Of a stretch of DNA of 64,000 nucleotides, positions 1 through 64,000 are shown one piece after another. The notes below the pieces were generated by a model. It searched no databases. It worked only from the letters and a program-made list of their open reading frames with translations, and was not told where the DNA came from. This DNA comes from Gammaproteobacteria bacterium (GTDB taxonomy: Bacteria; Pseudomonadota; Gammaproteobacteria; Pseudomonadales; Azotimanducaceae), in assembly GCA_963581445.1 (NCBI GenBank), contig CAUZON010000014.1, positions 3,672-67,671 on the forward strand. Reading direction: 5' to 3'. Every line of letters begins with the position of its first letter. Position 1 is the first letter of the stretch. The translations under genes were made by a program, and so were the position numbers.

Positions 1-71
1 GTCACACTAATGTCGTGGTCTACGCCAGCGTATAGACCAGACTATTTGTTCGGCGAAGAGATGGAGGCAGT

Positions 72-545
72 ATGCTAATTCGTAAGTTGAGGTTACAAAG
101 GGGTTGGTCCCAGGAGCAGCTTGCTGAGCTATGCGATCTCAGCGTTAGGACAATTCAGCGTCTAGAAAAAGGCGACAGCGCTGGCGTGGAAACATACAAA
201 TCCCTCGCTTCGATATTTGAAGTTAACCTCCTGGAGCTGCGGCAGCAGCAGGAGCGAAGCATGAACAAACAGCTAAATATTTCAAACGACGAGCACAGGG
301 TTATTGAGCAAGTAAAAAAGATTAAGGGTTTCTATAGCCACGTAGTGAGTTTCGTGATGGTTATTACTGCATTGACTTTGCTTAATGCGTCAATGGAGGT
401 GGATTACTGGTGGGTTCTCTGGGTAATCGTGGGTTGGGGCATAGGCTTGGCTACTCACGCGGCTGAAGTATTTGATTTATTGCCTTGGCTTGGCCCCGAT
501 TGGGAGAAGCGCGAGATTGAAAAACGTCTTGGACGAAAGCTTTAA
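72..545 (+). CDS. XRE-family helix-turn-helix regulator with C-terminal two-helix membrane domain
   Basis: 157-aa ORF. The N-terminus LRLQRGWSQEQLAELCDLSVRTIQRLEKG is a typical Cro/XRE HTH. The C-terminal half has two hydrophobic helices (VVSFVMVITALTLLN, WWVLWVIVGWGIGLATHA). Confidence 0.8.
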   Translation: MLIRKLRLQRGWSQEQLAELCDLSVRTIQRLEKGDSAGVETYKSLASIFEVNLLELRQQQERSMNKQLNISNDEHRVIEQVKKIKGFYSHVVSFVMVITALTLLNASMEVDYWWVLWVIVGWGIGLATHAAEVFDLLPWLGPDWEKREIEKRLGRKL

Positions 546-550
546 CAGAG

Positions 551-865
551 TTAGTTAATCCATATGCCGTTGGTGACTTGGCAGTCAATAGAATCCAGCA
601 CCATATGGATCATCAGTCCCAGCCCGATTTGACGGGTTTTTGGTAAAAAACTCATAACAAGATAGAGCGCGATAAACCACGGCTGGTGCAGTGGGTGAAA
701 ACCAATACTGCAACGTCCGGCGTCATAAATGGGGTCGGAGATTAGATGATCAAGATCCACCAGCATAGTGGCCATCATCAACAGATAAGCCATCTGCCAG
801 CGGTTGTGAAAAAACTGTAAGGCAACAATGGCAGGGACAATAAAGTGCAAAGTTAGGTGGAACAT
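551..865 (-). CDS. small integral membrane protein (DUF6122-like), function unknown
   Basis: 104-aa hydrophobic ORF with VDLDHL and GFHPLH motifs. The family name is from memory only. Confidence 0.55.
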   Translation of the reverse strand: MFHLTLHFIVPAIVALQFFHNRWQMAYLLMMATMLVDLDHLISDPIYDAGRCSIGFHPLHQPWFIALYLVMSFLPKTRQIGLGLMIHMVLDSIDCQVTNGIWIN

Positions 866-999
866 TGGCGACTTTGCCCTGATTGCGGAGTGAAGGAAGG
901 AATGTTAACCGGGATACCCAATCAATGGCTGGGATATCGATATTCAAGTAGTTCCTGGAGACCCAGGAACTACATTCATCGGTCATAAACTGATGAGTA

Positions 1000-1479
1000 C
1001 TAGAATGAGCCTAGGATCGTCTCGGTCAGCTCTTCCGGCGCAGTTTTCGGACTAAAGCGCCCCACAACCTCACCGTCTTTGTTGACCAGAAACTTTGAAA
1101 AATTCCATGGTATGTCTGCATTACCTTCTTCGTCAGTTTTCTCGCTCTTGAGAAATTGATAAAGCTCACATGCATTGGCGCCATTAACTTTAATTTTGCT
1201 GAACATTTGAAAGTTAACGTTGTATTTCGTTTGCGCAAATTCAAGCACTTCTTCGTTACTACCTGGTTCCTGTGCGCCAAATTGGTTGCATGGAAAGGCT
1301 AGAACCTCGAAGGGATGGTCGGCAAATTGTTCTTGCAGAGTACGCAACCCGGCGTACTGTGAAGTTAATCCTCAGCGACTGGCCACGTTGACTATTAGGC
1401 AAGCTTTGCCTTGGTAGTCAGCAAAGTTCACTTCGCTACCTTGGATGTCGAGCATCTTGATGTTGTGGAAGACTGTCAT
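1000..1479 (-). CDS. glutathione peroxidase, predicted selenoprotein (in-frame UGA at 1372..1374)
   Basis: Track ORF 1000..1347 extends in the same frame to ATG 1477..1479, with AGGAA 8 nt upstream. The only interruption is a TGA within VNVASR-[TGA]-GLTSQY, the GPx catalytic Cys/Sec position. FPCNQFGAQEP and PWNFSKFLV motifs follow. Confidence 0.8.
1339..1358 (-). promoter_or_regulatory. candidate bacterial SECIS hairpin for the GPx UGA
   Basis: The mRNA reads A-GUACGC-CGGGUU-GCGUAC-U, a 6-7 bp stem starting 13-14 nt after the UGA. The apical loop contains GGUU. Confidence 0.5.
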
Positions 1480-1780
1480 ATTAATTTCCTGTTGTTGCGG
1501 TTCCATTCGGGATACTAACTTAGGTTGGCGGTGGCGCAAACGGGGATTGGCTTTGCTGCTGTGATCTGGTTACCATTCAGGCTCAGGAAACTTGATACTG
1601 TTTGAGTTGGGGCTGCGCCATTTTGGTGGTGTGTCTTCTTCTAATCCTAGCCAGTAAGCAGAGCCTTTGTGCGCTTAATGTGCTCAGACGGTAGGAGGTT
1701 ATGTAAATGCTAGGGCTGTGGTTCAGGAAGTAGCGATAGCTACGCAACGAGATAAATTAATTCAAAAAAGGGAAGAAACT

Positions 1781-2965
1781 ATGAGAGACGTAGTAATTGT
1801 TGATAGTGTTCGCACAGGCTTAACCAAAGCCTTCCGTGGTAGCTTTAACCTAACGCGATCAGATGATCTTTTGGCGCATTGCATCGATTCACTTTTAAAT
1901 CGCAATCCAAATGTCGGAGCTGATGAAGTAGAAGACGTCATTGTTGGCGCTGCGACTCACACTGGTGAACAAGACGGTAACTTAGCTCGTCTTGCAGTAA
2001 TTTTGTCAAAACTACCTGTAAGCGCCGCTGGCGTTTCAATTAACCGTTTTTGTTCTTCAGGCCTGCAATCAATTGCTATGGCTGCGAACCAAATTGCTTC
2101 AGGTCAATCCGAAGTAATGATCGCTGGCGGTGTTGATTCAATTTCTATGCGCACACGTCAAGAAGCTGGCAAATCTAAGCAAAACAAGCGTTTGATGGAA
2201 GAAAAGCCAGAGATCTTCATGGCTATGGGTAACACGGCAGAGGTTGTTGCACGTCGTTACAACGTAACCCGTGAAATGCAGGACGAGTACGCATTACAAA
2301 GCCAAATTCGTTACGCAGCAGCTGTTGCTTCAGGCAAGATTGCTGAAGAGATTGTTGGCATGAACGCTACTATGCTCAAAGTGAACAAAGAAACCGGCGA
2401 AGAAACTCATGAAACTGTATGGGTTGATCAGGATGAATGTAACCGTCCTAACACCACTCTTCAAGGCTTGGCGTCTTTAGCGCCGGCATTTGAAGAAGAT
2501 GGTTCAGTAACGGCTGGTAACTCTTCGCAGTTGTCTGACGGTGCTTCAATGACCATGTTGATGAGTGCTGAACGTGCAGCTCAGTTGGGCATTCAGCCAA
2601 TCGGTATTTATCGTGGTTTCACTGTTGCTGGTTGTGAGCCTGATGAAATGGGCATTGGTCCAGTATTTGCTATTCCACGTTTGTTGAAGAACGCTGGTCT
2701 ATCAATCAATGACATCGACTTGTGGGAATTGAACGAAGCATTTGCTTCTCAGTGCCTCTACTGTCGTGATGCGCTAGAAATTGACAATGAAAAGTACAAT
2801 GTACTTGGCGGTAGTATTTCAATCGGACACCCATTTGGTATGACCGGTTCACGTACTACAGGTGTTGTTTTGCGTGAGCTTAAGCGCCGTAACCAAAAGT
2901 ATGGTGTTGTGACCATGTGTATTGGTGGTGGTCAGGGTGCTGCTGGATTGTTCGAAGTAGCATAA
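1781..2965 (+). CDS. acetyl-CoA C-acyltransferase (thiolase)
   Basis: MRDVVIVDSVRTG start with GGGAAG RBS. Thiolase motifs NRFCSSGLQ, GNSSQLSDGA, GHPFGMTG and CIGGGQG are present. The upstream part of track ORF 1718 was judged non-coding. Confidence 0.9.
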   Translation: MRDVVIVDSVRTGLTKAFRGSFNLTRSDDLLAHCIDSLLNRNPNVGADEVEDVIVGAATHTGEQDGNLARLAVILSKLPVSAAGVSINRFCSSGLQSIAMAANQIASGQSEVMIAGGVDSISMRTRQEAGKSKQNKRLMEEKPEIFMAMGNTAEVVARRYNVTREMQDEYALQSQIRYAAAVASGKIAEEIVGMNATMLKVNKETGEETHETVWVDQDECNRPNTTLQGLASLAPAFEEDGSVTAGNSSQLSDGASMTMLMSAERAAQLGIQPIGIYRGFTVAGCEPDEMGIGPVFAIPRLLKNAGLSINDIDLWELNEAFASQCLYCRDALEIDNEKYNVLGGSISIGHPFGMTGSRTTGVVLRELKRRNQKYGVVTMCIGGGQGAAGLFEVA

Positions 2966-3070
2966 TCTCTGGTTGACCCTCTCCGGTATTTTTTGCTCGC
3001 TTATTTGTGTAGCGAAGGTGCCGGAGGTGTTCAGACTCGGTGGTAAAAAGCCGTTTTTGATACAAATTGA

Positions 3071-3106
3071 AACGCCCTGGAAATTCCGTAGTAACAGGGC
3101 GTTTTC
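3071..3106 (+). terminator. Rho-independent terminator after thiolase
   Basis: AACGCCCTG ... CAGGGCGTT stem followed by TTTTC. Confidence 0.7.
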
Positions 3107-3155
3107 ATAATAGAAGTCGTTATTAGTAGAAATGCCTTAGGTGTATCGTCTTTAA

Positions 3156-4172
3156 ATGATTTTGTTTTACAAAAAAATGCTACCGGCAATGCCAAGGCCT
3201 TTTTCCAGCACCACTGTTCGCGTGCTATGTTTTGCTTTGAGTTTTTTCTGGTCGGCCTCGGCAGTTGCTACTACTCAAGTTGCCAGCGTCATTGCTAATC
3301 CTGCAGAATCTCAGCCCAAACCTTCAGATGCTCTCCTACCTGAGAAAGCTAGTCGTTCACCTCATGCGACTAATGCTAGAAGCACTAACTCCAATATTGT
3401 TGCCAGTAATCCAAGTGCTATTTGGGATCTCACTGAGAAGACTGATCGAGAGATTAACGACCTGGTGCGCAGTTGGCCTCAGCTCAATCCGGCCCAGCGC
3501 AGAGATTTATTGGCTGAAGTCCGTATTCGTATGAACAAGGTTCGAGCTCAAACGGCGGTGCCGAAAAAGGGGCAAGGACAAACTGGTCGATCCGATATCG
3601 AGGTGGGTTTGAATAGAGCTCAACGGCAATATAGATACGGTCAATCTATTCCCCGTAATCAAAAAGATACCGTGGTCATTACGGCTAAGGTAACGCGCAT
3701 CTTGCCTGATGGTACTCGAGTGACCCAAAGTACAGTGACCCCGGTGCCGTTAGAAGCGCTTAGACAAAGCGCCGCTAATAATCGTTTGCCTAGCCGCCAG
3801 CCATTAGCCGCTAGTGACGCGCGCGCGGATACATCTGCTGCTGTTGGTTCATCTGAGTCCCAGAGCGGCAGCAGTACATCGCAAAAACCTCGCCGCCAAG
3901 TATTTAGAGCCACGGTAAGGTTTGGTGCAGGATTTGGTCGTCGCGACGACACCATTGTTCAGGGCCAATTAGTCTCCGCTCCGTCTGTATCAGAGCCGCA
4001 GAACGTTCAGCAATTCAACGCCTCCTTACTTCACGGAGAGACCCAAAAGAACCACCAGAATACCGAGCAAGGCGCTACTGCAATGCCTTATAAAGAGCCT
4101 AATCAAGGGTCTAAACAAAGCTCGCAACACAATTCTCAACAAAAAAAGGTGCCAAATAGCGATGTCAATTGA
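3156..4172 (+). CDS. secreted low-complexity (Ser/Gln/Ala-rich) protein, function unknown
   Basis: 338-aa ORF with a signal-peptide-like N-terminus (VRVLCFALSFFWSASAVA). Its stop overlaps the response regulator start (ATGTCAATTGA). The start could be 3156 or 3177. Confidence 0.6.
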   Translation: MILFYKKMLPAMPRPFSSTTVRVLCFALSFFWSASAVATTQVASVIANPAESQPKPSDALLPEKASRSPHATNARSTNSNIVASNPSAIWDLTEKTDREINDLVRSWPQLNPAQRRDLLAEVRIRMNKVRAQTAVPKKGQGQTGRSDIEVGLNRAQRQYRYGQSIPRNQKDTVVITAKVTRILPDGTRVTQSTVTPVPLEALRQSAANNRLPSRQPLAASDARADTSAAVGSSESQSGSSTSQKPRRQVFRATVRFGAGFGRRDDTIVQGQLVSAPSVSEPQNVQQFNASLLHGETQKNHQNTEQGATAMPYKEPNQGSKQSSQHNSQQKKVPNSDVN

Positions 4173-4932
4173 AGAGCACGCTGAGTTAGAACATTTATTG
4201 GTTGTTGATGATGACCCTGAGATTCGTGAATTAACTCAAGAATATCTGCAGCAGCAAGGTTTCCACGTCGCTACCGTTGCCTCTGGTGAAGAGATGGACA
4301 CTTACCTTAGCGATCACGAAGTTGACCTTCTGATTCTAGATTTAATGCTCCCCGGTGAGCACGGATTGTCCATCGCTCAGCGACTGAAAAAGCGCGGTGA
4401 CCTGCCGATTATTATTGTTTCAGCTCAAGGCGATGAGGTTGATCGAATTGTTGGCTTAGAAGTGGGCGCCGATGATTACTTGCCAAAACCTTTTAATCCT
4501 CGTGAATTGCTAGCCAGAGTCAGAGCAGTGCTGCGACGCGCCAGCAAGACGCCAGTTGCGGAAGATGATTCAAACAAAGAAGTGGTTTTTGGGCGGTTTT
4601 GCTTGGACCTTTCTTCTCACAGCCTCAGTTGTGAGGGCACATTGATCCCGTTGACCTCCGGAGAGTTTGATCTGCTGGCAATTCTTGTCTCGAACCCAAA
4701 CAAAGTATTGCATCGAGATCGTATATTAGATTTGTTAACAGGCGCTAAGCGCTCACCCTTCGACCGATCTATTGATGTGCGAGTGACCAGATTGCGGTCC
4801 AAGTTAGACGACGACCCCGCGAAGCCTGCCTATATCAAAACTATCTGGGGTAAAGGTTATATGTTTTGCCCGAATCTCGGGTTAGGCAGCACTGATAACT
4901 CTGGCACTGCCGCTGTTCAAATTGAGCCTTAG
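4162..4932 (+). CDS. OmpR-family two-component response regulator
   Basis: Receiver domain (LLVVDDDPEIRE, LLILDLMLPG, PKPF) plus winged-helix output (IKTIWGKGYMF). Confidence 0.92.
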   Translation: MSIEEHAELEHLLVVDDDPEIRELTQEYLQQQGFHVATVASGEEMDTYLSDHEVDLLILDLMLPGEHGLSIAQRLKKRGDLPIIIVSAQGDEVDRIVGLEVGADDYLPKPFNPRELLARVRAVLRRASKTPVAEDDSNKEVVFGRFCLDLSSHSLSCEGTLIPLTSGEFDLLAILVSNPNKVLHRDRILDLLTGAKRSPFDRSIDVRVTRLRSKLDDDPAKPAYIKTIWGKGYMFCPNLGLGSTDNSGTAAVQIEP

Positions 4933-4992
4933 TAGCTTAAGCTGGACGCCTACCCTCGTGCCGGGATAAGTGGCCACTGGAAGTCCACATAA

Positions 4993-6303
4993 ATGACTAC
5001 TCGCAAACGCTCTAACCTTTTTATTTTGAACGGCCCGTCATCGCTGTTAGGGCGCACCAACTTAACTCTTGGTTGCAGCAGCATGCTGATGGTTGTGGTT
5101 TCAACTATTGCGCTTTATGTCTTTGTGATTGACCCCATTGCTGAACGCTCCGCAGATGATGAGGCAGCGCTGCTGGTGCTGTCTTGCCAAACTTGGGTGG
5201 AGTTGCCACCAGCGGCGCGACCCTACTTTGAGTTAGAGCTGGCGCAAAACCACGACCTTATTATCAGCGAAGCCATTATGGACCTGCCCGTTTTAGATCG
5301 GTTTTTGCCATATACCGCTCTTTTACAAGATAAGTTGCGCGACCGCTTAAATATGGATGTGCGCATGTTAGATGGCGATGACCTTGTATGGGTTGTGGTG
5401 CCCATGGCAGATTATGATTTGCAGGTTGGCTTATCGCCGGACCGTCGTGACATTCAATTGCTGTATGTGGCAATAGTTATTTCTGGTCTTGGTGCAGCAA
5501 TCGTCTTTCTAACCTCCTTATTAATAGTTCGGCGTATCGCCCGGCCCTTGGTCAAAGTGGCCAATCAGGCAGAACAATTTCGCGGTATTGAAGACATTGA
5601 ACCGCTGCCTGAAACCGGCCCCCGTGAATTGGTCTCGCTGGCGCGCAATTTCAATACTATGGCCAGCGAGATCTCGCTGTTATTGGCAAATAGAACCACG
5701 TTGATGGCGGGTATATCTCACGACTTGCGAACGCCGCTAACCAGAATGCGCTTAGCTTTGGCACTGTTACCAGATAATGTTGACGCAAAGCTCATTACTC
5801 GGTTTGAGAGCAATCTAGAGACCATGGATGAGCTGATTCGGGATGCCCTGCATTTTGCCAAGGGCACCGGTGAGCTTGCCCAAGAAATTACCGTTGTTGA
5901 GTTCGTGAAGGGCATTGTAGCCACTTACGATCAGGTTATTACGGTTTCTTCGGATATTGCCCCCAATGCGAGCGCCGTGGTCGCACCTAATGCTTTTGCT
6001 CGTGCGCTGACTAACTTGCTCTCCAATGGCATTAACCATGGCGGCGATGTGACAGTGCATATTTCTTCTGGTGAAATTTCTGTTTCTGACAATGGTCCGG
6101 GGATTGCAAAAGAATCGAGAACGGAAGTTTTTCAGCCGTTCTTTCGCTTGGAAACATCTCGCAGCGTTACCACAGGCGGTAGTGGTCTTGGCTTGGCGAT
6201 TGTCCAGCAATTGTGCCAAGCCCATGGTTGGCAAATAGAAATAGATGATGCCGCAACTGGGGGCGCAAAATTCACCCTAGTTTATGCGGCCGCAATAGGC
6301 TGA
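4993..6303 (+). CDS. sensor histidine kinase (two TM helices, HAMP, HisKA, HATPase)
   Basis: H-box GISHDLRTPLT, N-box LLSNGINHG and G-boxes DNGPGI/GGSGLGLAIV. Two TM segments flank a roughly 115-aa periplasmic region. Confidence 0.92.
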   Translation: MTTRKRSNLFILNGPSSLLGRTNLTLGCSSMLMVVVSTIALYVFVIDPIAERSADDEAALLVLSCQTWVELPPAARPYFELELAQNHDLIISEAIMDLPVLDRFLPYTALLQDKLRDRLNMDVRMLDGDDLVWVVVPMADYDLQVGLSPDRRDIQLLYVAIVISGLGAAIVFLTSLLIVRRIARPLVKVANQAEQFRGIEDIEPLPETGPRELVSLARNFNTMASEISLLLANRTTLMAGISHDLRTPLTRMRLALALLPDNVDAKLITRFESNLETMDELIRDALHFAKGTGELAQEITVVEFVKGIVATYDQVITVSSDIAPNASAVVAPNAFARALTNLLSNGINHGGDVTVHISSGEISVSDNGPGIAKESRTEVFQPFFRLETSRSVTTGGSGLGLAIVQQLCQAHGWQIEIDDAATGGAKFTLVYAAAIG

Positions 6304-6380
6304 TTTTTTGGCAATCGCTCTAAATTGCTGATTTAACCTGCCTTAGCCGGGTATGCGGGCCTAAAATTTTTGCACAATCA

Positions 6381-6428
6381 TTGAACCCTTGAACCCTTGA
6401 ACCCTTGAACCCTTGAACCCTTGAACCC
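6381..6428. repeat. perfect octanucleotide tandem repeat (TTGAACCC) x6
   Basis: Read directly: six exact 8-nt units followed by a partial TT. It lies 78 nt downstream of the kinase stop. Confidence 0.95.
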
Positions 6429-6579
6429 TTATTTAAGTTGCTGGTATCGATGTTAACCGCAAACTTCATGCTGTTTGTGGTCTTTTGTAAGGTTGCTTTG
6501 GTCACCTTTTTGCTCATTGTAATAGTCATTTTTCCGCCGTTTTTTGCCCCCTGAGCGATCATGCAATGATACAAAATGT

Positions 6580-6594
6580 CACAAAACTTTTGTG
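6580..6594. promoter_or_regulatory. perfect 15-nt palindrome CACAAAACTTTTGTG (candidate operator)
   Basis: 7-bp arms around one central base. A related site, CACAAACTTTTGT, lies at 6820..6832, about 90 nt upstream of the enoyl-CoA hydratase gene. Confidence 0.35.
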
Positions 6595-6772
6595 TTGAGA
6601 AATTGTTCAGAAACCCTCTTGGGTGATATTAGGGTTGTTGTCATAGGACAACATCTCTCCCCTTAGATCTCGGGTGAGGTTGGAAATGCTCTTTTTGAGC
6701 TGGTTTTAAAGCAGGCCAGTTCGTGTGAAGAGAGTACTAAAACATCACAAACAAGCACCGGGATCGACTCTG

Positions 6773-6814
6773 AAACCGCCGGCTCTCTCTCCAGGCCGGC
6801 GGTTTTCTTTTTTC
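6773..6814 (+). terminator. orphan Rho-independent terminator in an intergenic region
   Basis: AAACCGCCGGC-(11 nt)-GCCGGCGGTTT stem followed by TTTTCTTTTTT. No credible CDS ends here. Confidence 0.7.
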
Positions 6815-6921
6815 TCCTCCACAAACTTTTGTTCCTACTCTTTTCGCCGATTAGCCGAGAGCCGGCTCTTGCGTCTTTTGCTTCTTTCATCAAGGATAGC
6901 TGCCTTTAGATAAGTGAAGTG

Positions 6922-7707
6922 ATGGAAGTTATGCAGCTAGAAAATGTTTTATACGAAGTACGTGGCCCTATGGCATTGATTACTATTAATCGCGCGGAAA
7001 AACACAACGCCATCTCGCTGGCCACTTTAGACGACCTTCACACCGCAGTAGACGCTGCAGCTTGGGACGATGATGTTCGTGTTATCACCATAACCGGCGC
7101 CGGGGGCAAAGCCTTTGCTGCGGGTTCGGATTTATCTGAGGTGGTACACCGAGATTTTAAAAAGGCATTAGAACCCATTGTTCAGGGTTTGGCCGAAAAA
7201 CTAGAACGTACTCCGAAGCCAACCATTGCTGCTATTGACGGCATCTGTATGGGTGGCGGCTTAGAAGTAGCCCTTGGTTGTGACCTGCGGATTGCCACAC
7301 CCAAGTCCAAGTTTGCAACGCCAGAGGGTAAGCTGGGCATTATTCCTGGTGGCGGTGCTACCGCCCGCTTGCCGCGTATTGTCGGCCGTGGTTGGGGCAT
7401 GGAAATGTTGCTTATGGGCGAACCAATGGGCGCAGATAGGGCACTACAAATTGGTTTGGTCACTCGGTTGGTTGAGTCCGAAGAACTCATAGCGGAGGCA
7501 ATGCGCATGGCAGAACACCTGGCGAGCTTTGCGCCATTTGTGCCTCGTACCATGAAAGCTATGGTGCATTTTGGTATGGAGGCCAGCCTCGCCGGGGCGC
7601 TGATGTTTGAAAAATATGCCCAGGGCGCTTTGGTGCAAACCGAGGATAAGGCTGAAGGGATTAGCGCATTTTTGGAAAAAAGAAAGCCTGAATTCAAAGG
7701 GAAATAG
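6922..7707 (+). CDS. enoyl-CoA hydratase/isomerase (crotonase family)
   Basis: Crotonase motifs ITGAGGKAFAAGSDL and AAIDGICMGGGLEVALGCDLRIA. The start is ambiguous among 6919, 6922 and 6931. Confidence 0.9.
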   Translation: MEVMQLENVLYEVRGPMALITINRAEKHNAISLATLDDLHTAVDAAAWDDDVRVITITGAGGKAFAAGSDLSEVVHRDFKKALEPIVQGLAEKLERTPKPTIAAIDGICMGGGLEVALGCDLRIATPKSKFATPEGKLGIIPGGGATARLPRIVGRGWGMEMLLMGEPMGADRALQIGLVTRLVESEELIAEAMRMAEHLASFAPFVPRTMKAMVHFGMEASLAGALMFEKYAQGALVQTEDKAEGISAFLEKRKPEFKGK

Positions 7708-7836
7708 CGGACGGATAAGAGTCAAAAGGCAGAGTTTTGTTTACCTGTTTGTTCTCAGTTGGGCTCCAGGGCTTGTGCCTTAAGTACTTCCTGGTGGATA
7801 CTCATGGCTACATTCAAAGTCCAGTAGGGGAGAAAA

Positions 7837-8331
7837 ATGGCAGTAGATAAGTTCCCAGTAGAAGGCAGTCATATCATGATGTTTGCCCGATCTGTCGGTG
7901 ACGACAACCAGATTTATTATGACGCAGCGTATGCAAAAGGCACTGAGCCAGGCGGCGTTATTGCACCACCCACATTTGCTCAGTCCAGTGCGCAATTTGA
8001 CCCAAATTATTTTTTGCGGCCCAAGCCCGGTGAAGATTGGTTTGGTTCCGGCAAAGAAGCCACCGGAATTAAAAAGAAACCCAGTAGCGGTGGCGGCGGT
8101 GGTGGCGGCGGTCTGCACGCCGAACAGCACTTTGAATACCATCGACACATTGGCCCTGGTGACGTGCTCACAGCAACGGTCAAGCAAGGCGACGGTTGGG
8201 AAAAAGATGGTAAGCGCTCAGGCAAGCTGATTTTTTCTGAAACCATCACCGAGTACCATGACCAAAATGGTGAGTTAGTGATTACTGCGCGTGGCGTGGG
8301 CGTTAGAACCGAACGACCAGTGGACCAATAG
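7837..8331 (+). CDS. MaoC-like dehydratase, N-terminal-type hot-dog subunit
   Basis: 164-aa hot-dog-like sequence (FARSVGDDNQIYYD) with an internal Gly8 tract. It is paired with the adjacent MaoC subunit 11 nt downstream. Confidence 0.75.
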   Translation: MAVDKFPVEGSHIMMFARSVGDDNQIYYDAAYAKGTEPGGVIAPPTFAQSSAQFDPNYFLRPKPGEDWFGSGKEATGIKKKPSSGGGGGGGGLHAEQHFEYHRHIGPGDVLTATVKQGDGWEKDGKRSGKLIFSETITEYHDQNGELVITARGVGVRTERPVDQ

Positions 8332-8342
8332 GGAGCAATTAT

Positions 8343-8750
8343 ATGGCACTTTCAGCAAGCAATTTGAATGCTGGCGACACCTATACGGAGTCTCTGGTAG
8401 AGGATTTAAAACGTACTCAGATCGTGATGTATGCAGGGGCATCAGGCGACTACAACCCAGTACATACCGATGAGAAGTTCACCAAAGAGCTGGCGGGATA
8501 TCCCTCAGTTTTTGCACATGGCATGCTGACAATGGGCATGACCGGAACAATGCTTACTAACTATGTAGGCGATGGTCGACTGACCAAGTTCGGTGTGCGT
8601 TTCACAAGTCAGGTTTGGCCTGGAGATTCGTTAAATGCAACAGCAACTGTCGAAGACGTTGCTGATGGCATTGTGAATCTTAAAGTCGAAACCACTAATC
8701 AAGACGGTACGGTTGTGCTATCTGGTTATGCGGCTGCTCGAGTAGATTAG
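8343..8750 (+). CDS. MaoC-like (R)-specific enoyl-CoA hydratase subunit
   Basis: YAGASGDYNPVHTDEKFTKELAGYPSVFAHGM is the canonical MaoC hydratase motif. Confidence 0.88.
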   Translation: MALSASNLNAGDTYTESLVEDLKRTQIVMYAGASGDYNPVHTDEKFTKELAGYPSVFAHGMLTMGMTGTMLTNYVGDGRLTKFGVRFTSQVWPGDSLNATATVEDVADGIVNLKVETTNQDGTVVLSGYAAARVD

Positions 8751-8808
8751 TCCAGCGGACTGAATGAGGGTATTAAGTCTTAGGAATAGCCGCATTCGCA
8801 GAACTGTC

Positions 8809-8840
8809 AAAGTTAGGGAGCCGCAGGGTTCCCTAACTTT
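8809..8840. terminator. hairpin between convergent genes (bidirectional terminator candidate)
   Basis: AAAGTTAGGGA-(10 nt)-TCCCTAACTTT, followed by a T-rich stretch on the + strand. Confidence 0.55.
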
Positions 8841-8885
8841 CTCTTCTCTTGGCCTTCATTGCTTAGCTTGGCGCTGCCACTACCA

Positions 8886-9599
8886 CTACCACTTCTCTAC
8901 TGATGTTCGCAGGTCTAGTTCAAACGTCCAAGCGCGTTTCGGTTGGCTATACAAATAGTCGTAGCCATCAACAATACCGTCTATTGAAATCATCCCTTGT
9001 TCGCCTAATTTTTCGGCGTATTCGGGTAGATGTTTCTTAATTTTTTCGCCACCAATGGGGCCGTCTATCACGATATGTCCCACGTGAACGCCATCACGTC
9101 CATATTCTTTAGCCATGGCCTGAGCTAAGTTGCGTAGTGCACCTTTTGAAGAGTTAAAGGCGCCAAAGTTTTCTCTGCCCCTGAGAGATGCGCTTGCACC
9201 GGTAAATAGCAGCGTGCCACCGTTACCTGCGAAACGATTGACAGCTTCGCGACCAAAAAGAAAGCCGCCAAAGCAACATACCCGCCAGCTATTCTCAAAA
9301 AATTCTGCGGACATATCAGCGATACGGCCTGGCGTATTGTTGCCTGTATTGTAGATGGTTACATCTAGGTCAGCGCCTGCACGGTCAAATAAGGCCACGG
9401 TTTCCGCTTCATTTGTAGAATCTGCGACCACGGCTTCTGCACTGCCACCATTGGCTTCAATTACAGCTACTACGCTGTCCAATTTAGCCTGTGTTCTGCC
9501 CGCTACAAGAACGTGTAGGCCCTTTGTGGCGAAACGTATACATAACTGCGCGCCTAACCCTTCAAGGGGCCCAACGCCGCTGATGATTGCTTTTTTCAT
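8886..9599 (-). CDS. SDR-family short-chain dehydrogenase/reductase
   Basis: Rossmann motif ISGVGPLEGLG, TGNN, and the S...Y...K region (SSKGALRNLAQAMAKE). Confidence 0.85.
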   Translation of the reverse strand: MKKAIISGVGPLEGLGAQLCIRFATKGLHVLVAGRTQAKLDSVVAVIEANGGSAEAVVADSTNEAETVALFDRAGADLDVTIYNTGNNTPGRIADMSAEFFENSWRVCCFGGFLFGREAVNRFAGNGGTLLFTGASASLRGRENFGAFNSSKGALRNLAQAMAKEYGRDGVHVGHIVIDGPIGGEKIKKHLPEYAEKLGEQGMISIDGIVDGYDYLYSQPKRAWTFELDLRTSVEKW

Positions 9600-9601
9600 G
9601 T

Positions 9602-9883
9602 TTAAGACTCCGCTGGTATGGCTTGTTTAAATGGGCGAACGGCGACGCTTGCGAATAGCCCCGCTAAATAGTAAGGGTCGTTGTCAGCAATGGCTTTAGC
9701 ATCAGCTAAGCTTTCGGCAGTCATAAAAACGATGGAACCGATCATTTCACTTTGGTCATCGGAGAGCATGGGACCGGCAAAGCGCACTTCTTGGCTGCCC
9801 AGATATGCAAGGTGTTTGGGGCGCACGCTTTGTCTAAGTTCACTGCTGTTGGGTTTGTCTTGGCAAATTAGTACGTACAGCAT
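9602..9883 (-). CDS. YciI-family protein
   Basis: 93 aa. RPKHLAYL...GPML...GSIVFMTAESLADAKAIADNDPY is typical of YciI. It sits 2 nt upstream of the SDR gene. Confidence 0.8.
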   Translation of the reverse strand: MLYVLICQDKPNSSELRQSVRPKHLAYLGSQEVRFAGPMLSDDQSEMIGSIVFMTAESLADAKAIADNDPYYLAGLFASVAVRPFKQAIPAES

Positions 9884-10010
9884 AGTTGGCTCCTGTTGGA
9901 AATTTTGTGGTGGGGTTTGAGCAAGGCTTTTGCTTTGTTTAAGCCGGCGCTGATAGCGGGGCTTAAAGTTAGCGCTTTGCCCTTAAACAATTGTAAGGCG
10001 TTGAGTGTTG

Positions 10011-10065
10011 GCAGAGTCCGCTTGGTCTGGGCCTCAGGCTGAGGCCCAGACCAAGCGGACTCTGC
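10011..10065. repeat. 55-nt perfect palindrome (27-bp arms) 5 nt after the esterase stop
   Basis: GCAGAGTCCGCTTGGTCTGGGCCTCAG-G-CTGAGGCCCAGACCAAGCGGACTCTGC, checked base by base. No U-tract follows on the transcribed (minus) strand. Confidence 0.9.
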
Positions 10066-10069
10066 GAGC

Positions 10070-10996
10070 TCAATTTAAATGTGCTTTGAGTTTTTTAACT
10101 GCAGATAAGAAGGGTGCCCGAGAGCATTCAAACACTGCTGCTGTGCTGAAAAAGTCATGGACTAAACCTGCGCAACGTACCACTTCTGCTGTGCTACCTG
10201 CTGCATTCATTGCAGCGCCATAGGCTTCGCCCTCATCTCTAAGCGGGTCAAATTCAGCAGTCATGATTAACGCGGGTGCCAAGTTAGCTAAGCTTTCAGC
10301 TTGTATTGGCGATGCGTTGGGGTGCTTTCGTGCCGCCTCATCTGGGCAATAAGTATCCCAAAACCATTTCATTGTGGCTGTTTCTAGTATGTAACCCGCA
10401 CCATTCAATGCGTAGGATTCCCTACTTAAGTCATAATCAGTGACCGGGTAGAGAAGGCATTGAAAGGCTATAGTAGGACCGTTTTCGTCCCTAGCCATTT
10501 GGCTCATTACCGCCGCGATAGTGCCACCGGCGCTTTCACCTGCAACGCCAATTTTGCCGTTGCCGTTAAGTCGTTTTTGATTTTCTGCAACCCAACAAAC
10601 GGCCGCGTAGGAATCTACTACGGATGCTGGATATAGATGCTCGGGTGCCAAACGGTAGTCTACTGATACCACCACGAGGTCTGCCAATGTGGACAGTTCT
10701 CGGCAGACAGAGTCTGCTGTGTCGATATCACCAATCACCCAGCCGCCGCCGTGGAAGTACACAAGCACCCCGAAAGGGCCATCTCCAGTGGGGTGGTAAA
10801 CGCGTACTGGAATTTCGCCGAGAGGGCCTTCAATGTGGAGGTCCTCGATTTTACGCACCGGTAAATCAGGGTTTACAGGACGCATAGAACGATAAACGTT
10901 CCTGCCATCGGGTATCGGTAGATCTGCTATGCCCGGACCGGGGCCATTTTCTGCCAATTGATCAAACATGGCTTGATATTCTGGTGCTAGTGCCAT
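10070..10996 (-). CDS. alpha/beta hydrolase, hormone-sensitive-lipase-like esterase
   Basis: HGGGW oxyanion motif, GESAGG nucleophile elbow, and C-terminal DPLRDEG and HDF motifs. Confidence 0.9.
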   Translation of the reverse strand: MALAPEYQAMFDQLAENGPGPGIADLPIPDGRNVYRSMRPVNPDLPVRKIEDLHIEGPLGEIPVRVYHPTGDGPFGVLVYFHGGGWVIGDIDTADSVCRELSTLADLVVVSVDYRLAPEHLYPASVVDSYAAVCWVAENQKRLNGNGKIGVAGESAGGTIAAVMSQMARDENGPTIAFQCLLYPVTDYDLSRESYALNGAGYILETATMKWFWDTYCPDEAARKHPNASPIQAESLANLAPALIMTAEFDPLRDEGEAYGAAMNAAGSTAEVVRCAGLVHDFFSTAAVFECSRAPFLSAVKKLKAHLN

Positions 10997-11190
10997 TGAA
11001 ATTTCTCCTCTCGTCCCAAAATTAGCTCGGTGAAAGCTACACTAAAGCGTATAAGAACACTATATAGTAGCCACCTTTAGACACTGCGACAGTTTAGGCG
11101 TTCGTTCAAATTGAGCGAGAAAGATGCCCAAGTCACCGGTTTAGAGTTAAGATTAAAAATTGACTGATATAGATTTAATGGAGTAAACCG

Positions 11191-11790
11191 ATGACACGGT
11201 TAGACAGCGAGCAGGATGAGAAGTTAGCAGCGAAAGCAGCGAAGAATTCCAACAGGTTAGAAAACGTGTTGATGAAGAACCGAACACTGACATTGTTTGG
11301 TGAAATTAATCAGGATGTTGCCCGACGCACAGCTGAGAAACTGCTAGCGCTGGCTTTTGAGTCAGACGATCCGATTACTTTGTACATTGGTTCACCCGGC
11401 GGTCACGTTGAATCTGGCGACACCATTTTCGATATGATTCGCTTCATCAAGCCAGTAGTGCACACCGTGGGTACTGGTTGGGTAGGCAGCATTGCGACAC
11501 ACATTTATTTGGCGAGCGAAAAAGAGAATCGTTATGCGCTACCAAATACGCGATTTTTGATTCACCAGCCCAGCGGCGGATTTGGTGGTGACGCAACAGA
11601 TATTCAAATTCACGCTCGGGAGATTGTAAAAACTCGTGAACGCATCAACGGCATTATTGCTACTCAAACAGGACAACCTGTAGAACGCGTCGCTGAAGAT
11701 ACTTCACGTGATTATTGGATGAGTGCTGAAGAGTCCGTGGAATACGGGCTAGTTGGCAAGATCATCAGCGATATCAGCGAGATTGGTTAG
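11191..11790 (+). CDS. ClpP/TepA-family serine protease subunit (orphan paralog)
   Basis: S14 family motifs are present: YIGSPGGHVESG, the Ser in GWVGSIATH, the His in LIHQPSGG, and the Asp in SRDYWM. No clpX or clpA gene is adjacent. Confidence 0.8.
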   Translation: MTRLDSEQDEKLAAKAAKNSNRLENVLMKNRTLTLFGEINQDVARRTAEKLLALAFESDDPITLYIGSPGGHVESGDTIFDMIRFIKPVVHTVGTGWVGSIATHIYLASEKENRYALPNTRFLIHQPSGGFGGDATDIQIHAREIVKTRERINGIIATQTGQPVERVAEDTSRDYWMSAEESVEYGLVGKIISDISEIG

Positions 11791-11893
11791 GCGTTTTTTG
11801 TCAGGCTTCTTAGTTAGGCTTTCTTAGTCAGACGTCTTCGCTAAGGTAGCCGCGGTTGGAGGCTGTTGAAGCTAGTAAATGCAGATCATTTGC

Positions 11894-11919
11894 AAAAAAA
11901 GCCCTTCGGGGCTTTTTTT
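11894..11919. terminator. bidirectional Rho-independent terminator
   Basis: AAAAAAAGCCC-TTCG-GGGCTTTTTTT lies between convergent genes. Confidence 0.85.
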
Positions 11920-11973
11920 GCCTTTTGCCTTTCCCGCCTCTTCTGTCTTTTCCGTCTAGCAGCTTCCTAACAA

Positions 11974-12594
11974 CTAGTTTTGCTGCAAAAGCGCTTGAAC
12001 CTCGGTTTCTAGTGCAAAAATGTGCGGGTCGTCGATGGCTCGAGCGCGAAGTGCTTGAGCAAGTTCCAATAGGTACTCAGTATTTGTACCGCTAGGGCCG
12101 ATGCTATGAAAAATTTCCTCAGCGATTTGCTTAATGGGTGCTGGCCCGCGGTAGGCCTCGTTGTTTTCATCGGCTATATAGGTAATGCCTGGGACCCCTT
12201 TTTGGTTTTCTGAGGTGGTTTCTGATCCCAGCTTCAAACTCAAAGTAAGCCGGGCGTAGCCATTTTTTTCCCGGTGATCTAGCTGCGCGAAAGTTTGCTC
12301 AATTTCTTCATTGCTGACCAAATAAGCAACGCCATGGCATTGCCCTTGAGGATCGGGCGCAAGTGTAACCACGCGACCTGGGGCCTCGGGTGTGCCTCTG
12401 TGGTCCTCTGAGCCCTGCCAAAAACGTCTTACGTAACCGTCTATTCTTGCTGGTTGTGCTTCTATGAATGGCAGCTCCGGCTTCCAGATAAGCGATCCAT
12501 AGCCAAATAGCCAAGTAGAAGGTTGCTCATTAACTAGGTCTGTTGCTGGGTTCTGAGTTTGGGTTTTCCGATCAACCTGCTTATTTACTGTCAC
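11974..12594 (-). CDS. chaC: ChaC-family gamma-glutamylcyclotransferase (glutathione-specific)
   Basis: WLFGYGSLIWKP motif, GxPxxPGRVVTL, and a downstream catalytic-Glu region typical of ChaC. Confidence 0.82.
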   Translation of the reverse strand: MTVNKQVDRKTQTQNPATDLVNEQPSTWLFGYGSLIWKPELPFIEAQPARIDGYVRRFWQGSEDHRGTPEAPGRVVTLAPDPQGQCHGVAYLVSNEEIEQTFAQLDHREKNGYARLTLSLKLGSETTSENQKGVPGITYIADENNEAYRGPAPIKQIAEEIFHSIGPSGTNTEYLLELAQALRARAIDDPHIFALETEVQALLQQN

Positions 12595-12751
12595 TTATGA
12601 TGTCCTAGCTGCTAAGGAGTTGGCGTAACCGCGATTTGTGAATTTTACTTGAGACCTTAACGCTCAGCTCTAAATAAATGGCTAAGAAAGATTTCTTTCG
12701 CGGGTTAAGTGTCTGCAGTAGGACCGCAGTTTGAGCGAAAACTTTGCTTAC

Positions 12752-12777
12752 AGTAAATTCAAAGAGTAAATTCAAAG
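12752..12777. repeat. perfect 13-nt direct repeat x2 (AGTAAATTCAAAG)
   Basis: Read directly. It lies in the divergent intergenic region between chaC and the enoyl-CoA hydratase gene. Confidence 0.9.
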
Positions 12778-12885
12778 GATAGCAGGGAGAAGAATCCAAG
12801 CTCTAATAAAGGCTTATAACTAAGCTCATGGCTTGAAATACATTGACGCGGCGTGACGAAACCATGCGGCAGTAGGGGAAAAATA

Positions 12886-13731
12886 ATGACTTACAGCAAT
12901 TATGAGCTGATAAAGGTAGTAGTGGCTGGTCGAGTGGCAACTGTGACCATAGATAACCCGCCTATTAATCTCATCACGCAAGCGCTTTTTGCTGAGCTGC
13001 GGGATTTAGTGGGTGCATTAAAAGACGATCCGGATTTGACCGTAGTGGTATTTAAGAGTGCGGATCCAGATTTCTTTTTGGCGCATTTTGATGTGTCCTC
13101 CATTTTACAATTTCCAATCGACAGCCCAGCAGAAAAGGCTACCGAAATCAGCGCCTATCACCTAATGTGCGAACGCCTGCGCACTATGGACAAAGTCACT
13201 ATCGCGCAGATTGAAGGACGTGTCGGCGGTGGTGGCAGTGAATTAGTTTCTAGTATGGACATGCGTTTTGGTGTGAAAGGCAAAACGGTTGTTAATCAAA
13301 TGGAAGTGCCTCTAGGTATTTTGCCGGGCGGTACGGGCACCCAGAGACTGCCGCGGTTGGTAGGCCGCGGACGCGCCATGGAGATTATTTTGGGCGGAGA
13401 TGACTTAGATGCGGAAACTGCTGAGCGTTGGGGTTATTTAAACCGCATTTTTGACCCGGTGGATATTGAAGCCCATGTGTATGCACTAGCTAATCGTATC
13501 GGTAGTTTTCCTGTCGAGGCTGTGCGGCTGGCTAAGGCCTCAGTCACTGCGGCGGAGTTGCCCCTGGCTCAGGGTTTACAAGAAGAAGGCTATTTGTTCG
13601 CGCGATTGCTCAGAACGGAGTCTGCTCAGACCAATATGCGTGAATTTTTGGAGATTGGTGGGCAAACCCGTGAAGGCGAACTCAAAGTAGGTGAGCTTGC
13701 GGCTGCGTTGGGTAAGCCTAAAATCGATTGA
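12886..13731 (+). CDS. enoyl-CoA hydratase/isomerase family protein
   Basis: Crotonase fold (VVVFKSADPDFFLAHFD, IAQIEGRVGGGGSEL). Start taken at ATG 12886 with GGGGA RBS. Confidence 0.85.
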   Translation: MTYSNYELIKVVVAGRVATVTIDNPPINLITQALFAELRDLVGALKDDPDLTVVVFKSADPDFFLAHFDVSSILQFPIDSPAEKATEISAYHLMCERLRTMDKVTIAQIEGRVGGGGSELVSSMDMRFGVKGKTVVNQMEVPLGILPGGTGTQRLPRLVGRGRAMEIILGGDDLDAETAERWGYLNRIFDPVDIEAHVYALANRIGSFPVEAVRLAKASVTAAELPLAQGLQEEGYLFARLLRTESAQTNMREFLEIGGQTREGELKVGELAAALGKPKID

Positions 13732-13903
13732 TCGATTTAGCTTTTCAGGCGTTGAACGTGTTTGGGCAGTGCAGGCCTTTTTTTAGTCAGTCGCCCTCAC
13801 GTTCTAAAATTTGAGTAGAAAATAGTCGCCAGACTCTTTAGCGAGTTTGGCAACTATCTCTATGCGGGAAGACGATTTCCTAAGCCGGCGATTGCGCAGA
13901 TAA

Positions 13904-14083
13904 TCTTGGCGCTTGGGCGCTGCATATGATGTGAGCAATAACGTTGCGCTCTTTGTCGACTACACCACTGCCAATGACATAGATTTTGGTGGCATTCCTG
14001 AAGTCGCAGACGGAACCAATAGAATTGATCCAAATGAGATAGACCTCAATACACTATCATTTGGCTTGAAGTACTCGTTCTAG
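13904..14083 (+). pseudogene. C-terminal remnant of an outer-membrane porin
   Basis: The frame reads SWRLGAAYDVSNNVALFVDYTTANDIDFGG...LNTLSFGLKYSF-stop. This is a typical porin beta-barrel C-terminus ending in Phe. The frame is closed by TAA at 13901 and no upstream barrel sequence is present. Confidence 0.6.
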
Positions 14084-14245
14084 AGTAGCTTCTCCAAGTA
14101 AGAGGGGAGAATCGCTTAAATTGGGGTGCCGTAAAAGACACTAAGATTTCGATAGTTAGAAACGTTGGGCCGGGCCCCATATATTCTAAGTCCAAAATTC
14201 TCTTGCCAAGACCCTATTGCAAAAGCTTTTTTTGAAGTCGTATAT

Positions 14246-15109
14246 TTATTGGGACTTGTTGATGATCCAGTCGGAGGGGACAAATTCTATGTCGTAACAT
14301 TCGGGAATATCTTCGTCTATATATTGATTGATATAGGCAATCAGACTGCCAGCCTGAGTTATGAATTCCCCTTTATAGAATTTCAAAATCTCAGATAAAT
14401 AGATTTTCTTTTCCCCAGCTACAACTTTGAGGTTGCTCGGTGTAGCAAAAAATTGTTTGGCTTCTCTGTTTAAAACTTTATCCAACGATGATTCTGCAAA
14501 GGGTGCCTGGGGCAAAACCGGGCAGCTTATAGACATGCAATTCAATGCAAAATGTATTCGTGGGTCGGCTAGCGCTCGAATTTATTTTTCGTACTTATAT
14601 AATGACTTTTTGCGGTTGGCGACTCGATATCGTTAGAAAAAGAGGAATTTTACCTTTATCAGACCGGCATTGGTGTGATGAATACCATTTTCTAATACCG
14701 CAAACTTCGCAATGGCGTTGTAGGCATTGATACGGTGGGCAAGTCTTTGGTCCGGTTTCGAGAATGCTTGTTGCGGGTCAGTCTCAGCCACGTAGCGAAC
14801 GTAGCGGTGTAGTCGTTGTGTGTTGTTTTGTACGCCTTTGAAATCTACTTGGCCATTAGAGTTAACATGTTTTTTTAACACGTTGGCCCAGTCGTCAATG
14901 GGGTTGCTTGCACCGATTTTGTTTGCGTTTGAATTGTCTGCGCTTTGAATTGTTTCGGGAACGTTTACCACCGCACTACCAGTTGTTATTAAAAGCAAAC
15001 TCAGAGCTTCGATGAAAGCTAAAAGTTGTCGAGTAAGGTTTGGGGTAGAGCTTTGGCCGACTAAATTTTTTCCTATTGCGTGCATGTTATTTTTCCTCAC
15101 CACTAACAT
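14246..15109 (-). pseudogene. DUF547-family protein interrupted by two in-frame TAA codons
   Basis: Track ORFs 14633..15109 and 14246..14545 are in the same frame. Read through, the sequence is ...RINAYNAIAKFAV...KVKFLFF*RYRVANRKKSLYKYEK*IRALADPRIHFALNCMSISCPVL, matching DUF547 motifs. The stops are at 14633..14635 and 14582..14584. Confidence 0.7.
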
Positions 15110-15356
15110 TGTTGTCTGGCTTTCATTTTAGCCTTCTCTTCGCGGTATCTCGCTTTTTGCTCCTACCGTTGGTCGGAGTGACGGCTTACTGAGGAGGTGT
15201 TTGCAGGAAAATTTGGCAAATGGCGTCGGATGCCGGTGGATACAGGTTAAAAAAATGCATAAGTTCGGGCTAAGTGTTGAGTGTGAGGCCGGTTAAGTTT
15301 TTTCAGTTGGCCAGAAAGTCATCGGCAGCAGAATGAAAAGCGTAGATAGGCAGGTG

Positions 15357-16427
15357 TTAGGCGTACCGCTTGATCAATGACTGCGCGGCTAGGGCAAAAA
15401 TAATTGTCGGCAGCGCAACGGCTATGATTGAGGGCACGCCAAACACTATGGCTGTGGGTGCAAAGAGATCTTGTAGATATTTGAAACCTAATCCGACGAA
15501 GATGCCAATCGTCAGGCGTTGCCCCATGCCTGAGCTGCGCAGTGGGCCAATCACTATTGCCAGCGCTAACAGCGCCATGCCAAAAAAAGTCAGGGGTTTG
15601 AGTAGTCGAGACCAATAAACAAGCTCGTATTCAGTGGCTGAAAAATTTTGTTGATCGAGGAAAGCGATCTGATTATGAATACCTATCAATGGCATTTTGC
15701 GTGGCTCTAGAAACGCTTGGCTAGCTAGGAGCTTGGGCGTCATGGGAGTTTGCCAGAGCATCTGCGAAAAATTTTCCGCCTGAGTAGCAATATTGTCAAG
15801 TTGGGTACTTCTGCCGTTGTAGAGCATCCAAGTTCCGCTGCCCTCATTATATTTTGCAGATTCTGCGCGCAGGCTTTGCGTAAGTTGATGCCGCTCATTT
15901 ACGGAATAGCGCACGACACCCAATAAATCACCATTAGGCTTTAAGCTACTAATTTGTACATATTCACCGCCATCCCGGAACCACAGCCCACCTTTTCGGC
16001 TTAACGCGTCTTCGCCATACTGCGCCTTTTGTTTAGCACGCTCTCCGGCTTGCTCTCCCAAGGGCGCCAGATACTCGCTCAGACTAAAGCTCACGCACAG
16101 GCAAATAATGAGGGACGGAATTAGCCCTGCTAATAGTCGCATTGGCGATACGCCAGCGACCCTTGCGGCTGTCAGTTCGCCGTTTTCTGCAAGGCTGCCG
16201 AGAGACAGTAGATAGCCAAGAAATACGCAGTAAATGAGTAACTCGTCAATTCTTCGAGGCAGAGTTTGCGCCATATAGATAAGCGCATCAATAAACCCAT
16301 AGCTGGCCTGACTTTCGCCTAGCTCCTCAAACAGTGCAAATAGGCTGGTAATACTGACTAGCGATAACAGGGTCAGAAAAACTGCAAGGGTGGCGACCCG
16401 AGTTAGGTAGCTATCGAGAATTTTCAT
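15357..16427 (-). CDS. LptF/LptG-family (YjgP/YjgQ) permease
   Basis: 356 aa with six TM segments and a central periplasmic domain. The C-terminal IGPLRSSGMGQRLTIGIFVGLGF resembles LptG. No partner lptF or lptB gene is adjacent. Confidence 0.75.
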   Translation of the reverse strand: MKILDSYLTRVATLAVFLTLLSLVSITSLFALFEELGESQASYGFIDALIYMAQTLPRRIDELLIYCVFLGYLLSLGSLAENGELTAARVAGVSPMRLLAGLIPSLIICLCVSFSLSEYLAPLGEQAGERAKQKAQYGEDALSRKGGLWFRDGGEYVQISSLKPNGDLLGVVRYSVNERHQLTQSLRAESAKYNEGSGTWMLYNGRSTQLDNIATQAENFSQMLWQTPMTPKLLASQAFLEPRKMPLIGIHNQIAFLDQQNFSATEYELVYWSRLLKPLTFFGMALLALAIVIGPLRSSGMGQRLTIGIFVGLGFKYLQDLFAPTAIVFGVPSIIAVALPTIIFALAAQSLIKRYA

Positions 16428-18189
16428 GAGAACCCTCTGGCAACTGGGTAGCGCGCGTCAGCTGCTTAATCGCTTGGTCCGCATTAAAGAAAATCGCGCC
16501 GCTGATAGTCTCTGCGATGTCTGTATTACTCAGTTGTTTCATCAGTGGACCTTTAATGTCGCTCAGGCTCAGAGAAATATTTGCCTCACTAAGGTGGCTG
16601 TTCAGCCTATAGAGCATTATCAAACCGGTGGCATCAATCATATTCACCGAACTGCAAACAATAACTAAGTGCTGAGTGTCTTTGCGTCGTAAAGCGCGCC
16701 TTAAAAGTCGATCTTCTATTTGTGTGGCGTTGGCGAAGTAAATATTTTCGTCTACCCGAAGGGCCAAGATCTTTGCGTAAGTTGTTACCTCGAAGCGCTT
16801 AACAGAACGAAAATGTTCTGTGTCACCAAGGCGTCCTACCTGTGTGATATTGGGCTTGCTAGAACTGCGTATAAACAGTGCGATAGAAATACCCACACCA
16901 GCGAGTAAGCCAACTTCTACGCCAAAAATCAGCACCAGTGACATAGTGGCTAATTCTGTCCAACTGTCGTGCCGGTAAATGGACCAATGTTTACGCGAGC
17001 TCTTGAAATCAATCAGGCCTATGACAGACACAATGACAATGGCCGCCAATACTGCCTTGGGTAAATTGGCGAAGAGACCGGTAAAAAAGGCCAGGGTAAC
17101 AACCACTACCAACGCGCAGAATAGGGAGCTTACAGGGGTTCGTGCGCCCGCTGAATAGTTGACGCTAGAGCGTGAAAAAGAGCCGGCTACGGGATAAGCG
17201 CCGGTAATCGCTGCGCCTACATTTGCGGCGCCCAAGGCAAACAGTTCTTGGTGAGGGTTAATTCGGGTTTGCTGTTTTGCCGCCAGAGTGGTGCCAATCG
17301 AATAACTTTCTACGTAAGTAATGATGGCGATGATTGCAGCAGCGGGCAGCAAATTTAGCCATAGCTCTAAGTCGAAGTCAGGCCATACAATGCTGGGTAA
17401 TCCCGCTGGGACAAATCCAACGGTCTGTAGATCTGAACTGAGCCCAAATGCGCCGACTATGATGATGCTGAAGATGGCCGCCAGCATTGGGCCTGTGCGT
17501 GTAGCAGGGTGGTCATGAGTTTGCTCAACACCAAACAAAGTTAGGCACTGGCCAATTAGCCACTTGCTAGCCATTAAAAATATTAGGGTGCACACGCCGA
17601 AAGTTAGAGTTACAGCATCTAATTGATAAGTTGCGCTAAGAAAACTGACCAAATCTGCTAGAGGGCTCTCCGCTTCGTCCAGCGTCATACCACTCAACGC
17701 AGGTAACTGGCTGACTATTATTAGAATAGCGGCAGCATTTACAAAACCGGTGATCACGGGGTGACTCAGAAGGTTCACTAGCCCGCCCATTTGGAAAAGC
17801 CGAAGCAGCCACAAAATGCCAGCAATTTGCAGACATAGCACCGCGGTGATCGCCAAATAGGCGTCGCTGTATTTCGGCGCGTACTGGCTCACCGTTGCAG
17901 CTACCAATAGAGCAGCCACTGCTACAGGCCCGACTACCATTTGTTTGGAGCTGCCAAAAATGGCATAGATGACCATAGGCAAAAGGCAGGCATAAAGTCC
18001 AGACTGGGGCGGCACTCCGGCAAGGTAAGCATAGGCCACGGCCTGCGGTATGGTGACCATTCCCACCACTAAGCCGGCAAGTAAATCGTGGCTGAGATCT
18101 TGGCGTCGGTAGTGGGTGAGCACTGCAACCAGCGGCACAAAATTTCGCCAGCCTCGAAGGCCGAGAGCCGCGCGCATGCCCAATCTCAT
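16411..18189 (-). CDS. SulP-family anion transporter with C-terminal STAS domain
   Basis: 592 aa. The polytopic N-terminus (GLVVGMVTIPQAVAYAYLAGVPP) is followed by a STAS-like C-terminus (LVIVCSSVNMIDATG). Confidence 0.9.
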   Translation of the reverse strand: MRLGMRAALGLRGWRNFVPLVAVLTHYRRQDLSHDLLAGLVVGMVTIPQAVAYAYLAGVPPQSGLYACLLPMVIYAIFGSSKQMVVGPVAVAALLVAATVSQYAPKYSDAYLAITAVLCLQIAGILWLLRLFQMGGLVNLLSHPVITGFVNAAAILIIVSQLPALSGMTLDEAESPLADLVSFLSATYQLDAVTLTFGVCTLIFLMASKWLIGQCLTLFGVEQTHDHPATRTGPMLAAIFSIIIVGAFGLSSDLQTVGFVPAGLPSIVWPDFDLELWLNLLPAAAIIAIITYVESYSIGTTLAAKQQTRINPHQELFALGAANVGAAITGAYPVAGSFSRSSVNYSAGARTPVSSLFCALVVVVTLAFFTGLFANLPKAVLAAIVIVSVIGLIDFKSSRKHWSIYRHDSWTELATMSLVLIFGVEVGLLAGVGISIALFIRSSSKPNITQVGRLGDTEHFRSVKRFEVTTYAKILALRVDENIYFANATQIEDRLLRRALRRKDTQHLVIVCSSVNMIDATGLIMLYRLNSHLSEANISLSLSDIKGPLMKQLSNTDIAETISGAIFFNADQAIKQLTRATQLPEGSHENSR

Positions 18190-18500
18190 AGCTTGACCAT
18201 AAAGTGTATGCGTAAGTTGCTGTTGTTATGCAGGATCATGCCTTCAGTTTAACAGTAGTCTTTGGATTATTGATGCCCAGTTTGTGCATTGCAGAATAAA
18301 CCTGATGCGAGTGGGTGATGGTTATAGATACTCTGAGGCGGTAGCATTAAATCGTAATAATCTTGGTAGCTGTCGGCCTAGGTCATTTGCTCTATATAAT
18401 GTGGGCTAAGAGATACCTCATTCAGGCTGTGCGGTTGTCAGTTAAAGCTGCTGCTTCGAAGTGCTCAGCTGAAAGCTATAAGTTAAAGGCGCCCAGTTAA

Positions 18501-19636
<1,136 letters not shown>

Positions 19637-19637
<1 letters not shown>

Positions 19638-20647
19638 TGGCGGCTCCTACCGACAGCAATCAGTGGCTGGATTTGGTGCGCGAAGAAATTATAGATCCTG
19701 AGAGGATGATCTGTGATCCCCACCATCATCTTTGGGACCACGATCGCAATGCCTATTTACTGCCAGAATTATTGGCGGATATAGGGCAGGGGCATAACGT
19801 GGTTAGCACGGTTTTTGTCGAGTGCGGGTCTATGTACAGTGCTAGTGCTGATCAGGCTATGGCTCCGGTAGGAGAGACAGAATTTGTAAATGGCATAGCG
19901 GCTATGTCAGCGTCAAATCAATACGGGCCGGCCAGGGTTTGTGCGGGGATTGTCAGCTATGCAGACCTAGATCTGGGCGTTGACGTTGGGCCGGTATTAG
20001 ACGCGCATATGGCTGCATCTTCTAGGTTCCGCGGTATTCGCCATGCTGCGGGCTGGGATGCCAGCGAATCAGTGCGTAATTCGCACACCGACCCCATTGA
20101 ACATTTATTCTTAGATGAAACTTTTCATCAGGGTTTTGCCCAGCTACAAAAGCGCGGTTTAACTTTTGACGCGTGGTTGTATCACCCGCAAATCAGTGAA
20201 CTGACGGCTTTGGCCGAGGCCTTTCCAAAGGTTACTATTATATTTGATCATTTCGGCGGCCCCTTAGGAATAGGCCCCTACGCAGGTAGGGGGGAAGAAA
20301 TCTTTGAGCAATGGCAAAAGGATGTAGCGCAGTTGGCCCTATGTCCTAACGTGGTAGCAAAATTAGGTGGCATAGTGATGCCAGTAAATGGTTTTGCTTG
20401 GCATAAGCGCGATAAACCTGCAACGTCAGATGAAATAGTTGCAAGTACGGGTCGCTTTCATGATTTTACCATTGAAGCATTTGGCCCGGAGCGCTGTATG
20501 TTTGAGAGTAATTTCCCTGTTGATAAGCAAAGCTGTTCCTATCATGTACTTTGGAATGCGTTTAAAAAAATCGCGGAGAAACATACACAAACTGATCAGC
20601 AATGGCTGTTTCATGACACCGCCAGCCAAGTTTATCGTTTGCGCTAG
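19637..20647 (+). CDS. amidohydrolase-2 family protein
   Basis: 336 aa with an ICDPHHHLWD metal-binding start motif. Its ATG overlaps the adhC stop (TAATG). Confidence 0.8.
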
Positions 20648-20730
20648 TAGGGTGGGTTTTACATTCGAGTTCTGCACTCGGCAGATGTTATGCAGAAATC
20701 AATTAGCAGTTAAAAGGCAAGGAGGGGAAT

Positions 20731-21366
20731 ATGACGATAGAGGTAATTGGTGCAGGGTTCGGACGTACAGGGACGTTGTCGCTCAAATTTGCCCTCGAAA
20801 CACTAGGTTTTGATAAGTGTTATCACATGATGGAAGTGCCGCTAAATCCTTTTCACAGTAACCTCTGGAGCAGCGTGGCCAAAGGTCAAAGTATTGATTG
20901 GGCGCAGCTTTTTGCGGGTTATAAGGCGTCGGTTGATTGGCCGTCCGCAAATTTTTGGCGGGAGCAATGTCAGGCCTATCCGCAGGCTCGAGTTATTCTG
21001 TCGCTACGAGATGCCGATAAATGGTACGAAAGCGTTATGAACACCATTTGGCGCGCCTCCCAGCATGCGCGTTTAGATGCGGAAAATAGAAAAGATGAAG
21101 AAGCTCTAGCCCGCTCGGCAATGGTTTATGAGGTTATTTGGAACGGGGTTTTTGCTGGACGTATGGATGACAAAGCCCATGTAATAGAGTGCTATGAAAA
21201 GCATAACCAAGAAGTTATAGACAATGTGCCCGAGGATAATTTACTGGTTTATCGTCCAGGCGATGGCTGGGAACCGTTGTGCGAATTTTTGCAACGGCCT
21301 GTTCCAGAGAAAGACTATCCTCGGGTTAACTCTACTGATGACTTCAACCGTCGTTGGGGCAAATAG
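20731..21366 (+). CDS. sulfotransferase-family protein
   Basis: The N-terminal IGAGFGRTGTLSL is a PAPS-binding-loop-like motif. The 211-aa size is typical of the family. Confidence 0.7.
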   Translation: MTIEVIGAGFGRTGTLSLKFALETLGFDKCYHMMEVPLNPFHSNLWSSVAKGQSIDWAQLFAGYKASVDWPSANFWREQCQAYPQARVILSLRDADKWYESVMNTIWRASQHARLDAENRKDEEALARSAMVYEVIWNGVFAGRMDDKAHVIECYEKHNQEVIDNVPEDNLLVYRPGDGWEPLCEFLQRPVPEKDYPRVNSTDDFNRRWGK

Positions 21367-21506
21367 CGGTAACTTTTGGATCTCTACTTAAACAGCCTAA
21401 TTGTCTGGCTTTGTAGAGAAGCTGTTGCTAGAAAGGGTCGCTGGTGTAAATTGTCGGCGGTGCTAGTGATTCACCAATTCTGCCGCTCTCTTGTAGGGCG
21501 AGTTGT

Positions 21507-21971
21507 CTATTTGTTCAATCCAAGCGTGGTTAGGATCAGGTACGCGACGCTGGCTAAGACTATATAAGCGACCAATCCCAAACCCACGGCTCTCCACGTG
21601 GAGTGAAATTTCCCCTGCATTTCTGTAAAGGTGGTCAGCATGCTGCCTTGCACAACATGAGTTATAAATAATACTCCCAGTACTTGAGCGATGTTTATCA
21701 GTAACGGCAGTGTGAAATCTACACTGAGCAGCTCACCTTCTTCGGTTACTACAGGTTCAACAAAATTCGCCACAGCAATTGAACTAAGACAAAACGCAAA
21801 CAGGCTAATGGCTAGGGCGATATACCCGGGTTGTTTCATACCCAAAGCGCGATAGTTTTCACTGATTAAGAAGCCGCCGGCTAAAAGAGAGCCGAAGAAG
21901 GTAGCTATACCTATGGCTTGCAAGGAATACAGTTGAGGCAGTTTGCTGGGTGACGAATTGTTGTCAGTCAT
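21507..21971 (-). CDS. membrane protein, function unknown
   Basis: 154 aa with about four hydrophobic helices. Its start is 1 nt after the stop of the upstream deacetylase gene. Confidence 0.6.
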   Translation of the reverse strand: MTDNNSSPSKLPQLYSLQAIGIATFFGSLLAGGFLISENYRALGMKQPGYIALAISLFAFCLSSIAVANFVEPVVTEEGELLSVDFTLPLLINIAQVLGVLFITHVVQGSMLTTFTEMQGKFHSTWRAVGLGLVAYIVLASVAYLILTTLGLNK

Positions 21972-21972
21972 A

Positions 21973-22782
21973 TTAGTTTTTCTTATTTACGAAATTGTAG
22001 TCGGATGGATCAAAGCGGCCGCCGTATTCTGATACTTCAAAGGCTTCAGCAAAAGCTAAATCTGCATAATCGGCAGATTCTAAGGAAGCTTTGCTTGTTC
22101 GCGCCTGAGTCACAATTTTTGCTACCGCTTTAGGTTTCGCTAGATAAAATTTACGCAACCAGCTTTCTTTGTCGTCCGCGTTAACGGTCATACCCATAAT
22201 CTTTGGCAACCATTCAAAAACTTGAGTTTGGTGGCAGGCAAGCATGCCGAGAACGGTGTCGATATGATCCCCTATATCAACTACCCAATCTAACCGGTGG
22301 GGGCGAGGATCTTGAAAGCGATCGTACGCGAGTAAGATTGCTGGCATCTGCTTCATAGCAACCTGGTCTGGCGCTATGGCTGGCACTTGCAACAGGTAGG
22401 CAGAATCTTGCACGAGTTGTCCTGTAGCGCGATGATCTGGGTGGTAGTCGACTACTCTATGGGTGACGATGAGGTCGGGCGCAAAAGTGCGGATACATCC
22501 AATGAGCTTCTTTCTTAACCCAATGCTCGCAATTAACTCGCCGTCTGCTTGATCCCATATTTCAAGCTCCGCGCCGACTATATTGGCGGATAGCCTTGCC
22601 TCCTCGGCGCGGCGTATTGCTAATTCATCTGCGCGTTTTTGGTGATGACCAGCGTTGCCGTTGGTTAAACAAAGCACCTTTACTTTATGCCCGGCTTTAG
22701 TCCAAGCGCTGATAAGTCCACCAGCACAAAATTCAGCATCATCTGGGTGGGCAGCGACAAACAATAGCTTTTTTTTTTGCAT
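21973..22782 (-). CDS. PIG-L/LmbE-family deacetylase
   Basis: The VAAHPDDAEFCAGG and HPDH motifs are diagnostic of the PIG-L family. Confidence 0.88.
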   Translation of the reverse strand: MQKKKLLFVAAHPDDAEFCAGGLISAWTKAGHKVKVLCLTNGNAGHHQKRADELAIRRAEEARLSANIVGAELEIWDQADGELIASIGLRKKLIGCIRTFAPDLIVTHRVVDYHPDHRATGQLVQDSAYLLQVPAIAPDQVAMKQMPAILLAYDRFQDPRPHRLDWVVDIGDHIDTVLGMLACHQTQVFEWLPKIMGMTVNADDKESWLRKFYLAKPKAVAKIVTQARTSKASLESADYADLAFAEAFEVSEYGGRFDPSDYNFVNKKN

Positions 22783-22808
22783 AATTGTTCGTTTCTCAAT
22801 AGTTAGTG

Positions 22809-24245
22809 TTAGAGCGCTGGCGCGTCTTTGTGGTGGCGAGTTGCGTCTTCAAATAGTTGCGCAATTTGCAGCAGTGCAAGGTCCCCGCGGGGCCGGCCAA
22901 CTATTTGTACGCCCACTGGTAAGCCGCTTTTTGTGAATCCTGCAGGTACGGAAATAGCGGGCAGTCCTGTCACTGTAATCATGCAGCATACCGCCATCCA
23001 ATCGAGGTAAGTTTGCATTTTCACGCCGTTTATCTCTTTAACCCACTCCTCGCTAGCGGCAAAAGGCGGTACTTGGGCTGCAGGAAGAATCAGCACGTCG
23101 TAGCATTGAAAAAACTTCACCGCCCGGGCGTATATTTTTGAGCGAGTGGCTTCTGCATGCATAATTTCGTCAGCGGAAAGTTGCATGCCCTTGTCAATAT
23201 TCCAGATAGCAGTGTCTTTTGCATCAAGCCGCCATGCAGGGAAATTTTTCTCTAAATTGTCACCTAAGGGGCGTAAGCCAGCAGCGCGCTGAACTTGAAA
23301 GACTTCCATAGCGCCTGTTAGATCCGGGGCGTCTGGAGTGACGCTAGCGCCTAAATTTGCAAAAACTTCTCCCGCTGCGCGAATAATATCGGCCACTTCC
23401 TGATCGACTTCCAAGCACCCTAGGTCAGTGCTCACCGCAACCTTTAAGGTGCTTGGTTCTCGAGTCGCGATCAGGCCATCAAAAAAATGGTATCCCGGCT
23501 CGGGGAGAGTTAGCGGATCGCTGGGGTCTGGTCCGGCCATTGCCGAAAACAGCAGAGTGGTGTCTTTGACCGTCTTAGCCATAGGCCCAGTGGTGACCAT
23601 GCGGCCATACCAAGCAAAACTTTTGTTGCAGGGCATGCGTCCAATTGAAGGTCTAAAGCCCACAACATTACAAAAGCTGGCTGGATTGCGCAGAGAGCCA
23701 CCAAGATCGCTACCATCCGCTAGCGGTAACATTTGGGTGGCTAGCGCCACAGCCGCGCCGCCACTGCTACCTCCAGCTGTTTTACTGGAGTCGTAGGGAT
23801 TTAGGGTGATACCAAAGAGCGAATTGAAGGTGCTGGAACCAAAACCGAATTCAGGCATGTTGGTGTGACCAATAAAAATTGCACCGGCTTCACGCAGGCG
23901 AGCGGCCAATTCGTCGTCTGCAGTTTCTAGACGGCTCGCAAAGGGTTTAAAACCCCAAGTTGTAGGGAAGCCTTTCATGGCTACCGCATCTTTCAGTGCC
24001 ATTGGCAGACCGTGCAGTATGCCTCTCTCCGCTACAGGCACACTATCTGCTTGCCGCGCCAGCACCATTGCATGATTATAGTCGAGCAGATTCACTATGG
24101 CATTAAACTTGGGGTTTAACGCATTTATACGTGCGTAAACGTTCTCCATTATGGCCACCGCTGTGGTGACGCCACTTTGCAGATCACGGCACAGTGAGAT
24201 AGCGTCCTGCCAAATGGGTTCTGGCGTTTGAGTTGTATTAGTCAT
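22809..24245 (-). CDS. amidase (amidase-signature family)
   Basis: The AS signature GGSSGGAAVALA and GSDLGGSLRNPA is present, along with the catalytic Lys region ALKD. Confidence 0.9.
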   Translation of the reverse strand: MTNTTQTPEPIWQDAISLCRDLQSGVTTAVAIMENVYARINALNPKFNAIVNLLDYNHAMVLARQADSVPVAERGILHGLPMALKDAVAMKGFPTTWGFKPFASRLETADDELAARLREAGAIFIGHTNMPEFGFGSSTFNSLFGITLNPYDSSKTAGGSSGGAAVALATQMLPLADGSDLGGSLRNPASFCNVVGFRPSIGRMPCNKSFAWYGRMVTTGPMAKTVKDTTLLFSAMAGPDPSDPLTLPEPGYHFFDGLIATREPSTLKVAVSTDLGCLEVDQEVADIIRAAGEVFANLGASVTPDAPDLTGAMEVFQVQRAAGLRPLGDNLEKNFPAWRLDAKDTAIWNIDKGMQLSADEIMHAEATRSKIYARAVKFFQCYDVLILPAAQVPPFAASEEWVKEINGVKMQTYLDWMAVCCMITVTGLPAISVPAGFTKSGLPVGVQIVGRPRGDLALLQIAQLFEDATRHHKDAPAL

Positions 24246-25179
24246 AGTTTATCGAATATAACCAGTAGAGTAAGTCGGCGTACACTACTTTGCGGTTGGT
24301 TTCATTAAACATTTCATGTCTACCAGCCGGATAAATTTTCGTTGTCACTTTAAGGTCAGCTTTTTCGTAGCGCTTTATGAGTGCATTAATGCCGCGCCCT
24401 TTGCCGTGTACCGGGTCTGCTTCACCAGAAATAATCATTACCGGAATATCTTTATTGATGCGGGCTATGTTGGCCTTTTGAGTGCTTTTACTTAAGCCAT
24501 CAAACATGCCTCTAAGGCCATCTGCAGTCAAGATAGCCCCGCAATAGGGGTCTGCTATGTATTTGGCAACCTCTTGTTTGTCTCTACTCAACCAGGCAAA
24601 TCCGCCGTTGGCGTCACCGGCTTTAGCAAAGGCTTTGTTGTTTGCGCTGAACAAGTTTTTGCTTAGCCATGGGCTGTGCGCTGCAGGATGCAACCTCCAG
24701 GTGTCGAATTTTGCAATGGCTTGCCCGAGGAGGCTGATCAAGCTTGGCATATGCCCGGGCGAGCCGCTCAATACAAGGCCTTTCAAGGACTGGCCGTAAC
24801 TATAGAAATATTGCTGCGCCAGCATGGCGCCCATGCTGTGACCAATAATGACGGTGGGTTTAGCATTTTTTTGTTCTAGCCAGTCTTGCAGAAATTTTAG
24901 ATCTTCTAATGTTTCATGCCAGCCGTTGTAGCCCATATCGCCCTGTTCGGTAGCGCCAAAGAGGCTGCCGCCATGACCGCGCTGATCATGGGCTAAGACA
25001 TTGAAGCCAGCCCCATTCAACTGCGCGGCCAATGGCTTATAGCGGCCAGCATGTTCACCCATGCCGTGGGCAATAAGAATATTTGCTTTCACCTTTGTTG
25101 CTGGGTCGCATGTCCAGTGATGAACATTAATTCTGTGGCCCTTACGCCGGAGGAAGAAAGTCTCTGTAGATGCCGTCAT
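24238..25179 (-). CDS. alpha/beta hydrolase (lysophospholipase/monoacylglycerol-lipase-like)
   Basis: HGMGEHAGRY and the GHSMG nucleophile elbow are present. It overlaps the amidase start by 8 nt (ATGACTAA). Confidence 0.85.
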   Translation of the reverse strand: MTASTETFFLRRKGHRINVHHWTCDPATKVKANILIAHGMGEHAGRYKPLAAQLNGAGFNVLAHDQRGHGGSLFGATEQGDMGYNGWHETLEDLKFLQDWLEQKNAKPTVIIGHSMGAMLAQQYFYSYGQSLKGLVLSGSPGHMPSLISLLGQAIAKFDTWRLHPAAHSPWLSKNLFSANNKAFAKAGDANGGFAWLSRDKQEVAKYIADPYCGAILTADGLRGMFDGLSKSTQKANIARINKDIPVMIISGEADPVHGKGRGINALIKRYEKADLKVTTKIYPAGRHEMFNETNRKVVYADLLYWLYSINYD

Positions 25180-25199
25180 ATATTCAGTTTTCTATTTCG

Positions 25200-25796
25200 T
25201 TAAATTTGTTCTAGCTGCCAAATGGGCACAGCTATAGGTTTGCGTATAAACAAACCGCCGCCAACACTGCAAAAGTCCTTGGCCAAATGTTTTCTATACC
25301 ATTGGCTGGGCCGCAGTCGCTGCCTCATATCAGTGGTTTGCTCATCACAGATAGGCAAATCTTCTTCAGTTAGAACACTCAAATACAGGCATTGGCGGGT
25401 CAGCTTGGCTAGGTTTTTAATGGCCTTGGCACAGTCGGCGTTATTCAGATAGGCCAAAACATCGTTGCAGATAACTAGGTCGTATTGTTCGGCTTGTGTT
25501 GCTCCGAAATCGACCACCGAGCCTTTGTGCCAGCCATGCTGCTGACAAAGGTAGTCACTGATCTCCACGCCAGTGGCGTTGGCGTTGGGCAGCACTTTCT
25601 CCAAGCTGGTTAAAAATTGACCTAAACCGCAGCCTAAATCTAGCACACTCTTTATGTCTATTTGCAGGTAAGCAATATAAGCATTGATCAACGCTACCTG
25701 TCGTTCCTGTTCCTGGGTAGAGACAGCTTGGGTGGCTTCATCTAAATAAAATTTTTCGTAGTAGGCTTTGTCGAACAAGATCTTTTTCACTCTCAA
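25200..25796 (-). CDS. class I SAM-dependent methyltransferase
   Basis: VLDLGCGLGQF SAM-binding motif. The start is either TTG 25796 or, more likely, GTG 25790 (AGGGA 9 nt upstream). Confidence 0.82.
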   Translation of the reverse strand: MRVKKILFDKAYYEKFYLDEATQAVSTQEQERQVALINAYIAYLQIDIKSVLDLGCGLGQFLTSLEKVLPNANATGVEISDYLCQQHGWHKGSVVDFGATQAEQYDLVICNDVLAYLNNADCAKAIKNLAKLTRQCLYLSVLTEEDLPICDEQTTDMRQRLRPSQWYRKHLAKDFCSVGGGLFIRKPIAVPIWQLEQI

Positions 25797-25922
25797 GTCC
25801 CTATGTTTTGATTCTAAAGCGCTGCCTTTCTAACGGAGAGGCCCCACCCTGCTGGGGCAGCAACTTGCAATTCACTGAGCGTGCTCTAGTGTAGGTGGCC
25901 TCCTAAGTTTAAGCGAACGTAT

Positions 25923-27488
25923 ATGAGTATCTCTAACGACGTCCAAGACCAAAACCTGGATCGTCTTATTTTCTTCGGCAGTGTTCTTATTATTTTCTCT
26001 CTTTGCATCCCGTTGGCGCTTTTCCCAAAGCAAGGTGCCGAAATGTTGGGTGCTGCGTTCAACTACTTAACGCAGAACTTCGGCATTTTTTACGTGGTGG
26101 GATCTGTCGCCACGGTAGGTTTTTTGGGCTTTATCGCGTTTAGTCGGCACGGCGCCATTAGGCTTGGCGATGAAGCGCCAGACTTTTCAACCGCTAGTTG
26201 GTTTGCAATGTTATTTTGCGGTGGTATCGGCACCAGTGTGCTGTATTGGGGCTCCGTTGAATGGGCTTACTATTTTCAAACGCCACCCTTTGCGGTAGAA
26301 CCCAAAAGTGCTGAGGCGTTGCGCTGGGCGGGCAGCTATCCAATTTTTCATTGGGGCATTATGGGTTGGGCGTTTTATTGCCTGCCCGGTGTTGCGGTAG
26401 CTTATAGCTATTATGTGCGCGGGGTTAAGTCTCTGCGCCTGAGTGATGCCTGTGAGCCGATTATTGGTAAGCACTCCAGAGGCGTATTAGGCCGTACAAT
26501 TGATCTACTTTTTGTTGTGGGATTAGTCGGCGCTTGCAGTACTGGTATTGCACTTGCGGTGCCACTAATTGGAATGTCTGTCGCGGATTTATTCTCTTTA
26601 GACCGAGAGGCTTGGGGGTTTTCCTTAGATCTCTTCGTTATATTTGTTGTGACCTGCGTCTTTGCTTCCAGTGTTTGGCTAGGTCTTGAGAAGGGTATTA
26701 AGCGGCTCAGTGATCTGAATATCATTATGGCTATTTTTTTACTGGCGTTTATTTTGATCGCTGGGCCAACCCTTTTTATGGTGGAAATGGGTTTCGATTC
26801 TCTGGGTCATATGGCGCAAAACTTCATCCGCATGAGCACCTGGACCGATCCTCTGGGCACCTCTAACTTTGTTGAGTCTTGGACAGTTTTCTATTGGGCT
26901 TGGTGGCTTGCGCTAGGCCCTTATATGGGCATTTTCATTACTAAAATTTCTAAGGGTCGAACGCTCAAGCAGTTGATTTTGGGCTGTGTCTGCTTTGGCA
27001 CCTTGGGCTGTTTCCTGTTCTTCTCAATACTTGGCAATTACGCGGCTTACCTAGAGCTCAATGGCCTTTTTCCAGTGCTTGAAACTCTAGAAACCCATGG
27101 CCCGCCGGCGCTGATTGTGGCGGTGCTTGGAACCTTGCCTATGTCATCGCTAATATTGGTTGTGTTCACGCTAGTCTGCGTAATTTTCGCCGCGACCAGC
27201 TATGACTCCGCGTCTTATACGCTGGCTGCCTCAGCAACCAAGTCGCTGGATTCTAACGAGCATCCTGCCCGTTGGCATCGCGTGTTTTGGGCATTCTTGC
27301 TCGGTGTACTGCCCATTACTCTGGTTTACTTAGGCGGATTAGAGCCACTTAAGTCTGCGGTCACTTTGGTTTCAGTGCCTTTGTATGCTGTGATTGTGTT
27401 GCTTACTCTGTCTATGTGGAAATCAATCAAGCAAGCGGAAAAAGATAAGGCGCGATCATCAGACGCGAGTTTGTCAGAAGTGAGTTAG
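25923..27488 (+). CDS. BCCT-family (betaine/carnitine/choline) transporter
   Basis: 521 aa with 12 TM segments. The Trp-rich WTVFYWAWWLALGPYMGIFITKIS motif is the BCCT signature. Confidence 0.92.
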   Translation: MSISNDVQDQNLDRLIFFGSVLIIFSLCIPLALFPKQGAEMLGAAFNYLTQNFGIFYVVGSVATVGFLGFIAFSRHGAIRLGDEAPDFSTASWFAMLFCGGIGTSVLYWGSVEWAYYFQTPPFAVEPKSAEALRWAGSYPIFHWGIMGWAFYCLPGVAVAYSYYVRGVKSLRLSDACEPIIGKHSRGVLGRTIDLLFVVGLVGACSTGIALAVPLIGMSVADLFSLDREAWGFSLDLFVIFVVTCVFASSVWLGLEKGIKRLSDLNIIMAIFLLAFILIAGPTLFMVEMGFDSLGHMAQNFIRMSTWTDPLGTSNFVESWTVFYWAWWLALGPYMGIFITKISKGRTLKQLILGCVCFGTLGCFLFFSILGNYAAYLELNGLFPVLETLETHGPPALIVAVLGTLPMSSLILVVFTLVCVIFAATSYDSASYTLAASATKSLDSNEHPARWHRVFWAFLLGVLPITLVYLGGLEPLKSAVTLVSVPLYAVIVLLTLSMWKSIKQAEKDKARSSDASLSEVS

Positions 27489-27577
27489 GTGCGGTCGAAA
27501 TTTTTTGCACTACGCTAACGTGGCAACGGATTAAGTAATATTGGCTAAATAACAAATTTTTTTGGGGAGACAAGTGC

Positions 27578-29020
27578 ATGGCTGATGAACAAGCGTTACA
27601 TTTTCAATCTTTGTCGAATATCTGTCGGCAGCTTAAGAGTGGGGCCTTGTCCTCTGTGGCGCTCACCCAGTATATGTTTGAACGCATTCACAGATTGGAC
27701 GGGCAAACTCTGAGTTTTGCTCGGCTGCTTGAAGAGCAAGCCTTAATAACCGCTGCGGCAAGAGATGAGGCTCGTGCCAAAGGTCAGCCTTTAGGCGCAT
27801 TGCACGGCGTACCTATTGCCATTAAGGATCTGCTCTATACCAAAGACATAGTCACCGCCTCTGGCACCTTGGTGATGCAGGACTTTCGTCCAACTTTTGA
27901 TGCAACGGTTGTCACGCGGCTCGAGCAAGCGGGCGCCGTGATCATTGGTAAAACACAATTAACAGAAGGTGCTTTTGGTCATCATCATCCAGATATTCCA
28001 GCGCCAATAAATCCCTGGCATAAGCGTGCTTGGAGTGGTGTTTCATCTTCAGGCTCCGGCGTCAGTGTTGCTGCTGGGTTAGCGTTTGCAGCCTTGGGTT
28101 CTGACACAGGCGGCAGTATTCGTTTTCCATCGGCTAGCTGTGGTCTAGTTGGACTGAAGCCCACTTATGGCAGGGTCAGTTTGTATGGCGCTTTTCCACT
28201 GGCTGGCAGCCTTGATCATATTGGCCCTATGACCCGTAGTGTAGAAGATGCCGCGCGTATGCTTAGTGTTATGGCGGGCTACGACGAAAACGATCCCGGC
28301 TCCGTGAACGCAAGTGTGCCCAATTATTTGGCCGACGTTGTTGCTGAAGGCTCTAACGAATGCTCTGAGGTGAGTTTTGCAGGCGTACGTATAGGTGTTG
28401 ACTGGGATTATGTCAGTAATGGTGTGGCGCTTGAAGTAAGCCAAGTCGTCCGCGATACGCTTGATGCACTGAGCAAACTGGGCGCTGAGATTTGCCCGGT
28501 AGTTATGCCAGAAAGTTATAAAATTTTGGCCAGTGGCTGGGCGGTGACCACGGGTGTTGAATGCGCCAAGGCGCATAGCGAATTTTACCCACAACAAAAA
28601 GCTGAGTACGGGCCAGATTTGGCAGCCCTTATTGATTTAGGCTTGCGGGTGACAGCAGAAGATTATGCTCAGTTAGAGCGCATTCGACGCGATTTCACCG
28701 CGCAAATGGAACAAGTGCTAACTCAGGTCGATGTCATGATTAGCCCATGTATGCCCATAGCCACACCGGACATTGAAGTGATGTCTGAACTTAGTCCTGA
28801 AGAAGGCCAGGCAGATTTTTTAACATTCACAGCGCCATTTGATTACTCCGGTCATCCAACACTGACATTGCCGTCAGCACTGGATGCCAATTCACGACCA
28901 GCATCGTTTCAATTGGTGGCGGTCAAACTAGGCGAAGCCAATTTGCTTAGAGTAGGCTCAATGATCGAGCAAAGTTTGCCCCGGTTGTCCTACCCGGAAT
29001 TGGATCAAGCCGGCACGTAG
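27578..29020 (+). CDS. amidase (amidase-signature family)
   Basis: IAIKD Lys region and GSDTGGSIRFPS are present. The Gly/Ser-rich loop is divergent (SGVSSSGSGVSVAAG). Confidence 0.88.
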   Translation: MADEQALHFQSLSNICRQLKSGALSSVALTQYMFERIHRLDGQTLSFARLLEEQALITAAARDEARAKGQPLGALHGVPIAIKDLLYTKDIVTASGTLVMQDFRPTFDATVVTRLEQAGAVIIGKTQLTEGAFGHHHPDIPAPINPWHKRAWSGVSSSGSGVSVAAGLAFAALGSDTGGSIRFPSASCGLVGLKPTYGRVSLYGAFPLAGSLDHIGPMTRSVEDAARMLSVMAGYDENDPGSVNASVPNYLADVVAEGSNECSEVSFAGVRIGVDWDYVSNGVALEVSQVVRDTLDALSKLGAEICPVVMPESYKILASGWAVTTGVECAKAHSEFYPQQKAEYGPDLAALIDLGLRVTAEDYAQLERIRRDFTAQMEQVLTQVDVMISPCMPIATPDIEVMSELSPEEGQADFLTFTAPFDYSGHPTLTLPSALDANSRPASFQLVAVKLGEANLLRVGSMIEQSLPRLSYPELDQAGT

Positions 29021-29044
29021 TGATTACTAGTTAAGGAGTAATAA

Positions 29045-29866
29045 ATGGATCAACAAAGCACTTTTTATTATGCAGATCCAACGGTAAAAGACCCCGCGTA
29101 CTTTTTGTGCCCGCCTCCCGAAAATGCAGAGCAACGCGATCCGGGTAGAGTCCCAGGACAGCATAAGGTTGAAGATGTGCGCGGCTACATGTCAGCGCTA
29201 AACATTGATCAACAGGGTTTGGCATTTGTGCAGCAGCACTCTGCGACCACCGATTTCTACGATGATGAGGCGGTACGCAATACTTACTATCCAGAAGTTC
29301 AAGACTTGGTCAAGGCCCATACGGGCGCTAAGGAAGTTTTTGTCTTTGATCACAATGTGCGCAACAAAGATATAGCTGGCTCTGACCAAAAATCTCAGCG
29401 GGCACCTATTCAAAACCCGGTAAAGTCTGTGCACAACGACTATACGGAAATTTCAGGGCCTCAGCGCGTTCGGGACTTTTTGCCAGACCGCGCTGAAGAA
29501 CTGGTTAACCAGCGTTTTGCCATGATCAATGTCTGGCGGCCTATTGTTGGGCCTGTGTTGCAAACGCCCTTTGCCGTAATAGATGCGGGTTCTATCAGTA
29601 AAGACGATTTCATTCCCATTGATTTGGTTTACACCGATCGTGTTGGGCAAATTTATATGGTCCGCGATAACCCTAAACACCGTTGGCTGTATTTGTCGGA
29701 AATGCAGCATGCTGAGGTAATGTTGTTGAAGTGCTTTGATTCAGACCTCAATGTGCCTGCGCGATTTACCGCTCACAGCGCCTTTGAGTTGCCGGCGCAG
29801 TCTACCGATGCAGAGCCATTGCCAGGGCGGCAGAGTATTGAAGTGCGAACGCTGGTTTTTTACTAG
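29045..29866 (+). CDS. CmcJ/NvfI-family oxidoreductase (putative oxygenase)
   Basis: VHNDYTEISGPQRV, INVWRPI and FDS...RFTAHSAF segments resemble the CmcJ-like family. Recognition is from memory. Confidence 0.65.
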   Translation: MDQQSTFYYADPTVKDPAYFLCPPPENAEQRDPGRVPGQHKVEDVRGYMSALNIDQQGLAFVQQHSATTDFYDDEAVRNTYYPEVQDLVKAHTGAKEVFVFDHNVRNKDIAGSDQKSQRAPIQNPVKSVHNDYTEISGPQRVRDFLPDRAEELVNQRFAMINVWRPIVGPVLQTPFAVIDAGSISKDDFIPIDLVYTDRVGQIYMVRDNPKHRWLYLSEMQHAEVMLLKCFDSDLNVPARFTAHSAFELPAQSTDAEPLPGRQSIEVRTLVFY

Positions 29867-30007
29867 CACTAGATAAAGTGGCGGCGAAAAATTAGGGTCT
29901 GCAATTTCCCAATCAACCGGCTAGTGTTTTTCCCTAATGTATAAGTTAGCGTTAGATAATGATGCTCCCGCGCCCAAGACGTTATTTTCCTAATCTGGTG
30001 AAAGGAT

Positions 30008-30595
30008 ATGACAACTTTTCTGTCTATTGCCGCAATGCTCGTTTCTCAAAATACAGCGAGTCAAAATTTTGAACGCGCACTCGTCTCTGCTGCCATAGAT
30101 AGGACTAAACATGAAGTTCGTTATGATGGGACTTACCATTCCATTGCCTACCCCAATGGTGATGTGCCCGCAAATGTTGGTGTTTGTACTGACGTAGTCA
30201 TTAGGGCTTATCGTGCTATAGGCGCTGACCTTCAAGTTTTGGTTCACCAGGATATGACGGAGAATTTTTCTCGCTATCCGTCAAAACGTATTTGGGGGCT
30301 CAGATCTACTGATAAGAATATAGATCATCGACGAGTTCCAATCCTGCAAGTTTTCTTTTCTCGGCAAGGGAAATCTTTGCCTCTTACCGCAAAAAGCGAA
30401 GATTATACTCCAGGCGATATAGTTACGTGGACGTTGCCGGGTAATTTTCCTCATATTGGAATTGTTACCAATAAAGTGTCAGCGTTCTCTGGAAATCTTC
30501 TTATAGCTTATAATATTGGTGCAGGCCCAAAGCTTGAGGACATGCTCTTCGCCTACGAAATAACCGGGCACTATCGCTACACACCGAAAGAGTAG
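30008..30595 (+). CDS. DUF1287-family protein
   Basis: YDGTYHSIAYPNGDVPANVGVCTDVVIRAYR and HIGIV motifs are typical of DUF1287. Confidence 0.75.
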   Translation: MTTFLSIAAMLVSQNTASQNFERALVSAAIDRTKHEVRYDGTYHSIAYPNGDVPANVGVCTDVVIRAYRAIGADLQVLVHQDMTENFSRYPSKRIWGLRSTDKNIDHRRVPILQVFFSRQGKSLPLTAKSEDYTPGDIVTWTLPGNFPHIGIVTNKVSAFSGNLLIAYNIGAGPKLEDMLFAYEITGHYRYTPKE

Positions 30596-30706
30596 GGCAA
30601 TTTAGATAATCCTGAGCGCTGAAAACGTCGAGCATTAAAATACGCTGCCAGCATTTGGCCTTTCTGATAATAATTTTTTTCCTGGTGCTGCGTTTATCAT
30701 TGCGGG

Positions 30707-30874
30707 ATGTCTAACCTACCGGTATCCGCACTTCAAATTTTTTTAGTTGGTCACTTCATTTTATTTGGTGTTAACACACTAACCATGCTTCTCGTTAGTG
30801 GATTTGGGCCATTGAAGTTCGTTTTCGACGTTTATTGCCAAGTGATATTTGTTTTTCTTTACGCGTTAGTCTAG
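30707..30874 (+). CDS. possible 55-aa hydrophobic small protein
   Basis: ATG..TAG ORF below the track cut-off, encoding MSNLPVSALQIFLVGHFILFGVNTLTMLLVSGFGPLKFVFDVYCQVIFVFLYALV. The RBS is weak and the region is AT-rich. Confidence 0.25.
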   Translation: MSNLPVSALQIFLVGHFILFGVNTLTMLLVSGFGPLKFVFDVYCQVIFVFLYALV

Positions 30875-30981
30875 TGGATAAAGCAATGGAGAATCCGGCG
30901 CAGGGATTAAGCAGCTAACGCTGAAAATTTCGAAATTAGTTTGGTTTTTTAAGCTTTTAAGCTTTAGCTGGGCTAGTTTTT

Positions 30982-31878
30982 TCACACTTCGTGCCAGTCT
31001 TGCCAGTGCTGTTGTAAGTGTTGGCGAACTTCAATTTCTTGCCGATCTATATAAATGAACACTAAATGCCCTTGTTCTGAGAGCGCGGCAGTCTCTTGGT
31101 TAACCTTCTCTAGCGTTAGCACATCTCCCACGCGCTGGAGCAAATACAGTCCTTGGTCGGTTTTCACATAGCCTTTAACTCTATGCACAGTTGACGGTAA
31201 CGCATCACAGAGCGCCCGGAGATGATCAATGTTGACCTGAGCAATCTGTGGCAGTGTGCAACTGGCAAAACCGTGACCGTGGTTGTGTGGATTTAGTGTC
31301 CCCGCAGTGTCTTGTTGATCATAATCTGGAGAAAAAATATTTGGGCTTTGCAGGACCTTGTGGTTGTTGTAGCCGTGGAGGGTAAAGGTGGGCGCTAGAT
31401 CAAGTTTTGACGCAATTAGATAATCCGCTTCATCTACCTGTTGTTTGACCAAATAGCCAACAAATTTGTCCTGACATTGTTTGTCGTGGTTGGCAGCGTC
31501 CACCAAAACAAAGGTGGCGCGGGGGGCGTAACCGGGATAGCTGCATTGTCGTTGCAATTTTTTGGGCGATGCCACGCCGCTGGCTTCTAACAGAACATGT
31601 TCTATTGGAAACTCGCCCAACTGCGCTCTTAATGTTTCCAGCGCCTCGCTTAAATCTTCACCAATAGTGCAGCACACGCAGCCATTGGTAAGGCCGATGA
31701 TCTTGCCGTCCGGTGATTGCTCTTTTATCCACTTGGCATCTAGATTGATATCACCAAAGTCGTTCACCAACACCGCCAAGTTAGGCGGCGGCGAGTCGCT
31801 GGTCAAAATGCTATTGATTAAAGTTGTCTTACCGGCGCCTAAGTATCCGCCAATAATAGTGATGGGAATATTTATCAT
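30982..31878 (-). CDS. COG0523/CobW-family G3E GTPase (putative metallochaperone)
   Basis: Walker A GGYLGAGKTTLIN, the CxCC motif GCVCCT, and a short His-rich patch HNHGHG. It overlaps the upstream amidohydrolase stop by 4 nt. Confidence 0.88.
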   Translation of the reverse strand: MINIPITIIGGYLGAGKTTLINSILTSDSPPPNLAVLVNDFGDINLDAKWIKEQSPDGKIIGLTNGCVCCTIGEDLSEALETLRAQLGEFPIEHVLLEASGVASPKKLQRQCSYPGYAPRATFVLVDAANHDKQCQDKFVGYLVKQQVDEADYLIASKLDLAPTFTLHGYNNHKVLQSPNIFSPDYDQQDTAGTLNPHNHGHGFASCTLPQIAQVNIDHLRALCDALPSTVHRVKGYVKTDQGLYLLQRVGDVLTLEKVNQETAALSEQGHLVFIYIDRQEIEVRQHLQQHWQDWHEV

Positions 31879-33533
31879 AAGGTTGTTGTTGGGAATACTT
31901 TACCCTCGAAAACCGTTGCGTAAATATTAATGTCCCGCAGATTCATTGGGTCGCAGGTAAGCGGGTCTTCATCCAGTACTGTGAAGTCGGCCCGTTTGCC
32001 TGATCGAATGCTGCCGGTGATGTCTGCCATGCCCATAACCTGTGCCGCGTTAATTGTAATGGCTTGTAGCGCTTGTTGTTGGGTAAGACATTCTTCAGGG
32101 CACATAACGTCGCCCTCTGAGTTGATTCTATTCACTGCCACCCATGCGCTGTTTAAGGGTTCTGCTGGTGCCATGGTGAAATCAGAGTGCAGGGTGGTGT
32201 TAATGCCCTCGCGGAAACAGGTGCCAAGCCGGGCCATTTGCGATGCTCTCTCATAGCCTACTGCGTCTTTCGCGTACATGTCCGAAAGTTCATGTAGGTA
32301 GTAGGCGTTGGCGGAAACCTGCCCGCCTAGGGCCTTAATCCGCTTGATCTGTTCAGGGGTACTTATACCAAAATGTTCGAAGGTATAGCCATGATTGAAT
32401 CGTGGTCGTTCGAACTGCATTTTTTCTAGCACATCTATTGCCAGCTCTAGTCCTAGGTCACCAGTTACATGCACATGGATTTGGAATCCAGCATGCCAGT
32501 AAGCGCGAATGTTTTTTTCCAATATTTTTGGCGGCATTAACCACTCGCCATGGTGTTCATCGATATAGCCCGGAGCCTGCAGTTGTGCCAAAGCGCTGAA
32601 AAATGCGCCATCGCTAAACATTTTAATGTGTTTACCAAAGTGCAGCCGGTGGCTGTTGCGCTCGACGAGCCCTTCGGCTTTTTCCACCGCCTGCTCTAAC
32701 GTTCTGCCGCCGCCACTCATTCGTGCAGAATGGGCGACAAGTCGAGTACGAAAGGGCACTTCGTCGCCTTCAAGCAATTGCGCTAATGTTGTGGCTTCGG
32801 TTTCAAAGTCAAACAGTCCGGTAGCAAGATCGCCAATGGTGGTGTGGCCGCCATGGTGAACAACCTTTTTAAGTCGTTCTAGCCCAGCTGCATAAACGTC
32901 TGGCGCAAGTATCCAAGGGTTAAGGTGCTGGATGGCATAGCCTAAGCCGTTTTCAAAGAAGTGCCCGTTGTCGATATCGATTTGGTCGCCTTGTTTGATG
33001 TCATCAATGTTTACCCCAGCCATTTGCATTGCTGCATCGTTCATATACAGCTCGTGAAAGGAGCGGTGCCAGACAACTATGGGTCGAGTAGTACTTATGG
33101 CATTGATGCGCGCTTTGCTCATAGGCCCATGCCACAACTGATGGAACCCCCAAATGAACAGCGGTTCAGGCTCGTCTGCGCCGTCGTCATTTTTGCCGGC
33201 ATGGAGCGTTTGCATACGTTCATCAAATCCATCTTTTGTTGTAGTGGGCTCCACTGTGCCCCATGGGAGTTTCCAGCGCATGGCGGTAATGAATTCCATG
33301 GGCAGTAAAACAGCCGCCATGCTGGGGTGTAGGTGGGGGTCGATAAAGCCGGGGCAGATCACTTTATCGGCAAATTGTTCATCCACCTGATATTCCTGAC
33401 CCTCAAGCCACGGCTGCATATGTTCTCGCTCGCCCACTTCAAGAATAATGCCATCTCGCACCAGTACTGCGCTGGCTCTGGGCATGGAGTCGTTCATGGT
33501 AATGATTGAGCGCGCTGGGTAGAGGGTTAACAT
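31875..33533 (-). CDS. amidohydrolase-3 (YtcJ-like) metal-dependent hydrolase
   Basis: 552 aa. PGFIDPHLHP metal-binding motif, later HVHVTGD, and C-terminal GSIRSGKRADFTVLD. Confidence 0.88.
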   Translation of the reverse strand: MLTLYPARSIITMNDSMPRASAVLVRDGIILEVGEREHMQPWLEGQEYQVDEQFADKVICPGFIDPHLHPSMAAVLLPMEFITAMRWKLPWGTVEPTTTKDGFDERMQTLHAGKNDDGADEPEPLFIWGFHQLWHGPMSKARINAISTTRPIVVWHRSFHELYMNDAAMQMAGVNIDDIKQGDQIDIDNGHFFENGLGYAIQHLNPWILAPDVYAAGLERLKKVVHHGGHTTIGDLATGLFDFETEATTLAQLLEGDEVPFRTRLVAHSARMSGGGRTLEQAVEKAEGLVERNSHRLHFGKHIKMFSDGAFFSALAQLQAPGYIDEHHGEWLMPPKILEKNIRAYWHAGFQIHVHVTGDLGLELAIDVLEKMQFERPRFNHGYTFEHFGISTPEQIKRIKALGGQVSANAYYLHELSDMYAKDAVGYERASQMARLGTCFREGINTTLHSDFTMAPAEPLNSAWVAVNRINSEGDVMCPEECLTQQQALQAITINAAQVMGMADITGSIRSGKRADFTVLDEDPLTCDPMNLRDINIYATVFEGKVFPTTTL

Positions 33534-33605
33534 GAATACTTCTCCGCTGTCAGTTTTGGCGTAGGGCTTGCTACGGATTCTTAAATAAGGCCTTTTAGTC
33601 TAAAT

Positions 33606-33633
33606 CCTTTTGTTCAAGGCCTTTTGTTCAAGG
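33606..33633. repeat. perfect 14-nt direct repeat x2 (CCTTTTGTTCAAGG)
   Basis: Read directly. It lies 73-100 nt upstream of the amidohydrolase start, in a divergent intergenic region. Confidence 0.9.
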
Positions 33634-33864
33634 CCCTCAAGCGGAGGCCCTTGGTTTAAGATTCTTAGTTCACGATAGTTGCACTAAGAGCATTAACGTT
33701 AACCGCAGCTTTTTATTAGCCTGCAAGAATGCCCTTAATATTGTGAAAAGAAAATGGCGGTTCGAGCAGGAATTTGTCACGTAAATTTACCCGTTACCAA
33801 GATGGCTGTAGAGTTAGCCGTCTACCGGTGATTACACCGATTTTCCAGATTTTCTGAGGTATAT

Positions 33865-34881
33865 ATGGACCCCATTAGTCAGGGTGTGCTGGGCGCATCC
33901 TTTGCTCAGGCTGCTGCCAAAAACAAAGAAAAAATTATTGCCGCTGCCTGGTTTGGGGCGTTGGCAGGTATGGCGCCGGACTTAGATGTGGTAATCCAAT
34001 CGCCGTCAGATCCGTTGTTATTCCTAGAGTTCCACCGACAGTTTACTCACGCATTGATCTTTATTCCGCTGGGGGCATTGTTGGTGGCGTGGCCACTGTT
34101 TAAGTTGCAGGTGCGTTTCTTTCGGCCGTATTTGTCACTGCGGGAAAGCTACCTGTTTTGTTTGTTGGGCTATGCCACCCATGGCCTGCTGGATGGGTGT
34201 ACTTCCTACGGCACACAGTTGCTCTGGCCGATTAGCGATGAGCGTTTTGCGTGGAATAACATCTCTATCATTGACCCTCTGTTTACTTTGCCGTTGCTGG
34301 TTTTAGTGGCGTTAGCGGGTTACAAACGTAGGCGCGGTTTTGCTATTGCCGCGTGTCTTTGGGCTTTGAGCTATCTGAGTTTAGGTTGGCTGCAAGTAGA
34401 TCGCGCAGTTGCCGCTGGAGAGTTAGTAGCAGCCCAGCGCGGTCATACTCCTGAACGATTAACTGTGAAACCGAGTTTTGCCAATTTGTTTTTGTGGAAG
34501 GTCATTTACGAATTTGACGGTGATTATTATGTGGATGCGGTGCGGGTACTGAATGAGCCGCAGTGGTGTGAGGGTGAAAGCATTGCAAAATTTGATGTCG
34601 ACAAGCAATTTCCCTCCTTGGCACCAGAGAGCCAGCAGCGTATTGATATAGAGCGATTTCGCTGGTTTTCTGATGACTATTTGGCCGTTAATGGGCTGGG
34701 TCAGGTGATAGATATGCGTTACAGCTTTTTGCCAAATGAGGTGGCGGCCATGTGGGGTATTGAAATAACGCCCTTAAAGCCAGACACCCATGTTGTTTGG
34801 TGGGCCAACCGCGATTTAGACGAGTCCCAGCGGGAGGATTTCTATAACCTACTCTCGGGGCAGAGCTGCCTGTCGCTATAG
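33865..34881 (+). CDS. membrane-bound metal-dependent hydrolase (YdjM/DUF457-like) with C-terminal extension
   Basis: N-terminal MDPISQGVLGA, a conserved His-containing TM core (FHRQFTHALIF, GYATHGLLD), and a soluble tail of about 150 aa. Confidence 0.75.
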   Translation: MDPISQGVLGASFAQAAAKNKEKIIAAAWFGALAGMAPDLDVVIQSPSDPLLFLEFHRQFTHALIFIPLGALLVAWPLFKLQVRFFRPYLSLRESYLFCLLGYATHGLLDGCTSYGTQLLWPISDERFAWNNISIIDPLFTLPLLVLVALAGYKRRRGFAIAACLWALSYLSLGWLQVDRAVAAGELVAAQRGHTPERLTVKPSFANLFLWKVIYEFDGDYYVDAVRVLNEPQWCEGESIAKFDVDKQFPSLAPESQQRIDIERFRWFSDDYLAVNGLGQVIDMRYSFLPNEVAAMWGIEITPLKPDTHVVWWANRDLDESQREDFYNLLSGQSCLSL

Positions 34882-35016
34882 CGTGCAATGACAGTGGTGA
34901 ATAGCTGCGGGTGTTTATTGAATACTCCTACAGACACTTCTGAGGCGCTTTTATAAAAGAAGCACTTTGAACAATCGTTCTCGAAAGGCGTGCACAAAAT
35001 TTAACAAAGGGTATGT

Positions 35017-35502
35017 ATGAAATCACTGACAGAAATGAGCATGGTTGTAGCGGAGTTGCTTAAGGAGCATGGAGAAACGGTGGCCGTTGCGGAAACCTCA
35101 ACCGGTGGTCTAATTTCTTCGGCGCTTCTGGCGGTACCGGGTGCATCTGCTTATTACAAAGGGGGCTCGGTGATTTATACACTAGAGTCGCGCAAAGAAT
35201 TGCTGGGTATTAATCGTTCTCACGTTGAGGGGTTAAAGCCTATGACGGAAACTATGGCACTGCGTTTTGCAGAAGTTGCACGTGCGCAATTGAATGCAAC
35301 GTGGGCTATCGCAGAGTTGGGCATAGCCGGCCCAGCAGGTGCACCTTATGGCATGGATGCTGGAACGAGTGTGATCGCTGTAGACGGGCCGCAGCCAATG
35401 ACCATAACTGTTGCAACTGGAACCTGCGACCGCGAAGAAAACATGTGGGCCTTCACTGCTGCAGCCTTTCAAGTGTTTGGTCGCGCATTGGCAGTTAGAT
35501 AA
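35017..35502 (+). CDS. CinA-family (PncC-like) nicotinamide-nucleotide amidohydrolase domain protein
   Basis: VAVAETSTGGLISSALLAVPGASAYYKGGSVIY is the CinA C-terminal domain signature. Confidence 0.85.
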   Translation: MKSLTEMSMVVAELLKEHGETVAVAETSTGGLISSALLAVPGASAYYKGGSVIYTLESRKELLGINRSHVEGLKPMTETMALRFAEVARAQLNATWAIAELGIAGPAGAPYGMDAGTSVIAVDGPQPMTITVATGTCDREENMWAFTAAAFQVFGRALAVR

Positions 35503-35532
35503 GCACTCTTAGCCTTTGCAAAAGCGGTATTG

Positions 35533-35913
35533 CTACCGGCCGCTTTGTCGCTGCCCAGTAAACGGTCTGTCGCCCCTCGGCGTTGCGATTGAACCGTTCA
35601 TGGTGTCTTGGTCTATTTGTCCGGTGTATGTCAGTTCAAAAGTGCCAAAGGCAGTTTTCATCTGAAAAGGGAAGCTGAACGAATTGCCGACCACTTCTAT
35701 TGCATCAATCGCAATAGTGGCTTTGGGTCCAGCTAAGGCACCCGAAAATTCCCCCGGTGCCTTCTCCAAAATAGTCAAAGTTTGCGTAGATTTGCCTCTA
35801 GGCCCATCTACCGCCAATAGCCATTCGCCGCTGATAGGGATAGCGGCATGTAGGCTTATGCTAAAAGTGAAAAAAAGCAGGGTGGCGAATACGAAAGACT
35901 TCAAATATTGCAC
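35533..35913 (-). CDS. small secreted protein, function unknown
   Basis: 126 aa with a clear signal peptide (FVFATLLFFTFSISLHA) and beta-rich composition. Confidence 0.6.
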   Translation of the reverse strand: MQYLKSFVFATLLFFTFSISLHAAIPISGEWLLAVDGPRGKSTQTLTILEKAPGEFSGALAGPKATIAIDAIEVVGNSFSFPFQMKTAFGTFELTYTGQIDQDTMNGSIATPRGDRPFTGQRQSGR

Positions 35914-36222
35914 ATTGTTGTTCCTAAATTGATTATTATTATTTGCTCAGCGTGAACAATACCGTGGAGAAAGATAGCAAATCAGTTTTTGAATTTACTG
36001 CCGCTGATCAAGTTTTGGTGAAAGTGTTGGTTAAACATTTGCCGAAAGGCGTGGCAAAAGAGGTCGTGGCTTGGCCTCGTTATGGCCTTTTATCCAGCAT
36101 ATGCCAAACCCACCTAGGCGACCGCCCATACCACAGCTGATAAGCGGTTGGGCGCGTTTTACGCCCTACCTCTTGTCAATTGTTGTGGTTACCTTCTGTT
36201 GGGAGTGGCGGGGCAGTTCAAC

Positions 36223-37320
36223 TTAATGATCAAATTCCAAAATGGCTCGGCCTGTAATTTGGCCACTTTGTAGCGCTTGTGCGGCTTCATTAATTTGTTC
36301 GATTTTGTATCTAGCCGTGACCATCCCCTGAAGATTCAGGTGGCCGCTGTTTTGCCATTCAAGAAAGCGTGGAAAATCTCGGTCTGGCGCACAGGATCCG
36401 CCAATGCTGCCAACAAAGCGTTTTTCATTGATCAGTACATCTACTGCGTTCAGCTCCACAGTGGTTGTGGGCACGCCAACCAATACGGCCATACCACCTT
36501 CTTTGGCGCCGAAGTAGGCTGTTCTGCACGCGGGCACAATCTGTTCCATAGTTTGCTTTATACCGATGCAATCGAATGCATAGTCAGCGCCAGAAACCGG
36601 CTGTCTTGAAATATTGAATTGTCCTGGTCGAGGCGTCAGAGCATGAATGGCAGCCACTGGGTCCTCCTTACTGGCATTAATGCAGTGAGTTGCGCCAAAG
36701 GTTTTAGCAAATTCTAGCTTACCGTCGTCTAGATCCACCGCGATGATTGGATGGGCTCCGGCCATCTTTGCGCCAACTACCGCAGATAAGCCAACACCGC
36801 CTACGCCAAATATGGCAACGCTTTCGCCTTTTTGTACATCTGCGGTATTAATTACCGCTCCGGCGCCGGTCATTACCGCGCAGCCAATGATTGCGCTGAC
36901 ATCTTTCTCGATATTTGGATCTACCTTCACCACATATTGCTCATCTGCAATGGTGTGATCTGCCCAAGTAAAAACGTTTTGTGAGGTGGCTATACCGTCG
37001 CTGACTTGTAGGTTTGCAGCTTCCGGTGGGTTAGCTGCGGTCTCGATATCTCTAGGCACCCAAGTGACCATAACAATGTCGCCTTCTTTTACGTGGCTAA
37101 CGTTGCTACCTGCCTTTAGTACGATACCCGTGGACTCATGGCCAAGAATGATTGGATTTTTTCGGGGGGCATGCATTTGATGCAGTTGGGAATGACAGAT
37201 ACCAGATGCAAATTGGCGTACCACGACTTGGTTTGGTTGTGGGTCGGGTAATTCAATGGATTCTATTCTAAGTGTATTGCTGTCTTGTGGCAGTACTACC
37301 ACGCGTGCTTGTGTTCCCAT
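36223..37320 (-). CDS. zinc-dependent alcohol dehydrogenase family oxidoreductase
   Basis: GICHSQLH and GHESTGIV zinc motifs, plus GVGGVGLSAV Rossmann motif. Start taken at ATG 37320 (AGGAG RBS) rather than track start 37347. Confidence 0.88.
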   Translation of the reverse strand: MGTQARVVVLPQDSNTLRIESIELPDPQPNQVVVRQFASGICHSQLHQMHAPRKNPIILGHESTGIVLKAGSNVSHVKEGDIVMVTWVPRDIETAANPPEAANLQVSDGIATSQNVFTWADHTIADEQYVVKVDPNIEKDVSAIIGCAVMTGAGAVINTADVQKGESVAIFGVGGVGLSAVVGAKMAGAHPIIAVDLDDGKLEFAKTFGATHCINASKEDPVAAIHALTPRPGQFNISRQPVSGADYAFDCIGIKQTMEQIVPACRTAYFGAKEGGMAVLVGVPTTTVELNAVDVLINEKRFVGSIGGSCAPDRDFPRFLEWQNSGHLNLQGMVTARYKIEQINEAAQALQSGQITGRAILEFDH

Positions 37321-37657
37321 CCTGCTTCTCCTATTTAGCTGCTCCAATTTACCTTGACTAGGAAATTTGTATATAAAAAATGTTTGTGGAAAATTTGGCC
37401 TTTAGTCCAAGCAAAGAAATGTGCTTATGCAATGATTTAAAGCGGCGTTGTTTATGCCACTATTGGTCGACAACTTGGGTGACGGTTGTTGGATGATTTT
37501 TTATCAGTGGGTCGCGCTTTAGCGACAGTTTGTGAATAAAAATATAACTCTTATTAAGCAGTCCAATGCCGAGTGTGAGCGCTGGGCTGTGGGACAAACC
37601 ACACCGAAATAATTCGGAACTTACTCATAAGTAATTCTTAAATAAAAAGGAAATTTG

Positions 37658-38275
37658 ATGAAGCTACATGAAGCCCCTTCTCCTAACGCCCGCAGAGTCC
37701 ACATCTTTATGTCTGAACTGGGTATTGAATGTGAGCGCGTTGCGGTAGATATTCGCGCAGCGGAAAATTTGTCAGCTGAGTTTTTGGCGAAGAATCCGGG
37801 TGGGCGAGTGCCAGTTTTAGAGTTAGATGACGGCACCTTTATTGGTGAGTCCGTAGCTATTTGCCGCTACTTAGATTCCATTGCTGCGAACTCGACGGCC
37901 CCCAGTATGTTTGGCCATGATGGTGTAAGCGCGGCGCAAATCGAAATGTGGCAGCGTCGTGTTGAGTTTAATTTTCTGCTCGAAGTGGCGGGAGCGTTTC
38001 GCAACATTACGGCATTTTTTAAGGACCGCGAAACTTGTGTGAAAGAGTGGGGCGAGGTTTGTGCAGAGCGAGCGCCTAAGGCGTTGGCTGTGTTTGACGC
38101 GCAGTTGGCGCAGCACGAATATTTGGCGGGCGAACACTTTTCTATTGCCGACATAACCTTAGGTATCAGTATTGATTTTGCCAAGATGGTTAAGGTAGTG
38201 GAATTGCCAGAACTGCCAAACCTTACTCGCTGGAAAACGCAGATAGATGCTAGAGCCAGTTTTAGCGCCCAGTAA
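37658..38275 (+). CDS. glutathione S-transferase
   Basis: Thioredoxin-like N-domain (SPNARRVHIFMSELG, GRVPVLELDDGTFIGESVAICRYL) and helical C-domain. ATG 37658 has an AAGGAAA RBS. Confidence 0.88.
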   Translation: MKLHEAPSPNARRVHIFMSELGIECERVAVDIRAAENLSAEFLAKNPGGRVPVLELDDGTFIGESVAICRYLDSIAANSTAPSMFGHDGVSAAQIEMWQRRVEFNFLLEVAGAFRNITAFFKDRETCVKEWGEVCAERAPKALAVFDAQLAQHEYLAGEHFSIADITLGISIDFAKMVKVVELPELPNLTRWKTQIDARASFSAQ

Positions 38276-38335
38276 TTTCCACTGTGTTTGAGTCGCAAAG
38301 CCGGGCTATTCCTAACCCAGCGTAGGCGCTCAAAG

Positions 38336-38962
38336 CTAGTCGAATAAAACTTTCGCTAGCTTGCCTGCTCTCGCTGCAAACGCTGTTTCAATATCATCGA
38401 GATTTACGCGCCCTGTAGACTGGGGCGGCAGAGCATCTAGCGCAAAAAATTGAGCAGCGGAGACTTCCATGCCCGGCGTCGCTATTATGCTTTTATCTAC
38501 TTGCCCACATAAGAAAAATAGTTTGTAGAAATCTCTAATGTCGGGGTCATAGTCATGTTGGGCTTTGTGTTTTATGGCATATAAGCTTGTAACGGCGACA
38601 TCAATTTGCGCTTCTTCGCTGATTTCTTTCTTGATGTTTTGTGATGCGGAAAGCCCGCTGCCAGCATAGCCGCCTGGTAGCGCCCATAAGCCGTCAGTTT
38701 TTTCTTTCACTAATAAGATTTTATTGTTTTTCAGGACTGCGCCACGTACGTCTACTTTGGGTGTCGCATAGCCGTTACCCAAGTCGCCCAGCAAATTTTC
38801 AATTCGCTCAATGGGTACATTGCCCAAATCTGCGAGCATCTTATTGCCAATATCAGCAAGTTCTTGGTAACGCTCTTTGTCAAAGTCATCTGTCGCAAAG
38901 GTCATGCCGGTGTCGGCAATGCTTTGAATCCTCTTTGCATAGGTAAGCCAGCTAGATTCCAC
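38336..38962 (-). CDS. NUDIX hydrolase with N-terminal helical domain
   Basis: Nudix box GGYAGSGLSASQNIKKEISEEAQI, preceded by WLTYAKRIQSIADTGMTF N-terminal domain. Confidence 0.85.
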   Translation of the reverse strand: MESSWLTYAKRIQSIADTGMTFATDDFDKERYQELADIGNKMLADLGNVPIERIENLLGDLGNGYATPKVDVRGAVLKNNKILLVKEKTDGLWALPGGYAGSGLSASQNIKKEISEEAQIDVAVTSLYAIKHKAQHDYDPDIRDFYKLFFLCGQVDKSIIATPGMEVSAAQFFALDALPPQSTGRVNLDDIETAFAARAGKLAKVLFD

Positions 38963-39195
38963 TAAGAACCTCCTTTCGATTGTTTTTAATGCGCTTTTAT
39001 AAGGAGCGCGGAAAAACTTATATAACTCTTTTAGTGGTGATACTCCAAATATGTACTTGAGTCCGAAAGCAACTACTTCTCAGCGGAATTTTGTATACCG
39101 AAAGTTAATTTTTTACTACAAGGTGCGGTAAGTAAAAACAGCGACGCAATTTCAATAGTGTCGAGTTTAGGACTAATTACCTTGGAAAAAAATGC

Positions 39196-40839
39196 ATGAA
39201 GGCTTCTGATTTAATGGTTAAGTGTTTGGAGGCGGAAGGCGTTGAGCTTATTTTTGGCGTGCCTGGTGAAGAAAATGCTGATTTTATGATGAGTTTAGAA
39301 AAATCTGCGAGCATTCGATTTGTGCTCACCCGACATGAACAGCGTGCTGCATTTATAGCAGAAATATACGGTCGTCTTACCGGCGCGCCGGCTGCGTGCC
39401 TAGGCACTCTTAGTCCTGGGGCCACCAATCTGATTACCGGCGTTGCTGATGCCAATATGGATCGAGCGCCAATGTTAGTTCTCACCGGCCAAGGCAGTAC
39501 CAAGCGCCTGCATAAAGAGTCTCATAAGATTATGGACGTGGTAAAGATGTTCGAGCCGGTAATGAAATGGGCGACAACTATTATTCATGCTGACAACATT
39601 CGGGAAATTGGGCAAAGCTGTGCGTATTGCGCGCAGCGAAAAGCCCGGCGCAGTACTCATTGAGTTGCCAGAAAACATTGCCGAAGACGATACCCTCGCT
39701 TTGCCAATGCTGCCCATCCGATTTCGGCGTTCCCAAGCCCATAGCGAGACCATTGTGGATGCGGCAGCAAAAATTTGCGCTGTAAACCGCCCAGTTATTT
39801 TGGCCGGTAATGGCTGCGTAAGAAAAAGAGGCGCAGGAATATTGCGCGAACTGGCAGCAGTTACAGGTATTGGTGTACTCAATATTTTTATTGCGAAAGG
39901 TGCGCTCCCAACTGACCCTGAGCAATCTTTGTACACCATCGGCCTCGGTTCAAAAGACATTGGTACTTATGCCATTGATGCGGCGGATTTAGTCATTTGT
40001 ATTGGTTTTGATATGGTGGAGTACCATCCTAGCCTTTGGAATGCGGCGGGGGAGAAAAAAATCATTCATATCGATTTTACTCCTGCGGAAATAGACAGTG
40101 ACTACCACCCGGAGCTGGAGTTGGTTGGTGATCTTGCTGACACCTTAGAAGCCTTGGTATTTGAGTTAAAAAATCTCCGAGTTTTGATTTTGATCTCAGC
40201 CAGCAAGCGTTAACGCGTAAAGAAATGGCCACTGAATTTGACCTTTATCGCAATGACGTAACTCAAGGCCTTATCAAACCGCAGAAAGCATTAGCCGACG
40301 TGCAACAGATCTACGCTAAAGATGGTTTGTTATTTTCTGACGTGGGCGTCCACAAAATGTGGATAGCCCGCTATTATCACTGTGATATTCCCAATGGCTG
40401 TCTTATTCCTAACGGATTCTGTTCAATGGGTTTTGCTTTGCCAGGGGCCATTGCGGCAAGCCTGGTGGAGCCTGAGCGTAAAATTATCGGCATTGCGGGC
40501 GACGCTGTATTTTTGATGAACGTGCAGGAAATGGAAACGGCCACGCGTCTGAACAGTAATATTACGATGATGATTTGGGAAGACAATGCCTACGGGCTAA
40601 TAGCCTGGAAACAATGGGCGCAATTTGGTCGGCATACAGATTTGTCCTTCAATAATCCTGATTGGTCATTGCTGGCGGCCACTTTTAGCTGGGACTATAA
40701 ATATGTCGATGACAGTCGACTGCTGCTTGATGCGCTGGTTGAGGCATCTCAGCACAATGGTTTTAGCCTTATTGTGATACCAATAGACTACAACGAGAAT
40801 CAACTTCTAACCCACCGATTAGGTGAAATGAACGGATAG
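39196..40839 (+). pseudogene. ThDP-dependent acetolactate-synthase-like enzyme, split by two frameshifts
   Basis: Three track ORFs (39196.., 39587.., 40225..) together form one ThDP enzyme: an N-terminal Pyr domain, a middle domain, and a C-terminal PP domain with GIAGDAVFLMNVQEMETA. The frame changes near A3 at 39605..39607 and at A6 at 40168..40173. Confidence 0.8.
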
Positions 40840-40891
40840 CTATAGAGTCTAGCTGCTACAGAACGAATGAATCAGTAGGAGAATAATAACA

Positions 40892-42418
40892 ATGGATCAT
40901 TTACAAGAACTAGCTCAAACGGTAATACAATGGGGCGCATTGCTGCTACTGTTTTTTGTCGGCGTCGGGGCGCTTTGGATATTCGTCATATACCTTGTTG
41001 ATAAGACGCAAAAGATCCACACAATTCGCCGTAACTATCCAGTCATTGGGCGTCTGCGTTACGTGTTTGAGCATTTTGGCGAGTTTTTTCGCCAGTACTT
41101 TTTTGCTATGGATCGTGAAGAGTTGCCGTTTAATAGAGCGGAGCGATCTTGGGTATACCGGGCGGCAAAAAATGTAGATACAACCATCGCCTTTGGTTCC
41201 ACCCGTCCGTTAGATCAGCCCGGAGATGTGATCTTTCTTAATAGCGCCTTTCCTGTGCTTTCTCAAGACAGTGCCGATGCTGGTGCCATAACTCTAGGGC
41301 AGGGCAGTTGCAAGCAGCCTTATACCACTGAATCAGTGATCAATATTTCGGGCATGAGTTTTGGCGCTATTTCAAAGCCTGCTGTACGCGCTTTATCGAA
41401 AGGCGCGGCGGCGGCGGGTATCTGGATGAATACCGGTGAAGGTGGCCTTTCGTCTTACCATTTAGAAGGTGGTTGTGATTTGGTCTTTCAAATTGGTACA
41501 GCCAAATACGGCGTTCGCGCTGCTGAGGGTGAGCTAGATTTAGTTAAGTTAGCGGCTGTTGCCGCGCACCCACAAGTAAAGATGTTTGAAATAAAAATGA
41601 GCCAGGGTGCGAAGCCCGGCAAGGGTGGTATTTTGCCCGGCAGCAAGGTGACAGAAAAAATTGCAGAAATTCGTGGCATAACTGTGGGTCAAGATTCTAT
41701 AAGTCCAAATGGGCATGAAGACATTAGGTCGGTAAACGACTTGCTCGACATGATTGAGAACGTCCGTGAGATTACGGGTAAGCCGGTTGGATTCAAAATA
41801 GTGGTTGGTCAAATAGAATTCTTTGATGAACTGTTTGATGAAATTAATCAGCGTGGGGTACTCAGTGCACCGGACTTTATTACCCTTGATAGCGCTGATG
41901 GCGGTACGGGCGCTGCTCCGCAGCCGCTGATGGACTATGTCGGTTTGGCGCTGCGTGAAAGCCTGCCGATGATTGTTGATAAGTTAGTCGAGTATGGGTT
42001 GCGTGATCGAATTAAAGTTATTGCCTCCGGCAAACTAATTACTCCGGGAAAAGTCGCTTGGGCATTGGCCTGCGGTGCCGACATTGTTACTTCGGCGCGG
42101 GGTTTTATGTTTGCGCTGGGGTGCATTCAAGCACTTCAATGCAACAAGAATACTTGCCCCACTGGTATTACCACGCACCAAAAGGAATTACAGCGTGGCT
42201 TAGTGCCAGCCGAAAAATCTTTGCGAGTGGCTAGTTTTGCTCAACAAATTGTTTACGACGTAGGCGTTATTGCGCATTCGTGTGGGGTTTCCCAACCACG
42301 CGAGTTAGAGCGCCACCACGTGCGTGTTATAGAGTCTGGTGGCCTTTCTGTATCTTTGGCGGAGCAGTACCCAACACCTGTGGTTAGCCAAAAAATAAGC
42401 TTGCCACCGTCAGTTTAG
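40892..42418 (+). CDS. FMN-binding glutamate-synthase-domain family protein
   Basis: N-terminal TM helix followed by a GltB FMN-domain-like core (ISGMSFGAIS, KMSQGAKPGKGGILPG, DSADGGTGAAP). Confidence 0.88.
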   Translation: MDHLQELAQTVIQWGALLLLFFVGVGALWIFVIYLVDKTQKIHTIRRNYPVIGRLRYVFEHFGEFFRQYFFAMDREELPFNRAERSWVYRAAKNVDTTIAFGSTRPLDQPGDVIFLNSAFPVLSQDSADAGAITLGQGSCKQPYTTESVINISGMSFGAISKPAVRALSKGAAAAGIWMNTGEGGLSSYHLEGGCDLVFQIGTAKYGVRAAEGELDLVKLAAVAAHPQVKMFEIKMSQGAKPGKGGILPGSKVTEKIAEIRGITVGQDSISPNGHEDIRSVNDLLDMIENVREITGKPVGFKIVVGQIEFFDELFDEINQRGVLSAPDFITLDSADGGTGAAPQPLMDYVGLALRESLPMIVDKLVEYGLRDRIKVIASGKLITPGKVAWALACGADIVTSARGFMFALGCIQALQCNKNTCPTGITTHQKELQRGLVPAEKSLRVASFAQQIVYDVGVIAHSCGVSQPRELERHHVRVIESGGLSVSLAEQYPTPVVSQKISLPPSV

Positions 42419-42537
42419 GTCGAATGGTAACTATACGAAATTTAGTAGCCCGGGTTTTGTTAGCCAATTTTTTAAAAGTGGTTTTTTACCAGTAGGGTTT
42501 TGCAGGCAGGTTTTACAAGTTAAAGAAAGACTGAGCA

Positions 42538-43778
42538 ATGATAAGCACAATTATGGGTCAGGTTTTAGCAATCAGCGGGTTGGCCGTGGTGGGTTTGTTG
42601 ATGCAACGGTTGCTGCGTATTGAGCTTACCTTGGCATGTTTATTGGTCGGTTTTCTTGCTGGATTGGGTTTGGAATTTACTGGTTTTGACACCGGGATAA
42701 GAGCCAGCAACTTACACGAGCTTGTTTTTTTGTGATTTTGCCAGTACTCATCTTTGAAGCGGCTTGGGAGCTTAACCCAGGCTTACTTAAAAAGTTGTTG
42801 CTGCCCATTTTATTGATGGCTACGTTGGGGGGGTTGCTGTGTACTTTTATCATCGCTGGATTGGTCTATTTAGGTATTGGTCACGCAGAAGGGTTCCCTT
42901 GGGTGGCTGCACTTTTGACTGGCACTATTCTGGCAGCGACAGACCCTGTGGCGGTTATTGCACAATTACGCAGCGCTAAGGTATCTGCGGATCTCACCAA
43001 AATATTCGAGGGCGAAAGTCTGTTTAACGACGCGACTGCCGTAGTGCTATTCAGTATTGTCATTGGCTTGGCTACTAATAGCGTAGAGGCTGGCGATAGT
43101 TATCTGGCGTTCTTCTCATTGGTCGCTGTTGGCGGTTTAGTGTTTGGCGCCATTGCTGGATTGGTGGTCAGCGCCGTTGTATTGCTTGTGGGTTCGTCCA
43201 TAGCCAGCCGTTTTATATTGGTCTTTTCGGCCTTTGCGAGTTTTATTGTGGCGGAGCATGTGTTGCACATCTCGGGTATCTTGGCAGTGATGATGACAGC
43301 CATTGTTTCTCGTTTTACTTTGCGAGAAGTAGAGACCACCGTTGCTGAAGGTATCGCCGGCACATTGGAGTGGTTGGGTATATACTTTAATCGTATTTTG
43401 TTCGCCATTATGGGGCTTGTGGTTACGTTAGCCATGTTCCGTGATCAAAGGGTGGCTATGCTAGTTGCCATTGCCGCAGCGATTATTGCTCGAGTAGTTG
43501 CCGTTGGCGTTAGTTGTTTGTGCGCCCGTCCTCTCAGTACGCCTATTTCATTAGCGTGGCAGGGGTTACTGGTTTGGGGTGGTTTGCGCGGCGCTATAGC
43601 TATTGCGTTGGTGCTGGCCCTACCAACAAGCTTACCTTATTGGTGGACAATACAGTCGATGGTATTTGGCGTGGTGCTGTTCAGCCTGCTTGTACAGGGC
43701 ACGACTAACCCTTACCTGCTCGCGCGGGTTGTCGGCTCGCCGCTAACAACCTCTACTAATACCTCAGAGGGCGACTAA
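42538..43778 (+). pseudogene. CPA1-family Na+/H+ antiporter interrupted by a -1 frameshift in a T7 run
   Basis: Track ORFs 42538..42735 and 42732..43778 join as ...NLHELVF(F/L)VILPVLIFEAAW... across TTTTTTT 42725..42731. This could be a sequencing error rather than true decay. Confidence 0.7.
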
Positions 43779-43793
43779 AACCCCCTAATCTAT

Positions 43794-46046
43794 TTAGTAC
43801 AACGTTATGTTTAAGGTCCGATAACCAGCCGCTTCTATTGCCGCTTTAACCGGCCCGGTGCTGTCCGGGCATAGGGCGATCATGGATCCACCACCACCAC
43901 CACCGGTGAGTTTTGCACCCACTGCGCCATTTTGCCGCGCAACGTGAATCATTTCTTCTAGCTCAGGCGTGGAAAGTTGCAATGCATTGAGATAGCCGTG
44001 ACACAAATTCATCAGTTCGCCTAACTCATTCAGTTGCCCGCTTTTGACTGCGTCGCTTGCGGACATAGTGAGATGCCCGATCTGATCAAAAATGGTTTCG
44101 TAACGCCCCGGATATTGTTGCCATGAGGCTCTTACCCTGGCTACTGTGTCCGCGGTTAGGCTCTCTTTACCGGTCATGCCAATAACTAATTCTAGCGGTT
44201 GGCCAATTTTTAAAGTGCTGAATAACGGTTGCTCGTCGCGGCGCTGGTAATACAGTGGCGAGCCATAAGTGGCCACGGTGTTGTCCACACCGGAAGGTGT
44301 GCCGTGAGCGGCTTTTTCGCACTCAAAGGCCAATTCATTAATGCGCCCATCTTTGAGATCTAGTCTATAAGCGTGGTCGATGGCACGGATAATCGCCACA
44401 GCCAATGCCGAAGATCCACCTAGTCCCATTGCTCTGGGGATATGTGGGAAGACCTCGATGGTCATATCTTCTTTATCGAGGCCAAGCTGCTCTAGCAGCT
44501 GCGCGATAATGCCGGTAAAGCCGGGGTTAGTGACGCGCACTTTTTGCTCAACACCCCAGCGCGGAATGACTACATTGATACCGTCGCCACCTTTGCGAAT
44601 AGCGGCTTCCACAGCCAAGGGAATTGGTAGGGCGATAGCCGGTCTGCCATAAACCACGGCGTGTTCGCCAAGCAAAATGATTTTGCCGCAAGCGGCTTGG
44701 CGCTCGGCAACGTCAGGTTGGACGATTTTGCGCGCTAGATTTTTGGCTATCTCTTGGGCTTTCCAGACTTTAATTTCGCCCGATTCAATAAGGCTTTCTA
44801 CCACGGTTTCAAAGTGTTCGTCTGAAACGCCTGCAGAACTAGCCACGCTGCGGGCATGCAAATTCATATGGTTTTGCTGTATGCCGTCGGTGGAAAGTGA
44901 GCGTAGGGCGGCAAAGTTTTGTGCCAAGCCAATTGCCGCCATAATACCTGCCAGTTCCGACGCGTTGGGTGAGCCCAGCAGTCTATGATTGATTCTTACG
45001 CTAGGGTTGGTCTCTAACGACCCGCCTACAGTGCCTACTTTCATTGGGATAGCTATTTCACCAACCAAATAGCCGGGCTCGTCTTTGTGCCAAACAGTTA
45101 ACGCTTTATAACGCCCGCTTGCTGCTGCATAAGCATGGGCAGCAGCTTCAATGGCGCGCCAGTCGTTACCCGTGGCAATAGCCACAGCGTCTACGCCGTT
45201 CATAATGCCTTTGTTATGGGTTGCTGCACGGTAGGGATCGGCCAGTGCTAAGTCGTTAGCGAGGACTATGCCGTCTCTGACTTCTTCGCCCGTGTAGCCT
45301 TTACCTTCCAAATTTTGGATAGGTATGCGCACCTTCGCTCGAGCCACTGCGCGATCTGTAAGGTTAGATAAAATGCGTAAGAAAACTTTACCGCCTGTAA
45401 GGGTTTCGGCTAGTGAGGCAACGCCCTCGCACATGGTGTTAACCAGGTTTGCGCCCATGGCGTCTCGGGTATCTACTAGCAGGTGCATGACCACCATCAG
45501 GCGACCGTCGTGTTCTGCCTTGTAGTCAAATACTTCTATGTCTAGTGCGCCGCCGCCTCGCGCCACCATTTTTGGGTGCAAGCTATTGGCTAGCGCCAGT
45601 ATTTCTTCTTTGTTTTCTAGTAATATAGATTTGGCCGCTTCTGGATCGCCATCTATGACTACCTGTACTTGGCCAATGAGTATGGGAGTTACTTCCTCGG
45701 CAATAAACCCACCGCCCAGGCGTGCTAGGCGTGCCGCGCCGGATAGGCCTGCAACGATAGAAGGCTCTTCTACTACTAGCGGAATAACGTAGTCGCGGTT
45801 GTTAATGAGGAAGTTTAGGGCTACGCCCATGGGCAAACCAAAAACACCGATGACATTTTCTATCATCTTATCGGCCACGTTAAGCTGCACCTGGTGGCTG
45901 CCGGTCGTAAGTTGTTGCACATCCTCCTGGGAAAGCAGGCCGCGCTGATGCAGCGCTGCAATGCGTTGATTGATGTTTAAGCGGAAAAAATTTGGGATCC
46001 GAGAAGATCCCTGTTGGTCTTGTTCAGTCTTTGACTGTGATGCCAT
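43794..46046 (-). CDS. bifunctional class II HMG-CoA reductase / mevalonate kinase fusion protein
   Basis: Residues ~15-437 carry class II HMGR motifs: ENVIG, EEPSIVAG, DAMGANLVN, THNKG, GNDWR. Residues ~451-750 carry GHMP kinase motifs: GKIILLGEHAVVYG, GLGGSSALAVAI, KLTGGGGGGSMIAL. The ORF is a single uninterrupted 750-aa frame. Confidence 0.88.
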   Translation of the reverse strand: MASQSKTEQDQQGSSRIPNFFRLNINQRIAALHQRGLLSQEDVQQLTTGSHQVQLNVADKMIENVIGVFGLPMGVALNFLINNRDYVIPLVVEEPSIVAGLSGAARLARLGGGFIAEEVTPILIGQVQVVIDGDPEAAKSILLENKEEILALANSLHPKMVARGGGALDIEVFDYKAEHDGRLMVVMHLLVDTRDAMGANLVNTMCEGVASLAETLTGGKVFLRILSNLTDRAVARAKVRIPIQNLEGKGYTGEEVRDGIVLANDLALADPYRAATHNKGIMNGVDAVAIATGNDWRAIEAAAHAYAAASGRYKALTVWHKDEPGYLVGEIAIPMKVGTVGGSLETNPSVRINHRLLGSPNASELAGIMAAIGLAQNFAALRSLSTDGIQQNHMNLHARSVASSAGVSDEHFETVVESLIESGEIKVWKAQEIAKNLARKIVQPDVAERQAACGKIILLGEHAVVYGRPAIALPIPLAVEAAIRKGGDGINVVIPRWGVEQKVRVTNPGFTGIIAQLLEQLGLDKEDMTIEVFPHIPRAMGLGGSSALAVAIIRAIDHAYRLDLKDGRINELAFECEKAAHGTPSGVDNTVATYGSPLYYQRRDEQPLFSTLKIGQPLELVIGMTGKESLTADTVARVRASWQQYPGRYETIFDQIGHLTMSASDAVKSGQLNELGELMNLCHGYLNALQLSTPELEEMIHVARQNGAVGAKLTGGGGGGSMIALCPDSTGPVKAAIEAAGYRTLNITLY

Positions 46047-46980
46047 GTTTGGCCATCTCCAAATCTAATAACAAAAAATTTTGATCCGATACCCTACTGC
46101 GAAATTTTTCTAGTGCATCTTTATCTTGGCTCAGCGCTATGCCGATATCGCCGCCACCTGCGCCACAAGGTTTATAGGTGAGGCCTTGTGATACCGCCAG
46201 TTTAACCAAGCTGAGGTGCTCTGTGGTAAAAATATTCAGCTTTGCGCTTTGATCTAGAGCAAAAAGTGCTTTTTGATACTGCTTGAGCAAATCATTGCTG
46301 ATGGGGTGCTCGCACAACAAGCTACTCAGCGCAGATAAATCATCAAGCAGGCCAGAATCATCTGTTTGCCGCCAAGTATCAAAATTTGCTATGTGGTCTG
46401 TGGTTTTGGCACTTTTACCGGTCCAGACCAGCTGCCAATGCAGATCTTCTGGCCATTGGAAGGGTTGGGCGACGCCGTTTTGATACGTTATCACGCCACC
46501 GAACCAAGATGCTGCAACGTCCAAGCCGCTACCTTTGCCGCTTTGCCAGTTGCGATGAATTTGCTGTGCTTCGGCCAATGACGGTTCTTTGTCCAATAAA
46601 TGACAGAGCCCCGCATAGGTGGCGTTACATACCGCGGCTGAGGAACCTAAACCCAATTTTTGGCCAGCAGAAAAAAAATCAGAGCTGTCGGTATGCAGGT
46701 GCATGCCAGCGCATAGCTCGTTGAGGTGTTGTATACCCCAATGCTGCAATACAGCAGTGGTAAATCCGGTGGTAGGGGCAGTGGGTAATGTTTCGTCTTC
46801 TTCATTGACGCTGACGCTGGGGCTGTCAAATCCTGCGCTGCTGAAATGCCATGTTTGGTCGCTGCGCGTTTCTATGCTCACTTGAGCTGTGGCGTTCACT
46901 GCCATGATAGCGGCGGGCGCGCCAGTCAACACGGCATACTCACCCCAAAGAACCGCTTTGCCCGGTGCGGTAAACTTCAC
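46024..46980 (-). CDS. phosphomevalonate kinase (GHMP family)
   Basis: APGKAVLWGEYAVLTG, KLGLGSSAAVCNA, GSGLDVAASWFGG and KPCGAGGGDIGIA motifs. GTG start 46980 overlaps the upstream stop (GTGA). The longer Arg-rich track extension was rejected. Confidence 0.82.
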   Translation of the reverse strand: MKFTAPGKAVLWGEYAVLTGAPAAIMAVNATAQVSIETRSDQTWHFSSAGFDSPSVSVNEEDETLPTAPTTGFTTAVLQHWGIQHLNELCAGMHLHTDSSDFFSAGQKLGLGSSAAVCNATYAGLCHLLDKEPSLAEAQQIHRNWQSGKGSGLDVAASWFGGVITYQNGVAQPFQWPEDLHWQLVWTGKSAKTTDHIANFDTWRQTDDSGLLDDLSALSSLLCEHPISNDLLKQYQKALFALDQSAKLNIFTTEHLSLVKLAVSQGLTYKPCGAGGGDIGIALSQDKDALEKFRSRVSDQNFLLLDLEMAKHGITVKD

Positions 46981-47924
46981 TGGTCGATAATCTGTGCGCC
47001 TTCGCCCAGTCCACAGTCGATAATTTCTACCACGCCTGGTACTTGTGCCAATGCTGCGCTGACGGCTGGACGACTTTCCGCTGTGCACACGGCCTTAATT
47101 TGTGCCCCTGCATCTACAGTAAAAAAAACTTGATGTCCTTGGTCACGCAGGGCTCTTACGCAATCCATGCAAGCAATACTTGCGGGTGTCCAGTAGCTTA
47201 AGGTTGGGTTACTGGTCAGCATCAAGCTGTGCATTTTTAGACAGCTCAGTTCTGCAACTTGGGCCAGTTGAGTGAAATCGCGCAAACTAATTGCCTGGGC
47301 GGCCGAACTATAGTCTTCGGCTGCACCTCGCAACCATGCATTGTAAAAAGGTGAGGTTTGCTTGGATCGCTGCATACCTTGAGTAGAGTTCACAGCTTTT
47401 GCTGCTCTGCTGGTCACAGCAACGACGACTTCTAAGGGCCAGTGACTGCTGGGCGCCAGGCGCATGGCTTCCCATTGAGGCGGTACTAACGCCACAAATC
47501 CTCCGTGAATTGAACGAGCTGCGCTTGCAGACCCTTGGCGCGCCCAATTTGAACGCATCTCCTCATTTAGACCTAGGTCGCAATGTGCGTTAACGGCTGT
47601 GATGAGGGCCGCAAAGCCAGATGCAGAAGAGGCAAGACCCGCACTGGTTGGAAAGTTGTTGTCGCTATTGATGATCAGGCTTGGTACTTCAAATTCACTG
47701 CGAAGCGTCTGCAACCAGCGTTCTATCTTCGCGTCCTCAATCTGCTCACCGTTAAGGTGAAACGCGTCCTCTTTGCCTTCCTTTATCTTCGTGGTGGTGG
47801 TCAGATTTGACAGGGTAATAGACAGGTTGGGCGTAGCGGGCAGGTTGCCGGGCTTGCTTTGTTTACCCCAGTATTTCACTAGGGCAATGTTTGGGTGCGC
47901 TTGGGCTGTAGTTATATTTTGCAT
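46977..47924 (-). CDS. mvaD: diphosphomevalonate decarboxylase
   Basis: AHPNIALVKYWGK, NFPTSAGLASSASGFAAL and FFTVDAGAQIK motifs are typical of MVD. Confidence 0.9.
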   Translation of the reverse strand: MQNITTAQAHPNIALVKYWGKQSKPGNLPATPNLSITLSNLTTTTKIKEGKEDAFHLNGEQIEDAKIERWLQTLRSEFEVPSLIINSDNNFPTSAGLASSASGFAALITAVNAHCDLGLNEEMRSNWARQGSASAARSIHGGFVALVPPQWEAMRLAPSSHWPLEVVVAVTSRAAKAVNSTQGMQRSKQTSPFYNAWLRGAAEDYSSAAQAISLRDFTQLAQVAELSCLKMHSLMLTSNPTLSYWTPASIACMDCVRALRDQGHQVFFTVDAGAQIKAVCTAESRPAVSAALAQVPGVVEIIDCGLGEGAQIIDQ

Positions 47925-48176
47925 AGCGGCGCAATGTTACCTCATATCTCCCATTGGGAGCAGTTAGCTTAGGCTGGAGGCAAAATTTCAGAGAAGCGTG
48001 CGTTGAATGGCTAGCGCATAGGACACAAGTGCGCGCCATTATTGAAATGCCAAAAGGCAAAGAAGCAAAAAAAACTATAAATCAGTGACTTATAGTCTAT
48101 CGTTCGGAAAATTGAAGCCCGCGTTGCGGCGCGTCTGAACGCGCTGGTTGAGGGTTAGTTGGGTACTAAATAAGTG

Positions 48177-49631
48177 CTACATATAAGCGGGCGGCGGTGT
48201 GAAACCAAACCCTGCTAATTCCAGCTTTTGCGCCACGCCAATGGTGATTAAATCACCCAGCTCAGGCCCAACGATCTGCACGCCAATGGGCAATCCATCT
48301 TTATTCAGCCCTGTGGGAATAACCGTAGACGGTAGGAAGGAGACGCCAGTAAGCCCGGCCCAGAACACTTGCTCAAAGTAAGGGCGTTCTTGGTTGTCTA
48401 CTTGCAACGTGCGCTCGGCAAAGGGTCGCTGGTCGTGCTTAAAGGCGGGAGTTGCCATCATAGGTGTGAGCAAAATATCGTATTTGCCGAAGAACTCATG
48501 CCAGACCCAGCGCAGTTTGTGCCGGGCTTCATTGGCCTCGCCCCATTGCTTAAAGCTCGAAACTTGAGCGCGCAATACTTTTGAACTTTCGCGGTCGTCA
48601 TTTGGGTCTAAGTCTTTCACGTACTTGAGCAAATTCTCATAGTCCGCGTCAGACATGCGCATGGCCATAGTTGAGTGCAGTAGCTTGCGGTAAACGTCTT
48701 CTACATGTGCAGCAGAAAAATCAGGGCGCGCATCTTCATCAATCGTAGCACCTTCATCTCTTAATGCTTGAGCCACTAAATCCACTCTCGCTTCAACTTC
48801 TCGGCTGACAGGTGCCGATGCTTCGTTTTTCCAAACGCCGACTTTAAGGTCACTCAGAGGGCGGTTGCCTAACACTGGCAGGTCTAGCTTAACGCCGCGA
48901 GACGCTATCTCATCAGGACCAGCCATCACTCTTACTGCGGTTTCCAGATCAAATGCAGATCTGGCTAGCGGACCGATCACAGAAATGTCAGATCCTGCGC
49001 GACTGTCTCCTGGGGGCGCATGCCCACGCATCCAGAGTAAATTGTGGGTGGGCTTATGGCCGAATACCCCGCAGAAGTGCGCTGGATTACGAATGGAGCC
49101 TCCGATATCCGAGCCCGTTTCCAGCCCTGTTAAGCCAGCAGCTAGCGCTGCAGCGGAACCGCCAGAAGAACCGCCGGGAATACGCTCGTGGTCATAGGGG
49201 TTATTAGTTGTGCCGTAAATTTCGTTGTAGCTTTGAAAATCAGCCAAAGACAGCGGTACATTGGTTTTACCAAAGAGTGTAACGCCGGCTTGTTTGAGTT
49301 TTTTTACAGACTCGGCATCCTCTTTTGGCACGTTGTCTGCCCATGCCGGATTGCCCCATGTGGTGGGCGTACCCGCAACGTTATAGGATTCCTTCACTGT
49401 CATAGGTACACCGTGAAGAGGGCCGCAAGATTCACCTCGCGCCATCTTGGCATCCGCTTTCTCGGCATCTTTCAATGCCTCTTCGCGGATATCCACAATG
49501 ATCGCATTGAGGTCACCGTTGTATTGGTCCACGCGACCTAAATAGTGATTAAGTAGCTCGACTGCGGAAATTTCTTTGTTTTGTATTTTAGCGGCCAACT
49601 GTGTTGCCGAAAGAAATGCTAGTTCGCTCAT
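48177..49631 (-). CDS. amidase (amidase-signature family)
   Basis: MTVKE Lys region, GGSSGGSAAALA and GSDIGGSIRNPA. Start taken at ATG 49631 with GGGAGGGAAG RBS. Confidence 0.9.
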   Translation of the reverse strand: MSELAFLSATQLAAKIQNKEISAVELLNHYLGRVDQYNGDLNAIIVDIREEALKDAEKADAKMARGESCGPLHGVPMTVKESYNVAGTPTTWGNPAWADNVPKEDAESVKKLKQAGVTLFGKTNVPLSLADFQSYNEIYGTTNNPYDHERIPGGSSGGSAAALAAGLTGLETGSDIGGSIRNPAHFCGVFGHKPTHNLLWMRGHAPPGDSRAGSDISVIGPLARSAFDLETAVRVMAGPDEIASRGVKLDLPVLGNRPLSDLKVGVWKNEASAPVSREVEARVDLVAQALRDEGATIDEDARPDFSAAHVEDVYRKLLHSTMAMRMSDADYENLLKYVKDLDPNDDRESSKVLRAQVSSFKQWGEANEARHKLRWVWHEFFGKYDILLTPMMATPAFKHDQRPFAERTLQVDNQERPYFEQVFWAGLTGVSFLPSTVIPTGLNKDGLPIGVQIVGPELGDLITIGVAQKLELAGFGFTPPPAYM

Positions 49632-49818
49632 GGTTCTTCCCTCCCGAAAAAGTGCCAATAAGTTTTAGAAGTCAGCTTGGACTGTGCAGGGTTAGCTGGA
49701 AATTTTCAAGGTATGGGGTATTTGGGTATGTTGGAAAAGGTTTGGGGACTGCCGGGCTGACGGTTGTACTCCAGGCTAAGAGTTTGCTGTGGGGTAGAGC
49801 ACTTTGCCGGCGTTGTTT

Positions 49819-50082
49819 TTATTTTGTGCTTTGAATGCGCAGTTTCTCCATCCAAACCTCAATGTGTTTTCTGGCGGGGGGTATATCTAGCCCGATAAGT
49901 GCCACGCCTAATGGCAGCATCCAAAACCCCAGTATAGGCAAGAAACCAAACACGCCGCCTACCATGCAAAGTAGCCCGACAATGCTGCGAGTGCCTGGCG
50001 GCAATTTATCTTGACCAAATTTTAAGACCCGGTAACAAATACCCGCAATGCGTGTTTTCAATGCGGGTGTTTGTTCAGACAT
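49819..50082 (-). CDS. small two-helix membrane protein (PGPGW-domain-like)
   Basis: 87 aa. LLCMVGGVFGFLPILGFWMLPLGVALIGLD resembles the PGPGW transmembrane motif. Confidence 0.6.
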   Translation of the reverse strand: MSEQTPALKTRIAGICYRVLKFGQDKLPPGTRSIVGLLCMVGGVFGFLPILGFWMLPLGVALIGLDIPPARKHIEVWMEKLRIQSTK

Positions 50083-50119
50083 TTTATTTATTCAGCTAAA
50101 CGATTGGTTAATCGGTTGA

Positions 50120-51250
50120 CTAAACGTACGTCGGTGCCTCATTGGGCGCATCGTGATCGTTCGGATGCGCCCGCCTTGCTAACGTTGGATCGATAGAACG
50201 GTATTTGTAAACGCCTTCATCATTCAGTTCGCGTTCGATCCGATTGCGGTGAATTAGCAAGTGCACATGGGCTATTGCCTCGCCCAACGCCATCATCATT
50301 TGTGGAGGTCCTAGCTCTCTAGAGAACAAGACCGGTAGCAATTCTTTTGCGTCTTTTGGTTCAATACAGGCTTCTTCGATGGCCAACATTCTGTCGTCGT
50401 GGTGGCTGATCAAATCGCGTAGCCGAGCTTTTACCCCATAAAATGGCAAGTTATGTGCAGGTAATACAAAGGTATCGTCAGGGATTACTTTTAGGAAGTG
50501 ATCGTGTGAGGTCATCCAATTATGCATGGGGTTAGCATTGGGCTCCGACGGATGAACGCTGACGTTTGAGGTGATGATGGGTAAAATTTGATCACCGGAA
50601 ATCAGTACTTTAAGTGCGGGGCAGTATAAGCACGCGTGCTCTGGTGAATGCCCAGAACCCACCACAATGCGCCAATCGTTGTTGCCGATGGTGAGCACTT
50701 GACCATCTTCTAAGCGCTCAAAACCGCCACTCATAGTGGGCATGTTCATGCCTTCGGCCGCACGTGTAGCCCACATTTTTTCAATCTGTTCCATGTAGTC
50801 GTCAGGCATACCGGCTTGCTTATAAAATTTCTTGCCAATCCAATTGTTGTGGCTAAAGCCGCCGCTGCTGGAAAATGCGCGAGCTTGGTAATACTCGCCG
50901 CAGGTCATATAAAGCGGGCACTGAAATTTGTTAGTGATCATCAGCGATTGACCAATATGGTCTGGGTGCATGTGTGTGCAAATGACGCCGATGACCGGCT
51001 TACCTTGCAGCTCGTCAGCAAAGATTTTTTCCCACAAAGCTTTTGTTTGATCGTTACTGAGTCCTGTGTCCACAACCCACCAGCCCTCGATGTCTTCAAG
51101 CAAGTAAAGATTGATAAAGCCTAAGGAGCCGGGCATTGGCATGGCCAACCAGCGTACGCCGGGGGCGACTTCCATGGTTGTACCAGCGTCGGGTCTCTCG
51201 GTAAGCGGATAAGTTATTTCTGTATGTTCTTTTTGGTTTTCTATATTCAT
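50120..51250 (-). CDS. MBL-fold metallo-hydrolase
   Basis: The CTHMHPDHIG metal-binding motif and later SGHSPEH are present. 376 aa. Confidence 0.88.
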   Translation of the reverse strand: MNIENQKEHTEITYPLTERPDAGTTMEVAPGVRWLAMPMPGSLGFINLYLLEDIEGWWVVDTGLSNDQTKALWEKIFADELQGKPVIGVICTHMHPDHIGQSLMITNKFQCPLYMTCGEYYQARAFSSSGGFSHNNWIGKKFYKQAGMPDDYMEQIEKMWATRAAEGMNMPTMSGGFERLEDGQVLTIGNNDWRIVVGSGHSPEHACLYCPALKVLISGDQILPIITSNVSVHPSEPNANPMHNWMTSHDHFLKVIPDDTFVLPAHNLPFYGVKARLRDLISHHDDRMLAIEEACIEPKDAKELLPVLFSRELGPPQMMMALGEAIAHVHLLIHRNRIERELNDEGVYKYRSIDPTLARRAHPNDHDAPNEAPTYV

Positions 51251-51498
51251 AACCCCGAAGTATAGCGTGTAGTCTTCTAAGCTGCCTCATCTGCGTAAGC
51301 GGAATCTGTAAAACCCAAATAAAACTTAAGACAGTGCTGTTTTGGGCTGGCTTCTCTAAATCTCAAGCAAACCTTAAGTACGTTCATCCATGCTGTTGAA
51401 AAACAGCGAATATGCTAGTTTCTAAAAGCACAGGGCGTCGACATTTAGTATAAAGGACGGTGCGGCAGAACAGGGACTCAGTGAGTCGGGGGACTTAA

Positions 51499-53826
51499 AT
51501 GAAGCAAATATTAGACGGCATTACTGTAGTAGAGGTGGGCAACGGGCCCCTATCAGGCATGGTGGGTATGGTTCTGGCAGATTTCGGTGCGCAAGTAGTT
51601 TGGTTTGAATATGGGCAATCTGAGCATGAATATAGGGTTTGGCAGCGTGGCAAGCTGCGTGTAAGCGTCAATTTGGCCGTGGCAGCGGGCAGTGCCTGTG
51701 AGGACGCCGCCAAGATACGCCAGCATATTTTGGCTTCTGCCGATGTATTTTTGACGGATCTATCTGCCTCTGCGCTGGCACAACTGGGCCTAGGTTGGCC
51801 TGATTTCGAACCTCATCGGCCGGACTTGATTCAAGGTCAGGTCAGCGGATTTGGTGAAGACAACAAATACAGTCATTTGGCCGCCAACGGTGAAAGCTTA
51901 GTGGTTGATGAATCTTTAGTGGCGGCTGCCATTGGCCGTATGATGGTTTTTGAAGGTGTAGCAGAACGTCCAGGCCCAGTTTATCCGGCCCTTAAAGTGG
52001 GTACCCACGGAGCCAGTCAGGCCCTGCTAGCTGGCATTTTGGCCCAATTGTTTAACAGAACTGAGACCGGTCATGGGCAGCTACTGCGCAGCAATATGTT
52101 GCGCGCTCTTACTGCCTGTGACCTTGTGGGTCTGGGTGCCAGTCAAGTGGACCCCTCGCCTGTGCCGTATATAGATCCTCATGCGGTGCTGCCCATGCTC
52201 AATTATCAACCTGTGCAATGTGCTGACGGGCGCTGGTTACAGCTGGGCAATTTGTTGCCCCACCTGCAAGCCAACTTTCTTAAAGCTGCGGGTCTTGAGG
52301 CTGTGCTTGAAGAAGCGAAGTTACTCGAAGAGCCCTTTAGCGAGGCAGTTACTGAGGATTTTAGGCGGCGTATTTGTTTGCAAATGCAGACCCGCACCCA
52401 GCAGCAATGGATGGATCTTTTCTTAGCCGACGGTGGTGTTGCTGGCCATCCCTACCAAAGCACTCAAGAGGCGTTTTTAGATGCAGACATAGTGTCTAAC
52501 GGCCACATAGATGCAATCGGTGGCGTGACTCAGCTCGGTCTTTTGGGCGATTTCACTGCAACGCCGGGGCAGGTTGCTGGCGCGCCTGAAACAATTTCCA
52601 TGGCAGCGTTGTCTATGCGGGCATCATTTAACGGGCAGCAAAAAGCCACTTCATCTAAGAGGGCGCAGACGAAGGCGCCGTTGGCTGAAGCAACTTTGCC
52701 ATTGGCTGGCGTTACCGTAGTGGAAGCCGCGGCCATTATTGCCTCGCCCTTTGGTGCCAGTATGCTGGCGGATCTTGGCGCACGGGTGATCAAGATTGAA
52801 CCGATAGACGGCGATCCCTTTCGTGTCATGGCCTTTGGCTTGGGTGCAGCTCGGTGTAATACGGACAAAGAGAGTATTGCCCTGAACCTGAAGTCAGCTG
52901 AGGGACAAAAAATAGCACAATCTCTGGTCGCCAAGGCGGACCTGTTTATTCACAACTATCGGCCTGGGGTGCCAGAACGGTTGGGCCTAGATTACCTAAG
53001 TTTGTCCGCGCTCAACCCCAAGCTCGTGTATATGTCGGTGAATGGTTACGGGCCCAATGGACCCGGAGCGCTGCGCCCATCTACCCACCCCATACCCGGT
53101 GCGGCGCTAGGTGGCGTGCTTTATCAATTTGGCCAGCTGCCCAATGAGCTACAAGCCTACCCCGAATTACTTGAGACCAGTCGGCGTTTATTTCGCGCCA
53201 ATGAGCTGAATCCTGATCCAAATACGTCTTTTGTCGTTGCCAGCGCTGCCACCATGGGGCTGCTAGCGTCGCGCAAGTTGGGTGCGGGGCAGATTGTTTA
53301 TCTAGACATGTTCGGCGCCAATGCTTATGCGAATTTTGACGACTTTTTGCTACAGGAAGAGGTCAGCAGTCGGGCGGCATTGGATACTGATTATTTGGGT
53401 AAAGGGCCTTACCACCAGCTTTATCCCTGTAAAGAGGGCTGGCTTTTTGTGGGTCTCAGCAGCAAAGCAGAGCAGCAGCAATTCCATGAAGTGGTGGGCG
53501 ATTTCGCAGATTTAATGAATTTATCGTCTCAAGCGTGGGAGCAATTGCTGCTGCCGCTAGGCCTGGGATGCATTCAAGCAGATGGCCCAACACCGGGTGC
53601 GCGCATTCAAGCTGAGCATTTTGTTGCCAGTGAGTTAGCTGTGCAGTTCACCCACCCTTTGCGCGGGACAGGGTTACGGCATGGCGCGATGTCTGAATGG
53701 CCACAGCTACAGCGTACTCTGCAAGGGCCGTGTGAAGCAGGGGACAGTACCGATGCGCTAATGAACGAATTGGGTTTTACCGGCCCTGAAATTGTTCAGT
53801 TGAGAACAAGTGGTGCTATTCATTAG
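51499..53826 (+). CDS. tandem-duplicated family III (CaiB/BaiF) CoA-transferase
   Basis: Two N-terminal-type modules lie in one ORF. The first is LDGITVVEVGNGPLSGMVGMVLADFGAQVVWFE at residue 5. The second is LAGVTVVEAAAIIASPFGASMLADLGARVIKIEP at residue ~402. Each is followed by a GFG/GYG segment. Confidence 0.8.
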   Translation: MKQILDGITVVEVGNGPLSGMVGMVLADFGAQVVWFEYGQSEHEYRVWQRGKLRVSVNLAVAAGSACEDAAKIRQHILASADVFLTDLSASALAQLGLGWPDFEPHRPDLIQGQVSGFGEDNKYSHLAANGESLVVDESLVAAAIGRMMVFEGVAERPGPVYPALKVGTHGASQALLAGILAQLFNRTETGHGQLLRSNMLRALTACDLVGLGASQVDPSPVPYIDPHAVLPMLNYQPVQCADGRWLQLGNLLPHLQANFLKAAGLEAVLEEAKLLEEPFSEAVTEDFRRRICLQMQTRTQQQWMDLFLADGGVAGHPYQSTQEAFLDADIVSNGHIDAIGGVTQLGLLGDFTATPGQVAGAPETISMAALSMRASFNGQQKATSSKRAQTKAPLAEATLPLAGVTVVEAAAIIASPFGASMLADLGARVIKIEPIDGDPFRVMAFGLGAARCNTDKESIALNLKSAEGQKIAQSLVAKADLFIHNYRPGVPERLGLDYLSLSALNPKLVYMSVNGYGPNGPGALRPSTHPIPGAALGGVLYQFGQLPNELQAYPELLETSRRLFRANELNPDPNTSFVVASAATMGLLASRKLGAGQIVYLDMFGANAYANFDDFLLQEEVSSRAALDTDYLGKGPYHQLYPCKEGWLFVGLSSKAEQQQFHEVVGDFADLMNLSSQAWEQLLLPLGLGCIQADGPTPGARIQAEHFVASELAVQFTHPLRGTGLRHGAMSEWPQLQRTLQGPCEAGDSTDALMNELGFTGPEIVQLRTSGAIH

Positions 53827-53930
53827 CGCGGTTAATGACTGTCTATGGCCTTGGATTGAATGGAACTGGTGCTTTAGGGGGAGTAAGATCTGGGCCTTAG
53901 CAAATTTAATGTGGATCTCAAGAGGTCTAA

Positions 53931-54854
53931 ATGAGTGATTTACAACGCCCAAGCGATTTTTTCTCGCCGACTGAAATAACCTACCTGCGTTCAGTATCCA
54001 GCTGGCGCAGCACTTTAGCGATAGTGCATTGCTGGGGTGTAATTTTGGGCGCTTGGATTGTGGCCAGTATTTGGACAAACCCTCTCACGGTTATTTTGGC
54101 CATTATGATTATTGGCGCGCGGCAGTTGGGTCTATTTGTTCTTACACATGACGGTGCCCATGGTGCGTTGTATGCCAACCGTAAGGTCAATGACTGGATT
54201 TGTGAGTGGATTCTTAATCGACCGTTTACTGATGAAAAAATTGATACCTATCGCAAGTACCATGTAAAACACCACGTGAATACTCAGCAAGAAGACGATC
54301 CGGATCTTGCGCTGTCAAAACCTTTTCCAATTTCTAAATCTTCATTTCGCCGCAAAGTCATTCGCGACCTCACTGGGCAGACCGGTTGGGATCAATATGG
54401 GCGTATCGTCCGCGCTGCGTTTAAGGGCGACACGCTTAGTCAGCGCCTAGCAAACGCGTGGCGCAGAATTGGCCCCAACGCGGTGATCAATTTGCTGTTC
54501 TTGGCGGGCTTCGCAGCAGCAGGGGTTTGGTACATGTACTTTCTGTTGTGGTGGGTGCCAGCGTTAACTTGGAATCGCTTTATAGTGCGCCTTAGAAATA
54601 TTGGTGAGCACGCGGTGGTGCCTGACAACGATGATCGCCTGCGCAATACTCGAACGACAATTGCGAGTTGGTGGGAGCGGGCGCTGATAGCACCCTATAA
54701 CGTGCAGTATCATTTAGAGCACCACTTGGTGGTTAACTGCCCTCATTACAAACTCAAAGATGCGCACAAAATGCTCATCGAAAAAGGCTATGAGGATCAG
54801 ATGGAAATTCAGAAAGGCTATAAGGCGATTTTGGCGTTAGCGGTGCCCTCCTAA
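53931..54854 (+). CDS. membrane fatty acid desaturase family protein
   Basis: Three His boxes are present: HDGAHG, HVKHH, HLEHH. TM segments are also present. Confidence 0.88.
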   Translation: MSDLQRPSDFFSPTEITYLRSVSSWRSTLAIVHCWGVILGAWIVASIWTNPLTVILAIMIIGARQLGLFVLTHDGAHGALYANRKVNDWICEWILNRPFTDEKIDTYRKYHVKHHVNTQQEDDPDLALSKPFPISKSSFRRKVIRDLTGQTGWDQYGRIVRAAFKGDTLSQRLANAWRRIGPNAVINLLFLAGFAAAGVWYMYFLLWWVPALTWNRFIVRLRNIGEHAVVPDNDDRLRNTRTTIASWWERALIAPYNVQYHLEHHLVVNCPHYKLKDAHKMLIEKGYEDQMEIQKGYKAILALAVPS

Positions 54855-54980
54855 AAAAAGCTAAAAGAGATTCAGTAGAAAACCGCTGCAGAACAAGATG
54901 ATCAATTGACGGATTTTGAAAAGCAGTATTTCCTCAGGGCATATAAATTGGCACATATAAAACAAAGTCAGCGCTTATCC

Positions 54981-55017
54981 TAAAAGGAAAGGCAGTGTGG
55001 ATCTTATCCAGACTGCC
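54981..55017 (-). terminator. candidate terminator of the peroxiredoxin-like gene
   Basis: 12-bp stem with one mismatch (GGCAGTGTGGAT/ATCCAGACTGCC) at 54991..55017, followed on the minus strand by UUUCCUUUUA. Confidence 0.5.
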
Positions 55018-55048
55018 CACTCCCCCGCTTTAACAGCCAGCTACACCC

Positions 55049-55534
55049 TTAATTTTTTTTTGCTCTCTGAGCATTGATAAACTCAATCAAAGTCAGTGTT
55101 TCTGCTGCGTCCATACGCCCTACGGGTGAGTTGCTGTAAGTCGAGGCCATGACCTTGCCGCTCTTGGTGAGTATGAATTCGCTTGGCTGGATAAAGTCTC
55201 TACCCTCATCCCACCAAGCGCCTAGGCTGTCGCCTTGTGCTCGTGTGACCCCATGGGCTACTGGAAAGCCCAGTGGTTGTGCCACCTCACTGGTTTTCTC
55301 TAGCGAGTCTACCGCGGCGGCAATCATCGTTACCCCTTGTGCTGCAAGCGCTTCACTGCGCTCTTCATAGCCGGCTAACAGTCGGCGGCAGTAAGGTCAC
55401 CAATGGCCGCGATAAAACAGCACTACGGTAAAAGGGCTGGTGAGATCAGCAGGGAGCTTTATTTCACTGCCGTCTACGCTTGTGAGGGTAATGTCTGGAA
55501 ACATATCCCCCGGTTGAAGTTTTTCGACCATCAT
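55049..55534 (-). CDS. AhpC/TSA (peroxiredoxin-like, thioredoxin-fold) protein, predicted selenoprotein with UxxC motif
   Basis: Track ORF 55049..55327 extends in the same frame to ATGATG 55529..55534 (AAGGA RBS). The only interruption is TGA 55397..55399 within VVLFYRGHW-[TGA]-PYCRR, the position of the first Cys in the redox CxxC motif. Confidence 0.78.
55370..55386 (-). promoter_or_regulatory. candidate SECIS hairpin for the peroxiredoxin-like UGA (weak)
   Basis: The mRNA reads GCCG-ACUGUUAGC-CGGC, starting 10 nt after the UGA codon, with GUU in the loop. The stem is only 4 bp. An alternative 6-bp hairpin GAGCGC-AGUGAA-GCGCUU lies at 55346..55363. Confidence 0.3.
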
Positions 55535-55648
55535 TTTTCCTTCTTATTTTCCCCGAATCTTTTCTAACCTATACTAAACAAAGGCCTTTAGACGCATAAA
55601 GCCCTTTAGACGCATTACGCTGAGTCAAATGCCCATTTGTCTAAAGTC

Positions 55649-56803
55649 TTAAAACAGGCTGTCGAAGTCTCTGCGCTCGTTACTACCGCGGCAGCTTTGA
55701 ATACATTTAGCCAGTATCGGAATACCGGCGCTGATTTGTTCGAATGTCAGATGGCCAAAAGCCAATCGTAAATAAGCCACGTCTTTGCGTTGGTAGTGGA
55801 ATGACTGGCCGGGCAGAAAATTAAGGCCTTCGCCCAATGCCATGTCGCGCAGCGCTTTTCTGTCTACGTCTTCAGGTATGCGTACCCAAATAAACAGTCC
55901 GCCAACGGGTTCAGACCAAACACAGATATCGCTTAACTCGCTTTCCAGACCGGCAATGGTCAGATCGCGCTTTTCTTTGAGTACAGGATTGGTGGCTTTG
56001 GCGTGGGCTTGAATACCTCCTTTATAGAACTCTGCCGCGATGGCGGCAGCCAAATAGTTACTGCCAGCGTCGTGCCTGCGCGCCATGATTTTTTCTAACA
56101 TGGGAGGGCGTGCGTAGATGTAACCTAGTCTCAGTCCCGGGGCGAGAATTTTTGATAAAGAGCAAAGATAAATCTGATTTGGGTCGTCATCCAGCGCGTA
56201 AAACGCAGGTTCTAGTGGGCCATCGTAGTGCACGTCCGCGTAGCAATTGTCTTCAACAATGGGCACGTTGTAGTGCTTGGCCAGATCTATAATTTGTAGG
56301 CGTCGGGCCTTGGGCATAACAAAGCCCGTGGGGTTTTGGTAGGTGCTGATGGTGTAAATAAACTTAGGCAGGCGCTTTTCTTTAGCTAGCCGAGACAGCG
56401 CTGCTTCTACAGCGTCTGGACACATGCCGCCCTCATCTAAGGGAATGCCCACCATGTCGTACTTCAGGCTGCGGTAAGCACTGAGGGTACCCGGGTAGCA
56501 GTACTCTTCTACCAATACAGTATCACCTGGATTGTCTTGCAGCGCCTCGGCTGTGAGCGTGACGCCCTGCATGGATCCGTTGGTGAGCAGTAGGTGGTTG
56601 GGGTCAATGGTTAAACCCTCGCGATCAGCTTCGCGTTGAGCCATGGCGATCCGCATGCCTTCGTGGCCTAAATTGCCCGGGTATTGGGTCAACGCCTCCG
56701 CTTGTTCTTCAATGACTTTGGTTGCAGCGGCTTGCAGCGCCGCTACTGGGAATGTGGCCGGGTCAGAGCGTCCGCTGCCGAAATCGTATTTTATTTTAGA
56801 CAT
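55649..56803 (-). CDS. PLP-dependent aminotransferase (class I/II)
   Basis: Fold-type I pattern (TNGSMQG, YQNPTG, SLSKILAPGLRLGY with the PLP Lys). ATG 56803 overlaps the upstream stop (ATGTCTAA). ATG 56821 is an alternative start. Confidence 0.85.
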   Translation of the reverse strand: MSKIKYDFGSGRSDPATFPVAALQAAATKVIEEQAEALTQYPGNLGHEGMRIAMAQREADREGLTIDPNHLLLTNGSMQGVTLTAEALQDNPGDTVLVEEYCYPGTLSAYRSLKYDMVGIPLDEGGMCPDAVEAALSRLAKEKRLPKFIYTISTYQNPTGFVMPKARRLQIIDLAKHYNVPIVEDNCYADVHYDGPLEPAFYALDDDPNQIYLCSLSKILAPGLRLGYIYARPPMLEKIMARRHDAGSNYLAAAIAAEFYKGGIQAHAKATNPVLKEKRDLTIAGLESELSDICVWSEPVGGLFIWVRIPEDVDRKALRDMALGEGLNFLPGQSFHYQRKDVAYLRLAFGHLTFEQISAGIPILAKCIQSCRGSNERRDFDSLF

Positions 56804-57566
56804 TGCCTTCAGCCAATCCATTTTCAGTTAAGTATTTGTAGCTGCGTGCTATAGCGGTGAGCATGTCTGTGGCGCAAGCATCGAGTTCCACCACTGCCCA
56901 TTCAAAAACCTCTGGATCTGCTGCGGCGAATACTTTGGCAATATCCATTGCACCAGAACCCACAGCCACGTGGGGCATATCGGGTTTCAGCGGGCCATCT
57001 TTGATGTGCATCAACGGCGTACGCGCTTTAATGCGGGTTAATTCTGCTGCGGGGTCATTGTTGCCAAAGTTAGCTGCCCAGTAGGTGTCTAGCTCAAAAG
57101 TCAGTTCGGGAATGGCGTCCTGTAAATAGTGATAGCCGGGGCGCCCCTGAATTTCGTTGAACTCCCAATAGTGGTTATGCAGGAACAACGTCAGATCATA
57201 GGGTTTGAGCTGGTCGACAAAAGCTTGGGTGGTCTCAATCGTGCGATTGACCGCGTTCATATCTTTGAAGTCATCTGGACCATAGCCACCGGGCACGCGG
57301 TTGAGTCCCAGTTCTTTAACAATGTCTGCTACTCGGCCGATGTCAGGGTTGCGATTGACCCAAGGGAAATGAGTGGAAGAAACTGTCATGCCCAGGTCTT
57401 CGACCTGCTTTTTAAACTCGGTCGGGGTTTTGCCAAAGAGGTGAAAGGGTTCTACGCCCTTAAAACCAAGCCGCGCGATAATATCTAGCACTTGATCAAA
57501 GTTCTCGGCGGAGGCCTCTCTGACACTGTAAAGCTGTACCGAAATAGGTACTATTTTTGCACTCAT
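56796..57566 (-). CDS. sugar phosphate isomerase/epimerase (xylose-isomerase-like TIM barrel)
   Basis: MSAKIVPISVQLYSVRE start with GGGAGAA RBS, and an AP-endonuclease-2/TIM-barrel pattern (FLHNHYWEF, MHIKD). The 72-codon upstream track extension was rejected. Confidence 0.82.
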   Translation of the reverse strand: MSAKIVPISVQLYSVREASAENFDQVLDIIARLGFKGVEPFHLFGKTPTEFKKQVEDLGMTVSSTHFPWVNRNPDIGRVADIVKELGLNRVPGGYGPDDFKDMNAVNRTIETTQAFVDQLKPYDLTLFLHNHYWEFNEIQGRPGYHYLQDAIPELTFELDTYWAANFGNNDPAAELTRIKARTPLMHIKDGPLKPDMPHVAVGSGAMDIAKVFAAADPEVFEWAVVELDACATDMLTAIARSYKYLTENGLAEGNV

Positions 57567-57669
57567 AAGTTTCTCCCGATACCGTATCCTAACCTGTACT
57601 TTATAATCTGACACCCAGAAAGAAAAAGAGGCCAAAACAATTAAATCGAGAAAATTAAAGTTTGGTTTA

Positions 57670-58773
57670 GTGGGCGGCGGCATTGGCTCCTTTATTGGCC
57701 CAGTCCATCGTATGGCTGCGGAAATGGATGGGTTGGCCACGTTAGTTTGTGGCGCGTTTTCATCTAGTGCCCAGCGTTCCATAACGTCTGGTGAAACAAT
57801 CTATCGATTACCAGCAGATAGGTCTTATGGGTCATATGAGCAGATGTTTATAGCGGAGCAACACTTGCCGCAAGACCAACGCATGGACTTTGTGGTTATT
57901 GCCACTCCCAATCATTTGCATTACCCCGTTGCCATGGCGGCACTGGAGGCTGGGTTTCATGTGGTCTGTGATAAACCTGTGGCCTTTGACGTTGACCAAG
58001 CCTTGGCGCTGCAAAGCAAAGTGGGTGAGAGCGGTCTGCATTTCGCGCTGACTCATAATTACACCGGTTACCCAATGATTCGGCAAGCCCGGGGGCTCAT
58101 TCAAGAAGGTAAGTTAGGGACCATTCGACGGGTAAACTGCGAATATATGCAAGGGTGGCTGGCCCAGCCAATGCCGGACAATAAGCAAGCGAAATGGCGT
58201 ACTGACCCTAGCCGCGCTGGTGCCGCCGGTTGTTTTGGCGACATAGGTAGCCATGGTGAAAACCTGATGAGTTACGTTACCGGTCTTGAGATTGAAGCCC
58301 TCTGCGCTGACACCACAACCTTTGTCCCCGGCAGACAGCTAGAAGACGATGGCAATGTATTGTTACGCTTTGCTGGTGGGGCCAAGGGCATACTTAGCGT
58401 GAGTCAAATTGCGCTAGGCAAAGAGAATGATTTAACGCTTCAAGTATTTGGTGACAGAGCTAGCATTGAGTGGCGTCAAGATGACGCCAATTCATTGATC
58501 GTTAGATATGCAGACGCCCCCATGCAAGTTTTCCGTTCGGGTTGGCCGGGCGCTGGTCTTCATTCCACCGCTGCCACGCGACTGCCGCCGGGACATCCAG
58601 AAGGTTATCTGGAAGCTTTTGCCGAAGTGTATAGAAATTTTTGCAACCACTTACTGGGTGTTGTGGACGTTGCCGACTACCCCGGTATCTCTGAGGGGGT
58701 GCGCGGTATGCGGTTTATTCAAAGCGTCGTTGCCAGCGCTGAGCAGGGCGCGCAGTGGGTAAGTTTGGACTAG
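57670..58773 (+). CDS. Gfo/Idh/MocA-family NAD(P)-dependent oxidoreductase
   Basis: Rossmann [20 protein letters not shown] and CDKP motifs. The conserved beta-1 strand (KFGLV) lies upstream of the first GTG, so the true start is probably further upstream; the only candidate is ATT 57640. Confidence 0.85.
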
Positions 58774-58900
58774 GTTTAGTCGAGCGCCTATTTGCTAGAA
58801 AATTTGTTAACAAATTAGATAAATGCGGCTGGCCAGTACGGGCCGTACAAATCACCAGTGCAGGTTGCCAATGCAGATGACAAATATAGGGATTGGATAA

Positions 58901-59959
58901 ATGAAAACTCTTAAAGGCCCGGGCATTTTCTTAGCCCAGTTTATGGCGGATGACGCGCCCTTCAACTCAATTGATGCAATGGCTGCATGGGCAGCAAGTT
59001 TAGGTTTTGTCGGTGTGCAGGTGCCTACCGGCAACACTAACTTTATTGATGTGGCATTAGCCGCCGAAAGCCAAACTTATTGCGATGAGTTGGTGGGGCG
59101 GGTCGCGGCCCACGGCATACAAATTACAGAACTTTCAACTCACTTAGAGGGTCAATTGGTTGCAGTGCATCCAGCGTATGATGACATGTTTGATGGGTTT
59201 GCCGCGCCTGCGGTGAGGGGTAACCCAGAGAAGCGTCGTCACTGGGCGGTAGAACAGGTAAAGTTGGCGGCGCGCGCGAGTCGCCGGTTGGGGCTTACCG
59301 AGCACGCGACTTTCTCTGGCTCATTGCTTTGGCCTTATATGTACCCGTGGGCACCGCGGCCTGCGGGCTTAGTTGAAGAGGGCTTTGCAGAGTTGGCTAA
59401 ACGTTGGCTGCCTATCTTGAATGTCTACGCCGACGAGGGCGTTAACGTTTGCTATGAAATTCACCCTGGTGAAGATTTACACGACGGCATTACTTTTGAA
59501 CGCTTTCTTGATGCGGTAGATCAGCATGCGAGCGCCAATATTCTTTATGACCCAAGCCACTTAGCCCTGCAGCAAATGGACTACCTCAGTTTTATTGATC
59601 ATTACCATGAGCGCATCAAAATGTTTCATGTTAAAGATGCTGAGCTTAAGCCCGATGGTAAGAGCGGTGTTTATGGTGGGTTCCAGGATTGGCTGCAAAG
59701 ACCGGGTCGTTTTCGTTCATTAGGAGATGGGCAAATCGACTTTAAAGGAATATTTTCAAAGTTTGCGGGTCACGACTTTGACGGTTGGGCGGTGTTGGAG
59801 TGGGAGTGTTGCCTCAAGCATCAGGAAGTGGGCGCTCGGGAAGGGGCGGAGTTTATTCGCCAACATATTATACCTGTGGCGGATAAAGCCTTTGACAACT
59901 TCGCCGCAGGTGAATTGGATGAGAAAATCAATCGACGAATATTGGGCTTAGATAACTGA
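58901..59959 (+). CDS. sugar phosphate isomerase/epimerase family (TIM barrel) protein
   Basis: 352 aa with CYEIHPGEDL, LYDPSHL, FHVKDA and VLEWEC motifs of the xylose-isomerase-like fold. Confidence 0.82.
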   Translation: MKTLKGPGIFLAQFMADDAPFNSIDAMAAWAASLGFVGVQVPTGNTNFIDVALAAESQTYCDELVGRVAAHGIQITELSTHLEGQLVAVHPAYDDMFDGFAAPAVRGNPEKRRHWAVEQVKLAARASRRLGLTEHATFSGSLLWPYMYPWAPRPAGLVEEGFAELAKRWLPILNVYADEGVNVCYEIHPGEDLHDGITFERFLDAVDQHASANILYDPSHLALQQMDYLSFIDHYHERIKMFHVKDAELKPDGKSGVYGGFQDWLQRPGRFRSLGDGQIDFKGIFSKFAGHDFDGWAVLEWECCLKHQEVGAREGAEFIRQHIIPVADKAFDNFAAGELDEKINRRILGLDN

Positions 59960-60019
59960 TTAACTAACAACGAGATTGTGGGTAGAACAAGACTGGATTT
60001 TTTAGTGAGGGAGGGCGCT

Positions 60020-60898
60020 ATGCAAGATATTTTAAACCGACCAGCCAAAACACTGAGCCAAGCCCACCGGCGAGGTTATTTTCGCGATGGCTTTATTGGG
60101 GTTGAACGTTTGGTGAGTCAAGAGTGGCTGGACAAACTCAATACCGTGACCAATGAATTTGTTGAAATAAGCCGCAATTTGCAGGGTAAGGACAGACGTT
60201 TCGATTTAGAGCCCGACCACAGTCCCATCATACCGCGCATTCGCCGACTCAACTCGCCGGTCGACTACCATGAAACGTTTTGGGAATTTGCTAGTCAAGG
60301 TCCGTTTGTAGATGTTGCCGAAGATCTACTAGGGGCTGACGTCAAATTTCACCACTCAAAGCTGAACTTTAAATGGGGAGGTGGTGGTGAAGAGATTAAG
60401 TGGCATCAAGATATTCAGTTTTGGCCGCACACCAATTATCAAGTATTGACCATTGGCGTTTACCTCGATGATGTAACAGATGACATGGCACCTATGGGGG
60501 TTATTCCCGGAAGTCATGATGGCCCTCTTTATGATTTGTACGACGAGTCTCGCCAATGGACAGGTAACATTGCCGATAAGGACATCCCCCAACTCAACGC
60601 GGATAGCGCAGAGTATTTGGGTGGGCCTGCCGGTTCTGTAACAGTACATAACTGTCGCAGTGTTCATGGCTCGCCACCAAACCTGAGTCCAACGCCCAGA
60701 CCTCTATTTTTGTGTGCTTACTCAGCCGCCCATGCCATTCCCATTACTAACCTAACAGCAGCTGCCAAATACTCCGAGGTAATTGTGCGTGGTCAACCTG
60801 CGCGTTGGGCGAAGTTCGATCCCAGGCCCGCGCTTTTGCCACCAGATTGGTCAAAGACCGGCCATAAGTCGATCTTTGAGCACCAGCAAGGCAAATAG
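60020..60898 (+). CDS. phytanoyl-CoA dioxygenase (PhyH) family Fe(II)/2-oxoglutarate oxygenase
   Basis: WHQDIQFWP (the HxD facial triad) and a later VHNCRSVHGSPPN. Start at ATG 60020 with GGAGGG RBS. Confidence 0.85.
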   Translation: MQDILNRPAKTLSQAHRRGYFRDGFIGVERLVSQEWLDKLNTVTNEFVEISRNLQGKDRRFDLEPDHSPIIPRIRRLNSPVDYHETFWEFASQGPFVDVAEDLLGADVKFHHSKLNFKWGGGGEEIKWHQDIQFWPHTNYQVLTIGVYLDDVTDDMAPMGVIPGSHDGPLYDLYDESRQWTGNIADKDIPQLNADSAEYLGGPAGSVTVHNCRSVHGSPPNLSPTPRPLFLCAYSAAHAIPITNLTAAAKYSEVIVRGQPARWAKFDPRPALLPPDWSKTGHKSIFEHQQGK

Positions 60899-61273
60899 TC
60901 TTAGGATTGCAGTGAGTTGTCTTTGTACAGCCGGTGGGCTGGGCCGACATTTCCACTGAATATTGTTGGTTACGCTACAAGACGTCGGAAATTTCTACCG
61001 CTTATCAAAAAGCAAGTGTGTTGCTGCGATAATTTATACCGTGCAGATTCGGAAGAAGCCAGTTCCCCTCCAAGGTAGTTCCTGGCGTGTAATAGGCGGC
61101 CTAGGTATAAGTGTGAGGCTCAACCCTGTTTGTGCTTAGGCATTGTCTGGTTGGGATACTTTGCCGTTTATGGCAGTTTTTCTTACTGTTAATCTTTTCG
61201 GTTGAAGTTCGTTGGGATGGATATCAGCGTAAGTTCTCGCTATGGTTCTGACAGCTTTTTACCGGAGAGGGCA

Positions 61274-62749
61274 ATGTTTAAGCCAAACATCATTTTTATT
61301 TTCGCGGATCAACATCGCCATGATGCACTGGGGTGCGCGGGCAATGAAGTGATTCAAACACCCAATTTAGATCGGCTTGCGGGTGAGGGCGTGCGCTTTG
61401 CCAACACCTGGTGTCAGTCGCCTATTTGTCAGCCGTCTCGTGCGTCTATGATCAGCAGCGCATATCCAAACGAATTGGGTGTTATGCGGAATTTTGGCCG
61501 CGACCTTGATAGCAATACCCCCACGTTTATGCAGCACTTACAAAGCGCAGGCTATCGTACTGCCAATGTGGGTAAAACCCATTACTACTCTGAAGGTTTG
61601 GTAGAGCCAGATAAAGACGATGGCGATATGCGCCAATTTGATGCCCAAGTGAAGGCCTTTGGCTTTGACCATAACGTGGAAGAGTTCGACCGCTATGTGC
61701 ACGCTATGGAAGGGGTCACCACGCCTTATACCGAATATTTAAAACGCGAAGGGGTGTTTGAGCCTTACAGTGATCTGATTAAATCCATATGGCGTTTAAC
61801 GCCTCAGCATTGGGATGGTGTGACCAGTCCAATAAGTAAGGAGCAGGATTTAACCAGCTTTTTGACTAGGGAAGCCCAGCAATGGATTGCCACGCAAAAA
61901 GAGGATCAGCCTTTCTTTCTGCAACTCTCTTACGTTCAACCTCACGTGCCGTTAATGGGTGACCCGCAATGGGCGGAATATTATGCCCAAGCACCGATCA
62001 CTCGCGGGGCAGCTCTTGTGCAGCAGTCACACCCGGAGGTTTGGCAAAACTATTTAACTTGGTGCGATCACCATGCTAACGGTAAGTTGCTCACCGATGA
62101 ATATGTGTTAGCTGGCGCACGTCAGTATTATGCAATGATTTCTCTTGTTGATGAGAGTATTGGCAAGATTTTGGCGCAACTTGAAGGCCAGAATATGTTG
62201 GACAACACAATGATCGTGTACAGCTCGGATCATGGCGAAATGCTGGGTGATCATAGGTTAATGGCCAAATTTAGCTTTTACCGTAGCTCGGTGCAGATTC
62301 CACTCATTGTTAGACCCGCTGGGGGTTGTGCGGGCAAGGTGTCAGAGGCGCTGGTTGAGCTGGTAGATGTCGGCCCTACACTGTTAGACGCTGCCGGCGT
62401 TGCAGGTCTAGAAGACACTCAAGGGCGCTCGGTGCTGCCGCTGATGCGTGAGGGCGATGATGTTAAGGGCGATGCTCAGAACGGTGGGCGAGAATATTTG
62501 TTCAGCGAAATTATGCAGCAAACCAGAAGTAAAGATGGCCCCACATTTCGCGCTATTCGTAATGGTCGTTATCGTATGACGATAGAAACTAAAACACGAA
62601 CCCCCTGTGAATTCTTTGACTTGCAGGAAGACCCTAACGAGCTAAATAATTTGGTTGCGGGAGCGGGCGCTGATCTAGCAAAGCATGCTGACACAATGGC
62701 TGCCATGGTGGTCGCAATTGATCGCCGAATCAGAAACTCTATGGACTAG
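61274..62749 (+). CDS. formylglycine-dependent sulfatase
   Basis: NIIFIFADQHRHD, the CQPSRASMISS (C-x-P-x-R FGly motif), GKTHY and SDHGEMLGDH. Start at ATG 61274 with GGAGAGGG RBS. Confidence 0.9.
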   Translation: MFKPNIIFIFADQHRHDALGCAGNEVIQTPNLDRLAGEGVRFANTWCQSPICQPSRASMISSAYPNELGVMRNFGRDLDSNTPTFMQHLQSAGYRTANVGKTHYYSEGLVEPDKDDGDMRQFDAQVKAFGFDHNVEEFDRYVHAMEGVTTPYTEYLKREGVFEPYSDLIKSIWRLTPQHWDGVTSPISKEQDLTSFLTREAQQWIATQKEDQPFFLQLSYVQPHVPLMGDPQWAEYYAQAPITRGAALVQQSHPEVWQNYLTWCDHHANGKLLTDEYVLAGARQYYAMISLVDESIGKILAQLEGQNMLDNTMIVYSSDHGEMLGDHRLMAKFSFYRSSVQIPLIVRPAGGCAGKVSEALVELVDVGPTLLDAAGVAGLEDTQGRSVLPLMREGDDVKGDAQNGGREYLFSEIMQQTRSKDGPTFRAIRNGRYRMTIETKTRTPCEFFDLQEDPNELNNLVAGAGADLAKHADTMAAMVVAIDRRIRNSMD

Positions 62750-62910
62750 TCTCTGCTCGCTTAGCCTTGTAGAGACTGCTCTAGTCTAGAAACGGTAAGG
62801 CCAATACGAACGAGGACGCTAACGCAAATATTCTGGCGTAACGGTGAACGGTGAACGGTCAGCGTAACGAGAAACCGGTTTATTTGGCCGTGAAGTGGCT
62901 GTTAAAGAGG

Positions 62911-64000
62911 TTAGCTTGATCTGTTGTTAGCCACAGTCTTGGCTGGCGCAGGATTTCTAATCAATTGTGCCGATGGCGTTTTGCGCTCGTACTTCTCAGC
63001 AGGCGTGTTAACAATCTCCAACAATTCTCGTTGCTTGTCACCCGCCTTAATACGCTCGGCGCTCACGCTGCCATAGACGGTGGAGCGTTGCTGCGGATCG
63101 CGATTCAGATTGCGCACGATGGTCTGCATCTGTCGGGGCGAGGTTTCTTGGCCATGCTGAGTGCCAGCGGCGCGGCTGATAGATTCGTTCATCAGGGTGC
63201 CGCCTAGGTCGTTACAACCTGCATTGAGGCAAGCCTCTATACCCTTATGGCCCATCTTTACCCAGCTCGCCTGAATGTTATCTATTTGGCCATGCAGTGC
63301 TAAACGTGCAACCGAGTGCAACAGAACAGCTTCGCGGAACGTTGGTCCTTTGCGCGCTTTGCCCTTCAGGTACATTGGCGCTTCCATATGAATGAACGGC
63401 AGCGGCACAAATTCGGTGAATCCACCGGTTTTTGCTTGTAGCGCGCGCACCCGCAAAAGATGCCGTGCAAGGTGCTCGTGCTTTTCAACATGGCCATACA
63501 TTACGGTGGCGGTCGTTTTGAAGCCCACTTCGTGAGCCGCTTCCATGACATCTAACCATTGCTGGGTATTGATCTTATCAGCGCAAATCACCGCGCGAAC
63601 TTCGTCGTCGAGAATTTCCGCTGCTGTGCCGGGTAGCGTACTGAGCCCGGCATCCTTGAGTTGGGTTAGGTAGGTTTTAAGATCCATCTCAAGGGTCGCG
63701 GCACCCTGCCAAACCTCTAGCGGTGAGAACGCATGTATGTGCATTTCTGGCGCCGCAGCTTTGACGGTTTTAATGATATGGGTGTAGGTATCGCCAGTGT
63801 ACTCCGGGTGTATGCCGCCTTGCATGCACACCTCGGTCGCGCCTCTGTCCCAAGCTTCGACCGTGCGGCGCGTAATTTCTTCGTCGGAGAGGTCATAAGG
63901 TCTACCTCTCAGATTCTCTGACAACTTACCCTTTGAGAACGCGCAGAACTGGCATTTGAAATAACAAATATTGGTGTAATTGATATTACGGTTAACAACA
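62911..64000 (-). CDS. radical-SAM FO synthase, CofH-type domain (CofH/FbiC family), 5' end outside the window
   Basis: Reading on from the track ORF gives NINYTNICYFKCQFCAF (CxxxCxxC). CMQGGIHPE, TVMYGHVE, GFTEFVPLPF and NIQASWVKMG are CofH-like rather than MqnC/E-like. Confidence 0.7.
   Translation of the reverse strand, partial: VVNRNINYTNICYFKCQFCAFSKGKLSENLRGRPYDLSDEEITRRTVEAWDRGATEVCMQGGIHPEYTGDTYTHIIKTVKAAAPEMHIHAFSPLEVWQGAATLEMDLKTYLTQLKDAGLSTLPGTAAEILDDEVRAVICADKINTQQWLDVMEAAHEVGFKTTATVMYGHVEKHEHLARHLLRVRALQAKTGGFTEFVPLPFIHMEAPMYLKGKARKGPTFREAVLLHSVARLALHGQIDNIQASWVKMGHKGIEACLNAGCNDLGGTLMNESISRAAGTQHGQETSPRQMQTIVRNLNRDPQQRSTVYGSVSAERIKAGDKQRELLEIVNTPAEKYERKTPSAQLIRNPAPAKTVANNRSS

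What the first reader, a model, noticed from the sequence alone, without database searches (positions are those of the whole stretch)
1000..1479. Glutathione peroxidase with UGA at the catalytic position: a probable selenoprotein missed by ORF calling
The ORF track shows only a 115-aa C-terminal fragment (1000..1347). Reading the same minus-strand frame from ATG 1477..1479 (AGGAA 8 nt upstream) gives MTVFHNIKMLDIQGSEVNFADYQGKACLIVNVASR-TGA-GLTSQYAGLRTLQEQF... There is exactly one in-frame stop, TGA at 1372..1374. It occupies the slot of the catalytic Cys/Sec in the GPx motif VNVAS-x-C/U-G-x-T. The other catalytic-tetrad segments are intact: Gln in FPCNQFGAQEP, and Trp/Asn in PWNFSKF. A perfect hairpin, GUACGC-CGGGUU-GCGUAC (1340..1357), starts 14 nt 3' of the UGA. 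Its position and GGUU loop are as expected for a bacterial SECIS. Most bacterial GPx homologues use Cys, so a Sec form would be both a mis-annotation trap and a marker of the Sec-decoding trait.
Basis: partly seen in the sequence, partly recalled or inferred. Interest (0 to 1): 0.75.

Follow-up and report, generated by a model that had tools for sequence, protein, structure and literature searches.

The report
Selenocysteine glutathione peroxidase gene, mis-called

Summary
On the minus strand, ATG 1479..1477 to TAG 1002..1000 is one 159-codon glutathione peroxidase frame (Pfam GSHPx, E=3.5e-42). Its only in-frame stop is TGA 1374..1372, at the catalytic Cys/Sec position. A 7-bp hairpin with loop CGGGUU follows 13 nt downstream.

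Comparative data support the selenoprotein reading:
- 58 of 82 related genes from other species carry TGA at this codon.
- In those genes the six hairpin codons are almost frozen at synonymous sites. In Cys forms they vary freely.
- One stem pair switches G-C to A-U through coordinated amino-acid changes.
- The commonest loop apex, GCAGGUCUGC, is identical to that of E. coli fdhF.
- Five independent metagenome assemblies carry the identical gene, TGA included.
- TGA also ends 7 of 35 ordinary genes here, so it is not a Trp codon.
- A second TGA-split redox gene (Prx-like, UxxC, 55049..55534) lies in the same window.

selA, selB, selC and selD are not in the window or in about 14.7 kb of flanks. 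The rest of the genome could not be searched.

Bacterial Sec-GPx is a published family, so this is a new member of a known kind. Public databases hold it truncated to 115-122 aa, or full length with a false Trp.

The parts
1000..1479 (-). Complete glutathione peroxidase coding sequence: 159 codons plus the TAG stop at 1002..1000, with Sec at codon 36.
   Evidence: Translation. Pfam GSHPx PF00255, E=3.5e-42, residues 4-111. E=1.8e-43 to 1e-19 against solved GPx structures. Identical in 5 independent assemblies.
1372..1374 (-). In-frame UGA read as selenocysteine (residue 36), the peroxidatic residue in the motif VNVASR-U-GLT.
   Evidence: Aligns to the catalytic Cys of 3cmi and 2p5q. TGA sits at the same codon in 58 homologous genes of other species and TGC/TGT in 24. 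TGA is an ordinary stop for 7 of 35 other genes in the window.
1339..1358 (-). SECIS-type hairpin: 7-bp stem AGUACGC/GCGUACU with loop CGGGUU, beginning 13 nt after the UGA. It encodes Q-Y-A-G-L-R-T.
   Evidence: Fold. The helix is 98.5% paired across 59 sequences, with a G-C to A-U double change in 5 of them. Synonymous entropy is 0-0.5 bit here against 0.85-2.0 in Cys forms. Helix energy is -7.25 against +3.8 kcal/mol.
1486..1490 (-). Shine-Dalgarno-like AGGAA, 6 nt upstream of ATG 1479..1477.
   Evidence: Read directly from the sequence. Function inferred.
948..973 (-). Perfect 11-bp hairpin GTAGTTCCTGG-GTCT-CCAGGAACTAC, 26 nt after the stop codon. It may mark the transcript end, but no T tract follows.
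   Evidence: Read directly from the sequence. The terminator scan did not report it, so the role is uncertain.

Best explanation
The locus is an intact gene for a small (159-aa) GPx4-like glutathione peroxidase whose peroxidatic residue is selenocysteine.

Decoding (inferred mechanism). While the ribosome translates the mRNA, the hairpin 13 nt downstream of UGA36 acts as a bacterial SECIS element. It has a 7-bp stem and a G/U-containing apical loop about 20 nt from the UGA. It recruits SelB-GTP-Sec-tRNA(Sec), so UGA is read as Sec instead of stop. The ribosome then melts the hairpin and reads it as Q-Y-A-G-L-R-T.

Catalysis (inferred mechanism). The selenolate of Sec36 is activated by Gln70, Trp125 and Asn126 and reduces hydroperoxides. 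The canonical resolving Cys of thioredoxin-dependent bacterial, plant and yeast Cys-GPx (position 82) is Ala here. It is Ala or Val in all 59 Sec forms. The selenenic acid is therefore most likely recycled by external thiols such as glutathione, as in GPx4. A less likely route is through the clade-specific Cys104.

Shown here: the gene anatomy, conservation of TGA at the catalytic position, RNA-level constraint on the hairpin, and absence of the resolving Cys.

Inferred: SelB binding, actual Sec insertion, and the reductant.
For: 1. Single frame, GPx family, catalytic alignment.
2. TGA at the catalytic codon in 58 of 82 homologous genes. The hosts are labelled Gammaproteobacteria/Pseudomonadales, Acidimicrobiia, Myxococcales and Alphaproteobacteria. 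The TGA forms make one clade with 3 nested Cys forms.
3. Codons +5 to +10 (CAG TAC GCA GGT CTG CGT) have synonymous entropy of 0-0.5 bit in Sec forms. In Cys forms it is 0.85-2.0, and in the flanking codons of the same Sec genes 1.3-2.4.
4. The helix is 98.5% paired. Pair 28-37 is G-C in 53 sequences and A-U in 5, through coupled Ala-to-Thr and Arg-to-Cys substitutions. U-A changes to U-G in 16.
5. The nested Cys forms L008, L014 and L042_3106 have lost the helix.
6. The majority apex GCAGGUCUGC equals the SelB-binding apex of E. coli fdhF.
7. The gene is 100% identical, TGA included, in 5 independent assemblies.
8. TGA is used as a true stop by 7 of 35 Pfam-supported genes.
9. A second gene in the window (Prx-like, FYRGHW-U-PYC) also has TGA at its redox Cys. 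That TGA is retained in a 56%-identical relative, together with a covarying hairpin.
10. Sec-GPx (UxxT) and Prx-like (UxxC) are published bacterial selenoprotein families.
Against: - No selA, selB, selD or tRNA-Sec was found in the 64-kb window or in about 8.2 kb of left and 6.5 kb of right flank. The rest of the genome could not be searched.
- The window's loop variant (C-GGGU-U, shared with L001-L003, L050 and L066) differs from the majority A-GGUC-U type.
- It lacks the bulged U known in fdhF, and its loop sits about 3 nt further from the UGA than in fdhF.
- Covariation is thin: one pair, five sequences. The stem is otherwise almost invariant.
- No Rfam family matches.
- There is no experimental evidence of selenium incorporation. 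The 2026 review lists bacterial GPX-like only as 'predicted with high confidence'.
Confidence: 0.9

Rival explanations
1. The TGA is a genuine stop. The gene would be a pseudogene, or only the C-terminal 115-aa fragment would be made, as current annotation implies.
For: Gene callers produce exactly this: a 115-aa 'glutathione peroxidase' in NCBI and JGI records. TGA is a normal stop elsewhere in the window. No Sec machinery was seen in the window.
Against: - A stop at exactly the catalytic codon is retained in 58 species across several phyla. The upstream 35 codons stay intact and conserved, with N31, A33 and S34 invariant.
- The gene shows no other stops and no frameshifts in the window or in the five identical assemblies.
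- A 115-aa fragment lacks the peroxidatic residue.
- RNA-level constraint on the hairpin has no explanation under this model.
Confidence: 0.03
2. The TGA is decoded as a standard amino acid: Trp as in genetic code 4, or near-cognate read-through. This matches the full-length database entries that show W at this position.
For: Several public protein entries read VASR-W-GLT (P0001, P0002, P0004, P0009, P0124, P0131, P0134).
Against: - Those entries are gene-caller output, not protein data.
- 7 of 35 Pfam-supported genes in the window end in TGA.
- Only two coding frames have an internal TGA, and both place it at a redox Cys position.
- Trp cannot serve as the peroxidatic residue of a GPx (established enzymology of the family).
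- The conserved downstream hairpin is unexplained by this model.
Confidence: 0.02
3. The TGA is a sequencing or assembly error in a normal TGC/TGT Cys-GPx gene.
For: A single-base change separates TGA from TGC or TGT.
Against: The 480-nt gene is 100% identical, TGA included, in five independent assemblies from different samples. TGA recurs in 58 other species.
Confidence: 0.005

Closest known systems
Bacterial Sec-containing glutathione peroxidase (GPX-like, UxxT motif), as catalogued in the Sargasso Sea and GOS selenoproteomes and the 2026 prokaryotic selenoproteome review
   Same: It has the PF00255 domain, Sec in the U-G-x-T motif at the peroxidatic position, and a SECIS hairpin directly downstream of the UGA with a G in a small apical loop. 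It is known from marine metagenomes.
   Different: Nothing essential differs. This copy comes from an uncultured gammaproteobacterium (nearest named relative: Ca. Azotimanducaceae). It carries the rarer loop variant CGGGUU instead of A-GGUC-U.
E. coli fdhF SECIS element (SelB-binding hairpin of formate dehydrogenase H)
   Same: It lies in the coding region immediately 3' of the UGA. It is a short stem capped by a GGU-containing loop. In the majority of Sec-GPx genes the apex GCAGGUCUGC is identical to fdhF over 10 nt.
   Different: The window's apex is GCCGGGUUGC. There is no bulged U in the stem. The loop is about 3 nt further from the UGA. There is no extended lower stem pairing with the UGA region as in fdhF.
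Mammalian GPx4 / Schistosoma GPx (monomeric Sec-GPx without a resolving Cys)
   Same: It is about 160-170 aa and aligns end to end (residues 4-149) without the insertions of tetrameric GPx1-3. It has Sec plus the Gln/Trp/Asn tetrad and no Cys at the resolving position.
   Different: It uses a bacterial in-frame SECIS rather than a 3'-UTR SECIS. The substrate (phospholipid hydroperoxides?) and the reductant are untested.
Thioredoxin-dependent Cys-GPx (yeast Gpx3/Hyr1, poplar GPx5, most bacterial GPx homologues)
   Same: These are the best-scoring solved structures (E about 2e-43). They share the fold-defining motifs and a similar length.
   Different: Those enzymes use a peroxidatic Cys plus a resolving Cys (F-C at position 82). 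Here position 36 is Sec and position 82 is Ala. The resolving Cys is present in 0 of 59 Sec forms, against 21 of 21 outgroup Cys forms.

Membership tests
Glutathione peroxidase family (Pfam PF00255 GSHPx) | Significant full-length match to the family profile. | tested here: met
   E=3.5e-42, 142.8 bits against a cut-off of 27, profile positions 1-108 of 108.
Glutathione peroxidase family (Pfam PF00255 GSHPx) | Catalytic tetrad: peroxidatic Sec/Cys, Gln, Trp and Asn at the conserved positions. | tested here: met
   U36 aligns to the catalytic Cys of 3cmi and 2p5q. Q70, W125 and N126 are invariant in 83 of 83 aligned sequences.
Bacterial selenoprotein (SelB/SECIS-dependent UGA recoding) | In-frame UGA at a position occupied by a redox-active Cys in homologues, with coding sequence conserved on both sides. 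| tested here: met
   58 TGA and 24 TGC/TGT at the same codon, with flanks conserved.
Bacterial selenoprotein (SelB/SECIS-dependent UGA recoding) | Stem-loop immediately downstream of the UGA, with a small apical loop containing G roughly 16-37 nt from the UGA. The numeric range is the published bSECIS search criterion as I recall it. The G-in-small-loop feature is confirmed in PMC1088965. | tested here: met
   7-bp stem, loop CGGGUU starting 20 nt after the UGA. Conserved, with synonymous-site constraint, only in TGA forms.
Bacterial selenoprotein (SelB/SECIS-dependent UGA recoding) | The genome encodes selA, selB, selC (tRNA-Sec) and selD. | not testable with these tools
   None was found in the window or in about 14.7 kb of flanks. 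Indirect support comes from a second TGA-at-redox-Cys gene in the window.
Bacterial selenoprotein (SelB/SECIS-dependent UGA recoding) | Selenium is actually incorporated at the UGA. | not testable with these tools
   This needs 75Se labelling, mass spectrometry or a reporter assay.
Thioredoxin-dependent 2-Cys type GPx (atypical 2-Cys peroxiredoxin-like mechanism) | Resolving Cys in the F-C-x-x-x-[YF] segment, 17 residues after the Asn of NQF. | tested here: not met
   Ala82 in the window. Cys is present in 0 of 59 Sec forms, against 22 of 24 Cys forms.
Rfam-curated RNA families (any SECIS model) | Match at or near a family's gathering score. | tested here: not met
   No hit at gathering thresholds in the window. 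The only hit at 1250..1450 is a chance-level snoRNA match, E=2.4.

The most novel reading that the evidence does not exclude
The Sec-GPx clade may be a horizontally spread cassette shared by aerobic aquatic Gammaproteobacteria, Acidimicrobiia, Myxococcota and others. Its nearly frozen SECIS, with an apex identical to E. coli fdhF, would be a portable SelB-recognition module. Its chemistry may also differ from both classic types: the canonical resolving Cys82 is always absent, while a clade-specific Cys104 (43 of 59, in C-[D/E]-L-Y) and Cys27 (36 of 59) appear. These are absent from all 21 outgroup Cys forms. A Se-S intermediate with Cys104 would define a new GPx recycling route.
Probability: 0.15. 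Interest if true: 0.45.

Novelty: new member of a known kind. Interest (0 to 1): 0.3.

Why it matters
- It corrects an annotation. The gene is absent, truncated to 115-122 aa, or carries a false Trp in public protein sets. One example is an NCBI MAG record, 90% identical and annotated as a 115-aa glutathione peroxidase.
- Together with the Prx-like UxxC gene 54 kb away, it marks this uncultured marine-type gammaproteobacterium as a likely selenocysteine user. That bears on selenium demand in aquatic heterotrophs.
- The comparative set assembled here (59 Sec and 24 Cys forms) is a clean natural experiment. It shows RNA-level selection inside a coding region, and its relaxation after Sec-to-Cys conversion.
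- It does not change what is known about selenoproteins.

Tried and rejected
- Rfam at gathering thresholds over the whole window, and at E<=10 over 1250..1450: no SECIS or other relevant family.
- ARAGORN on the window and on 89 related or flanking loci: no tRNA-Sec.
- Pfam scan of 30 window ORFs plus SelD and GTPase motif searches: no SelA, SelB or SelD. The one [C/*]GCK motif hit, at 15453, lies in a stop-ridden frame.
- Flank extension by exact-protein look-up on both sides of the window: no sel genes.
- Single-sequence folding statistics: not significant (z = -0.33 for GPx, +0.60 for Prx-like). The single-sequence argument was dropped in favour of comparative evidence.
- Promoter scan of 850..1750: nothing found. 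The terminator scan gave two plus-strand hits at chance level.
- Relaxed scan for further TGA-containing redox motifs (Sec near the N-terminus): 36 candidates, but only GPx and Prx-like look like real genes.
- Considered and rejected: pseudogene, code-4 Trp decoding, and sequencing error (see rival explanations).
- Structure prediction was not run. Sequence matches to solved GPx structures are already at about E=2e-43 for the best chains, and the tool returns no coordinates for measuring the Sec36-Cys104 distance.

Full report
**1. Observation**

The minus strand from ATG 1479..1477 to TAG 1002..1000 is one 160-codon frame. It translates as MTVFHNIKMLDIQGSEVNFADYQGKACLIVNVASR*GLTSQYAGLRTLQEQF...ILGSF*. 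The single internal stop is TGA at 1374..1372.

The mechanical ORF list holds only the pieces 1000..1347 (115 aa) and 1372..1539 (55 aa). AGGAA lies at 1490..1486, 6 nt before the ATG. With U replaced by C, the product matches Pfam GSHPx over the whole profile at E=3.5e-42.

The hairpin is real. The stem is AGUACGC/GCGUACU (1358..1339) with loop CGGGUU, starting 13 nt after the UGA. On its own it is not statistically unusual (z = -0.33).

**2. Is the TGA at the catalytic residue?**

Against solved structures the protein aligns end to end with poplar GPx5 (2p5q, E=1.8e-43), yeast Gpx3/Hyr1 (3cmi, 2.1e-43), Schistosoma GPx and human GPX4. Residue 36 falls on the peroxidatic Cys of the VASKCG motif.

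In an alignment of 83 homologues, Gln70, Trp125 and Asn126 are invariant.

**3. Relatives**

A scan of one genome per bacterial species returned 80 loci with 82 GPx genes. Of these, 58 have TGA at exactly this codon and 24 have TGC or TGT.

The TGA genes come from MAGs labelled Gammaproteobacteria/Pseudomonadales (including OM182, Halioglobus and Ca. Azotimanducaceae), Acidimicrobiia/Ilumatobacteraceae, Myxococcales/Kofleriaceae and Alphaproteobacteria. In a neighbour-joining tree they form one clade. Three Cys forms are nested within it (L008, L014, L042_3106), and the other 21 Cys forms lie outside it.

The frames are intact on both sides of the TGA in every case. This is conservation, not decay.

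**4. RNA-level constraint**

- **Synonymous sites.** In the 59 TGA forms, codons +5 to +10 (Q-Y-A-G-L-R) read CAG TAC GCA GGT CTG CGT almost without synonymous variation (entropy 0, 0.12, 0.50, 0.47, 0.47, 0 bit). Flanking codons in the same genes vary at 1.3-2.4 bit. The same codons in Cys forms vary at 0.85-2.0 bit.
- **Base pairing.** The 7-bp helix is paired in 98.5% of cells. Pair 28-37 is G-C in 53 sequences, A-U in 5 and G-U in 1. The A-U cases change the protein (Ala to Thr, Arg to Cys) to keep the pair. Pair 25-40 alternates U-A (43) and U-G (16). RNAalifold recovers the same helix.
- **Helix energy.** The fixed helix averages -7.25 kcal/mol in Sec forms (57 of 59 at or below -4). In Cys forms it averages +3.8 (1 of 24 at or below -4). 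The nested Cys forms have lost it.
- **Two apex types.** A-GGUC-U occurs in 53 sequences. C-GGGU-U occurs in 6: the window, L001-L003, L050 and L066.
- **Comparison with fdhF.** The majority apex GCAGGUCUGC is identical over 10 nt to the apex of the E. coli fdhF element, fetched from NC_000913.3. The GPx loop sits 3 nt further from the UGA and the stem has no bulged U.

**5. Error, code 4 or pseudogene?**

- The 480-nt gene is 100% identical, TGA included, in five independent metagenome assemblies.
- Among 35 Pfam-supported ORFs in the window, 7 end in TGA, so TGA is a normal stop here.
- A scan of all six frames for TGA flanked by long open stretches found only two that look like real split genes. 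One is this gene.
- The other is a Prx-like gene at 55049..55534 (minus strand). It has TGA at 55399..55397 in the motif FYRGHW-U-PYC and matches AhpC-TSA at E=1.3e-18.
- Its TGA is retained in five close metagenomic relatives and in one 56%-identical relative, whose downstream hairpin covaries (GCCGCC-AGUUG-GGCGGC against GCCGAC-UGUUA-GCCGGC). More distant relatives have TGC or TGT.

Two independent genes with TGA exactly at a redox Cys is what a Sec-decoding organism looks like.

**6. What could not be shown**

No tRNA was found in the window, and no tRNA-Sec in 89 related or flanking loci. No SelA, SelB or SelD domains were found in 30 window ORFs or in the flanks. The rest of the genome is out of reach with the tools and caps available. 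Sec insertion itself is inferred.

**7. Mechanism**

The UGA/hairpin arrangement is that of SelB-dependent recoding in bacteria.

Enzymatically the protein is a short GPx4-like form. It aligns contiguously with GPX4 (residues 4-149), but only partly with the tetrameric GPx1 and GPx2.

The resolving Cys that defines thioredoxin-coupled Cys-GPx is at position 82, 17 residues after the Asn of NQF. It is Ala or Val in all 59 Sec forms and Cys in 21 of 21 outgroup Cys forms. Recycling by external thiols (glutathione) is therefore the most likely route. This is an inference.

The Sec clade has its own frequent cysteines: Cys104 in 43 of 59 and Cys27 in 36 of 59. Both are absent from all 21 outgroup forms. 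Their role is unknown.

**8. Comparison with what is known**

- Bacterial Sec-GPx was already listed as a known family in the Sargasso Sea selenoproteome (5 sequences, UxxT motif, bacterial SECIS shown; PMC1088965).
- It was also listed in the GOS selenoproteome: 40 Sec sequences against 3,287 Cys homologues. Prx-like 1 (UxxC, pfam00578) had 225 (PMC2398784).
- A 2026 review lists the GPX-like protein (PF00255, UxxT) and the Prx-like thiol:disulfide oxidoreductase (PF00578, UxxC) as 'predicted with high confidence' (PMC13188914).

The window's gene is therefore a new member of a known kind.

**9. Annotation state**

- In the assemblies that carry this very gene, callers either skipped it or called 115-aa and 44-aa pieces.
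- Clusters at 90% identity hold 115- and 122-aa 'glutathione peroxidase' fragments. One is NCBI MFQ3346860.1 from a Ca. Azotimanducaceae MAG, 90% identical to the window's fragment.
- Full-length entries read VASR-W-GLT, that is, TGA translated as Trp.

The nearest named taxon suggests a member or neighbour of Ca. Azotimanducaceae (Pseudomonadales). This rests on one protein and is tentative.

**10. Verdict**

Confidence that this is a genuine Sec-decoded GPx gene is about 0.9. The interest is modest: the kind is well known, and the added value is an annotation fix, a marker of the Sec trait, and a clear comparative picture of SECIS constraint.

Noticed in passing
window 55049..55534 (-); TGA 55397..55399; hairpin 55370..55386: This is a second probable selenoprotein gene. 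It is Prx-like (AhpC-TSA, E=1.3e-18) with motif FYRGHW-U-PYC (UxxC). It was called as 92-aa and 44-aa fragments in public assemblies. The TGA is retained in L088-L092 and in the 56%-identical L093, with a covarying hairpin; all more distant relatives have Cys.
   Followed up: partly
protein ids P0001, P0002, P0004, P0009, P0124, P0131, P0134: Full-length database versions of this GPx carry Trp at the Sec position (VASR-W-GLT). This presumably comes from gene calling with genetic code 4 on short contigs. It is a silent error that would pass as a complete protein.
   Followed up: yes
alignment of 83 GPx genes; window residues 27, 82, 104: The Sec clade never has the canonical resolving Cys82 (0 of 59). 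It often has Cys104 (43 of 59, in C-[D/E]-L-Y) and Cys27 (36 of 59). Neither occurs in the 21 outgroup Cys forms. This may point to an alternative resolving thiol.
   Followed up: partly
L042: 3106 and 3573: A MAG labelled Ilumatobacteraceae carries a Cys-GPx and a Sec-GPx as adjacent tandem genes. The Cys copy is nested in the Sec clade and has lost the hairpin.
   Followed up: no
window 43794..47924 (-): This is a mevalonate-pathway cluster. It contains a 750-aa HMG-CoA reductase fused to a GHMP-kinase domain, a further GHMP kinase, and diphosphomevalonate decarboxylase.
   Followed up: no
window 62911..64000 (-) and L168 14011..19746: F420 biosynthesis genes lie at and just beyond the window end. 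An 826-aa radical-SAM CofG/CofH-type fusion runs off the window, followed by CofC, CofD, an F420 ligase and an F420 oxidoreductase. The 337-aa ORF listed at 62911..63924 is only part of the first gene.
   Followed up: no
window 22809..24245 (-), 27578..29020 (+), 48177..49658 (-): Three full-length amidase (PF01425) paralogues lie within 27 kb, alongside amidohydrolases and a BCCT transporter.
   Followed up: no
window 948..973 (-): A perfect 11-bp inverted repeat with a 4-nt loop lies 26 nt after the GPx stop codon, with no T tract. The terminator scan did not flag it.
   Followed up: no

What the first reader, a model, noticed from the sequence alone, without database searches (positions are those of the whole stretch)
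43794..46046. HMG-CoA reductase fused to mevalonate kinase in one 750-aa polypeptide
A single uninterrupted ORF carries two complete enzymes. Residues ~15-437 form a full class II HMG-CoA reductase, with ENVIG, EEPSIVAG, DAMGANLVN, THNKG, GNDWR and a C-terminal His region. A short linker (ARKIVQPDVAERQA) follows. Residues ~451-750 form a full GHMP-type mevalonate kinase, with GKIILLGEHAVVYG, GLGGSSALAVAI and KLTGGGGGGSMIAL. These enzymes catalyse consecutive steps: HMG-CoA to mevalonate, then to mevalonate-5-phosphate. The fusion could therefore channel mevalonate. The well-known HMGR fusion is thiolase-HMGR (Enterococcus MvaE). I do not know of a characterised HMGR-MK fusion, but I cannot search for the architecture here.
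Basis: partly seen in the sequence, partly recalled or inferred. Interest (0 to 1): 0.7.

Follow-up and report, generated by a model that had tools for sequence, protein, structure and literature searches.

The report
Natural HMG-CoA reductase–mevalonate kinase fusion enzyme
One 750-residue gene really does join two consecutive enzymes of the mevalonate (isoprenoid-precursor) pathway; the fusion is genuine, catalytically intact and widespread in marine and saline Gammaproteobacteria, but databases label it only as a "degradative" reductase and I found no paper that studies it.

Summary
Window 43794..46046 (-) is one uninterrupted 750-aa ORF. It holds a complete class II HMG-CoA reductase (residues 15-434), a 16-residue linker (435-450) and a complete GHMP mevalonate kinase (451-750). 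Both halves score above the curated NCBIfam cut-offs.

It is not an assembly artefact. The same in-frame fusion occurs in all 80 species-level genomes retrieved (58-99% identity) and in all 120 listed database clusters, several of them seen on dozens of metagenome contigs. In 95 aligned fusions, seven of the eight catalytic residues are invariant and the eighth is kept in 94.

The gene is the last of a translationally coupled operon: MVD, then PMK, then HMGR::MK. Its cofactor helix (HxKxxxR) resembles the NADPH type. I therefore read it as biosynthetic, despite the database name "degradative".

The architecture is common. At least 29 clusters at 50% identity carry it, from Azotimanducaceae, Wenzhouxiangella, Woeseiaceae and others. 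Relatives include HMGR-MK-IDI triple fusions and reversed MK-HMGR fusions in Myxococcota.

The linker varies from 6 to 67 residues and both domain orders exist. This argues for proximity or stoichiometric coupling rather than a built tunnel. Channelling remains untested. I found no paper describing the fusion. It is a moderately interesting, uncharacterised variant of known enzymes.

The parts
43794..46046 (-). HMGR::MK fusion gene, 750 aa plus stop
   Evidence: Single ORF. Pfam and NCBIfam hits to both enzymes are above curated cut-offs. It is 99% identical and collinear with MAG contig CAJXUL010000003.1 (L001).
44745..46004 (-). Class II HMG-CoA reductase domain, residues 15-434, including the C-terminal flap domain that carries His393
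   Evidence: Aligns to P. mevalonii 1QAX residues 5-422 at E 1e-118. Catalytic E94, K279, D295 and H393 correspond to P. mevalonii E83, K267, D283 and H381. They are conserved in 95, 95, 95 and 94 of 95 fusions.
45558..45578 (-). Cofactor helix H157-P-K-M-V-A-R163 (HxKxxxR)
   Evidence: Translation. The position maps to P. mevalonii D146-x-L148-x-x-x-L152. The motif rule is Dx(V/L)xxxL for NADH and (H/Y)xSxxxR for NADPH, taken from PMC13488460, which cites Miller & Kung 2018. In the family, 71/95 have HxKxxxR and 10/95 have HxNxxxR.
44697..44744 (-). Interdomain linker, residues 435-450 (KNLARKIVQPDVAERQ)
   Evidence: Translation. Residues 426-450, which contain the linker, are one of the most variable 25-residue blocks of the family alignment (entropy 2.21; blocks 501-525, 601-625 and 726-750 score the same or higher). 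The spacer measured between alignment positions 436 and 452 is 6-67 residues across 95 fusions and 15 in the window. No long homopolymer in the DNA.
43797..44696 (-). GHMP mevalonate kinase domain, residues 451-750
   Evidence: TIGR00549 at 244 bits against a cut-off of 163. PDB matches are 2HFS at 1e-42, 2X7I and 6MDE. K455, S545, E577, D588 and the G-rich motif III are invariant or nearly so.
46024..46980 (-). GHMP kinase in the phosphomevalonate kinase position, 318 aa with a GTG start
   Evidence: Best NCBIfam hit is TIGR01220 phosphomevalonate kinase at 89.9 bits, below its cut-off of 165.7. The GTG start overlaps the MVD stop as GTGA. Its own stop lies 23 nt inside the fusion ORF. The gene is conserved in this position in 79 of 80 loci.
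46977..47924 (-). Diphosphomevalonate decarboxylase (MVD), 315 aa, first gene of the cluster
   Evidence: TIGR01240 at 243.7 bits against a cut-off of 171. Pfam MVD-like_N and MDD_C. Found upstream of PMK in 76 of 80 related loci.

Best explanation
The gene encodes a genuine bifunctional enzyme of the biosynthetic mevalonate pathway.

The N-terminal class II HMG-CoA reductase reduces HMG-CoA to mevalonate, probably with NADPH. The C-terminal GHMP kinase, tethered by a short flexible linker to the end of the reductase's mobile flap domain, phosphorylates mevalonate to mevalonate 5-phosphate with ATP.

The gene is the last cistron of a translationally coupled operon, MVD then PMK then HMGR::MK. 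Four pathway activities are therefore made from one transcript, and the fusion fixes HMGR and MK at 1:1.

The most likely benefit is co-expression at fixed stoichiometry and local proximity. A reductase closely related to the reversible P. mevalonii enzyme would have its product removed at once by an irreversible ATP-driven step. That would pull flux forward and limit mevalonate loss. A structurally defined substrate tunnel is less likely.

Shown: the fusion, its conservation, intact catalytic residues, and the operon context. Inferred: both activities, NADPH preference, and the kinetic benefit.
For: - Intact ORF with both families above curated cut-offs.
- Strong matches to solved HMGR and MK structures over their full lengths.
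- One uninterrupted in-frame HSP across both domains in all 80 species-level genomes, at 58-99% identity. All 120 best database clusters are 660-762 aa (117 of them 747-762 aa, three shorter or partial) and carry the same three Pfam domains.
- Seven of the eight catalytic residues are kept in 95/95 fusions and H393 in 94/95.
- The MVD-PMK-fusion gene order is conserved. Start and stop codons overlap and a GGAG lies 9 nt upstream of the ATG.
- In Wenzhouxiangella an IDI type 1 gene follows directly. In a Desulfobacterales MAG it is fused on, giving HMGR-MK-IDI.
- The cofactor helix HxKxxxR resembles the published NADPH motif, not the NADH motif.
- The linker is hypervariable in length and sequence, and the reversed order MK-HMGR exists in Myxococcota. 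Both fit a tether rather than a rigid interface.
Against: - No enzyme activity was measured.
- The cofactor helix has Lys where the published NADPH motif has Ser, so specificity could be dual or different.
- HMG-CoA synthase and IDI are not in the 64-kb window, so pathway completeness in this organism is not shown.
- The window carries frameshifts in two neighbouring genes relative to a 95%-identical MAG, so local sequence quality is imperfect.
- The AlphaFold model was too poor (pLDDT 67, pTM 0.42) to say anything about domain packing.
Confidence: 0.85

Rival explanations
1. True substrate channelling. The fused domains, assembled through the HMGR dimer and the MK dimer, form a defined path. 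Mevalonate passes from one active site to the other without equilibrating with the cytosol.
For: The steps are consecutive. The linker is short in this clade (16 residues) and joins the mobile flap that carries His393 to the first MK strand that carries Lys455, so the two active sites are close in sequence. The fusion is retained over deep divergence and arose in both orders.
Against: Linker length ranges from 6 to 67 residues with no sequence conservation. The reversed MK-HMGR order also exists. This is hard to reconcile with one conserved inter-domain geometry. No confident inter-domain model was obtained. Mevalonate is small and uncharged at only one group, so there is no obvious electrostatic guidance (inference).
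Confidence: 0.25
2. Assembly or sequencing artefact. Two adjacent genes, mvaA and mvk, were merged by a lost stop codon or an indel in this assembly.
For: The window has frame disruptions in a TPP enzyme gene (about 39610 and 40150) and in the Na+/H+ exchanger gene (about 42700-42800) that are absent from a near-identical MAG. Indel errors or pseudogenes therefore occur nearby.
Against: The same continuous reading frame across the junction is found in all 80 independent species-level genomes. These include cultured Wenzhouxiangella isolates and closed long-read chromosomes. It is also found in all 120 listed database clusters, from six data sources and in several cases dozens of contigs each. 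There is no homopolymer at the junction.
Confidence: 0.01
3. Catabolic or salvage role, as the database name 'HMG-CoA reductase, degradative' implies. The reductase would oxidise mevalonate to HMG-CoA as in Pseudomonas mevalonii.
For: The best NCBIfam model is TIGR00532 ('degradative'). The closest solved structure is the catabolic P. mevalonii enzyme. No HMG-CoA synthase lies in the window or among the recurrent neighbours.
Against: The reductase is fused to mevalonate kinase and co-transcribed with PMK and MVD, which consume mevalonate towards IPP. IDI follows in Wenzhouxiangella. The cofactor helix is not the NADH type DxLxxxL. No HMG-CoA lyase gene is adjacent.
Confidence: 0.05
4. One half is a catalytically dead, regulatory or scaffolding domain (a pseudoenzyme), and the real second activity is encoded elsewhere.
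For: None specific. A stand-alone MK elsewhere in the genome cannot be excluded from a 64-kb window.
Against: All catalytic and nucleotide-binding motifs of both halves are invariant or nearly so across 35-99% identity. Both halves pass equivalog-level cut-offs.
Confidence: 0.04

Closest known systems
MvaE of Enterococcus faecalis (acetoacetyl-CoA thiolase fused to class II HMG-CoA reductase; HMGR part solved as PDB 7M1Z/7M3H)
   Same: A natural bifunctional mevalonate-pathway protein built on a class II HMGR. The HMGR halves are homologous (E 1.1e-85).
   Different: In MvaE the partner is a thiolase at the N-terminus, and the two steps are not consecutive. Here the partner is a GHMP mevalonate kinase at the C-terminus, and the steps are consecutive. 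No thiolase domain is present.
Pseudomonas mevalonii HMG-CoA reductase (MvaA; PDB 1QAX)
   Same: The closest solved structure, aligned over 420 residues at E 1e-118. It has the same catalytic Glu/Lys/Asp/His and the same C-terminal flap domain.
   Different: MvaA is a stand-alone, NADH-dependent, catabolic enzyme encoded next to HMG-CoA lyase (established knowledge). The window protein has HxKxxxR in place of DxLxxxL in the cofactor helix, carries a kinase, and sits with PMK and MVD.
Stand-alone GHMP mevalonate kinases (Leishmania major 2HFS, S. aureus 2X7I, Methanosarcina mazei 6MDE)
   Same: Full-length homology, with motif I Lys, motif II GLGSSA, the catalytic Glu/Asp and the glycine-rich motif III.
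   Different: Those enzymes are independent polypeptides of about 300-330 aa. Here the first β-strand begins four residues after a linker from HMGR.
IspDF of the MEP pathway
   Same: A widespread natural fusion of two isoprenoid-precursor enzymes in bacteria (PMC13001223).
   Different: It belongs to a different pathway and has different folds. It joins non-consecutive steps.
Relatives found here: HMGR-MK-IDI1 (P0122, Desulfobacterales MAG) and MK-HMGR (P0141 and P0147, Myxococcota MAGs)
   Same: The same two enzymes in one chain, each above NCBIfam cut-offs.
   Different: One has a third enzyme appended. The others have the reversed domain order, which indicates separate fusion events.

Membership tests
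Class II HMG-CoA reductase (Pfam PF00368 / NCBIfam TIGR00532) | Profile score above the curated cut-off over the full domain | tested here: met
   PF00368 at 340.7 bits (cut-off 27), profile positions 2-368 of 368. TIGR00532 at 394.4 bits (cut-off 259.95).
Class II HMG-CoA reductase (Pfam PF00368 / NCBIfam TIGR00532) | Catalytic Glu83, Lys267, Asp283 and His381 (P. mevalonii numbering) | tested here: met
   E94, K279, D295 and H393, mapped on the 1QAX alignment. Conserved in 95, 95, 95 and 94 of 95 fusions.
Class II HMG-CoA reductase (Pfam PF00368 / NCBIfam TIGR00532) | C-terminal flap domain present | tested here: met
   The alignment to 1QAX continues to chain residue 422 of 428 (query residue 434).
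Class II HMG-CoA reductase (Pfam PF00368 / NCBIfam TIGR00532) | NADPH-type cofactor helix (H/Y)xSxxxR versus NADH-type Dx(V/L)xxxL | tested here: inconclusive
   The window has HxKxxxR. His and Arg match the NADPH motif, but Lys replaces Ser. It is clearly not the NADH motif.
Class II HMG-CoA reductase (Pfam PF00368 / NCBIfam TIGR00532) | HMG-CoA reductase activity | not testable with these tools
   Needs an enzyme assay.
GHMP mevalonate kinase (NCBIfam TIGR00549) | Equivalog profile score above the cut-off | tested here: met
   244.3 bits against a cut-off of 163.05, profile positions 1-276 of 276.
GHMP mevalonate kinase (NCBIfam TIGR00549) | Motif I Lys, motif II GLGSSA Ser, catalytic Glu/Asp (rat K13, S146, E193, D204; numbering from memory), and glycine-rich motif III | tested here: met
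   K455, S545, E577 and D588 are each 95/95. TGGGGGG at 714-720 is nearly invariant.
GHMP mevalonate kinase (NCBIfam TIGR00549) | Mevalonate kinase activity, as opposed to another GHMP substrate | not testable with these tools
   Supported only by the equivalog score and the operon context.
MvaE-type thiolase-HMGR fusion | N-terminal thiolase domain | tested here: not met
   There is no thiolase hit in the 750-aa protein, and HMGR starts at residue 15. The only thiolase found in the window is a separate gene at 1718..2965.
Degradative mevalonate-utilisation locus (P. mevalonii mvaAB type) | HMG-CoA lyase adjacent, NADH-type cofactor helix, no downstream kinase or decarboxylase genes | tested here: not met
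   The neighbours are PMK and MVD upstream and a convergent Na+/H+ exchanger downstream. The cofactor helix is HxKxxxR.
Complete bacterial mevalonate pathway cluster | HMG-CoA synthase and IPP isomerase present with HMGR, MK, PMK and MVD | tested here: not met
   Every ORF of 367 aa or more in the window was scanned, and none is an HMG-CoA synthase or an IDI. No HMGS appears among the gene families recurring in at least 11 of the 80 loci. These genes may lie elsewhere in the genome, which was not testable.

The most novel reading that the evidence does not exclude
The fusion is a functional device, not just gene economy. Tethering an irreversible ATP-dependent kinase to the mobile flap of a reversible, P. 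mevalonii-like reductase would create a self-assembling HMGR-dimer/MK-dimer complex. That complex would channel or kinetically trap mevalonate and make the reductase unidirectional. It might also let these bacteria draw HMG-CoA from leucine catabolism rather than from a dedicated synthase, since no HMGS is clustered with the operon. The recurrent, independent fusions (HMGR-MK, MK-HMGR, HMGR-MK-IDI) would then mark strong selection for coupling exactly these steps.
Probability: 0.2. Interest if true: 0.6.

Novelty: new variant of a known kind. Interest (0 to 1): 0.4.

Why it matters
There are three reasons it matters.

1. Annotation. NCBI names all these proteins only "HMG-CoA reductase, degradative". 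Automated pathway reconstructions will therefore score mevalonate kinase as missing and mislabel a biosynthetic enzyme. This affects abundant marine and saline Gammaproteobacteria: Azotimanducaceae (also labelled HTCC2089 or K189A clade in the records), Woeseiaceae and Wenzhouxiangella.

2. Enzymology. Balancing HMGR against MK is, from general knowledge of the field, a recognised problem in engineered mevalonate pathways. Nature has repeatedly solved it by fusion, in both orders and with IDI added. These proteins are ready-made parts and a clean system for testing proximity versus true channelling.

3. Evolution. Class II HMGR turns out to be a fusion hub. Partners found here include MK, IDI, squalene/phytoene synthase, polyprenyl synthase and a cyclase-like domain.

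The two enzymes themselves are ordinary, so the finding is incremental rather than surprising.

Tried and rejected
- **AlphaFold2 on a 21-sequence alignment.** Mean pLDDT was 67 and pTM 0.42. Confidence was low in the flap and linker (residues 386-446) but also elsewhere. Only homologues of 77% identity or more could be submitted, and class II HMGR is an obligate dimer. The model says nothing reliable about domain packing, so I did not run fold searches on it.
- **Literature.** Eight full-text searches, plus term searches inside two 2026 reviews, the Hoshino & Gaucher 2018 survey and a 2026 HMGR cofactor paper, found no mention of a natural HMGR-MK fusion. Miller & Kung 2018 itself is not held. 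I took the cofactor motif second-hand from PMC13488460.
- **Promoter and terminator scan of 43400..48400.** It found no promoter-like site on the minus strand. Terminator-like hits were at the level expected by chance. This was uninformative.
- **Search for HMG-CoA synthase or IDI near the operon.** I clustered all ORFs of the 80 loci and Pfam-scanned the recurrent families. Only IDI type 1 was found, and only in the Wenzhouxiangella-type loci. There was no HMGS.
- **Neighbour-joining tree of HMGR domains.** It is rough, and its sampling is biased towards the query. I use it only to say that most HMGR-MK fusions group together while MK-HMGR falls elsewhere. I do not use it to count fusion events.
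- **Whole-genome questions.** MEP pathway presence and a second MK could not be addressed, because only 10-kb flanks are retrievable.
Full report
**1. The observation**

Window 43794..46046 on the minus strand is a single 750-codon ORF that starts with ATG and has no internal stop.

Pfam places HMG-CoA_red at residues 25-398 (E 1.4e-101). It places GHMP_kinases_N at 513-594 and GHMP_kinases_C at 665-730. NCBIfam equivalog models give TIGR00532 over 12-398 (394 bits, cut-off 260). They give TIGR00549 mevalonate kinase over 452-725 (244 bits, cut-off 163).

Against solved structures, residues 15-434 align end to end with Pseudomonas mevalonii HMG-CoA reductase 1QAX residues 5-422 (E 1e-118). The C-terminal part aligns over its whole length with the mevalonate kinases of Leishmania (2HFS, 1e-42), S. 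aureus (2X7I) and Methanosarcina mazei (6MDE).

The boundaries are therefore:
- HMGR at residues 15-434 (window 44745..46004).
- Linker at residues 435-450, KNLARKIVQPDVAERQ (window 44697..44744).
- MK at residues 451-750 (window 43797..44696).

No solved structure contains both domains in one chain.

**2. Is the fusion real?**

Comparative data answer the question more strongly.

- A search of 5.8 billion protein clusters returned 120 best hits. All carry the same three Pfam domains. Of these, 117 are 747-762 aa and three are shorter or partial (660-756 aa in all below the main group). They come from NCBI, ENA, JGI, Logan, MGnify and Tara assemblies, and several were seen on dozens of independent contigs.
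- A scan of one genome per GTDB species found 568 related stretches, of which the best 80 were kept.
- In every one of those 80 loci, tblastn gives a single uninterrupted HSP in one reading frame that covers both domains, at 58-99% identity.
- These include closed long-read chromosomes and cultured isolates, namely Wenzhouxiangella sediminis XDB06 and Wenzhouxiangella sp. EGI_FJ10305.
- The junction DNA has no long homopolymer.

One caveat concerns the window itself. Relative to a 95-99% identical MAG (L001), it carries frame changes in the neighbouring thiamine-diphosphate enzyme gene and in the Na+/H+ exchanger gene. Its local sequence quality is therefore imperfect, or these genes are decaying. 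The fusion ORF is nevertheless collinear with L001 at 99% identity.

**3. Are both halves functional enzymes?**

I aligned 95 fusion proteins: the window, 78 genome loci and 16 distant representatives, down to 35% identity.

- The HMGR residues equivalent to P. mevalonii Glu83, Lys267, Asp283 and His381 are E94, K279, D295 and H393. They are present in 95, 95, 95 and 94 sequences.
- The kinase motif I Lys (K455), motif II Ser (S545) and the catalytic Glu/Asp pair (E577, D588) are each present in 95 of 95.
- The glycine-rich motif III is nearly invariant.

Neither half looks like a pseudoenzyme.

**4. Context**

The gene is the last of three co-oriented genes.

- The first is diphosphomevalonate decarboxylase (46977..47924; TIGR01240 at 244 bits).
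- The second is a GHMP kinase whose best match is phosphomevalonate kinase (46024..46980). Its score is below the curated cut-off, so it is PMK by position and best hit only.
- The MVD stop overlaps the PMK GTG start as GTGA.
- The PMK stop lies 23 nt inside the fusion ORF, and a GGAG sits 9 nt upstream of the fusion ATG. This is classic translational coupling.
- Across the 80 loci, PMK is found directly upstream of the fusion in 79 and MVD in 76. The exceptions are mostly fusion genes that lie near a contig end.

In the Wenzhouxiangella-type loci an IDI type 1 gene follows immediately (NF002995 at 173 bits, cut-off 127).

No HMG-CoA synthase or IDI is present in the 64-kb window. Every ORF of 367 aa or more was scanned. 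No HMGS is among the gene families that recur around the fusion. The source of HMG-CoA, the presence of the MEP pathway and the presence of any second MK could not be examined.

**5. Direction and cofactor**

NCBI names these proteins "HMG-CoA reductase, degradative", because TIGR00532 carries that name. The context contradicts this label. A mevalonate-consuming kinase is fused on, and PMK and MVD are co-transcribed.

The cofactor helix also bears on this. PMC13488460, citing Miller & Kung 2018, reports Dx(V/L)xxxL in NADH enzymes and (H/Y)xSxxxR in NADPH enzymes. P. mevalonii has D146-Q-L-L-N-S-L152. The window has H157-P-K-M-V-A-R163. Within the family, 71 of 95 fusions have HxKxxxR and 10 have HxNxxxR.

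This resembles the NADPH type, with a basic residue in place of Ser. I infer NADPH or dual use, but this is a prediction only.

**6. How widespread is it, and is it known?**

An exhaustive HMMER search of 1.84 billion representatives at 50% identity gave the following architectures among the 150 best hits:

| Architecture | Clusters |
|---|---|
| HMGR-MK (about 20 full length, 35-57% identical to the window) | 29 |
| MK-HMGR (reversed order) | 3 |
| HMGR with other C-terminal partners | 31 |
| HMGR with N-terminal partners | 9 |
| Stand-alone HMGR | 76 |
| MK-only hits | 2 |

Named members show the following:
- HMGR-MK occurs in Candidatus Azotimanducaceae (Pseudomonadales; records are also labelled HTCC2089 or K189A clade), which is the window's clade.
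- It also occurs in Candidatus Azophilus, Wenzhouxiangellaceae, Woeseiaceae and MAGs labelled Rhodanobacter.

Pfam and NCBIfam scans of other representatives show:
- An HMGR-MK-IDI1 triple fusion in a Desulfobacterales MAG, with all three parts above cut-off.
- MK-HMGR in Myxococcota.
- HMGR fused to squalene/phytoene synthase, to polyprenyl synthase, and to a cyclase-like domain.

A rough neighbour-joining tree groups most HMGR-MK reductase domains with the window's. It places the MK-HMGR proteins elsewhere. Together with the opposite domain order, this means at least two independent fusions.

Eight full-text searches, plus term searches inside two 2026 reviews, the Hoshino & Gaucher 2018 survey and a 2026 HMGR paper that reports a 6924-node sequence network, found no description of a natural HMGR-MK fusion. 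The Wenzhouxiangella AB-CW3 paper notes only that the mevalonate pathway and squalene synthase are specific to that genus (PMC7691419). Subscription-only literature is not covered, so "uncharacterised" is provisional.

**7. Mechanism**

The best-supported reading is a bifunctional biosynthetic enzyme. HMG-CoA is reduced to mevalonate in the N-terminal half. ATP-dependent phosphorylation to mevalonate 5-phosphate follows in the C-terminal half.

The fusion guarantees 1:1 stoichiometry and co-localisation. It attaches an effectively irreversible step to a reductase whose closest characterised relative runs in reverse in vivo. That plausibly pulls flux forward and limits loss of free mevalonate (inference).

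The attachment point is notable. The linker leaves the last helix of the mobile flap domain, which carries the catalytic His393. It enters the first β-strand of the kinase four residues before the catalytic Lys455. The two active sites are therefore close in sequence.

Against a built tunnel, the spacer measured between alignment positions 436 and 452 ranges from 6 to 67 residues. The block that contains the linker is one of the most variable 25-residue blocks of the protein. The reversed order also exists. I put true channelling at about 0.25 and the bifunctional, proximity or stoichiometry reading at 0.85.

**8. Verdict**

What changes is the rarity. This is a common architecture hidden by annotation, not a one-off.

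It is a new variant of a known kind, namely natural bifunctional isoprenoid-pathway fusions such as MvaE or IspDF. Its practical value lies in annotation and in metabolic engineering. It also offers a clean test case for proximity versus channelling.

Interest is 0.4.

Noticed in passing
window 39136..40839 (+): A thiamine-diphosphate enzyme of the acetolactate-synthase type is split into three ORFs (39196-39663, 39587-40213, 40225-40839). Frame changes lie near 39610 and 40150. The 95%-identical MAG L001 has one intact 575-aa ORF here. This is either assembly indels or a pseudogene.
   Followed up: partly
window 42535..43778 (+): The Na+/H+ exchanger gene, convergent on the fusion gene with stops 15 nt apart, has a frame change near 42700-42800. 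Its longest ORF is 348 aa, against 414 aa intact in L001.
   Followed up: partly
window 48177..49658 (-), and the 80 related loci: An amidase-signature gene lies directly upstream of MVD on the same strand. It is found directly upstream of MVD in 48 of the 80 related loci, mainly the Azotimanducaceae-like ones, and is absent from the Wenzhouxiangella-type loci. It has no obvious link to isoprenoid synthesis. The window also holds two further amidase paralogues at 22809-24245 and 27578-29020.
   Followed up: no
P0122 and P0123 (database proteins); L067 13252..13899; L070 13336..13944: HMGR-MK-IDI type 1 triple fusions (928-952 aa) exist in a Desulfobacterales MAG and a Pseudomonadota MAG. In Wenzhouxiangella the same IDI is a separate gene that overlaps the end of the fusion gene. 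Together these look like snapshots of stepwise fusion.
   Followed up: partly
P0141, P0147, P0161 (Myxococcota MAGs): Reversed-order MK-HMGR fusions, with both halves above NCBIfam cut-offs for P0141. This indicates an independent fusion of the same two enzymes.
   Followed up: partly
P0156, P0163, P0177 (database proteins): Class II HMGR is also fused to a squalene-hopene-cyclase-like domain, to squalene/phytoene synthase plus an epimerase, and to polyprenyl synthase plus squalene/phytoene synthase (880-1453 aa). Among the top 150 representatives, 31 have a C-terminal extension of unknown or mixed content.
   Followed up: no
whole window; 80 related loci: No HMG-CoA synthase gene lies in the 64-kb window or among the recurrent neighbours of the fusion operon. 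A thiolase sits 42 kb away at 1718..2965. The origin of HMG-CoA is open: a distant mvaS or leucine catabolism.
   Followed up: partly
window 51499..53826 (+): A 775-aa protein with two family III CoA-transferase stretches. A similar protein of about 750 aa recurs near the operon in 14 related loci.
   Followed up: no
database annotation of P0002, P0015, P0017 and others: NCBI PGAP names the 750-aa fusion only 'hydroxymethylglutaryl-CoA reductase, degradative'. The kinase half is invisible in the product name, and the implied direction is probably wrong.
   Followed up: yes

Follow-up and report, generated by a model that had tools for sequence, protein, structure and literature searches.

The minus strand of the window (the whole 64-kb stretch of DNA that was analysed) very probably carries, at positions 55049..55534, a selenocysteine (Sec)-encoding gene for a small peroxiredoxin-fold redox protein, which gene finders split at an in-frame UGA codon. 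As judged from sequence comparison, this would be one intact gene for a cytoplasmic redox protein of ~160 aa, in which the UGA at codon 46 is decoded as selenocysteine. The interpretation of the locus as a selenoprotein gene, put forward in an earlier note made from the DNA alone, is supported by the conservation of the TGA, by homologues that have Cys at the same position, and by covarying hairpins that are on average not kept in eight Cys forms. The call is correct but not new: the predicted selenoprotein family to which the gene belongs had been described from ocean metagenome data in 2005–2008. The features of the coding sequence are as follows.

55049..55534, minus strand: coding sequence, stop included, of the predicted Prx-like (AhpC/TSA-fold) selenoprotein (translation, Pfam, and orthologues co-linear over residues 1–161 in 80 genomes)
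55397..55399, minus strand: in-frame TGA, codon 46, read as Sec, the first position of U-x-x-C (TGA in 80/80)
55388..55390, minus strand: TGC, Cys49, the second residue of U-x-x-C and presumed resolving partner of Sec (invariant in 80 orthologues)
55538..55542, minus strand: AAGGA, Shine-Dalgarno-like, upstream of both ATG codons (read from the sequence)

Coding Sequence and Start Codon

Translation of the minus-strand frame 55049..55534 gave 161 codons from the first ATG, followed by a TAA stop, with a single internal stop, TGA 55397..55399, which constitutes codon 46 in the context VVLFYRGHW-TGA-PYCRRLLAGYEE. Only the C-terminal 92-aa piece (55049..55327) appeared in the mechanical ORF list. 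That this piece is the C-terminal part only, as claimed in the earlier note, is agreed upon by the ORF list and the extended frame; the same-frame extension to ATGATG (55529..55534, minus strand) with AAGGA upstream proved correct on translation, as did the presence of exactly one stop inside RGHW-TGA-PYC. The product length of 161 aa that had been proposed holds for translation from the first ATG, but the true start is probably the second ATG (55529..55531), with a product of 160 aa, because close relatives keep the second Met only (two of them, L002 and L004, begin with L-M and I-M, respectively).

The product had been proposed to align to the AhpC/TSA and Redoxin families, and it does so: with Cys placed at the stop, it matched Pfam AhpC-TSA (1.3e-18; 67.6 bits, cut-off 26) and Redoxin (2.3e-13), and the matches span residues 8–129, on both sides of the TGA. 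A consensus scan of 54850..55700 found no sigma-70-like promoter, and no minus-strand terminator was found by consensus scan.

Conservation of the In-Frame TGA and Selection on Both Halves of the Gene

In a genome scan that considered one genome per species, 80 loci with an orthologue were recovered, with protein identities of 61–98%; the closest orthologue, at 98% identity, is that of a K189A-clade MAG. Nearly all of these loci come from marine Pseudomonadales MAGs, most of the records being labelled Gammaproteobacteria or Pseudomonadales, and the taxa represented include the K189A clade, OM182, Azotimanducaceae, Pseudohongiella, Oceanicoccus, and others. The orthologues are co-linear across residues 1–161, Cys49 is invariant in all of them, and the codon aligned with codon 46 is TGA in 80/80 species-level genomes, with the frame open on either side. 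Since the same TGA is found in 80 independent species-level genomes, it is not there by chance.

Codon-position entropies calculated for 78 sequences amounted to 0.82, 0.61 and 1.63 (positions 1, 2 and 3, respectively) over the 36 codons upstream of the TGA, and to 0.77, 0.56 and 1.68 over codons +18 to +60. The equal codon-position signature on both sides implies that the first 45 codons are kept for their protein product, and the two halves look like one translated gene under purifying selection. The previously expressed view that the TGA at codon 46 is not a random nonsense mutation is thus borne out, both by the 80/80 genomes and by the equal coding signature upstream and downstream.

In the protein search, relatives were classified among the best 120 database matches. 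True full-length Cys forms accounted for 12 of these (45–54% identity), and the DNA of eight Cys-form homologues has TGC or TGT at the aligned codon. It had been claimed that the TGA replaces the first Cys of the family motif, and the 12 full-length homologues with Cys, eight of them confirmed on DNA, bear this out. A TGA codon lies one base from TGC and TGT, and a random nonsense mutation would be conceivable in one genome taken alone.

A further 71 of the best 120 matches are fragments of ~88–125 aa that begin just past the TGA (59–99% identity). This predominance of downstream fragments would be in keeping with a pseudogene or a truly split gene, in which the TGA is a nonsense codon, a single substitution away from TGC/TGT, and only the 92-aa C-terminal fragment or nothing at all is made. 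The fragments' internal start codons are, however, not conserved, and, to judge from the structure model, a fragment without the active-site motif and the first beta-strands could not function. Together with the retention of the TGA in 80/80 species at 61–98% identity and the full coding periodicity of the 45 upstream codons, by which it is effectively refuted, this makes such a gene highly improbable.

The remaining class of relatives, 35 of the best 120, comprises "full-length" proteins with W at the TGA column, mostly at 52–64% identity and, in three cases, at 44–47%. Taken at face value, these entries would favour a one-base sequencing or assembly error, or a non-standard genetic code (table 4 or 25) that assigns TGA to an amino acid. 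One of the W entries (L166) was traced to its DNA, where the codon is TGA; the W is a table-4 translation. The identical TGA recurs in 80 independent assemblies, the records are mostly labelled Gammaproteobacteria or Pseudomonadales, and there is no code reassignment in the window, since TGA serves as the ordinary stop of 9/44 long ORFs. Sequencing error and alternative genetic code are refuted by the 80/80 TGA, the 9/44 TGA stops and the DNA of L166, and the chance that either accounts for the locus is practically negligible.

Protein Fold and Redox Motif

A Cys homologue (P0030, 54% identical) was used for structure modelling as a proxy for the window protein. The model, with a pLDDT of 88.7, has its best PDB matches among the BCP/PrxQ, AhpC and Prx6 peroxiredoxins (TM 0.83–0.85, 15–24% identity), and the Cys that matches Sec sits just before the active-site helix. 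A comparison with E. coli BCP using hhalign yielded a probability of 96%; in the profile alignment, the conserved Thr of T-x-x-C(P) in the E. coli protein is matched by the Sec column, its peroxidatic Cys by Cys49, and its catalytic Arg (HRISF) by the invariant Pro117 of IQPSEF. The closest solved or profile sequences in PDB and NCBIfam are distant, namely PDI, a thioredoxin-family protein and ResA (E = 4e-5 to 3e-4).

According to the model, the protein is a peroxiredoxin scaffold with a thioredoxin-style U-x-x-C motif and a conserved Pro. Since the Thr and Arg of peroxiredoxins are replaced, and U-x-x-C stands opposite an invariant Pro, the predicted product is most likely a selenol/thiol-disulfide oxidoreductase, while a classical peroxiredoxin mechanism is less likely.

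Canonical peroxiredoxins (M. tuberculosis BcpB, 5epf; S. solfataricus Bcp4, 3hjp; E. coli BCP) share with the protein described here the overall fold and an active-site residue located where the same helix begins, Cys49 occupying the peroxidatic position. They differ in that their P-x-x-x-T-x-x-C reads R-G-H-W-U-P-Y-C here, with Thr replaced by Sec and Pro by Arg, and in that the position of the catalytic Arg is held by the invariant Pro. The Sec-Prx proteins (T-x-x-U) belong to the same pfam00578, and both are marine selenoproteins reported in the same surveys. In Sec-Prx, however, Sec occupies the position of the peroxidatic Cys, whereas here it precedes that position by three residues and takes the place of the Thr, and the Cys at the peroxidatic position is kept (UxxC). 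The CxxC oxidoreductases (ResA/TlpA, thioredoxin, PDI) resemble the protein in having W-C/U-x-x-C followed by a helix, with a conserved Pro opposite, but the matches to them are very weak, far below family cut-offs, and in the structure comparison of the proxy model the overall architecture is nearer to peroxiredoxins.

The U-x-x-C motif would be placed at the N-terminus of the active-site helix, facing the invariant Pro of IQPSEF. Sec46 would act as the attacking nucleophile, and Cys49 would resolve the intermediate via a selenenylsulfide, which a cellular reductant would then re-reduce. The neighbourhood of the gene gives no clue to a functional partner or substrate, because the neighbouring genes are ordinary metabolic genes and synteny is only partial: an aminotransferase-like gene lies upstream in 24/81 loci, and a desaturase-like gene is convergent in 23/81 loci.

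RNA Structures Downstream of the UGA Codon

In the standard bacterial pathway, an RNA structure located just past the UGA, within the coding sequence, would recruit SelB-GTP-Sec-tRNA(Sec) to the ribosome, and Sec would be inserted in place of termination. The data show the gene structure, the conservation of the TGA, purifying selection on both halves, the conserved RNA pairing, and the register of fold and motif; Sec insertion and SelB recognition, like the catalytic chemistry and the substrate, are inferred here. Three structures were considered in alignment A3, in which the TGA and its surroundings are represented by 71 distinct segments of 75 nt; the UGA occupies columns 7–9.

55370..55386, minus strand: hairpin 1, GCCGAC-UGUUA-GCCGGC, 17 nt (RNAalifold, columns 20–36 of A3)
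55346..55363, minus strand: hairpin 2, GAGCGC-AGUGAA-GCGCUU (columns 43–60 of A3; family consensus GARCGC-CGUGNN-GCGYUY)
55356..55402, minus strand: alternative long-range lower helix, UGGUG (55398..55402) paired with CGCCG (55356..55360), enclosing hairpin 1 (RNAalifold consensus)

Both hairpins had been proposed in the earlier note, and their coordinates are correct. The note had also described the Sec insertion element (SECIS) as less convincing here, which is fair for one sequence: the single-sequence 66-nt fold of the window has z = +0.6, with 146/200 shuffles at least as stable. Because the fold of the window alone does not rise above shuffled sequence, the support for the hairpins is comparative, and it is the comparative data that rescue them. 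Searches against Rfam gave no match at the gathering threshold over the whole window, and one noise match at E<=10 for the 201-nt region.

Over the 71 sequences, 94.4% of the cells of hairpins 1 and 2 pair, compared with 28–41% when the partners are slid. Double changes were found in 19 cells at five pairs, against 2.8 expected, and the covariation score of the two hairpins was reached by 0/500 shuffles. Across codons +1..+17, third-position entropy falls to 1.03. Orthologues thus share not only the TGA (80/80), but also the downstream structure, with two hairpins kept through compensatory changes, as had been anticipated for a selenoprotein gene.

Counted from the UGA, hairpin 1 begins after 11 nt and its apical loop after 17 nt. 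In A3, 92% of its cells pair, with compensatory changes at pairs 20–36, 24–32 and 25–31. Changes at the third, synonymous position of an Arg codon are matched by changes at the second position of the codon five codons on, the codon pairs observed being CGG/GCC, CGT/GAC, CGC/AGC and CGA/GTC. The 5-nt loop contains a G in 57/71 sequences and lacks it in 14/71; the loop of the window, UGUUA, contains GU, the G of which varies across species, and no bulged U is evident. The window copy of the hairpin has an A.C mismatch, which was counted against the Sec reading. By its geometry, hairpin 1 is a candidate SECIS core. The minimal SECIS of E. coli is an upper stem-loop of ~17 nt located 11 nt after the UGA, and in the E. 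coli element, the GU of the apical loop and a bulged U contact SelB. The usual search model for bacterial SECIS elements has an apical loop that lies roughly 16–37 nt after the UGA and contains a G; hairpin 1 fits the spacing of this model, with its loop 17 nt after the UGA and its pairing conserved.

Hairpin 2 begins 33 nt after the UGA. Its loop, at ~39 nt, is beyond the range of the search model, which was likewise counted against the Sec reading. The pairing is preserved in 97% of the cells, pair 45–58 being G.U, A-U or G-C and pair 47–56 changing from GC to UA, and the loop CGUG is found in 64/71 sequences. The third positions of Arg+13, Arg+14 and Ala+16, which fall within this hairpin, are nearly frozen (H3 = 0.27, 0.46 and 0.37, respectively, vs ~1.9 elsewhere). 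Because its loop sequence is conserved, hairpin 2 is a candidate for an alternative or second SelB contact.

The Cys forms served as a negative control. On average, the Sec (TGA) forms (n = 71) make 6.5/7 pairs in hairpin 1 and 5.8/6 pairs in hairpin 2, whereas the corresponding means for the Cys forms (n = 8) are 3.9/7 and 3.6/6 pairs. Since two of the Cys forms (L084 and L167) retain hairpin 1 at 6/7 pairs, a part of the pairing in hairpin 1 may stem from the codons for R-R-x-L-A-G.

The UGGUG strand of the lower helix includes the U and G of the UGA, and its CGCCG partner is near-invariant. The pairing extends to 98.6% of the cells, but the pairs hardly vary and therefore provide no covariation for or against the helix. 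The lower helix and hairpin 2 are mutually exclusive, hairpin 2 being the local alternative.

Like the SECIS of E. coli fdhF, the element described here is a stem-loop within the reading frame that immediately follows the UGA; hairpin 1 has the 17-nt length and the 11-nt distance from the UGA known for that reference, and the possible lower helix takes in the UGA itself. Unlike in fdhF, the loop of hairpin 1 is UGUUA and not of the GGUC type, its G is not universal, and a second conserved hairpin is present.

The top of hairpin 2, CGC-CGUG..-GCG, resembles that of the hairpin in the glutathione peroxidase (GPx) gene of the same window, CGC-CGGGUU-GCG, and a scan for the hairpin-2 motif behind in-frame TGAs in all of the sequence analysed returned the window GPx alone. 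Considering this GPx-like top along with the CGUG loop and the frozen synonymous sites, hairpin 2 could be the SelB target of a two-part SECIS. Hairpin 1 would then be a structured spacer, conserved in shape and not in sequence. In an alternative form, the UGA-sequestering helix UGGUG:CGCCG could toggle with hairpin 2 on arrival of the ribosome. We advance the two-part or toggling arrangement only tentatively and consider it rather unlikely; if true, it would depart from the usual build of a bacterial SECIS.

GPx Gene of the Window and Selenocysteine Machinery

The GPx gene is located at 1000..1479 on the minus strand and reads NVASR-TGA-GLT, followed by a perfect 7-bp hairpin. Among its metagenomic relatives listed, 44 have TGA and 35 have Cys; these TGA forms carry the hairpin GUACGC-(AGGUCU/CGGGUU)-GCGUAC, which the Cys forms lack. 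The loop of the hairpin in most relatives is GCAGGUCUGC, which we take to match the apex of the fdhF SECIS of E. coli. The TGA and the hairpin of the GPx gene thus lend indirect support to Sec decoding in this genome.

No tRNA-Sec was detected by ARAGORN in the 64-kb window or in the 80 orthologous loci (785 kb), and tblastn searches of the window and the 80 loci (849 kb), with the E. coli proteins SelA, SelB and SelD as queries, gave no match at 1e-3. These results are uninformative, because sel genes normally lie elsewhere in the genome. A gammaproteobacterial-looking Sec-SelD read from the supplement to the Global Ocean Sampling (GOS) selenoproteome was also used as a probe; the best matches were at most 80% identical and outside the target lineage, those with names belonging to Deltaproteobacteria or Bacillales. 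A literature search for reports tying K189A, OM182, Pseudohongiella or SAR92 to selenocysteine found none. In a supplementary list of a 2016 survey, the marine gammaproteobacteria HTCC2143 and HTCC2080 have the values 6 and 2, respectively, which are read as selenoprotein gene counts; of the strains looked for, only HTCC2143 was found, with HTCC2080 as the adjacent entry.

The lack of sel genes in the window and the 80 loci, the fact that the hairpins fit no curated SECIS model, and the non-universal G in the loop of hairpin 1 would also agree with a recoding of the UGA that does not involve Sec. In such a case, the codon would be read by a near-cognate Trp or Cys tRNA, or as Cys via a Sec-like route, and the conserved hairpins would stimulate read-through instead of binding SelB. 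Several observations argue to the contrary. The column is that of a redox-active Cys in homologues, a classic Sec/Cys pair, and a Trp at the nucleophile position of CxxC would kill the enzyme, yet purifying selection acts on the gene. In addition, the GPx gene of the same window has its TGA at the catalytic Cys, and its hairpin, retained in 44 TGA forms, has the fdhF-like loop assumed above; the 2016 list seems to record selenoprotein genes for HTCC2143 and HTCC2080. Recoding other than as Sec is therefore quite improbable, and decoding as Sec is the preferred reading.

Relationship to the Published Prx-Like Family

A 'Prx-like protein' with a thioredoxin-like UXXC motif, and not the TXXU of Sec-Prx, was reported in the Sargasso Sea selenoproteome (2005, PMC1088965). 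The GOS selenoproteome (Zhang & Gladyshev 2008, PMC2398784) contains 'Prx-like 1', assigned to pfam00578 with UxxC in its Table 2, and 27 sequences with GHWUPYC are given under the Prx-like 1 heading of its sequence supplement (PMC2398784). One of the published reads, JCVI_READ_1161201, shares 69% identity with the window protein over 124 aa (E = 2e-71) and, by eye, is nearly identical to one of the 80 loci (L052). Based on this similarity, the window gene is assigned to the same orthologous family as GOS Prx-like 1, with which it shares pfam00578, the W-U-P-Y-C/UxxC motif and marine origin. Nothing of substance separates the two; the GOS and Sargasso Sea papers give read-derived fragments without taxonomy. 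A 2026 review (PMC13188914) lists a 'Prx-like thiol:disulfide oxidoreductase, PF00578, UxxC' as 'predicted with high confidence' and not experimentally verified, and names a Geobacter representative for the family.

Significance

General knowledge of selenoproteins is unchanged by the finding, and its residual value lies in annotation, taxonomic placement and the two-hairpin architecture. The main value is the correct annotation of a gene that is systematically mis-called in public data. Because the best 120 database matches include 71 truncated and 35 Trp-mistranslated entries, redox inventories of abundant oligotrophic marine Gammaproteobacteria (K189A, OM182, Azotimanducaceae, Pseudohongiella) miss this Prx-like selenoprotein. 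The present analysis gives a taxonomic home and an 80-species comparative set to a family known mainly from anonymous shotgun reads, as well as a covariation-supported picture of the Prx-like RNA element based on 71 sequences. At least two antioxidant or redox enzymes of the host bacteria probably require selenium, a requirement that is relevant to trace-element ecology.

Predicted selenoprotein genes of the window

Besides the predicted selenoprotein gene of the Prx-like family (55049..55534, minus strand; Sec codon TGA 55397..55399), the window holds a second one, coding for a glutathione peroxidase (GPx):

1000..1479, minus strand: GPx gene, reading NVASR-TGA-GLT
1372..1374, minus strand: in-frame TGA of the GPx gene, within NVASR-TGA-GLT
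1339..1358, minus strand: GPx hairpin AGUACGC-CGGGUU-GCGUACU, with a perfect 7-bp stem, 13 nt past the UGA

Among 79 metagenomic relatives of the GPx gene, the Sec codon is TGA in 44 and a Cys codon in 35, and the hairpin GUACGC-(AGGUCU/CGGGUU)-GCGUAC is restricted to the TGA forms. The top of hairpin 2, which follows the UGA of the Prx-like gene, reads CGC-CGUG..-GCG in the family, with AGUGAA as the loop of the window copy (55346..55363). The GPx hairpin has a similar top (CGC-CGGGUU-GCG), a likeness that was spotted post hoc and concerns two genes (n = 2). In 1.7 Mnt scanned, the motif CGCNGKGNNGCG was found 118 times; 75 of these occurrences fall at the Prx-like site, and the GPx gene of the window provides the sole other match behind a plausible in-frame TGA.

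Departures from TGA in the Prx-like family

In one homologue (L173 201..668, protein P0025), TTA (Leu) replaces TGA at the Sec codon, while hairpin 1 is intact. The contig is 1 kb long, with a coverage of about 1.3 according to its name (cov_1.33). The TTA is explained by an error in the read or, alternatively, by inactivation of the gene in the very recent past. Two Cys-form homologues (L084 2001..2480 and L167 301..780) read CPYCRRQLAGF and retain hairpin 1 at 6/7 pairs, but not hairpin 2. The remaining pairing could be a remnant of a Sec-encoding ancestor or a by-product of the R-R-x-L-A-G codons.

Genomic context and carriers of the Prx-like gene

The immediate neighbours of the Prx-like gene are:

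55649..56821, minus strand: PLP-dependent aminotransferase/MocR-like protein gene, 114 nt upstream on the same strand
53931..54854, plus strand: hydroxylase/fatty-acid-desaturase-like protein gene, convergent

Since each of them is syntenic in only about 23–24 of the 81 loci compared, no redox operon is evident around the gene.

Pseudomonadales-type Prx-like Sec genes (63–65% identity) were also observed on L047 (CAXPUI010000163.1), whose label reads 'Candidatus Fonsibacter ubiquis' (a SAR11 relative from fresh water), and on L067 (NVUL01000096.1), labelled 'SAR86 cluster bacterium'; these contigs are probably mis-binned rather than products of lateral transfer. MAG YZ09aD_8.18 carries two differing TGA-containing copies on two contigs (L021 and L042; 67% and 65% identity to the window protein), which are either paralogues or the result of a mixed bin.

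Representation in public protein sets

The Prx-like gene is mis-handled by public protein sets. Among the top 120 protein matches, 71 are fragments that begin past the TGA, and 35 have Trp at the Sec column, which corresponds to table-4 translation of TGA (DNA checked for locus L166). Genuine Cys forms account for only 12 of the 120.
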